Source: Leptospira sp.
Lineage (GTDB): Bacteria; Spirochaetota; Leptospiria; Leptospirales; Leptospiraceae
Direction of reading: 5' to 3'
Assembly (NCBI GenBank): GCA_034439575.1
Contig: JAWXAQ010000013.1
Location: 1-18,632, forward strand
DNA length: 18,632 bases
The position numbers were made by a program, and so were the translations under genes. Every line of letters starts with the position of its first letter. Within the stretch, counting starts at the first letter, position 1. Below the pieces are notes generated by a model. The model was not told the origin of the DNA. It saw nothing but the letters and a program-made list of their open reading frames with translations, and did not search any database. Below, piece by piece: positions 1-18,632 of the stretch.

Positions 1-1
1 A

Positions 2-922
2 CATAAAACATATTATGAAAAATTAAATCTATTATCTAAGAAAGTTGCAGAAAGAAAAATAAAGAATCAAGAAATTAATGACTTATCTGAAAAAAGAGAA
101 AAACTAAAGGAGAAACGTTTAACTTTAATTAAAGAACTTAATAATTTTAAAAAGAATTTGTTTGATTTACGATTAGAAAAAATTGCGGAATTAAATAATA
201 AATTTGAAGGCCAAGTAAAAATCACTCTAACTCCAGGTGGAATTACAGAAGAATTCGAATCTAAATTGAAGAATGCTTTAAAGGGGAATAATATTCGTTA
301 CAATACAATAGTTCCTCAAATAATTCAAAATCTTACTCCTGATAGATTTGCTTCAATAATTCATGAAAATAATGCAAATAAATTAAGTACACTATGTAGT
401 ATTGATATTGAAAAATCCCAAATGGTGATTGAAGTTTTGCAAGAAACAGAGCTTATTTATGAAATTGAAAGTATTTACTGCCCTGACCAACCAGACTTTC
501 ATTTGCGGGTTGAACAAAATATTGTAAAAGATGCTCCTGGTAGCAAATTTAAATATAAAAAATCGGACGAATTATCTACTGGCCAAAGGTGTACAACAGT
601 ATTGCCAATAATATTCGCAATATCTAATAATCCATTAATCATAGATCAACCCGAAGATAATTTAGATAATAAGTATATTTCTGATACTATACATAAAATT
701 ATTAATGAACAAAAACAAACTAGACAATTGATTTTTATAACACACAATGCAAATATACCTGTTTTGTCCAATTCAGAGCAGAACATTTTCCTGCAATATG
801 AAAATCAAAAATCGAGCGTTTCTCATCAAGGGAATGTTGATTTTGTTAAAAGTGAAATTTTAAATCTTCTAGAAGGCGGTGCAGATGCTTTTAAGAAAAG
901 AAAATCTCTATACGGTTTTTAA
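2..922 (+). CDS. C-terminal part of an ABC/SMC-type ATPase (TrlF/Ppl-like); 5'-truncated by the window edge
   Basis: The frame is open from position 2, so the 158 start is internal. A coiled-coil region is followed by the signature LSTGQR, Walker B/D-loop LIIDQPEDNLDN, H-loop ITHN and terminal LLEGG..AF..R, as in PHP-ATPase/TrlF-like proteins. Confidence 0.8.
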   Translation, partial: HKTYYEKLNLLSKKVAERKIKNQEINDLSEKREKLKEKRLTLIKELNNFKKNLFDLRLEKIAELNNKFEGQVKITLTPGGITEEFESKLKNALKGNNIRYNTIVPQIIQNLTPDRFASIIHENNANKLSTLCSIDIEKSQMVIEVLQETELIYEIESIYCPDQPDFHLRVEQNIVKDAPGSKFKYKKSDELSTGQRCTTVLPIIFAISNNPLIIDQPEDNLDNKYISDTIHKIINEQKQTRQLIFITHNANIPVLSNSEQNIFLQYENQKSSVSHQGNVDFVKSEILNLLEGGADAFKKRKSLYGF

Positions 923-930
923 AATTTTTT

Positions 931-2751
931 ATGGATCTAAACTCTCTTAAATTACAATATCGGATTGCCTTTGATAAAGAAGATTTTGAATCTATTTCAG
1001 AAATAGTATCAATATTAAATCACGAGAAGTCCGAAAACAAGGATTTGTCACTTGAGTTTTACCGTCAAATTGAGGAGGAAATATTTCAAAGTGGTAGGAG
1101 CATTCGCAATTTAAATTCGAAAGCTTTCGAAGATTCAATAAAAAATGCAATATCCATTGGGAAAACTCAATCCAAGAAACAAAAAACTATAAAACCGATA
1201 ATAAGTCCAGAGCCAAAAGAAATTAAATATTTTCTCGAGTTTTATAATCGACATCAAACTATATTAGAACTCTTGAATGATTTTTTTCTCATCAAATTGT
1301 CGAATATTGAAATATTGGAACGACCAAAAGTCTTATTTTTATGTGACTCTGCTAGTTTACATTTACCATTAATTAAAGAGCTTATGCAAAATGAAGAAAT
1401 TCATGATAATTTAAAATGTATTAAACATGCGATCGAAGATGTATCTACGCTTTTCCCAAACAAGAAAGCAATTGATAATTATCTTTGTCTATTAATCATA
1501 ACTCCGAACTTAAACACTAATATTGAATGGAAGGGATATATTGAACAATTTTTAGGATATTTTGATGAAAAATTATTCATTACTATTAAAAGTCGCAATA
1601 ATCAAATCACATTAAAAGACTATAATGAAGAACCAATTACAGATAAAATAGTTTTAGACATCTTAAACAATATAAACAAAGTTTTTTACAACAAAGTAAT
1701 TACTAATGACCAACAACGTCTGATCAAAAGTTTTTTTCAAAAAATGAGTGGATCGATTACATATCGATTACTAAACCCTGGGGCTAGCGGTGCTTCAGTA
1801 ATTGAAGTTCAAGGTACCTCTATTTATGGCGGTAGCATGAAAAGATACGTTGTCAAGATAGCCCAAAAAACCAATGCTCAAATAAGCAAATTGAGCTCAG
1901 AAATAGATAAGTTTAAAGAATTTGTAAAACATTATTCAACGATTAAAACTACTTATAGTGCAGATTACCATGAAAATGAAACCTTAGAAGCAATTTTTTA
2001 TAATTATGCTTCTGCCGGTAGCCTAACGGATGCATTGCCATTTGCTAATTTACTTACTGATATCTTAAGTAACAAAGGTCAAATCCTAAATGTAACTACT
2101 GCTTTATTGAATTGTGAACTTTTTAATGCCTGGAAAACCTCCTCCAATGAATTTGAAACCTATGGCAATCTTTATCGAGATTATATAAAAAATGAGAAAA
2201 AAATAAGGGAAGCTGTAGCTGAGATTGATGATAAGGAAGTAATCCTTCCCAATCTATTTAATTTTTATGACCATGTGATAAAATTAAAAACAGATATTAA
2301 AAAGAAAATATGCCATGGAGATCTACATACGGATAACTTTTTCTATGATGGAAACTTTGTTACATTGATAGATTTTGGCTTTACTGGTAATCATCATGCA
2401 ATCATTGACCATGTATTCCTAGAAGCCTCAATTAGGTTTAAACATTTTCCAAAATATATTCCTATTTCCGAATTAATTGATTATGAAAATAAATTTTCTG
2501 ATATCAAAAGTTTTAAGGACGATTTTAATTTAGATTTCATCAAGCGACCAAATCTAAAGATCTATTACGAAATTATATCCCTTATTCGCAAGGATTCATT
2601 AAAATATCTCGTAAATCAAAATGAACCTACTGAATATCTTTTATCTCTTTTCTTGATATCTTTTAGACAAATTCAATATCCAGACTTAAATCAAATTTAT
2701 GCACTTAGATTTTCGGATGCTTTATCGAAAATAATTAAATTAAGCACTTAA
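931..2751 (+). CDS. APH/phosphotransferase-like kinase (TCAD9-like) with a long N-terminal extension, 606 aa
   Basis: Gly loop PGASGASV, VVK lysine, catalytic HGDLHTDN and IDFG. Starts 8 bp after the ATPase stop. Confidence 0.75.
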   Translation: MDLNSLKLQYRIAFDKEDFESISEIVSILNHEKSENKDLSLEFYRQIEEEIFQSGRSIRNLNSKAFEDSIKNAISIGKTQSKKQKTIKPIISPEPKEIKYFLEFYNRHQTILELLNDFFLIKLSNIEILERPKVLFLCDSASLHLPLIKELMQNEEIHDNLKCIKHAIEDVSTLFPNKKAIDNYLCLLIITPNLNTNIEWKGYIEQFLGYFDEKLFITIKSRNNQITLKDYNEEPITDKIVLDILNNINKVFYNKVITNDQQRLIKSFFQKMSGSITYRLLNPGASGASVIEVQGTSIYGGSMKRYVVKIAQKTNAQISKLSSEIDKFKEFVKHYSTIKTTYSADYHENETLEAIFYNYASAGSLTDALPFANLLTDILSNKGQILNVTTALLNCELFNAWKTSSNEFETYGNLYRDYIKNEKKIREAVAEIDDKEVILPNLFNFYDHVIKLKTDIKKKICHGDLHTDNFFYDGNFVTLIDFGFTGNHHAIIDHVFLEASIRFKHFPKYIPISELIDYENKFSDIKSFKDDFNLDFIKRPNLKIYYEIISLIRKDSLKYLVNQNEPTEYLLSLFLISFRQIQYPDLNQIYALRFSDALSKIIKLST

Positions 2752-2766
2752 AGTATGAGAATTACG

Positions 2767-3118
2767 GGCATTATGCAGAACCTTTCGCAAAATCAAAATT
2801 AGACTCTCTCAGGCGAATAGCAATTGGCTTTCAAAATTTAATTTATCTAATTTGCTTACGTCAAGATATTTTTTATTTCCCCATTGAGAACTAGCTATAT
2901 GCCTTAATCTTGCTGTAGCGAACATTAGAGCAGGCTCTACATCTGGGAATGATCCAATTGTCAGAGACAACTAATTTGACACCTGTTAATCCAAATGCCT
3001 TAGAAATCCATACCATACTTCCTTATCTTCCTTGGCACCATCCATTGATCCTGAAACCTCTTTATTTCCCTGAATGCTTTGAGTTTCTTTTTTTATCTCC
3101 AGATAAATGCAAACTTTT
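2767..3118 (-). mobile_element. IS256-family relic with internal deletions and a retained right end
   Basis: Minus-strand fragments read FREI (3063-3074), DGAKEDKEVWYGFLRHL (2992-3042), GLTGVKLVVSD (2960-2992) and GSFPDVEPALMFATARLRHIASSQWGNKKYLD...FA* (2809-2955), matching the Mutator/IS256 transposase core and C-terminus. GGCATTATGCAGAACCTTTCGCAAAA (2767-2792) resembles an IS256-type terminal repeat. Confidence 0.8.
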
Positions 3119-3135
3119 ATTATGCGATGTGGATG

Positions 3136-4815
3136 TTATATTATTTTCCATGTTATGATAGCTAATTTTGCTAAATATTTTTGCCTATTATCGATAGACT
3201 CTTTATTCCATTCGCTATTGCTGATTAGCGAATTAGTTAATTTGAATGATGATAGTTGATAAATACTTTTTTTCTTTCCGAATGAATCATCTTTTATACC
3301 AGAATTACTTTTTTTCTTCAATAAGCAAAGATTTCCCATTCGTCGGAAGTAGAATTGATGATCACCCTCAGTAAAATAATTCCAATTTGGACTTAGTTTT
3401 TGCGGTAGGATATGTTCAAGTGTAATTTGTTCTGAATTATCGTTTATAATAAATTCTGGTTCTTTTTCATCTATTAATGTTTTCTCTAACGATCTTAACA
3501 AATATCGTGCGACCTCGGGTTTATTTGAGGAATAAGCAGCAAATGATTTTTCAAATTCCTCATCTGTAGGAATAATTTTTTTCATTTCATCTAACAATGA
3601 ATCTGCAGTTTTAATTTTCTTATCATTTATTAATTTTGCCTTTTCAGAGAAGTTAATTTCTAGTCCTGAACTTCCTAATCTTCCGCTAATTATAAATCTT
3701 ATAGTCCACGATAATAATCTCTTTATAGTTTTTTCTAATTCATGTTTCTCAAAATTTTGTAATATAGATAAAAGCAAAGGCCTGTTCTGTTGCATTCCAA
3801 GCATTTTTAAAATCGATATTGCACTTTTGGTTTCTAAATTATACTTTTCCCAAACCTCATGATCTGTATTTAATAAAGCAGTATAATAATAAGAAGCAAA
3901 AACTAAATTTTCTGATTGTTGAAGTGCTTCTGTACTGTTAGAAATATTATTCTTAATTTTTGAAAATAACTCTCTTTGTCGTGTTAATCCTTCTTGTGTT
4001 GACCAGTAATGGCGAATAAAATCGACGAGCAAATTTTCTTTATCTATTGCTTCAAGAGAAGAAGTCATTTCAATCCAATTTGATTGAACAGATTTTATTT
4101 TCTTTCCGGATTTCGAAAATAAAAGGTTTTTTAATAAATCTGATACAGTGAGAACTAGTCCGCGATCATTAAGAGTCTCAAAAATTGTATAAGCATATGA
4201 ATAATCTTCGACTTGAATCCAAATTACTTTTACATTTTCCTTTATGAAGTTTATCCATTTTGCAAATTGTTCATTTTTTTCCTTATTTCCTATAATTTCT
4301 TTTTTTATAAACTTAATAGCAAGTTTATAAGCCAATAAAAGTTTCTCATGTGATTCTTTATTGAAACTAGAAGAATTTTTTTTATTTCTCGAAACAATAT
4401 GATCGCTATAGAATATATTGTCTTCTGTGTTTAATTGTAGATTTTGAATTAATTCTAGGGATTCTATATCTTTTGAAAAAAGATAATCCTTTTCAATAAT
4501 GTCAGCCCTTTCCGTATCTCCAATATCGATAAGTATATCTCTAAATGCAGTCAGTAAAATGGAAGTTGTAGCAATTCTTTGCTGGCCATCTACTATTTCG
4601 CTATAGCCATCTTCAGTTTTTAATACTACTATGGAACCTAAGAAATAATCTTCATTTTTATGTGAAACTGATTCATTGATATCCTCAAATAAATCATTAA
4701 TTTGTTTTTCTTCCCATGAGTAGGATCTTTGGAATGGAGGTACTGAAAGCTTTCCTTCGGATAATACCTTTCCGATTCCCTTAATATCAATTTGAGACTT
4801 ATCTATTTTATTCAT
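3136..4815 (-). CDS. gmrSD: DUF262-DUF1524 fused GmrSD-type (type IV, modification-dependent) restriction endonuclease; SspE has the same architecture
   Basis: Motifs VPPFQRSYSW, IVDGQQR and IFETLNDRG (DUF262), and LEHILPQ...GNLCLL....N (HNH, DUF1524). Confidence 0.9.
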   Translation of the reverse strand: MNKIDKSQIDIKGIGKVLSEGKLSVPPFQRSYSWEEKQINDLFEDINESVSHKNEDYFLGSIVVLKTEDGYSEIVDGQQRIATTSILLTAFRDILIDIGDTERADIIEKDYLFSKDIESLELIQNLQLNTEDNIFYSDHIVSRNKKNSSSFNKESHEKLLLAYKLAIKFIKKEIIGNKEKNEQFAKWINFIKENVKVIWIQVEDYSYAYTIFETLNDRGLVLTVSDLLKNLLFSKSGKKIKSVQSNWIEMTSSLEAIDKENLLVDFIRHYWSTQEGLTRQRELFSKIKNNISNSTEALQQSENLVFASYYYTALLNTDHEVWEKYNLETKSAISILKMLGMQQNRPLLLSILQNFEKHELEKTIKRLLSWTIRFIISGRLGSSGLEINFSEKAKLINDKKIKTADSLLDEMKKIIPTDEEFEKSFAAYSSNKPEVARYLLRSLEKTLIDEKEPEFIINDNSEQITLEHILPQKLSPNWNYFTEGDHQFYFRRMGNLCLLKKKSNSGIKDDSFGKKKSIYQLSSFKLTNSLISNSEWNKESIDNRQKYLAKLAIITWKII

Positions 4816-4838
4816 ACAAAGTTTTTTTCAACAATTTC

Positions 4839-5001
4839 GTATAACGAACTAGTCTTACCGAAAGTTTCCTGACCCAGAGTCCCGAATAGGACGTGATTGA
4901 CTAGCACGTAGCCTGCGTATGCAAGCGAGTGACAGAAGAGGACTGTGGCGTAGCACGAGCGCGGGCTTGTGCCGAATCGTAGAGTTAAGTCGCTCTTATG
5001 C
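4839..5001 (-). repeat. Long attC-like site (163 bp)
   Basis: GC-rich island in AT-rich DNA between two co-oriented genes. Minus strand: R''-like GCATAAG, 5 bp, CTTAAC ... GTAAG, then R'-like GTTATAC. Internal hairpins GCTTGC-ATAC-GCAGGC and GTCCT-ATTC-GGGAC. The next ATG is about 30 bp after the GTT. Confidence 0.7.
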
Positions 5002-5029
5002 GTAGCATGCAAATTATAATGTTAAATGT

Positions 5030-6217
5030 TTAGTAGTTATCGAATTCAAAATCTTCAATTACTTCGGGTTGCTTATCATGAGAACTCCAGTTGAGTATGT
5101 CAAAACTGCCCTTAGAAAGTCGATAATTTGTCGCATTGGGGTTTAAATATATATAGGTTTTATATAGATTTTCCCCTTTTTGTATAACACTATTATCTAC
5201 TATGAAAACTATTCCACTAATTTTTTCAGATATTTCTTGCTGCGTAATAGGTACTTGGATACCCAATGCTGAACTAATATCATCCTTACAATTCTTAAAT
5301 TCTATGAAAATTCTTCGTGAAAATGCTCTATAAAATGTTTCAGTCAAGCTACTTCCAATCGCTTCGCGATTAAACCAAGGATTTATTACAAAAGTTAAAA
5401 GGCTAGGCTCGTCAATTAGTAGTTTATTATAATAATCTAACCCTTTGAATTTATTCTTTTGAGCTGCTTCATAAGGGTTAAATGTATCTTCAGTGATGAG
5501 ACTTACTATTTTGTTGCCATTTGGATACGCCATTCTGAATTTATATATATTTCCGCTTATTGTTGAGTAATTTAAAATAGCTTTATCGTCATTAATCGCC
5601 TCAACTAGGGCATCGATTAACTTTCTATTTTTTAATTCTACTTGTATATCTGATTTTACGGAAAGATAATTTCCTCCATTAAGGTGCTCTATTCCGATTA
5701 GAAAGTCTTTATTTGGTATTAGTTTTTCGACTTCTTCAATTATTCTATCTATTAGTTCGAAGTGAGTTGGAATGAATGACTTAACATCCATATATATTTT
5801 TTTAAATTTAAGGTTAAAAGAAAGATCTAAGTCTAGGGTTTCTTGCCCTATTTTTTTTGCTAAACTATTTGGCATTAGATTGACATCACCTTTTACAACA
5901 AACTTGAAATCATCCAAATCTTTGAAGCTTGTCCAGTAATCCAATGCAACGAGTTCAGAATATGGCCCAGACCATTTATATCCTTTTTTGTTACCAATAT
6001 CTTTTACCGTATTTTTTAGTTCTTGGTAGTCTCCAGGTATGGATTGGAATTTACTTTTTAATCGAATCAGTCGATTTATAAAATTCGTATTAAATTCGGT
6101 ATACTGAGAATTATTCAGAGCGCCGATACAATTATTTGTTAAGTTTAAGTTCTGATAATGAACTTCCTCTTCAAAAATTTCTTTGTAAATTCTTTTAAAA
6201 TTTTCTAAATCACTCAT
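5030..6217 (-). CDS. Hypothetical protein, possible PD-(D/E)xK nuclease fold (395 aa from MSDLE)
   Basis: The ATG at 6217 has an AGGA RBS, while the 6259 start overlaps the cassette end repeat. Motif order is YSELVALDY ... LDLDLSF ... YMDVKS (DVK at 5780-5788). Confidence 0.55.
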   Translation of the reverse strand: MSDLENFKRIYKEIFEEEVHYQNLNLTNNCIGALNNSQYTEFNTNFINRLIRLKSKFQSIPGDYQELKNTVKDIGNKKGYKWSGPYSELVALDYWTSFKDLDDFKFVVKGDVNLMPNSLAKKIGQETLDLDLSFNLKFKKIYMDVKSFIPTHFELIDRIIEEVEKLIPNKDFLIGIEHLNGGNYLSVKSDIQVELKNRKLIDALVEAINDDKAILNYSTISGNIYKFRMAYPNGNKIVSLITEDTFNPYEAAQKNKFKGLDYYNKLLIDEPSLLTFVINPWFNREAIGSSLTETFYRAFSRRIFIEFKNCKDDISSALGIQVPITQQEISEKISGIVFIVDNSVIQKGENLYKTYIYLNPNATNYRLSKGSFDILNWSSHDKQPEVIEDFEFDNY

Positions 6218-6545
6218 TTTGTTTATCCTATATTTATTTAAATTTTGCATATTACACATAAAGGATTAGGCAAGACGACGTTTTACCTAAGCGTCTCTGC
6301 AGAAGTTATTATGTAACAAATGCTCGGCGAAAATAGGGTTCGATTCTGCGAATAATGTAACCAATGTAAGAAACTACCGAGAGACATATTCTGATCGTTC
6401 GAAATAGCATTTGTCAGACTAAAGCCAATAATCGTCCGCCGAACTTTTATCCAGAAATCCAAATCAGAATAAAAGTTTGATCCCTTGAATGCAAACCACT
6501 TTCTTAACCCGTCCGCAGAATTTCCGACGTATCCAGGAAGCAATT

Positions 6546-6765
6546 TCGTATAACGAATTTCGCTCATTATTCGTATAACATCTCTAGTTTTAACATATGA
6601 ACGCAATACATTTTTAACACCTGCTAGATGTTTTTTAATCTTTCAAGATCTGTTTTATGTCTCAATTTTCGAATACTTTCACATTTGAAATCTCAAATTG
6701 CTTTTGAATACCTCTTCTTTTGACGCAATATGGCACTTCCCATAATCAACATTATGTCGCATAAC
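6546..6765 (-). repeat. Cassette leader copy 1 (attI-like GTTA boxes plus dif-like site)
   Basis: TAAC boxes end at 6554, 6579, 6594 and 6618. A 40-bp block at 6600-6639 is 39/40 identical to 8238-8277, and 6658-6675 is 17/18 identical to 8297-8314. GCACTTCCCATAAT is shared with copy 2. Confidence 0.75.
6735..6762 (+). other. XerC/D dif-like site
   Basis: ACTTCCCATAA-TCAACA-TTATGTCGCAT has the 11-6-11 layout; compare B. subtilis dif ACTTCCTAGAA-TATATA-TTATGTAAACT. Confidence 0.6.
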
Positions 6766-6923
6766 AAACAGTATGCGATTGTATGGAAAGGCACATCGGT
6801 AACTCTTTGAACAAGTCACAGGGGTTACAGATTTATTCGTCTATTATATGCAAGAGCTTTTGATATTTCAAGACTTTACTTGTATATAAATCTAAAATAC
6901 CAATGATTGCGGTCGCAAAGTAT

Positions 6924-7004
6924 ATCTAACAGCTCAGCCTGCAGCGCAGGCGTTAGTCCCGAGCGTAGTGTGTGCCGAAGCATTGCATTGAATCGCAGTT
7001 ATGC
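6924..7004 (-). repeat. attC-like site (81 bp)
   Basis: Minus strand GCATAAC ... GTTAGAT (canonical GTTRRRY), about 20 bp after the stop of the 7024 gene. GC-rich, and shares TTCGGCACA, CGCTCG and TCGGGACT with the 4839-5001 site. Confidence 0.75.
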
Positions 7005-7023
7005 GACATTGAATTCTATAATT

Positions 7024-8157
7024 TCATTTTTTTGGTGCAAATCGAATCAGAATATTTTTAATTCCCGATCCATCTTTCACATTTAAATCTATATCTTTAC
7101 CAATTTGATTATTTATAAGTTCGTTATATGTGATCCAAGCTTCACCGATAAGATCATCATTTTCTATATCTTTATCAATTACGCCGAATTGAAGTAAGTC
7201 TCCTTCATTTAGTGTATAATTTTTTTCGAGATTAAACGTTGGGTCTAAAATGTCTTGAATTTTATCAGAGGTAAAAAATAGTTCACCATTTAAAAATATT
7301 TTTAGAAATGGATCTGGTTTTCCTCCTAGTGCATCCCATGCCTTATCTACTCTGGGTTTTAAATTTGAAATTTTCACTTTTATATATTTAATTCGATATT
7401 CTTCGCCTGTTTTAAATTTTGCACTTTGGAAGTTAATGGGCATTGATTGAAAAGGAGTTAAAACTTCATATTCAATGAAAATAGGTACTTCCTTTTGTGA
7501 AACATTAAAATGATTTTTAACTTCAAATGGATTTGTTATTATATTTGGCGAATTATTGACGCTGCTTAATCCAATGAGTTTAATTTGATTTTCAAGCTTG
7601 AATTCTCCTAAGGTATAATTGATATCAGCATTCGGCAGTATGTTCGATAGAGACATTAGTTTCAATCTAGCTTCGCTATTGAAATCAGATTGCGTTCCGC
7701 TTATAATGTAATGAATAGACCAACCATAATATATTCTTTTTAGAAAGAGTTTTGCGTTGGGATTTGCGACTCCGCTAGAGTGATAGGATACTGTTTTTGA
7801 AATGTGGTAAACAGAAAGAACTGCAAATCTCTTTTCCTCTGCTATCCTTGTCTCCCCGCTTAGAATCCCGAGAAAATTTGCATTGGCAGACAGTGAAAAA
7901 TTATTTTCTAAAATATTTAGCTCGGAAATGTATCTTTCTTCAGTAGTGGTTTCTATTTCTCCGGATTCAAATGCACTGATATTCTGCATTTTTAAATCTT
8001 CCTTAAAAGAGTTTCCTAATTGCTTCTGGCTTACTCCAACAGGTGCAGGAATTTTTATTAAGTCATGTTTTTGGTAATTTCCATATTTTTCAATACTCTG
8101 CTGGGCGCTTATAATCGTCGTAATAAAGATAATAATTGTTAAAAATTTGATATTCAT
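7024..8157 (-). CDS. Secreted protein with a C-terminal C2 domain and a possible MACPF/CDC-like N-terminal domain (377 aa from MNIKF)
   Basis: AAGGA RBS before the ATG at 8157. Signal peptide MNIKFLTIIIFITTIISA. C2 motifs WDALGGKPDPFLKI, QDILDPTFN and VIDKDIENDDLIG with Ca2+-type aspartates. The N-domain assignment is tentative. Confidence 0.7.
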   Translation of the reverse strand: MNIKFLTIIIFITTIISAQQSIEKYGNYQKHDLIKIPAPVGVSQKQLGNSFKEDLKMQNISAFESGEIETTTEERYISELNILENNFSLSANANFLGILSGETRIAEEKRFAVLSVYHISKTVSYHSSGVANPNAKLFLKRIYYGWSIHYIISGTQSDFNSEARLKLMSLSNILPNADINYTLGEFKLENQIKLIGLSSVNNSPNIITNPFEVKNHFNVSQKEVPIFIEYEVLTPFQSMPINFQSAKFKTGEEYRIKYIKVKISNLKPRVDKAWDALGGKPDPFLKIFLNGELFFTSDKIQDILDPTFNLEKNYTLNEGDLLQFGVIDKDIENDDLIGEAWITYNELINNQIGKDIDLNVKDGSGIKNILIRFAPKK

Positions 8158-8183
8158 CTTTTCCTTATAGATATTATTCAATG

Positions 8184-8404
8184 TCGTATAACAAAATTCT
8201 TCCGTGATTCGTATAACATATCTAGGATTAACTTATAAACGCAATACTTTTTTAACACCTGCTAGATGTTTTTTAATACTTACATGGCCAGTAATTTGTC
8301 TCAATTCTCGAATAACATTAGATTATGTAACGATCTTTGTTTGAAGTGGATTATTACTTGAATCAGCATAGTGCACTTCCCATAATGTGTCATCTTCGTA
8401 TAAC
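8184..8404 (-). repeat. Cassette leader copy 2 (attI-like GTTA boxes plus degenerate dif-like site)
   Basis: TAAC boxes end at 8192, 8217, 8232 and 8256, with the same 25/15/24 spacing as copy 1. ACTTCCCATAA arm at 8375-8385; the second arm is degenerate and ends in TCGTATAAC. Confidence 0.75.
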
Positions 8405-8420
8405 TTATTTTCTATAAAAT

Positions 8421-8843
8421 TTATAAACAATCCACAAAAGTATCAGCCTCTTCTTTATGGGAAGAATATATACGAATCGAAGAAGTCATTTCGTTACTAA
8501 AACTTAATGTAGATTTATCACATTGAATCGAAGTCGTTTTTTGTAATATGGATGTGAAATTACAATAAAAACTCTGTTTACCATCAATATAAACAATTGC
8601 TCTATCTTTATCAGGTAACCAAAGACTCATATCTTTGAATGAATCTCTTCCAGAATAGATCTTATATAGTATATTCTTATATATAATTTCAATTAAGTAT
8701 TCATTTGTATTTTCCTGCGTATCCTTGGATTTTATGACTGGAATACCATTTGATGGGAAGCCAACTAATGCTACTGTTAAAAATACGAATGAAGTATCAG
8801 AATTCCATTTTAATTTCTTTATTATGTCGCAATTCGTTTTCAA
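8421..8843 (-). CDS. Hypothetical protein, start uncertain, possibly 5'-decayed
   Basis: 140-aa ORF in AT-rich DNA with a TTG start and no clear RBS or motif. Confidence 0.4.
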   Translation of the reverse strand: MKTNCDIIKKLKWNSDTSFVFLTVALVGFPSNGIPVIKSKDTQENTNEYLIEIIYKNILYKIYSGRDSFKDMSLWLPDKDRAIVYIDGKQSFYCNFTSILQKTTSIQCDKSTLSFSNEMTSSIRIYSSHKEEADTFVDCL

Positions 8844-9047
8844 TTCCAGATTACTGGCGTTATAAGATCGACTTTACCTTACTAAATCAAAGTTAATGCT
8901 AAGCTAAATAAAATTTAATAAGTGTAACAACAGAATTTTTTTTCTTTAATCTTTATTCGAACCGACTTAAGTTTTACGACAAGGCCTGATCCAAATTTTT
9001 CTCTTTTCCGTAGTTATTGAATTGAAAACGCAGCATATATCCCCAAA

Positions 9048-10145
9048 ATGAATACTATGTGTATTAAGGTTCAATTCCTATTTCTTTTTATTCTCACTCT
9101 GATTAGTTGCACCTATCACCATTATCCAAATGTAAACGATTCGAATAATCTTTCGCATGACTCTCAAAATCTAAAGATAGGAGTGTCAATACTCAGAAAT
9201 TTTGATTCTAGATTCAATGAAAACGGGGAAACAGAGAAAATTAAGCTAATTGCCCAGGCCACCAAACAAGTAATTAGTTCTTTGAATGAGAAAAATGGAG
9301 CACAGAAGTATGAGTTTTTGGATACAATTGGTGACCAACCAGATTTTGATTATTCACAGGATTATAGAAATTATCTGAAGAAAAATCTTATCGAAATTCA
9401 ATATGAAAACTTATTAGGTAAAAAATCCAATTTTTTTGCTTTGGGAATATATTCGAGATCCATTTGGAATTTTAAAGTATCGGTTTATGATTCTGATGGC
9501 TTGAAAACAGAAATCAAGGAACTGAATTTAGAGCCGATTTCACAATTGGTCGGAATTTTTCTTTTCCCAATTTTATTTTACCAATCAAACGAAGACAGAG
9601 ATAGGTTAGCTGAGAAAAGATTAAATATAATAATTCGTCAGACCATAGAAATGGCTTTTTCACGTGGTATTAAATTTGAAAACTTTGATTCATCATACAA
9701 GATATCTAAGCTTCCATTTAGGATGAAAATAAATCGTGGAATTTGTGATTCCATCATTCCCACTGGACTAAATGCTCCAGGCATTCGCACAACCTGGACT
9801 CCAAATAATCTACATCGTGGATGTGATTTCGTAATCAATTTCTCAAATAAAACTGACAAAATAATTAATATCGACACTCAGCAATTTACTCTTGTTACAG
9901 ATAAAAACATTCATTCACCAAAGAAAGAAATCAACATCTTCCAGAGAAATATTTCTGGAAATGCTAGTTCAACAAATACATCTGTGCAGCATTTATTACA
10001 AAGTGTAAACCTCCAACCTAATACAACAGGCAATGAAAATATTGAATTATTCTTTGAATATCCCTTCAATGAAAAACCTTTATTCGTTAGATGGCAAGAT
10101 TCAAATCAGTCAACGTCTGTAGTGGAAGTTACAGTTCCTAGGTAA
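9048..10145 (+). CDS. Putative lipoprotein with a C-terminal DUF4352-like Ig-type domain
   Basis: Hydrophobic leader FLFLFILTLIS-C21. C-terminal pattern FVINFSNKTDK...FTLVTD...LQPN...ELFFEYP. Confidence 0.6.
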   Translation: MNTMCIKVQFLFLFILTLISCTYHHYPNVNDSNNLSHDSQNLKIGVSILRNFDSRFNENGETEKIKLIAQATKQVISSLNEKNGAQKYEFLDTIGDQPDFDYSQDYRNYLKKNLIEIQYENLLGKKSNFFALGIYSRSIWNFKVSVYDSDGLKTEIKELNLEPISQLVGIFLFPILFYQSNEDRDRLAEKRLNIIIRQTIEMAFSRGIKFENFDSSYKISKLPFRMKINRGICDSIIPTGLNAPGIRTTWTPNNLHRGCDFVINFSNKTDKIINIDTQQFTLVTDKNIHSPKKEINIFQRNISGNASSTNTSVQHLLQSVNLQPNTTGNENIELFFEYPFNEKPLFVRWQDSNQSTSVVEVTVPR

Positions 10146-10148
10146 TCT

Positions 10149-10808
10149 ATGAAATTCAATATTATTTTATTCAGTCTGATTCTATCTCTCACCTTTACTT
10201 GTTCTGATTTAAAGGCACCTATCTATAAAGGAAAAAATCATAAACAAATCTCCAATGAATGGAAGTTCATCCTACTAGATGTAGGAAAAATAGGCACAGT
10301 CAACGGAAGCTGGTTCGGAGACGATTTTTATTCCATTGAATTCGGTATCGAAAATCAAACTGATTTCTATCGATTTTTAAAATTCTTTAATCAGAAGATG
10401 GACAAGGTCAATCTGCTAGCCAGTTTGAAATCTGATCCAAAGTTAGTCGGAATTTTCCAAGTTCGAAAAGACTTATTTATCTTTAACGATTTTACAAATC
10501 CATATGAAGGGATCTCCATTTACTTCTCGCTTCCCATGTATGCTGATGCACCAAATACGGTATATGACAAGAAACTTGTCTTTCCAGCTGTAACAACAGA
10601 ATCTAACCGTTACAAAGTTGCATTTGTTGCCAGTGACTTCGGTATCCCGATGTCCAATCCACTGGTCAATGAATCACCAACTTCCACTGGTTGGATGGAA
10701 CCAGGAGAGTATCGTAAGTTCAAATTGTATTTTAGTGTTCCTAGAGGAGCGAAACTGGAGAAAGTAATTTTTCCTGATGTGTTCGAAGCGGAGCTTGTTG
10801 AGAAGTGA
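10149..10808 (+). CDS. Putative lipoprotein (DUF4352-like pattern)
   Basis: Leader MKFNIILFSLILSLTFT-C18 and pattern IEFGIENQTD...MEPGEYRKFKLYFSVP. Starts 3 bp after the previous stop. Confidence 0.6.
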   Translation: MKFNIILFSLILSLTFTCSDLKAPIYKGKNHKQISNEWKFILLDVGKIGTVNGSWFGDDFYSIEFGIENQTDFYRFLKFFNQKMDKVNLLASLKSDPKLVGIFQVRKDLFIFNDFTNPYEGISIYFSLPMYADAPNTVYDKKLVFPAVTTESNRYKVAFVASDFGIPMSNPLVNESPTSTGWMEPGEYRKFKLYFSVPRGAKLEKVIFPDVFEAELVEK

Positions 10809-10885
10809 CGTGAAGTACAATTGAACAAACTTAAATCTCTATATACATAAGCTGTTAGACCTGAATATCTTTTGTATGACATGTA

Positions 10886-11824
10886 TCAATACTTTTCTAG
10901 ATACTTTTTTTTCCTCCTCTCCGACCAACCTTCTCTTACTGCGATACGATCAATTTCAGTTATTGTCGCTAAAGGAATCGGAGCATATTTATATTCAATA
11001 CCATGTTCCTGTAAGAATTTTACAATTTGCATTTTATCTTTGTACTCGCTAGACTCCAATGGATATGTTTTAAAACGTAACTCTTCTACAAGAAATAAAG
11101 AAACTTTTTGTTCTCTTGGCTTGCCATAATTATTCCCGACACTTTCAGCTAGTTTACCCCGAAAATCAACTCCAGCATGCAGTAAATACAGGACAATATC
11201 AAGTTTATCATACAAGAGGTATGTACTCAATAAAAGGCTACCACCGAATTCATTTTTCATATGCATATCGCCACTACCTGAAAGCATAATCTTTAAATGC
11301 TCTAGAGAGTGAGCCTCAACCATTGCAGAAGGTGATTTCTCGGTTCCGTAATTCGGATCACCTCCTTTTTCCGCAACCATGCGCAAAATTCGTATTGTAC
11401 TTTTCGCGGCATTTTGCATGGGAGTTCGATGAGAAAACGGACTTTTGAAGTTAGGATTAGCACCAGATTCGAGGAGAATCCGAACTGCCTCTTCATTTTC
11501 CGTTCGAATGGAAAATATCAGCAATGAGTTCCCGAGATAAGGGTCGGGAGTATCCAACGCTGATTTGTATTTATCGCTCAATAATTTTACTTTAACGAAA
11601 TCATAAAAGAAGATTGCTTTTGCGAGTTCCCAAACAGGAGATTTTTGAAATACTCTGACATCATTTGCCGGAAAACGAAGCTTTTCCGGTGCTATTGGTT
11701 CATCTATTGCAGAACCATACCTTAATTTTAGATAATTTGATTTGATTGATACACAATTAGAAAAAAAAAGGAAAACAAAACAACTCATCATTACCTTTAT
11801 CCTGAATCGCCTATTAATAATCAT
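10886..11824 (-). CDS. Ankyrin-repeat lipoprotein, probable immunity protein of the upstream lipase toxin
   Basis: Ankyrin-type repeats GNSLLIFSI..ENEEAVRILLESGANPN, TPMQNAA...GGDPN and LDIVLYLLHAGVD. Leader FVFLFFSN-C24. Starts 3 bp after the toxin stop, with its AGGAG RBS inside the toxin 3' end. Confidence 0.8.
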   Translation of the reverse strand: MIINRRFRIKVMMSCFVFLFFSNCVSIKSNYLKLRYGSAIDEPIAPEKLRFPANDVRVFQKSPVWELAKAIFFYDFVKVKLLSDKYKSALDTPDPYLGNSLLIFSIRTENEEAVRILLESGANPNFKSPFSHRTPMQNAAKSTIRILRMVAEKGGDPNYGTEKSPSAMVEAHSLEHLKIMLSGSGDMHMKNEFGGSLLLSTYLLYDKLDIVLYLLHAGVDFRGKLAESVGNNYGKPREQKVSLFLVEELRFKTYPLESSEYKDKMQIVKFLQEHGIEYKYAPIPLATITEIDRIAVREGWSERRKKKYLEKY

Positions 11825-11827
11825 AAT

Positions 11828-14800
11828 CTATTCTCCTTGTTCCCGACTCGGTTTTGGTGGCAGGAAATTATAAATCGAGTGACCATTTAAAGTTCCTGTG
11901 ACACTCGGATAACTCTCAAAGTGTGGTCTACCGATATGTCCGATGATCGGTGCAAAGATATTATTTTGCATTAGATTTAATGGGTCAGTGTTTACCACAT
12001 AAGTATCAATTTGTCCTGATCCAGTCGAAAAAATGTTTGATAGACCATTCGTCATGAAATTTGTCCCAGCAGGATTAAATGTAATAGCAGGGATTCCTGT
12101 CTGCATAGAAACCATAGAAGCTAGTCCGCCACCGAGGGAATGACCAGTAGTTACCATAATTGCATCTGGATCATTTGCTTTCATATATTTTTCTATTTTC
12201 TTCATTCGCTCTAATGCTTCACTATGCTGACTTGATAAGCCTCCGACTGCTCCAAAATTTGCACCCCAATCGGTTCCATTCTCAGTTCCTCCAAAGGAAA
12301 TTGTATATACTACCTTCCCATCTCTCTCTGTCCTGAATACTTTCATGTCAAGTCCTGTTTCCTCTCCGATAATTTTTGGTCGTTGACTACTAACGGCTAA
12401 TCTCGGAATCTCTTCTGTTCCCACCGGAAGAGGTCCATTTGCCCAGTCACTATAAGACGCGTGTGCTAGCAAAGCGGCATCATCTCTTGATAAAATTTTA
12501 GGATCAACAGCAGGCGCTCCGGAGGCAATGTGACCAACCGATTTAAATGGCTTAGTTACATTCTTCCAAATTGATTCTGGGAACTCGCTGAAAGAATTCA
12601 TCATTTGATCTCTCGTGGTTTCGCTTCTAGTAAATAATCCCTCATTCCAAGAACGGTCTTTGATTAGATTATCTACCATTTTCACTGGGGAGATAATAGT
12701 ATCCAGACCAGTATCCAGAATCGCCAAACCTGATTGTAAGGTTGTGCTCAATAATGTTTTTCCTATACCAGCTACAGAACCTAATGTTTCCATTGCGACA
12801 GTTTTTATATTTGTCACAGCGTGACTAACGGTACCTAGTGATCCAAAGGCACCGATTGCTAATTTATTTAATCCAACACCCATACCTTGGAAAAGTTTTC
12901 CTGGTTGAATCAACGAACTTGGATTCCCTAAAACTTTTAGAGGTAAAGTTCCAACTTCTGTTCCAATTTTCAAGAGTCCAGTTGTCATATCTGCAACGTT
13001 TCCAATCGCATTACCAAAAAAGGGAACATAATCCTTTATTACTCCTACGTCGCGAATTGAATCACCTAATCGTAGAAATGCGCTTGAAACTCCATTAAAT
13101 GCCCGATCAAGACCTCCGGCCACTGTAGCAATTCCTCTTCCAGTTGCTGCAATTCCATGCCCTATTGGAGACAATACATTGTCATACAATTTGCCAGGTA
13201 ATTTACCAATTCCACCGACTATTGTATCGAAAGTGGAACGGGTCCCATTAACGATTCTATCTGCAAAACTTGGACTTTGTTCGACTGCTGGACGAGGGTC
13301 TGGAATCTTAATTTTTTCTCCACCATAAAAATAGCCTCCATCTTTATCACGGTTGAGGGCTTTCGGGTTGGCAGCCATCAATTCGTCTCTGGTGATTCCA
13401 TTTCTCTCTGCAATCGTTACAGCCCTTTCACCATTTTTCACCGTATAACTATCATTATGCACCCATACCCCTACTTCACCAACAAAGTAAGTATGGAAAT
13501 CTTCCACTTCAAAGTTATAAACTGTTTCTTCTCTATGATCAATAACAACGGAATCTACAACTAACAGAGTTCCATCAGCAACATAAGATCGATCACCTGA
13601 CTTAAGATCCTTCGCTTCTACCCATTCTGAGTTTTCTATTGCAAATTGTTCATTAGTTGCCGATGACTTCAGTCTTCTAAATGGGTGGTTCCAAGTTGTC
13701 TCTAGAATTGTGCCATCTGTGAATCGCACTATATAAATAGCATCCGTTTGGCGGATAAAGGTGTTTACGACTTTTTTATACTCAACGTCACCAGTCGTGT
13801 CAGACTTAGATAACACTACATCATCAACTTTGATCTCTTCAATGTTCTTTAGTCCATCTATGGTATGGATTTTTGTCCCTGCGGTAAAACAAGTGCGTGG
13901 GTGAACTTTTCCATCAGAATCAACAATCATATTTGCTGTGGAGACAGCCTTTCCATTATAGAAATTGAACATGTTTGCAACACCGTCTGTGAAACCACCA
14001 AAAAACTGACTAAACATGTTGGTTCTAGATGTTCCTAATCCTTTAGTTCCCATTGGTTGTGTGGACTCACTTGCTTCCTTTTTTCTTTTTTCCATCTCAG
14101 CATCAACATTATCTCGTGCTTGGTCTAAGTTCTGATCGACCCAATCAATTTCCCCAGCCGTAAATCCGTTAGGTCCATTCGAGCCAATACTATTTCCACC
14201 TACTCTTCCACTAGCTGTTGTTCCACTACGGTCTATACGATAACTTCCACCCACACCGTCCCGATTGAAAGACGCAGTTCCAGACATTCCATTCTGTGAA
14301 TCATAGTTAGCTGTTAAGGAAACACCATTCCCAACATTTAAAGTATAACCAACATCATAGTTACTTTTGTGAAGATTGTAATTAATAGTAGCATTACTTA
14401 CACCTGCACTTATGCGTGTATCACCTCTTTGGCTAAAATTGACACTCGCGTTTCCAGAGCTGCCGCCTATTCCAATGGCTCCACCCCATTTATTTTTGCT
14501 ATCGTAACTAACTCCAATTCCAAGACCTGTATTCTGAAGAAACGATGCAGCTGGACCGAGCATTGCATTTGCGTCAAACGTTCCCGCAGTTAATACACCA
14601 ATGGCTCCATTCACAAAACCTGCAGCCATTCCATCAATTCCGTTCCGAGAACCGTCAATTACTTGCACTGCTCCTTTCACAACTGCGGCGCCGACTTGAA
14701 CAGCTGTTGTTCCAGTGACTCCAACAAAATTACCAACAGCTTTGAGTGCGTTTGCGACTACAGACATCGGTCCAGTAACAACCGCAGCTGCACCAAGAGT

Positions 14801-17800
14801 TACCACTGTAGTCACCGCCGTGATGGCCGTTGATCTTATAGCGTCAGCTTGTTGTTTCTTATCAGCTTTTCTTTGCTCCATCGCGCTATAACCTTTACGC
14901 AATGCTGCATTAATTATTTCTTTCTCTTCCTTCGTTCTCCCCTGTGCCAAAAAATCAACTGTCATTCTTTGACCAAGTTCCTGAACTAACCCTTCTTTGT
15001 TTTTCAACGTAGGAGTTGCACTAGTATAAGTCGTCCCAGGTGCCTTCAAGCCAAGTCTAGTATTGGCATTTGCCTCTGACTGAATTTCTGCCCAGCTAGT
15101 TTCTAAATTTCCAGAGAACATTACTCTATTGCCATCTTTGATTGCGCGTTGGATATCTCTGTCTTTTAATCCAAAGGCATTTGCCGCTGTTTTAATAATG
15201 CCACCGCCAATTCCATCGATTTGAGCAGAAATCGCAGTAATCGGATTCCCATTAATAGCACGACGGATTTTTTTAGCTGCGAGTGATCCTTTATAATCCG
15301 TAATCATATTCCCGATCACTTCTGCGGGTAAACCAGTAGAGGTGGCGACAGCTTGAGTCACATTGGATTGGATCATAGATTCAGTATTGGCTTTGATTGC
15401 GGCTATTGTATCTTTCGGACCTGTAACTCGATTCATGGTTGCTTCATAGGCTTTCGGTCCCATAGCAGTGCGAGCTAAAGCAGCCGTTAAACTATTCGAT
15501 AGCTGGTTTAAAGTTCCAAGGCCTGGTATTTGTGAAATTACTGAATTAGTAAATGTATTATATTTAGCGGCGATATTTTCGATAGAGCGAATTGGATTGT
15601 TAATAGAAAGAGTATTGGATCTTGTCTTGATATTTCTTTCTTGCATTTTTCCTTTCATGAAACTTACAGCTTGCGCAAGCATCGCAATCTGGTCTTCATC
15701 AGCTCCACTCGCACGCGCCCAGGCTTCGGCAATACCTGTGTTGATTTGATCTTCTATCTTGTTTTTGATCGCTCCATTAACACCAGCCATACCGCCAGTT
15801 ATGTATGCTAGGATTAAGTCTTTGATTAGAGAATCCTGTGCCTGTTGAGCTTGTTTAGCAGCTTGGAATCGATTGTTGTTATTCGATTCAACCGTAGATA
15901 TCGATGTCACAGCTCCTATTAATAAATTCGAATCTGATGTGAGTCCTTTAGTATAAAAATTGTTCATCACATTGCTTGCTTGTGCTGAAAAATCATTCCA
16001 ATCAGAATCTCCCCAAACATCAAATAAATCTTTACCATTAGGCGCAGTGACAGGTGCCACCATAGATAAAGTTACATATCGTTTTTCTTCCTGAGTTCCG
16101 CTGATATACTTTCCAGAAGAATCCCGACCACCAATTCGACCATTGCTGATATTTTTAGTGAGTGTCACTTGTAAGGTTTCTTTATTGAATGAAGAAATAT
16201 AATCCTGTCTTAGTTCACTGCATGATGTTGGATTCACATAACACGAACCAGACAATCTCTTTTCTGCATCAGTCAAAGTATTTTCTTTTATCAAGCCTAG
16301 CTTAATCATGGTATTTCGATCAGTAAATGATTTTACGATCATACCATCTTGGTATTCATAGCCTCTGCGTTTTAATTCATCATTAACTTGTTCTAATGAG
16401 ATATTATACTTTGCTGTTGCGTTTTTATCTTTTTGTAAAACGGCGAGATATCCTTTTAAATATTCTTCACCTATAAAGTTTCCTTCCTTATCATATTGCC
16501 CAACGGCTCTATCTTCCCAGCGAATCCCATAAGACATCTGGTTGATTAGTTTTTCTTGTTCTCTTATTGCCGCATTCGCATTGTTTTCGTTTGTCGATAG
16601 CAACTGCGAATACTGGTAAACTCCATTCGCAGTAGTCTGGAATACACTTGCCAAATCTTTATCTTTGATAGAAAGCGAAGTCTCTACTTTTTTGTCAGCT
16701 GCGGCACTAAATATATTATAACTTCGCGTGGTCTCTGTAACTGTCTCAGCTTTACTAATGCCAAGTTTATCTGCCACACCAGATAACATAAAAGAATCTG
16801 AATTCACAAAATTTTTAGCTGTTGTTAAAAATCCATTATCCTTTGTAGTCATCCCAGCTGAGGACAAGTATTGGTATGGACCAACAGCCGCTTGGTTCGT
16901 AGATACATCAGTAAATGTAAACTCGCGCGACGTCAGATCATTATAAGAATTATCATAATTTGCTAATACAGTATTTGTTCCTGTAGAAAAATCCGACACT
17001 CCAATGCTTTGAACACTGGCTTGGAAATTTGTTTTTACAGCACTTAGATTTCCATTGGCGCTAGATTGGTTGATTTGATTTTCTAGCCCTTGCCATTTAG
17101 CCACCCCATCCTGATATTCCTGTCCAATTTTATTTAACCATGTCTGTTTCTTAGTTTCTAAATCTGATAAGGAATTTTCATAATCTAGTCTTGCTTGGTC
17201 TCTTAGAGTCTGAGCCTGCGTTTGCCATGCTGTATAAAAATTATTATAATTTTGAACTTGTGACTCCCAGTTACTTATCGCTGGGTTGATATTTGTATTG
17301 TATTGGTTCAACTGGTTGCTAAGCGAACCTAAGTTACCTGACCAGTAGCTCGCATGATCGGCCATGCCTTGGTCACGCATAGTATATGCTATACCATACG
17401 TTATATGATCCATCTGAAATCGATCCGTCCAAGCGGCGCAAGCAGCAGGTGCAGGATAGCAAATTGCTCGATTTGCTTCCCAAGTAAATGCACCATTATT
17501 TTCTAATAAATAATTGCCCCGAGTATGAGTTTTACTTATATAAGCAAATTGATCTGTTTTATTTAATTCTTGTAAATCAGCTGTGAACACATTAGAAGCG
17601 ATAATATTAACGATGGATCTACCAGATGTTCCGCCTAATCGTCCTTGAAGTGTGTTGTATATAGTTGTATAATCCCCAGTTCTTATAGCTCGAACCATAT
17701 TTCCGATATCTGGATCTACAATATGCTCTCCACCACGATATTGACTGCCAGTGTTAATTGTATTCCAGTCATCATAAGTTCCATTTACTGTATTCGAGAT

Positions 17801-18631
17801 TGCTGAATTGCCATCACGACCATTCCTATCTATATTTGTACTTGATATTTGGTATGTAACAATCCTATCATTATAATAATTATAACTAGAATTAGCTCCT
17901 GTAGTTTGCTGTGTTAAATAAGTGGTAATAGCCTGGGAGATTTGCGTTAATGCTGTAGATGAATCAAGTGAGGGATTATTTAACTTAGCGTTCACCTGAG
18001 TAACAAAATCATTGAGGGCTAAGCCTGCACTATTCCAAGACTGGTTTGCATTCTTATACTGGCAACCTTCGGCTACATCACAACTTCTATCCAATTCTGT
18101 TTGGAAACTTGTCATCATGCCACCAATCGCTTGTTTAACTACAGTCTTGAAATTATTGATAGCAGTCAAATTATCTGTGAAAGTTTGCTCGGATTGGTTC
18201 ATTGTAGCTAAGAATGTATTGTATTTATCTTCAATCGCTTGGACTGATTGTCCAAAATCGGTTAAACCATTTTGGTATCCTTGTTGGTAGGATTGGCTCC
18301 ACTGATTTGCCTGAGCGTTTAATTGTTCTCTCAGTCTATTTGCTTCTATCTCCGAATTTGTAGGTCGTATCAAATCTTGCATCCCAAGGCGTGACAAATA
18401 CACTTCATCTACACGAGATGAGTTAAGCTTTGCTACAAACTCATTCCTATTCGCAAGCAAATCAAAATTCGCACTCTCTTCCCAACTCATTAAAGATTCA
18501 AGTTTTTGTGAATTTAGTTCCCGACTTACATAGTCTTTATACGCATTCACATCGTTATATGCATCACTAGTAGTTATTGAATCGACATATTGCTGAATCG
18601 CTGTATCTGCAGAAGTTTCCCAGGATGCACG
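11828..18631 (-). CDS. Giant TIGR04388-like (Leptospira) polymorphic toxin: helical stalk, Hint, LysM and lipase; 5'-truncated by the window edge
   Basis: The frame stays open to the window end (RASWETSADTAIQQYVDSITTSDAYNDV precedes the listed start). Hint, LysM and GHSLGG motifs are visible. The family assignment is from recognition of the N-terminal region. Confidence 0.85.
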   Translation of the reverse strand, partial: RASWETSADTAIQQYVDSITTSDAYNDVNAYKDYVSRELNSQKLESLMSWEESANFDLLANRNEFVAKLNSSRVDEVYLSRLGMQDLIRPTNSEIEANRLREQLNAQANQWSQSYQQGYQNGLTDFGQSVQAIEDKYNTFLATMNQSEQTFTDNLTAINNFKTVVKQAIGGMMTSFQTELDRSCDVAEGCQYKNANQSWNSAGLALNDFVTQVNAKLNNPSLDSSTALTQISQAITTYLTQQTTGANSSYNYYNDRIVTYQISSTNIDRNGRDGNSAISNTVNGTYDDWNTINTGSQYRGGEHIVDPDIGNMVRAIRTGDYTTIYNTLQGRLGGTSGRSIVNIIASNVFTADLQELNKTDQFAYISKTHTRGNYLLENNGAFTWEANRAICYPAPAACAAWTDRFQMDHITYGIAYTMRDQGMADHASYWSGNLGSLSNQLNQYNTNINPAISNWESQVQNYNNFYTAWQTQAQTLRDQARLDYENSLSDLETKKQTWLNKIGQEYQDGVAKWQGLENQINQSSANGNLSAVKTNFQASVQSIGVSDFSTGTNTVLANYDNSYNDLTSREFTFTDVSTNQAAVGPYQYLSSAGMTTKDNGFLTTAKNFVNSDSFMLSGVADKLGISKAETVTETTRSYNIFSAAADKKVETSLSIKDKDLASVFQTTANGVYQYSQLLSTNENNANAAIREQEKLINQMSYGIRWEDRAVGQYDKEGNFIGEEYLKGYLAVLQKDKNATAKYNISLEQVNDELKRRGYEYQDGMIVKSFTDRNTMIKLGLIKENTLTDAEKRLSGSCYVNPTSCSELRQDYISSFNKETLQVTLTKNISNGRIGGRDSSGKYISGTQEEKRYVTLSMVAPVTAPNGKDLFDVWGDSDWNDFSAQASNVMNNFYTKGLTSDSNLLIGAVTSISTVESNNNNRFQAAKQAQQAQDSLIKDLILAYITGGMAGVNGAIKNKIEDQINTGIAEAWARASGADEDQIAMLAQAVSFMKGKMQERNIKTRSNTLSINNPIRSIENIAAKYNTFTNSVISQIPGLGTLNQLSNSLTAALARTAMGPKAYEATMNRVTGPKDTIAAIKANTESMIQSNVTQAVATSTGLPAEVIGNMITDYKGSLAAKKIRRAINGNPITAISAQIDGIGGGIIKTAANAFGLKDRDIQRAIKDGNRVMFSGNLETSWAEIQSEANANTRLGLKAPGTTYTSATPTLKNKEGLVQELGQRMTVDFLAQGRTKEEKEIINAALRKGYSAMEQRKADKKQQADAIRSTAITAVTTVVTLGAAAVVTGPMSVVANALKAVGNFVGVTGTTAVQVGAAVVKGAVQVIDGSRNGIDGMAAGFVNGAIGVLTAGTFDANAMLGPAASFLQNTGLGIGVSYDSKNKWGGAIGIGGSSGNASVNFSQRGDTRISAGVSNATINYNLHKSNYDVGYTLNVGNGVSLTANYDSQNGMSGTASFNRDGVGGSYRIDRSGTTASGRVGGNSIGSNGPNGFTAGEIDWVDQNLDQARDNVDAEMEKRKKEASESTQPMGTKGLGTSRTNMFSQFFGGFTDGVANMFNFYNGKAVSTANMIVDSDGKVHPRTCFTAGTKIHTIDGLKNIEEIKVDDVVLSKSDTTGDVEYKKVVNTFIRQTDAIYIVRFTDGTILETTWNHPFRRLKSSATNEQFAIENSEWVEAKDLKSGDRSYVADGTLLVVDSVVIDHREETVYNFEVEDFHTYFVGEVGVWVHNDSYTVKNGERAVTIAERNGITRDELMAANPKALNRDKDGGYFYGGEKIKIPDPRPAVEQSPSFADRIVNGTRSTFDTIVGGIGKLPGKLYDNVLSPIGHGIAATGRGIATVAGGLDRAFNGVSSAFLRLGDSIRDVGVIKDYVPFFGNAIGNVADMTTGLLKIGTEVGTLPLKVLGNPSSLIQPGKLFQGMGVGLNKLAIGAFGSLGTVSHAVTNIKTVAMETLGSVAGIGKTLLSTTLQSGLAILDTGLDTIISPVKMVDNLIKDRSWNEGLFTRSETTRDQMMNSFSEFPESIWKNVTKPFKSVGHIASGAPAVDPKILSRDDAALLAHASYSDWANGPLPVGTEEIPRLAVSSQRPKIIGEETGLDMKVFRTERDGKVVYTISFGGTENGTDWGANFGAVGGLSSQHSEALERMKKIEKYMKANDPDAIMVTTGHSLGGGLASMVSMQTGIPAITFNPAGTNFMTNGLSNIFSTGSGQIDTYVVNTDPLNLMQNNIFAPIIGHIGRPHFESYPSVTGTLNGHSIYNFLPPKPSREQGE
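11831..12484 (-). other. Alpha/beta-hydrolase lipase toxin domain (lipase_3/DUF2974-like)
   Basis: ISFGGTE...DW..N, TGHSLGGGLA (Ser codon 12137-12139), TFNPAG, DPL and GHSI supply a Ser-Asp-His triad. Confidence 0.85.
13301..13447 (-). other. LysM domain
   Basis: YTVKNGE...IAERNGITRDELMAANP...GEKIKIP. Confidence 0.85.
13454..13891 (-). other. Pre-toxin Hint (BIL-type) autoprocessing domain
   Basis: CFTAGTKIHTIDG ... LETTWNHPF ... WVEAKDLKSGD ... VYNFEVEDFHTYFVG..GVWVHN, followed by Asp. Confidence 0.92.
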
Positions 18632-18632
18632 A

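Follow-up and report, generated by a model that had tools for sequence, protein, structure and literature searches.

A probable relic cassette array of an integron-like system native to Leptospiraceae, beside the dif site of a saprophytic Leptospira

Related systems

Sedentary chromosomal integrons, such as the Vibrio cholerae superintegron with its VCR-type attC sites, consist of short, mostly promoterless cassettes in long arrays on one strand, and arrays of at least 70–86 such cassettes occur in Leptospiraceae. Also shared are near-uniform, species-specific sites, an R''/L''/L'/R' architecture with GTTA.. and ..TAAC ends, a G|TT crossover (shown here by circular permutation), a cargo of toxin–antitoxin pairs, small enzymes and unknowns, and a tyrosine recombinase that heads the array (in two Leptospiraceae genera). 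Unlike in chromosomal integrons, the Leptospiraceae recombinase falls below the TIGR02249 cut-off and is without the IntI-specific insertion, the sites are 170–205 nt long with a conserved multi-branched interior, recombinase and array are 1.8 Mb apart in the saprophyte genus, and the window itself (the whole stretch of DNA analysed, 18,632 nt; contig JAWXAQ010000013.1 of assembly GCA_034439575.1, from a saprophytic Leptospira) is without a recombinase.

Integrases from Treponema are grouped with true IntI. The Leptospiraceae system and the 'inverted' chromosomal integrons of Treponema both have a spirochaete host and an integrase transcribed in the cassette direction, the orientation in Treponema being as given in PMC4889954. 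In the abstract of a 2013 study (PMC3607928), no spirochaete clade other than Treponema is credited with integrons, so that a Leptospira system would be separate and unreported there. No description of a Leptospira integron was found in the literature searched.

By layout the window is likened to CALIN, which are defined by the IntegronFinder attC model: its attC-like sites, two to three in number, fall within 4 kb, its cassettes are co-oriented and an integrase is lacking; unlike in CALIN, its sites are longer and built differently from canonical attC, and two attI-like leaders are present, which CALIN do not require. Acinetobacter pdif modules/IMEX are matched in the small gene modules beside Xer sites, in a box resembling a Xer arm, and in a real dif with a degenerate partner site in direct orientation, whereas none of the window's modules is bracketed by complete XerC/XerD sites on both sides, their ends are of the attC type (R'/R''), and the spacing of the partial sites is off by 1–2 nt. 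The array recombinase itself is closest, by NCBIfam model, to single Xer recombinases of the XerA type (archaea, CPR bacteria), but XerA resolves chromosome dimers at dif, and the Leptospiraceae enzyme is linked to a cassette array and has an N-terminal extension.

The cassette array studied here spans positions 3119–8404 of the window and is read, at a probability of about 0.7, as the decayed relic of an integron-like system native to Leptospiraceae. An earlier note, made from the letters of the window, had described it as a set of cassette-capture platforms; what it had seen is confirmed and its reading is supported in part, the cassettes bounded by attC-like sites being recovered and the platforms probably being inactive.

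The repeat family and its recombinase in Leptospiraceae

Covariance model R1 was built from 132 array copies of the attC-like repeat in two relatives plus the window copy; its E-values are rough. Matches at E ≤ 1e-10 were obtained in 94 of 114 Leptospiraceae genomes, and the sequence of the full-length window copy (hairpin 1) had BLAST matches in 39 of the 41 genomes of the genus. One-strand arrays of at least 70 copies over 83 kb and at least 86 copies over 124 kb were present in the complete relatives G005 and G007, respectively, with repeats spaced 0.5–3.4 kb. The consensus structure held 42 pairs, 19 with compensatory changes; 99.1% of repeat cells were paired, compared with 85.7% in shuffles and 21–46% with the partners slid, double-change cells numbered 670 versus 233, and the covariation score of 0.316 (versus 0.088) was reached by 0/500 shuffles. 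G–U pairs were almost absent, which fits a fold made in DNA.

In G005 and G007 the 6 nt that precede TAAC in a repeat paired with the 6 nt that follow GTTA in the upstream repeat at a mean of 5.06/6, compared with 3.64/6 for the repeat's own R'; both variable bases paired with the upstream repeat in 144/179 cases, with the same repeat in 69/179, and in 36% of shuffles. Each unit is thus a circular permutation with its crossover at G|TTA, as is characteristic of integron cassettes. Beside the integrase, by-eye comparison of the attI site with the first cassette end gave 16/17 in G100 and 15/16 in G091. Six of ten ORFs sampled from the relatives' cargo had Pfam matches (glyoxalase, DUF1801, DUF4262 and a HigB/HTH pair among them), and this cargo is typical of chromosomal integrons.

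Strong conservation and covariation of a branched structure, a position directly downstream of genes, and about 50% G+C in the local copies against a 26–31% G+C background would also suit structured non-coding RNAs, or REP-like transcription or stability elements spread between genes, with the cassette look as a by-product. This is extremely improbable: pairing of R'' with the upstream R' is predicted by site-specific recombination at G|TTA and left unexplained by an RNA, the arrays adjoin and co-occur with a tyrosine recombinase, G–U pairs are nearly missing, and Rfam searched over 2500–9500 gave no family at E ≤ 1 except one chance-level sRNA match elsewhere.

A dedicated integrase exists elsewhere in the family and is linked to the arrays. 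A co-oriented tyrosine recombinase gene adjoins the array head at about 0.8 kb in G091 and about 0.7 kb in G100, an adjacency thus seen in two sister genera; in G094 the distance to the first strong repeat is about 8 kb, and in the saprophytes (genus g1) the gene is about 1.8 Mb away from the array. Within genus g21, 14 genomes with the gene have 7 to at least 23 repeats and eight without it have 0–6, an association in which related genomes do not count as independent samples. Exceptions were three g22 genomes (G109, G110 and G119) with 17 to at least 23 repeats and no recombinase match at E ≤ 1e-45, several g1 genomes in which repeats are few despite an intact gene (G022, 1; G046, 5; G006, 6), and five of eight g23 genomes with an about 40% identical homologue but no R1 match.

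Against TIGR02249 the array recombinase scored 179–193 bits (cut-off 265 bits), and the 60-residue stretch with the IntI-specific insertion in V. cholerae IntI4 corresponds to 20 residues in it. The best NCBIfam model was recomb_XerA_Arch (202–204 bits, cut-off 220), the N-terminal extension is of about 70 residues, and PDB matches were IntI4 followed by the XerA structures 5HXY and 4A8E. Nearest relatives outside Leptospira, at about 40% identity, came from Woesearchaeota, Nanoarchaeota and Patescibacteria. At the loci of non-Leptospira relatives, co-oriented repeats were seen within 3 kb at 16/76.

By analogy with these relatives, a cassette would consist of a promoterless gene followed by a site of about 170–205 nt, whose ends (R'' ..CGNNTAAC and R' GTTANNCG..) and inner stem L''/L' would pair on a folded single strand around a conserved branched interior. 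A dedicated tyrosine recombinase, related to XerA and IntI and without the IntI-specific insertion, would cut at G|TTA, excise cassettes as circles and insert them at an attI carrying direct TTATACG-type boxes.

Cassettes and leaders of the window

ORF calling bore out the co-oriented minus-strand genes described at 3119–8404. As the earlier note had stated, the window has no integrase gene: Pfam assigned none among its 10 largest ORFs, and tblastn of four array integrases against the window gave no significant match (best E 0.038, elsewhere in the window). Its five proteins had 0 homologues in the two arrays examined (G005 and G007). On the minus strand, leader B is followed by one cassette, a C2-domain lipoprotein gene with a shortened attC. 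Three units come after leader A: ORF107, whose attC is a mini form, a 409-aa gene with a full attC, and a GmrSD defence gene whose attC is truncated.

Two attC-like hairpins had been proposed (4839–5001 and 6924–7004); both exist and are members of the structured repeat family of about 170 nt. Folding of 4832–5008 alone was no better than shuffled (z = −0.29/+0.18), nor was that of 6918–7012 (z = −1.22/−1.82), and the attC-like identity of the two elements therefore follows from family membership and not from their own folding. Hairpin 1 (4826–5011, minus strand) is a full-length repeat (R1 131.4 bits, E 6.4e-38) in which many non-canonical pairs were marked in the alignment; its R'' reads CGCATAAG, mutated from TAAC, and its R' reads GTTATACGAAATTG at 4845→4832. 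Hairpin 2 (6898–7014, minus strand; 16.7 bits, E 5.4e-4) has its 5' part in common with hairpin 1 and an internal deletion, 85 model positions being replaced by 17 nt; R'' is GTCGCATAAC at 7007→6998 and R' is GTTAGAT at 6930→6924. A third element, absent from the earlier description, is a mini attC-like hairpin (6243–6322, minus strand) with a weak R1 match (12.0 bits, E 0.013), R'' ACATAATAAC, stem TGCAGAGACG/CGTCTTGCC and R' TTTATGTG. The R1 alignments thus present the local copies as decayed or truncated.

The first cassette gene (7024–8157, minus strand; ATG at 8157, about 377 aa) encodes a C2-domain protein with a signal-peptide-like N-terminus, read as a C2-domain lipoprotein (Pfam C2 7.2e-9, ORF 7024–8181), and the first 22 nt of its cassette are complementary at 19/22 to the R'' end of its own attC. 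Pfam gave no match for the remaining unassigned ORFs, namely ORF107 (6283–6606), the 409-aa third cassette gene (5030–6259) and a 140-aa ORF without its own attC upstream of site B (8421–8843), all on the minus strand. ORF107 starts inside leader A, the ends of its unit are complementary at only 10/22, and it is doubtful as a gene and not a cleanly bounded cassette. The R' of the mini hairpin is the opening of the 409-aa cassette, whose ends are complementary at about 15/18 (TTATGTGTAATATGCAAA against the R'' end of the repeat at 4995–5016, aligned by eye); for the protein no homologue was found in the G005 and G007 arrays or elsewhere in its own genome (G000). The fourth gene (3136–4815, minus strand) encodes a 559-aa GmrSD-type protein (type IV restriction, DUF262/DUF1524; Pfam GmrSD_N 6.9e-37, GmrSD_C 9.7e-26). 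Located 3' of it is a truncated R''-like end (..CATCGCATAAT; 3119–3135, minus strand, read from the sequence) with 13/22 complementarity to the cassette start at 4845; R1 gave only 7.3 bits (E 0.33) at 3088–3135, and as no stem-loop follows, the array ends there.

The leader, described as a duplicated unit of about 220 bp, was confirmed for a 136-nt core and its boxes, whereas about 60 nt between core and dif-like end differ and only some 14–16 nt (GCACTTCCCATAAT) are common at the dif end. Cores A (6541–6675) and B (8179–8314), both on the minus strand, are 82% identical over 136 nt and finish in two direct GTTATACGA boxes 25 nt apart (A, 6579→6571 and 6554→6546; B, 8217→8209 and 8192→8184). 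R1 matched both at low scores (A, 6535–6582, 11.7 bits, E 0.016; B, 8173–8220, 10.8 bits, E 0.031). GTTATRCGA occurs in 308 copies in the genome, against about 80 expected by a hand estimate from base composition, and in 8 copies within the 18.6-kb window.

Position and box architecture suggest that the leaders may have been attI-type insertion points, a tentative reading that we place slightly short of even. The second box of leader B is the exact start of the C2 cassette, as expected from the earlier proposal; the two leader copies precede different genes, and the point at which the cargo switches lies at a box. The core, which was to be followed across genomes, was found in 0/113 other Leptospiraceae genomes and had no BLAST similarity beyond the box to the attI regions of G005, G007, G091, G094 and G100, so that the proposed role draws on two copies in one organism. 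It is unlikely that the leaders are instead remnants of a duplicated gene start or promoter which the cassettes adjoin by accident. That explanation would account for a core in which one frame gives IKKHLAGVK.VLR.. in either copy and runs on into ORF107 in A, for the lack of a core homologue beside any integrase, and for an ORF107 unit without cassette-type ends; yet the frame of copy B is interrupted by a stop and lacks a start codon, ORF107 has no Pfam match, the A/B similarity stops at the second GTTATACGA box, exactly where the end complementarity of the C2 cassette begins, and CTAG + 3–5 nt + GTTATRCG is common to leader box 1, the 3' ends of the array repeats and the G091 attI site.

The dif site and the state of the array

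Of the dif-like sites placed at each leader, the one at 6738–6765 (plus strand) is complete (11-6-11, ACTTCCCATAA-TCAACA-TTATGTCGCAT), and that at 8375–8404 (site B, plus strand) keeps only the XerC-type arm ACTTCCCATAA, which is perfect; its other arm is degenerate and, on the minus strand, takes the form of an R' box (GTTATACGAAG), and by count the site is one base shorter than dif. The complete site is the genuine dif of the replicon, with an IS481 remnant as flank. In complete relatives its arms are found roughly once in each replicon, close to the middle, and the native flank on the XerC-arm side (6676–6737) is conserved beside dif in other replicons, the window matching the sequence that flanks the canonical dif of contig C22 at 94% identity over 88 nt (6676–6763; 87% over 154 nt). 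On the other side lies the 3' end of an IS481-family element (6779–6922, minus strand), identified by homology to full copies beside dif in other replicons (the 392-aa ORF of one, L010, carries rve, rve_3 and LZ_Tnp_IS481 domains) and cut off at 6922, where hairpin 2 begins. The 157 bp to the right of dif were considered as leader and rejected, the segment being this remnant.

It is very unlikely that the units were pdif-module- or IMEX-like and moved or stacked by host XerC/XerD at dif, as the earlier note had allowed. With the GTTATRCGA boxes as Xer half-sites, this would need no dedicated integrase in the genome, which keeps three Xer-like recombinases; beside the genuine dif, the direct-orientation site 1.6 kb away retains its perfect XerC-type arm, the R' box plus 4 nt (GTTATGCGACAT) is the reverse complement of the outer dif arm plus AAC, TTATGCGACAT in the other reading direction matches arm TTATGTCGCAT at 8/11 positions, and chromosome II of G007 likewise has a dif and a partial site (XerC arm plus R'-like box) 6.7 kb apart. 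However, only one site is a complete 11-6-11, the spacing differs from dif by 1 nt in site B and by 2 nt in the G007 partial site, the C2 gene is bounded by inverted repeats that are R'/R'' cassette ends and not 28-bp Xer sites, and what separates hairpin 2 from dif is the IS481 remnant, which also accompanies dif in other replicons. The observed order would not result from a simple IMEX insertion into this dif, and the large arrays built of these repeats are found 0.5 Mb away from dif and track a dedicated recombinase. No sign of Xer-mediated mobilization and no pdif-module layout were seen in the window.

For the relic array of an integron-like system, loading by an integrase acting in trans is not borne out in this genome: it holds no copy of the array recombinase, the best matches (30–34% identical) being Xer paralogues, and the array is accordingly read as a fossil and not as an active platform. 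Only 8 repeats remain, scattered over five contigs, and contig C5, which holds a homologue of the polB that precedes the array head in G005 and G007, has no repeat.

The array abuts the real dif of its replicon and an IS481 remnant, and the outer arm of that dif, G|TTATGCGACATAA on the minus strand, is identical to a common R' box, which may explain why recombination products accumulated there. Either the recombinase was lost from this genome or it was never present in it, and with disabling changes in the sites the cassettes are probably frozen. Today they would be merely expressed or silent accessory genes, probably immobile.

The repeat family and its cassettes

The window is best read as the relic of a real, family-wide integron-like system, its own array being a fossil of four gene units. 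A BLAST search with positions 4790-5040 matched 39 of the 41 genomes of the genus, in most of them with a copy number that is a lower bound. Complete chromosomes had single arrays, on one strand throughout and with copies at a spacing of 0.5-3.4 kb; 70 copies over 83 kb were found at 2,252,793-2,336,091 of G005 and at least 86 copies over at least 124 kb at 2,286,655-2,410,650 of G007 (both complete saprophyte-genus relatives). Array size in complete genomes ranged from 33 to at least 86 cassettes, and the arrays mapped end to end (G005, G007, and G091 and G100 from the sister genera g21 and g22) held 70-86 sites each over about 85-125 kb. The covariance model R1, built from 132 array copies of two relatives and the window copy, found repeats in 94 of 114 Leptospiraceae genomes.

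An attC site is an imperfect palindrome with R'' (RYYYAAC) and R' (GTTRRRY) ends and an inner L''/L' stem, and folds as a hairpin. The repeat family has these ends, the L stem and the hairpin. Its consensus, taken from the same alignment of 132 copies and the window copy and read on the array-forward strand (the minus strand of the window), was ..CGNNTAAC-AGC-GACTTACCG...CGGTAAGTC-TAGTTC-GTTANNCG.., corresponding to R'', L'', L' and R' in integron terms. RNAalifold gave 42 pairs, 19 of them with compensatory changes. Paired cells amounted to 99.1%, against 85.7% in shuffles and 21-46% with slid partners; double-change cells numbered 670 (233 in the control), and the covariation score of 0.316 (control, 0.088) was reached by none of 500 shuffles. 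The outer and L stems were 97-99% paired, with compensatory change in five of six L-stem pairs. G-U pairs were nearly absent from the structure, a scarcity that would suit a fold made in DNA better than one made in RNA. Compared with integron attC the sites are atypical in being 170-205 nt long, and they have a conserved multi-branched interior where classical attC has a simple variable loop.

Recombination that joins circles at G|TT predicts that the first bases of a cassette behind GTTA complement those before TAAC in its own 3' site and not in the neighbouring one. In the G005 and G007 arrays the six bases were complementary to the upstream repeat at 5.06 positions on average, compared with 3.64 for the same repeat; both variable bases paired with the upstream repeat in 144/179 cases and with the same repeat in 69/179, the rate in shuffles being 36%. 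Rare end variants were perfectly matched, for example TGCAAT|TAAC with GTTA|ATTGCA. Circular permutation at G|TT was thus found in both arrays; in the window it was seen at 19/22 and ~15/18 positions for two units, but at 13/22 and 10/22 for the others. The arrays behave like integron arrays, and the repeat-bounded units are cassettes. Ten sampled G005 cassette ORFs included a glyoxalase-family enzyme, DUF1801, DUF4262, an ATPase fragment and a HigB toxin with an HTH partner, four ORFs being without any family; they look like chromosomal-integron cargo. Within the G005 array (L060-L064) one small cassette of ~510 bp occurs about ten times, as seen from repeat pairs ~510 nt apart; its ends are GTTAATTGCAATGTCC.../...TGCAATTAAC, and its site is a shorter variant.

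The array of the window and its surroundings

The window is an entire contig (C13, 18.6 kb) of a 4.1-Mb genome in 37 contigs with ~36% G+C; its close relatives, L. abararensis, L. vanthielii and L. chreensis, place the genus among the saprophytic Leptospira. The minus strand carries every sizeable ORF of 3119-8843: a GmrSD-type nuclease (3136-4815), a 409-aa protein without a family (5030-6259), ORF107, which has 107 codons and is doubtful (6283-6606), a protein with a C2 domain and a signal-peptide-like start (7024-8157) and a 140-aa ORF (8421-8843). Upstream of the array, 2-2751 of the plus strand encodes a fragment of an SMC_N-like ATPase and a protein of 606 aa that combines TCAD9 with a kinase-like APH domain; both belong to a ternary conflict (defence) system, so that the contig resembles a defence island. 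Between the TCAD9 gene and the end of the array, 2780-3110 looks non-coding, with short broken ORFs only, and, judged by eye, may be a transposase pseudogene fragment. On the other side lie an ankyrin-repeat protein (10886-11824) and, on the minus strand, a giant ORF of more than 2267 aa (11828-18631) that runs off the contig end; G+C is 38-46% in the giant ORF versus 26-31% in the cassette region.

Read along the minus strand, the array begins with a half dif-like site, site B (8404->8375), which consists of an R'-like box followed by a XerC-type arm, and continues with leader B (8374->8179). The first cassette starts at 8192, at the second leader-B box G|TTATACGACATTGAATAATAT, and holds the C2-domain gene, followed by a shortened site (7014->6898; R1, 16.7 bits, E 5e-4), whose R'' ATAGAATTCAATGTCGCATAAC complements the cassette start at 19/22 positions. 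Next come an IS481 remnant, the dif site and its 62-bp native flank, in that order, and then leader A. The ORF107 unit comes after leader A and has a mini hairpin (6322->6243; R1, 12 bits, E 0.013); its ends are unmatched, at 10/22 complementary positions. The 409-aa cassette starts with TTATGTGTAATATGCAAA and has a full-length site (5011->4826; R1, 131 bits), whose R'' is complemented by the start at ~15/18 positions, aligned by eye; in the R1 alignment this R'' is mutated (TAAG) and many pairs of the site are broken. The GmrSD cassette starts with GTTATACGAAATTG (4845) and ends at 3135->3119 in a bare R''-like CATCGCATAAT without a stem-loop, its ends being complementary at 13/22 positions. 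Because cassette ends are clean in two of the four units, all sites are damaged to some degree and the enzyme is absent, the best reading of the array is that of a fossil.

The earlier note had described co-oriented genes separated by attC-like hairpins. The cassette idea stands, on the 19/22 and ~15/18 ends and on membership of the repeat family. The hairpins themselves belong to that family, but the window copies are decayed, and, folded singly on both strands, the two GC-rich elements (4832-5008 and 6918-7012) were not significantly more stable than shuffled sequence. Their identity became clear through the relatives only, since an attC-like hairpin was not demonstrable from either copy alone. 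Three sites, at 4826-5011, 6243-6322 (weak) and 6898-7014, together with the absence of an integrase, place the array within the definition of a CALIN (at least two close attC sites, integrase absent), an assignment that rests on R1 calls where the definition normally uses the model of IntegronFinder. No homologues of the window proteins were found as cassettes in the G005 and G007 arrays. A scan of the window found no tRNAs, and Rfam, which includes no attC model, matched 2500-9500 with a chance-level sRNA only (E 0.67). Promoters and terminators were not in excess (28 sites versus 30.9 in shuffles), and the top minus-strand match (6871->6843) falls inside the IS remnant. A public metagenome contig of 62.7 kb (L174) was 100% identical to window 6212-9813 over 3602 nt; it therefore represents the same organism and gives no independent evidence on the leaders, though a longer context of the locus exists in it.

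The array recombinase

An integron integrase is a tyrosine recombinase that scores over the TIGR02249 cut-off and carries an IntI-specific additional domain. No protein over this cut-off (265 bits) was found in the window's own genome (best, 84 bits) or in any of four complete relatives, and the array-linked enzyme was likewise below it. The absence of an integrase gene from the window, as the earlier note had it, was borne out by Pfam searches of its ten largest ORFs and by tblastn with four array integrases.

The recombinase linked to the repeat arrays of Leptospiraceae is a protein of 345-376 aa with Phage_integrase and Phage_int_SAM_4 domains, and was the best-scoring tyrosine recombinase. 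It scored 202-204 bits against XerA_Arch (cut-off 220) and 179-193 bits against integrase_gron (cut-off 265). Its closest solved structure was V. cholerae IntI4 (2A3V, 1.2e-34), followed by XerA structures. The alignment to IntI4 breaks at IntI4 residues 172-231, where the Leptospira enzyme has 20 residues, which indicates that the IntI-specific insertion is missing; in integron integrases this segment is regarded as a hallmark. The nearest relatives outside Leptospira came from Woesearchaeota, Nanoarchaeota and Patescibacteria, and co-oriented repeats lay within 3 kb at 16 of 76 loci of such relatives.

In genera g21 and g22 the gene stands at the array head, on the same strand as the cassettes: at 393,971-394,954 of G091 C2, with repeats at 299,358-393,163 (84 matches); at 305,184-305,984 of G100 C2, with repeats at 220,180-304,486 (85 matches); and at 199,070-199,897 of C2 of G094, a further sister-genus genome, with repeats from 207,979 (33 matches). 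In the saprophyte genus g1 it lies near nadB at a conserved position of ~445 kb, ~1.8 Mb from the array. A recombinase beside the G005 and G007 array heads was considered and rejected, as the upstream gene encodes a family-B DNA polymerase (L060:9020-11683 and L066:3102-5399, respectively) and no neighbour is a recombinase. Both head regions also contain CAATGGGAsTsAGGGGGCGAAGCTATGCCTA and a TTATGTCaCAT half-site resembling a dif arm.

The recombinase was present in 93 of 114 Leptospiraceae genomes (E<=1e-45). Genus g21 splits cleanly into 14 genomes with the gene and from 7 to at least 23 repeats, and eight without it and 0-6 repeats. Exceptions were three g22 genomes with 17 to at least 23 repeats but no recombinase match, several g1 genomes that carry the gene yet few repeats, and five g23 genomes with a ~40% identical homologue and no repeat match; the genomes being related, such counts overstate independence. 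Alone among 41 genus genomes, that of the window lacked the array recombinase, its best matches being Xer paralogues of 30-34% identity, and the integrase acting in trans that the earlier note proposed is not available here. This genome has eight repeats only, spread over five contigs, and no repeat was found on its contig with a polB homologue.

Leaders, dif and the meaning of the system

The leader cores (A, 6541-6675; B, 8179-8314) are 82% identical over 136 nt. On the minus strand both terminate in a direct pair of GTTATACGA boxes with a spacing of 25 nt. GCACTTCCCATAAT is present at the far end of both leaders, ~60 unrelated bases beyond the core; the duplication proposed earlier is real for the cores, but not for the bases between them and the dif-like ends. 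Each leader heads its sub-array, and A/B similarity stops at the second box, the start of the C2 cassette.

The attI of an integron is the insertion site beside the integrase gene, at the array head. Such sites were found in G091 and G100, 60-300 nt past the integrase stop. After the recombinase stop of G100, ..GTCAGA|GTTAGGCGTAATTGATG and the R'' of the first cassette are complementary at 16/17 positions; in G091 the direct boxes GTTTATACGAC and CTAGTTTGAGTTATACGCC follow the stop, with 15/16 complementarity (both counted by eye). Direct TTATACG boxes are present in G091 and G094. The window leaders share this arrangement of direct boxes, and the motif CTAG, 3-5 nt, GTTATRCG, with the G091 attI and with every array repeat at its 3' end. 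The window leaders resemble attI in head position, in box architecture and in the end of their similarity at a box, but they have neither an integrase beside them nor homology to those attI: BLAST of the core against five attI regions gave no similarity, and blastn-short against three matched the box only. When the 135-nt core was searched across relatives, as the earlier note had suggested, homologues were found in none of 113 other Leptospiraceae genomes, so that the leader is confined to this organism, and in none of 24 genus genomes. A leader composed of an integrase 3' remnant and attI was rejected for want of support: four integrases had no significant tblastn match in the window, and those matches that overlapped the leaders were of 14-18 residues at E 2.8-9.8. 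The core could instead be a broken coding start; that the leaders are attI-type sites stands at about even odds.

At the end of leader A, 6738-6765 is a complete 11-6-11 site, ACTTCCCATAA-TCAACA-TTATGTCGCAT; site B, at the end of leader B (8375-8404), has the XerC arm only and is 1 nt short. The dif-like site attributed to each leader is hence whole in one case and half in the other. Both leaders are ~60 nt from a XerC-type arm. A dif, at which replicon dimers are resolved, is an 11-6-11 site with conserved arms that stands once per replicon near the terminus. The arms ACTTCCCATAA and TTATGTCGCAT recur across the genus with varied 6-bp spacers, about once per replicon and near its middle in complete genomes (G007 C1, 1.77 of 3.71 Mb; C2, 137 of 264 kb; C3, 14.7 of 66 kb; G005 C1, 1.76 of 3.60 Mb). 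Two more dif sites occur in the window's own genome, one on C22 with the canonical TGTATA spacer and flanks homologous to window 6676-6830, the other on C16. Judged by its sequence, 6738-6765 appears to be a genuine replicon dif, the mid-replicon placement being known from complete relatives.

Positions 6779-6922 (144 bp) are the 3' end of an IS481-family element and stop exactly at the end of the shortened site of the C2 cassette. Alignment had first suggested a conserved dif flank here, which was ruled out by homology to full IS481-family copies, whose 392-aa transposase has the domains rve, rve_3 and LZ_Tnp_IS481. Such copies adjoin the XerD-type arm of dif on several replicons and species (e.g. 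L010:1601-2779), and ~15 further copies in G009 lie without dif; there are hints that the element may target the dif neighbourhood.

On the array strand the outer dif arm, G|TTATGCGACATAA, has the same 12 nt as a frequent R' box. This suggests that the cassette recombinase and its sites derive from, or still overlap, the Xer/dif system, which would fit an enzyme at the XerA/IntI border. Another proposal was an integron/dif hybrid driven by host Xer. In such a hybrid the cassette R' box would copy the outer arm of the host dif, and in a genome that lacks the array recombinase XerC/XerD or one of the three Xer-like paralogues could still insert, excise or stack cassettes at sites formed by a XerC arm and an R' box. 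Such a system, a hybrid in the true sense, would be an intermediate, still living, between Xer and integron recombination. Modules of the pdif type are bounded by inverted complete sites, and IMEX elements by a direct dif and attachment site. No unit in the window is bounded by two complete XerC-spacer-XerD sites, the inverted repeats flanking the C2 gene lack a second Xer arm (compared by eye), and the partial sites are off dif spacing by 1-2 nt. A simple IMEX insertion between site B and dif was rejected, because the IS remnant between the shortened cassette site and dif contradicts the order. With no two complete Xer sites, a spacing error of 1-2 nt and a misfit gene order, Xer mobilization is unsupported and the hybrid does not yet stand; it is improbable that the dif-linked leaders are working capture platforms in which host Xer replaces the missing integrase. 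A pairing like that of the window was seen on chromosome II of G007 (L032, 10147 and 16829), where 6.7 kb separate a complete dif from a site of XerC-type arm and R'-like box in the same orientation; it could mark an integrated element.

No description of Leptospira integrons or attC arrays was found in the literature searched, although supplementary tables may list Leptospira hits. In the abstract of a 2013 study (PMC3607928) Treponema is the sole spirochaete clade with integrons; passages of PMC4889954 name Spirochaetes and Treponema and not Leptospira, those of PMC9024848 mention neither Spirochaetes nor Leptospira, and those of PMC12032809 and PMC3789691 touch on integrons in passing only. 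The family-wide integron-like system of Leptospiraceae is thus apparently undescribed so far.

The window itself is modest, a four-unit fossil beside a replicon dif that includes a GmrSD anti-phage nuclease; functionally the local feature is ordinary, a set of frozen accessory genes, and the system behind it is of high interest. The identity of R' box and host dif arm bears on the evolution of integron sites from Xer sites. If confirmed, the system would give Leptospira genomics a large, as yet unexplored pool of accessory genes and would explain many contig breaks in draft assemblies. As saprophytic Leptospira can be grown and manipulated, it would also make it tractable to test whether recombination of folded single-stranded sites really needs the IntI-specific domain.

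Follow-up and report, generated by a model that had tools for sequence, protein, structure and literature searches.

A duplicated module in Leptospira that joins a dif region to cassette junctions: a candidate two-part recombinase site

The recombination sites that most resemble the locus described here belong to the integron and Xer systems. The attI1 site consists of a simple site plus the direct repeats DR1 and DR2, while the Xer sites cer and psi carry approximately 180 bp of accessory sequence on their XerC side, which is bound by accessory proteins. Clusters of attC sites that have no integron integrase are said to have been named CALIN by Cury and colleagues in 2016. In the genus Leptospira, the dif site of L. 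biflexa chromosome I has been predicted (Kono et al., 2011, Additional file 2; PMC3025954). Two reports describe the dif modules of Acinetobacter, in which pdif (XerC-XerD) sites bound gene modules, and IS1202-family elements that target dif and pdif sites (PMC10132070; bioRxiv 10.1101/2022.12.17.520857). The abstract of a 2013 study confines integrons among spirochaetes to the clade Treponema (PMC3607928), and no description of the cassette arrays of Leptospira was found in the literature searched.

The window analysed here is a stretch of 18,632 nucleotides of a Leptospira sp. genome (contig JAWXAQ010000013.1), and it was compared with the rest of that genome and with 40 other genomes of the genus. 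It contains two copies of a module that is best explained, with a probability that we place somewhat above even, as a two-part tyrosine-recombinase site lying in what remains of an integron-type cassette array.

The duplicated module and its boxes

The two copies are direct repeats, each bounded by TCGYATAAC boxes, and they are organised as follows.

6541-6765, plus strand: copy A, with a left 'acceptor' half (6541-6667), a dif flank (6668-6734) and a dif core (6735-6762).
8179-8404, plus strand: copy B, with a left half 86% identical to that of A, a dif flank of a different subfamily and a pseudo-dif (8375-8402).

These are the positions at which the first-pass annotation had put two copies of about 220 bp. 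The first 99 nt align without gaps and are identical at 85/99 positions (6541-6639 vs 8179-8277), including a conserved block with 39/40 identities (6600-6639 vs 8238-8277), and the stretch GCACTTCCCATAAT near the other end is the same in both copies (14/14; 6733-6746 vs 8373-8386). Between these patches the middle has diverged, with 27/37 and then 19/56 identities, and the similarity stops approximately 5 nt beyond the outer boxes on either side, both as previously proposed. The BLAST expectation for a chance resemblance is approximately 3e-32. No small ORF is common to the two copies.

The left half has no further copy in the 40 other genomes of the genus. A 21-mer from the conserved block has 0 matches in the genome_contigs collection and two in metagenome_contigs, both on one contig; since this sole contig is 100% identical to the window, no independent copy exists. 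Logan contigs from four mat metagenomes break off at 6704-6720, in the repeated dif flank, and contain no joint between copy A and copy B, an absence that says nothing about excision because contigs drop rare variants.

The boxes and the block that contains one of them are listed below.

6546-6554, minus strand: box 1 of A, minus-strand GTTATACGA, crossover core and start of cassette W.
6571-6579, minus strand: box 2 of A, the same 9-mer again, 25 nt upstream of the crossover when read in the array direction.
8184-8192, minus strand: box 1 of B, crossover core and start of cassette X.
8209-8217, minus strand: box 2 of B, the counterpart of box 2 of A.
6600-6639, no strand assigned: conserved block (39/40), with AACGCAATAC at 6600-6609, the fourth TAAC box at 6614-6618 and AACACCTGCTAGATGTT at 6616-6632; in B, 8238-8277.
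6757-6765, plus strand: outer box of A, TCGCATAAC, which overlaps the outer XerD arm plus 3 nt; in B, 8396-8404 (TCGTATAAC).

The TAAC boxes end at 6554/6579/6594/6618 in A and at 8192/8217/8232/8256 in B, which reproduces the four TAAC (GTTA) boxes with spacings of 25/15/24 noted at the outset; the identity of these spacings follows from the ungapped homology of the copies and is therefore not separate evidence of function. The imperfect palindrome that had been placed within the 39/40 block is also confirmed, AACACCTGCTAGATGTT being found at 6616-6632 in A and at 8254-8270 in B. Exact TCGYATAAC occurs 8 times between 4837 and 8404 of the window, vs 308 times in the 4.1-Mb genome, and with one mismatch allowed there are 21 occurrences vs 6.7 expected, a number that 0/200 shuffles reach. 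All 14 mismatches of the first 99 nt lie outside the 28 box positions (P = 0.006), a value that is somewhat circular because the TAAC boxes were partly picked for their conservation; for the two 9-mers alone, in the first 59 nt, there is likewise no mismatch inside (P = 0.004). Direct boxes in tandem, 14-19 nt apart, form two sites here and one site each in 2/40 other genomes, and were found nowhere else among these genomes.

A dif region in the right part

The right third of the module, including GCACTTCCCATAAT and the outer box of A, is a dif site (XerC/XerD) with a genus-conserved flank of approximately 70 nt.

6735-6762, plus strand: dif core of A, with the XerC arm at 6735-6745, the central hexamer at 6746-6751 and the XerD arm at 6752-6762.
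6668-6734, plus strand: genus-conserved dif flank on the XerC side, subfamily I; in B approximately 8306-8374, subfamily II.
8375-8402, plus strand: pseudo-dif of B, with 11/11 positions of the XerC arm and 2/11 of the XerD arm.

The core of copy A reads ACTTCCCATAA-TCAACA-TTATGTCGCAT and agrees with the predicted dif of L. biflexa chromosome I at 22/22 arm positions and 4/6 positions of the centre. As judged from these letters, the 28-bp dif core is complete in copy A and incomplete in copy B, and GCACTTCCCATAAT is the predicted XerC arm of dif, neither a promoter nor a leader. The present genome has exactly three cores with perfect arms, on the contig of the window and on contigs C16 and C22, and the next candidates have at least 4 mismatches. 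The flank of the C22 core adjoins the chromosome-I match in 5/5 complete genomes, and the GC skew flips near the C16 core and not at the site in the window; in complete genomes of relatives, dif matches number one per replicon. Putative cognate recombinases are encoded by the genome: XerD scores 371 bits against TIGR02225 (cut-off 329.6), and an XerC-like protein reaches 323.8 bits, just under the cut-off of 335.15.

The dif identity of this third of the module was absent from the first-pass annotation.

Cassette junctions and the left half

Around the two copies lie the remains of cassettes and of an insertion sequence.

5030-6553, minus strand: cassette W, with a 409-aa ORF (5030-6259) and an orphan ORF (6283-6567) that would start inside copy A.
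7024-8157, minus strand: gene of cassette X, for a secreted C2-domain protein (Pfam C2).
6932-7013, minus strand: E2, the truncated attC-like site of cassette X, with its R'' box at 7006-6998 and a resemblance to the attC consensus of the genus.
4837-5010, minus strand: E1, a decayed attC-like site, whose R' end (4845-4837) precedes a GmrSD cassette (3136-4815).
6780-6931, minus strand: IS481-like remnant (IS-A), with its inverted-repeat tip at 6780 and the last 39 transposase codons at 6815-6931.

Hairpin repeats of approximately 170 nt that resemble attC sites, with R'' CGYATAAC and R' GTTATRCG, build large cassette arrays of integron type in 41/41 genomes of the genus, and the boxes of the two copies equal the core (R box) of these sites. 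Their folding is well outside that of shuffled sequences (z between -2.7 and -5.0; 0/200 shuffles as good). In one relative (G049) the repeats alternate regularly downstream of a 367-aa integrase, and each cassette begins with a complement of its own R''; in another (G045, 2.28 Mb), the stretch traced at the array head, which falls short of the end, holds more cassettes with degenerate R'' and no leader-like site. The array integrase matches the integron-integrase profile at positions 1-182 and 243-315 only and looks Xer-like. It is present in 37/40 other genomes and absent from the present one, which is 99.98% complete. No tyrosine recombinase is encoded in the window, and contig C11 of the same genome encodes a 305-aa Xer/IntI-like recombinase that is 32% identical to the array integrase.

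Cassette W has a counterpart in another genome: its 5' end (6471-6557) shares 75% identity with the segment G052:C16:2460-2546, which adjoins a canonical attC with the same TTTCGTATAAC+GAA spacer; the orphan ORF 6283-6567 matches only itself among proteins of near length in the collection searched. In G004, a cassette flanked on either side by attC and beginning at G|TTAT encodes a protein that shares 58% identity (E 2e-153) with the whole length of the cassette X protein; the start of cassette X, GTTATACGACATTGAA, is complementary with 1 mismatch to the R'' end of its own attC, TTCAATGTCGCATAAC (7013-6998). In canonical arrays (G052, G004) the homologues of W and X begin at this very G|TTAT, which shows box 1 of each copy to be a genuine G|TT cassette junction. 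E1 is decayed (z -0.17, with no terminal pairing), and its R'' and the start of cassette W lack complementarity. A single attC of 250 nt, from 6757 to 7006 and split by the insertion sequence, was considered and rejected: the 14 nt at 6766-6779 mismatch the L' expected from the L'' of E2, which makes E2 a truncated site and assigns the box at 6757 to dif.

The left half of the module does not form a hairpin, its folding being that of shuffled sequence (z -0.35, +0.91, -0.18 and +1.06), and with no inverse core on the array strand it was also rejected as an attC or a gene-less cassette. On the gene strand its terminal box reads GTTATACG, the core held in common with the R' of attC, and the adjoining cassettes start at G|TT, as is the case for attI. 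Upstream of the crossover there is an identical box at -25 and weaker GTTAA boxes at -40 and -64. In seven attI sites that adjoin an integrase (G049, G044, G016, G004, G052, G056 and G024), a box of TTWWAC type starts at -25 in five to six (GTTTAAC, ATTTAAC, GTTAACA, CTTAACT, TTATCAC and a weak GTGTAAA), and ACGCAATWC is found 6 times in 5/7 of these regions and 37 times in the whole of the present genome; both likenesses, that of the -25 box and that of the motif, were noticed after the fact. In the copies ACGCAATAC lies at -55, inverted relative to attI. Upstream of the core, the copies and the real attI sites are identical at 8-13/27 positions, which is not significant, and placement fractions range from approximately 0.02 to 0.45.

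The earlier interpretation of these boxes is upheld in part. They are sites of tyrosine-recombinase type, and the analogy with attI fares better than anticipated: the G|TT junction, the lack of a hairpin and the -25 box speak for it. That the boxes bind a recombinase is something that we infer. An attI stands beside an integrase at the head of an array, and no integrase adjoins either copy; since there is none in the genome either, membership of attI is not established, and such a site would be inactive now unless XerCD or the C11 recombinase acts on it.

Readings of the module and comparison with known systems

In the preferred explanation, the right part of each copy would be the dif region of the genus, that is, an XerC/XerD dimer-resolution site with approximately 70 nt of flank on the XerC side. 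The left part would be an attI-like acceptor made of double-stranded, non-hairpin DNA, at which W and X would have been inserted at the G|TT of GTTATACG, and the boxes at -25, -40 and -64 would presumably be extra recombinase-binding sites. The boxes would then bind a recombinase, the module may once have worked as an acceptor, and its duplication may have arisen by recombination between the identical bounding boxes. Today the module is probably a relic. The intact dif of copy A could still be cut and rejoined by the XerC and XerD of this genome; because copy B has no XerD arm, recombination between A and B should no longer occur, and the 1.6 kb between them would stay in place. Against this explanation weigh the missing array integrase, the decayed attC sites of the window, the R'' of E1 that does not match cassette W, the inverted orientation of ACGCAATAC, the lack of significant likeness to attI upstream of the core, and a link between dif and an acceptor half that has no parallel, a CGYATAAC box lying within 230 nt upstream of 1/24 other dif sites.

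If this explanation is correct, the locus offers a small substrate (approximately 65 bp with four boxes) for acceptor recognition by an Xer-like spirochaete array integrase, and a recombination word common to dif and to the cassette core, which bears on the evolution of integrons from Xer recombination. It would also show what remains after an integrase is lost: three attC matches, decayed hairpins, IS debris and a dif disabled in one arm. The crossover box TCGYATAAC and the outer XerD arm, GTCGCATAAC, are almost alike in sequence, and for that reason XerC/XerD or the C11 recombinase could insert and excise cassettes with no integrase. A hybrid platform that still works in this way, with a cassette acceptor built onto a replicon dif, would represent a still-living stage between Xer/dif modules and integrons, but we consider it improbable.

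Among the alternatives, the one that survives best, although it appears unlikely, is that the locus is an inert scar that was never an acceptor: its left half would be ordinary sequence that received cassettes at secondary GTT sites, with remnants of R' ends as its boxes, the dif part would be a degraded ectopic copy, and ordinary recombination would have duplicated the whole. The genome has no integrase, its attC sites are decayed, IS remnants are present, copy B has lost its XerD arm, there is no significant likeness to attI outside the core and the left half is without a copy in the 40 other genomes, all of which would fit. This alternative accounts poorly for both ends of the duplication falling on the same 9-mer, for the paired identical 9-mers 25 nt apart in both copies (almost unique among 41 genomes), for boxes free of mismatches beside intervening spacers with only approximately half of their positions identical, for two different cassettes that start at the same box of the two copies and for the perfect dif arms of copy A. 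If the locus is only a scar, what is gained is a correct annotation, with the conserved GCACTTCCCATAAT block as a dif arm.

Two further readings seem to us decidedly unlikely. The first takes the module as a Xer site of the cer/psi type, in which the entire 190 bp preceding the dif core would be accessory, would make resolution selective on a small replicon and would hold, in the palindrome, a box for an accessory protein. The geometry agrees with it: the core lies at one end with approximately 190 bp of patchily conserved sequence on its XerC side, the centre of the palindrome is approximately 125 bp from the core in both copies, the 70 nt beside dif are conserved across the genus and the genome has this third perfect dif besides those of C22 and C16. 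But a CGYATAAC box lies within 230 nt upstream of 1/24 other dif sites and the left half beside none of them; moreover, copy B keeps the supposed accessory part with no XerD arm, and box 1 as a cassette junction is left unexplained. The read depth of the contig (26-36) equals that of the chromosome (32-35), which indicates that it is not a multicopy plasmid. Positions 1-2750 of the window have no match in 5 complete genomes, and the toxin gene of the window has distant paralogues only, on chromosome I.

The second, for which we see as little prospect, makes the module a transcription leader or a gene-less promoter cassette, with TTGCGT and the palindrome as promoter and operator of the minus-strand cassette genes. 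Both copies lie directly upstream of such genes, TTGCGT is present in both with TATGTT (B) or GATGTT (A) 18 nt further on, and gene-less cassettes with promoter activity are reported for integrons of Treponema type and of Vibrio (PMC6557892; bioRxiv 10.1101/2023.11.21.568050). The leader or Pc-like promoter suggested by the first-pass annotation found no support, however: there is no convincing -10, and the scan of 4700-9100 gave 23 promoter-consensus sites vs 21.6 expected from shuffles and no minus-strand sigma-70 pair at 16-18 nt that is conserved in both copies. The sole promoter-like element found family-wide, TTGAAT-17-CATAAT (8358-8386, plus strand), is the XerC arm of dif, and no Rfam family reaches its gathering score in the window. 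A promoter TTGACG...CATAAT followed by ATGTCGCATAAC as a structured small RNA was another rejected candidate, its 'ATAAT-N4-ATTAT covariation' being the dif palindrome.

The idea that the module is the end of an insertion sequence or a MITE draws on a box spacing of 25 nt that equals that of the subterminal repeats of IS481-like elements beside dif (CATCGGTAAC / CATGGGTTAC and CATCCTTTAC / CATACTTTAC at the IS-A/IS-B ends) and on the IS-A remnant (transposase 77% identical by tblastn, E 3.5e-14) that lies 14 nt from copy A and abuts its dif, but it is close to refuted: the left half resembles none of four IS ends (16 comparisons, smallest p 0.065), a terminal inverted repeat, a target duplication and transposase similarity are all absent from the copies, and the genome has no intact IS-A or IS-B. 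The unit is taken to be neither an IS end nor the remnant of a transposase gene, which answers in part the earlier concern that it might prove to be an IS end or a gene remnant.

With the module read as a two-part recombinase site, its right part is closest to the Leptospira dif (Kono et al.; PMC3025954), with identical arms in copy A, a centre of 6 nt and genes for XerD and an XerC-like protein in the genome. It differs in that copy A adds a third perfect site to the genome, lies on a small contig beside an IS remnant and cassette relics, and has a partner copy without an XerD arm at a distance of 1.6 kb. The dif modules of Acinetobacter are alike in that a small gene module is bordered by at least two Xer-type sites and that insertion sequences home in at a set distance from such a site; here, the repeats are direct and have 190 bp of flank in common, one complete site only is present, and the modules are integron-type cassettes with attC hairpins. 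In contrast to the homing of the IS1202 family, the homing elements here belong to the IS481 family and lie on the XerD side, approximately 17 nt from the arm.

The left part shares with attI1 and with the attI sites of the genus a core equal to the R' of attC, the G|TT start, the lack of a hairpin and direct GTTA-type boxes upstream, including the one at -25. Unlike attI, the copies have no integrase, no significant sequence similarity to attI upstream of the core, two locations inside the array, a box 2 that is a perfect repeat of the core and a fusion to dif. As in a CALIN, cassettes and attC-like sites are found in a genome that has no integrase; the difference is that the attC sites here are decayed, with two to three recognisable, and that the cassettes are headed by arrays of non-hairpin boxes rather than by attC alone.

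The duplicated module and its dif part

The first-pass annotation had claimed a duplicated module in the window, and both copies are indeed present where it placed them, as direct repeats A (6541-6765) and B (8179-8404). The first 99 nt are aligned without gaps (85/99 identical) and include a block, from 6600 to 6639, in which 39 of 40 positions agree; as had also been described, the middle is divergent (27/37, then 19/56 identical), GCACTTCCCATAAT is kept at 14/14 positions, and the similarity stops approximately 5 nt outside the outer boxes. The TAAC boxes end at the following positions, and their equal spacing follows from the ungapped homology, hence it has no independent weight.

Ends of the TAAC boxes in the two copies
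Copy A: 6554/6579/6594/6618
Copy B: 8192/8217/8232/8256

None of the 14 mismatches of the first 99 nt falls on the 28 box positions (P = 0.006, a value that is somewhat circular because the boxes were partly picked for being conserved; P = 0.004 for the two 9-mers alone), and exact TCGYATAAC occurs eight times in window 4837-8404 versus 308 times in the entire 4.1-Mb genome (G000). No independent copy of the left half was found outside the source organism in the genus genomes and public contig collections searched, so that a motif profile has to be built from attI sites in relatives and not from copies. Between the conserved block and the arm, A and B belong to two different subfamilies of dif flank (51/74 identical), flank A being nearest to the copy on contig C22 (65/72) and flank B to flanks such as that of locus L036 (52/72); a simple recent duplication therefore does not account for the copies over their full length.

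The right part of the module is dif, as predicted for Leptospira from the E. coli and B. subtilis sites as seeds (Kono et al., 2011; PMC3025954), and GCACTTCCCATAAT is thus its XerC arm. This part was already known, since the prediction dates from 2011; the sites given there for L. biflexa include ACTTCCCATAATCAATCTTATGTCGCAT on chromosome I and ACTTCCCATAATTAGTATTATGTCACTT on chromosome II. Window 6668-6922 is matched in 24/24 genomes of the genus and in 0/16 of the neighbouring family, and the alignment of 26 genus loci with both window copies delimits a sharply bounded unit of approximately 100 nt that ends in ACTTCCCATAA, six variable bases and TTATGTCGCAT. Both arms of the copy A core (6735-6762), whose XerD arm is overlapped by the outer box, are identical to the dif predicted for L. 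biflexa chromosome I and the centre alone differs (4/6), while in copy B (8375-8402) the XerC arm is complete (11/11) and the XerD arm is reduced to 2/11. There are exactly three cores with perfect arms in G000, on contigs C13 (which is, entire, the window), C16 and C22; the C22 flank adjoins the chromosome-I match in 5/5 complete genomes, the GC skew switches sign close to the C16 core, and the genome encodes XerD and an XerC-like gene. From these findings we regard the genus as Leptospira or a very close relative.

On its XerC side, dif has a flank of approximately 70 nt (window 6668-6734, 8306-8374) whose conservation extends over replicons and species; there are two subfamilies, one of them with the direct repeat TTTGGAGTAGATT in two copies 36 nt apart, and the flank is possibly an accessory sequence for Xer. 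On the other side, the XerD arm and the next 3 nt (TCGCATAAC) often have a degenerate inverted copy, GwTAwGCGA, 4 nt further on (window 6752-6779 and relatives), so that dif ends in a small palindrome of the cassette-core word.

Beyond dif, what lies at window 6780-6931 is the right-hand terminus of IS-A, an IS481-like element, made up of the inverted-repeat tip and the last 39 transposase codons (77% identical, E 3.5e-14), of which there is no other copy in G000. The family assignment is based on NF033577 scores of 221-223 bits (cut-off 224) and on Pfam matches to rve and LZ_Tnp_IS481. In relatives, IS-A and its sister IS-B lie 14 nt past the box, that is, 17 nt past the XerD arm, often in tandem, with the IS-B tip behind IS-A in 5/5 cases checked. 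Both elements, of approximately 1.3 kb and with 5-bp duplications, accumulate at dif, always in the same orientation. In genome G009, five of six further IS-A copies have TTATGTC approximately 21 nt from the insertion point, and 5-bp duplications. Homing to dif has been published for the IS1202 family (PMC10132070; bioRxiv 10.1101/2022.12.17.520857), and a literature search limited to IS1202/dif returned no report of it for IS481-type elements.

Loci of the IS481-like elements
Window 6766-6931
Loci L032, L034, L035, L046 and L057
G009, loci L062-L069

Cassette arrays of the genus and the junctions at box 1

In three other genomes, a 20-nt stretch that spans box 1 of copy A is found again as the end of GC-rich repeats of approximately 170 nt, organized as R'' (CGYATAAC) and L'' separated by 3 nt, a variable centre, and L' and R' (GTTATRCG) separated by 6 nt. 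In their parts the repeats correspond to an attC site, and the module boxes are the core of the cassette sites of the genus. The repeats form much stronger folds than shuffled sequences do (z -2.7 to -5.0), and attC-like repeats are found in 41/41 genus genomes, at least 20 being listed for most and three for G000. Downstream of a 367-aa tyrosine recombinase in G049 (L125-L127, G049:C1:3477073-3529000), they are found in regular alternation for at least 50 kb, and every cassette begins with a sequence complementary to its own R''; these features together are the signature of integron cassettes; another array region is found in G045:C1:2.28-2.40 Mb. Genus arrays are very large, with the integrase adjacent in some genomes and distant in most.

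The match of the 367-aa recombinase to the integron-integrase profile is confined to positions 1-182 and 243-315 (183-242 are missed) and scores 192 bits, below the cut-off of 265. Of the 40 other genomes, 37 have this array integrase in one copy, and G000 has none; the integrase-less genomes (G000, G022, G054 and G055) have at most three attC matches each. Another recombinase of G000, a 305-aa protein of XerA/integron-integrase type (C11:40691-41608; L078:1453-2370), reaches 231 bits with NF040815, above cut-off; it is 32% identical to the array integrase and is, besides XerC/D, the sole candidate in this genome for acting on the boxes. No description of Leptospira cassette arrays with an Xer-like integrase was found in the literature searched, and the abstract of PMC3607928 gives Treponema as the sole clade of spirochaetes that has integrons.

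The array of the window lies on the minus strand.

Features around the module
3136-4815, minus: GmrSD-type nuclease
4837-5010, minus: E1, decayed attC
5030-6259, minus: 409-aa protein of unknown function
6283-6567, minus: orphan ORF
6932-7013, minus: E2, truncated attC
7024-8157, minus: secreted C2-domain protein
8421-8843, minus: 140-aa ORF

In copy A and in copy B alike, box 1 is the junction of a cassette. The cassette that starts at 8192 (X, with GTTATACGACATTGAA) is complementary there, except at one position, to the R'' end of the attC that belongs to it (7013-6998), and the protein it encodes shares 58% identity over the full length (E 2e-153) with a protein that G004 encodes in a cassette of a canonical array with the same G|TTAT start. 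The 5' end of the other cassette (W; 6471-6557, box 1 of copy A included) is 75% identical to a cassette end of G052 that has a canonical attC as its neighbour. In the window, the left half of the module lies at the point where these G004 and G052 arrays show an attC.

Window 2-4815 and 11828-18550 hold cassettes and neighbouring genes of defence and conflict type, among them an SMC_N-like ATPase with a TCAD9 protein, the GmrSD nuclease and an ankyrin protein; a 2240-aa protein has a PT-HINT domain and a weak C-terminal lipase-like match, under the Pfam cut-off. The 3'-end remnant of another transposase gene (2854-2959; also C21:2139-2244 and C32:3516-3627) has what we take to be an IS256-type ending. 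Contig C21 probably has a sister cassette junction, because window 4834-4940 matches its end. Elsewhere in the genome (36% G+C), a conserved leader-like element of approximately 150 nt ends in AATCTTTCGCATAAC followed by a hairpin, in five copies (C8:232231, C11:42896, C30:65740, C35:32235 and C35:36146); it looks like a riboswitch or attenuator family unrelated to the module.

Comparison of the left half with attI

The left half resembles attI rather than attC, which fits the attI analogy of the first-pass annotation. The left half has no fold beyond shuffles (z -0.35 to +1.06) and no inverse core on the array strand, and a second copy of the core lies exactly 25 nt upstream of box 1 in each module copy. 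Among the 41 genomes, tandem direct boxes 14-19 nt apart are found only in both module copies and at one place each in G004 and in G045. Seven of the 30 integrase loci that were examined are followed directly by a recognisable core; two further regex matches fall within coding-looking sequence.

These seven attI sites were compared by anchoring on the crossover, with both the -25 box and the motif ACGCAATWC chosen post hoc. At -25 the relatives have GTTTAAC, ATTTAAC, GTTAACA, CTTAACT, TTATCAC and, weakly, GTGTAAA (none in G056), and the module copies have GTTATAC. ACGCAATWC occurs six times in five of the seven attI regions, three of them at -20, and 37 times in the whole of G000; each module copy has one, inverted, at -55, where the conserved block starts. 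Upstream of the core, module copies and attI agree at 8-13 of 27 positions, which is not significant.

A proposed compound recombinase site

We propose that each copy may be a compound recombinase site, with dif at one end, an attI-like acceptor at the other and the same 9-mer bounding both. Recombinases would bind the boxes, and the left half would in the past have functioned as an acceptor. The duplication could have arisen from recombination between the bounding boxes, which would account for ends that fall on boxes, and with the XerD arm of copy B lost, Xer would no longer be able to delete the 1.6 kb that separates the copies. Since the genome lacks the array integrase, the module is most likely a relic.

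That it is instead an inert scar seems unlikely. We consider a cer/psi-like accessory region quite improbable, and a promoter leader or gene-less promoter cassette deserves just as little credence. An IS end is the least credible reading and can practically be set aside.

Compared with known systems, the left half of this presumed compound site is attI-like and not attC-like, and its fusion with dif is without parallel, since a CGYATAAC box lies within 230 nt upstream of only 1/24 other dif sites. Specific to this locus is a duplicated array of boxes, without hairpin, that heads cassettes and is joined to dif in an integrase-less genome.
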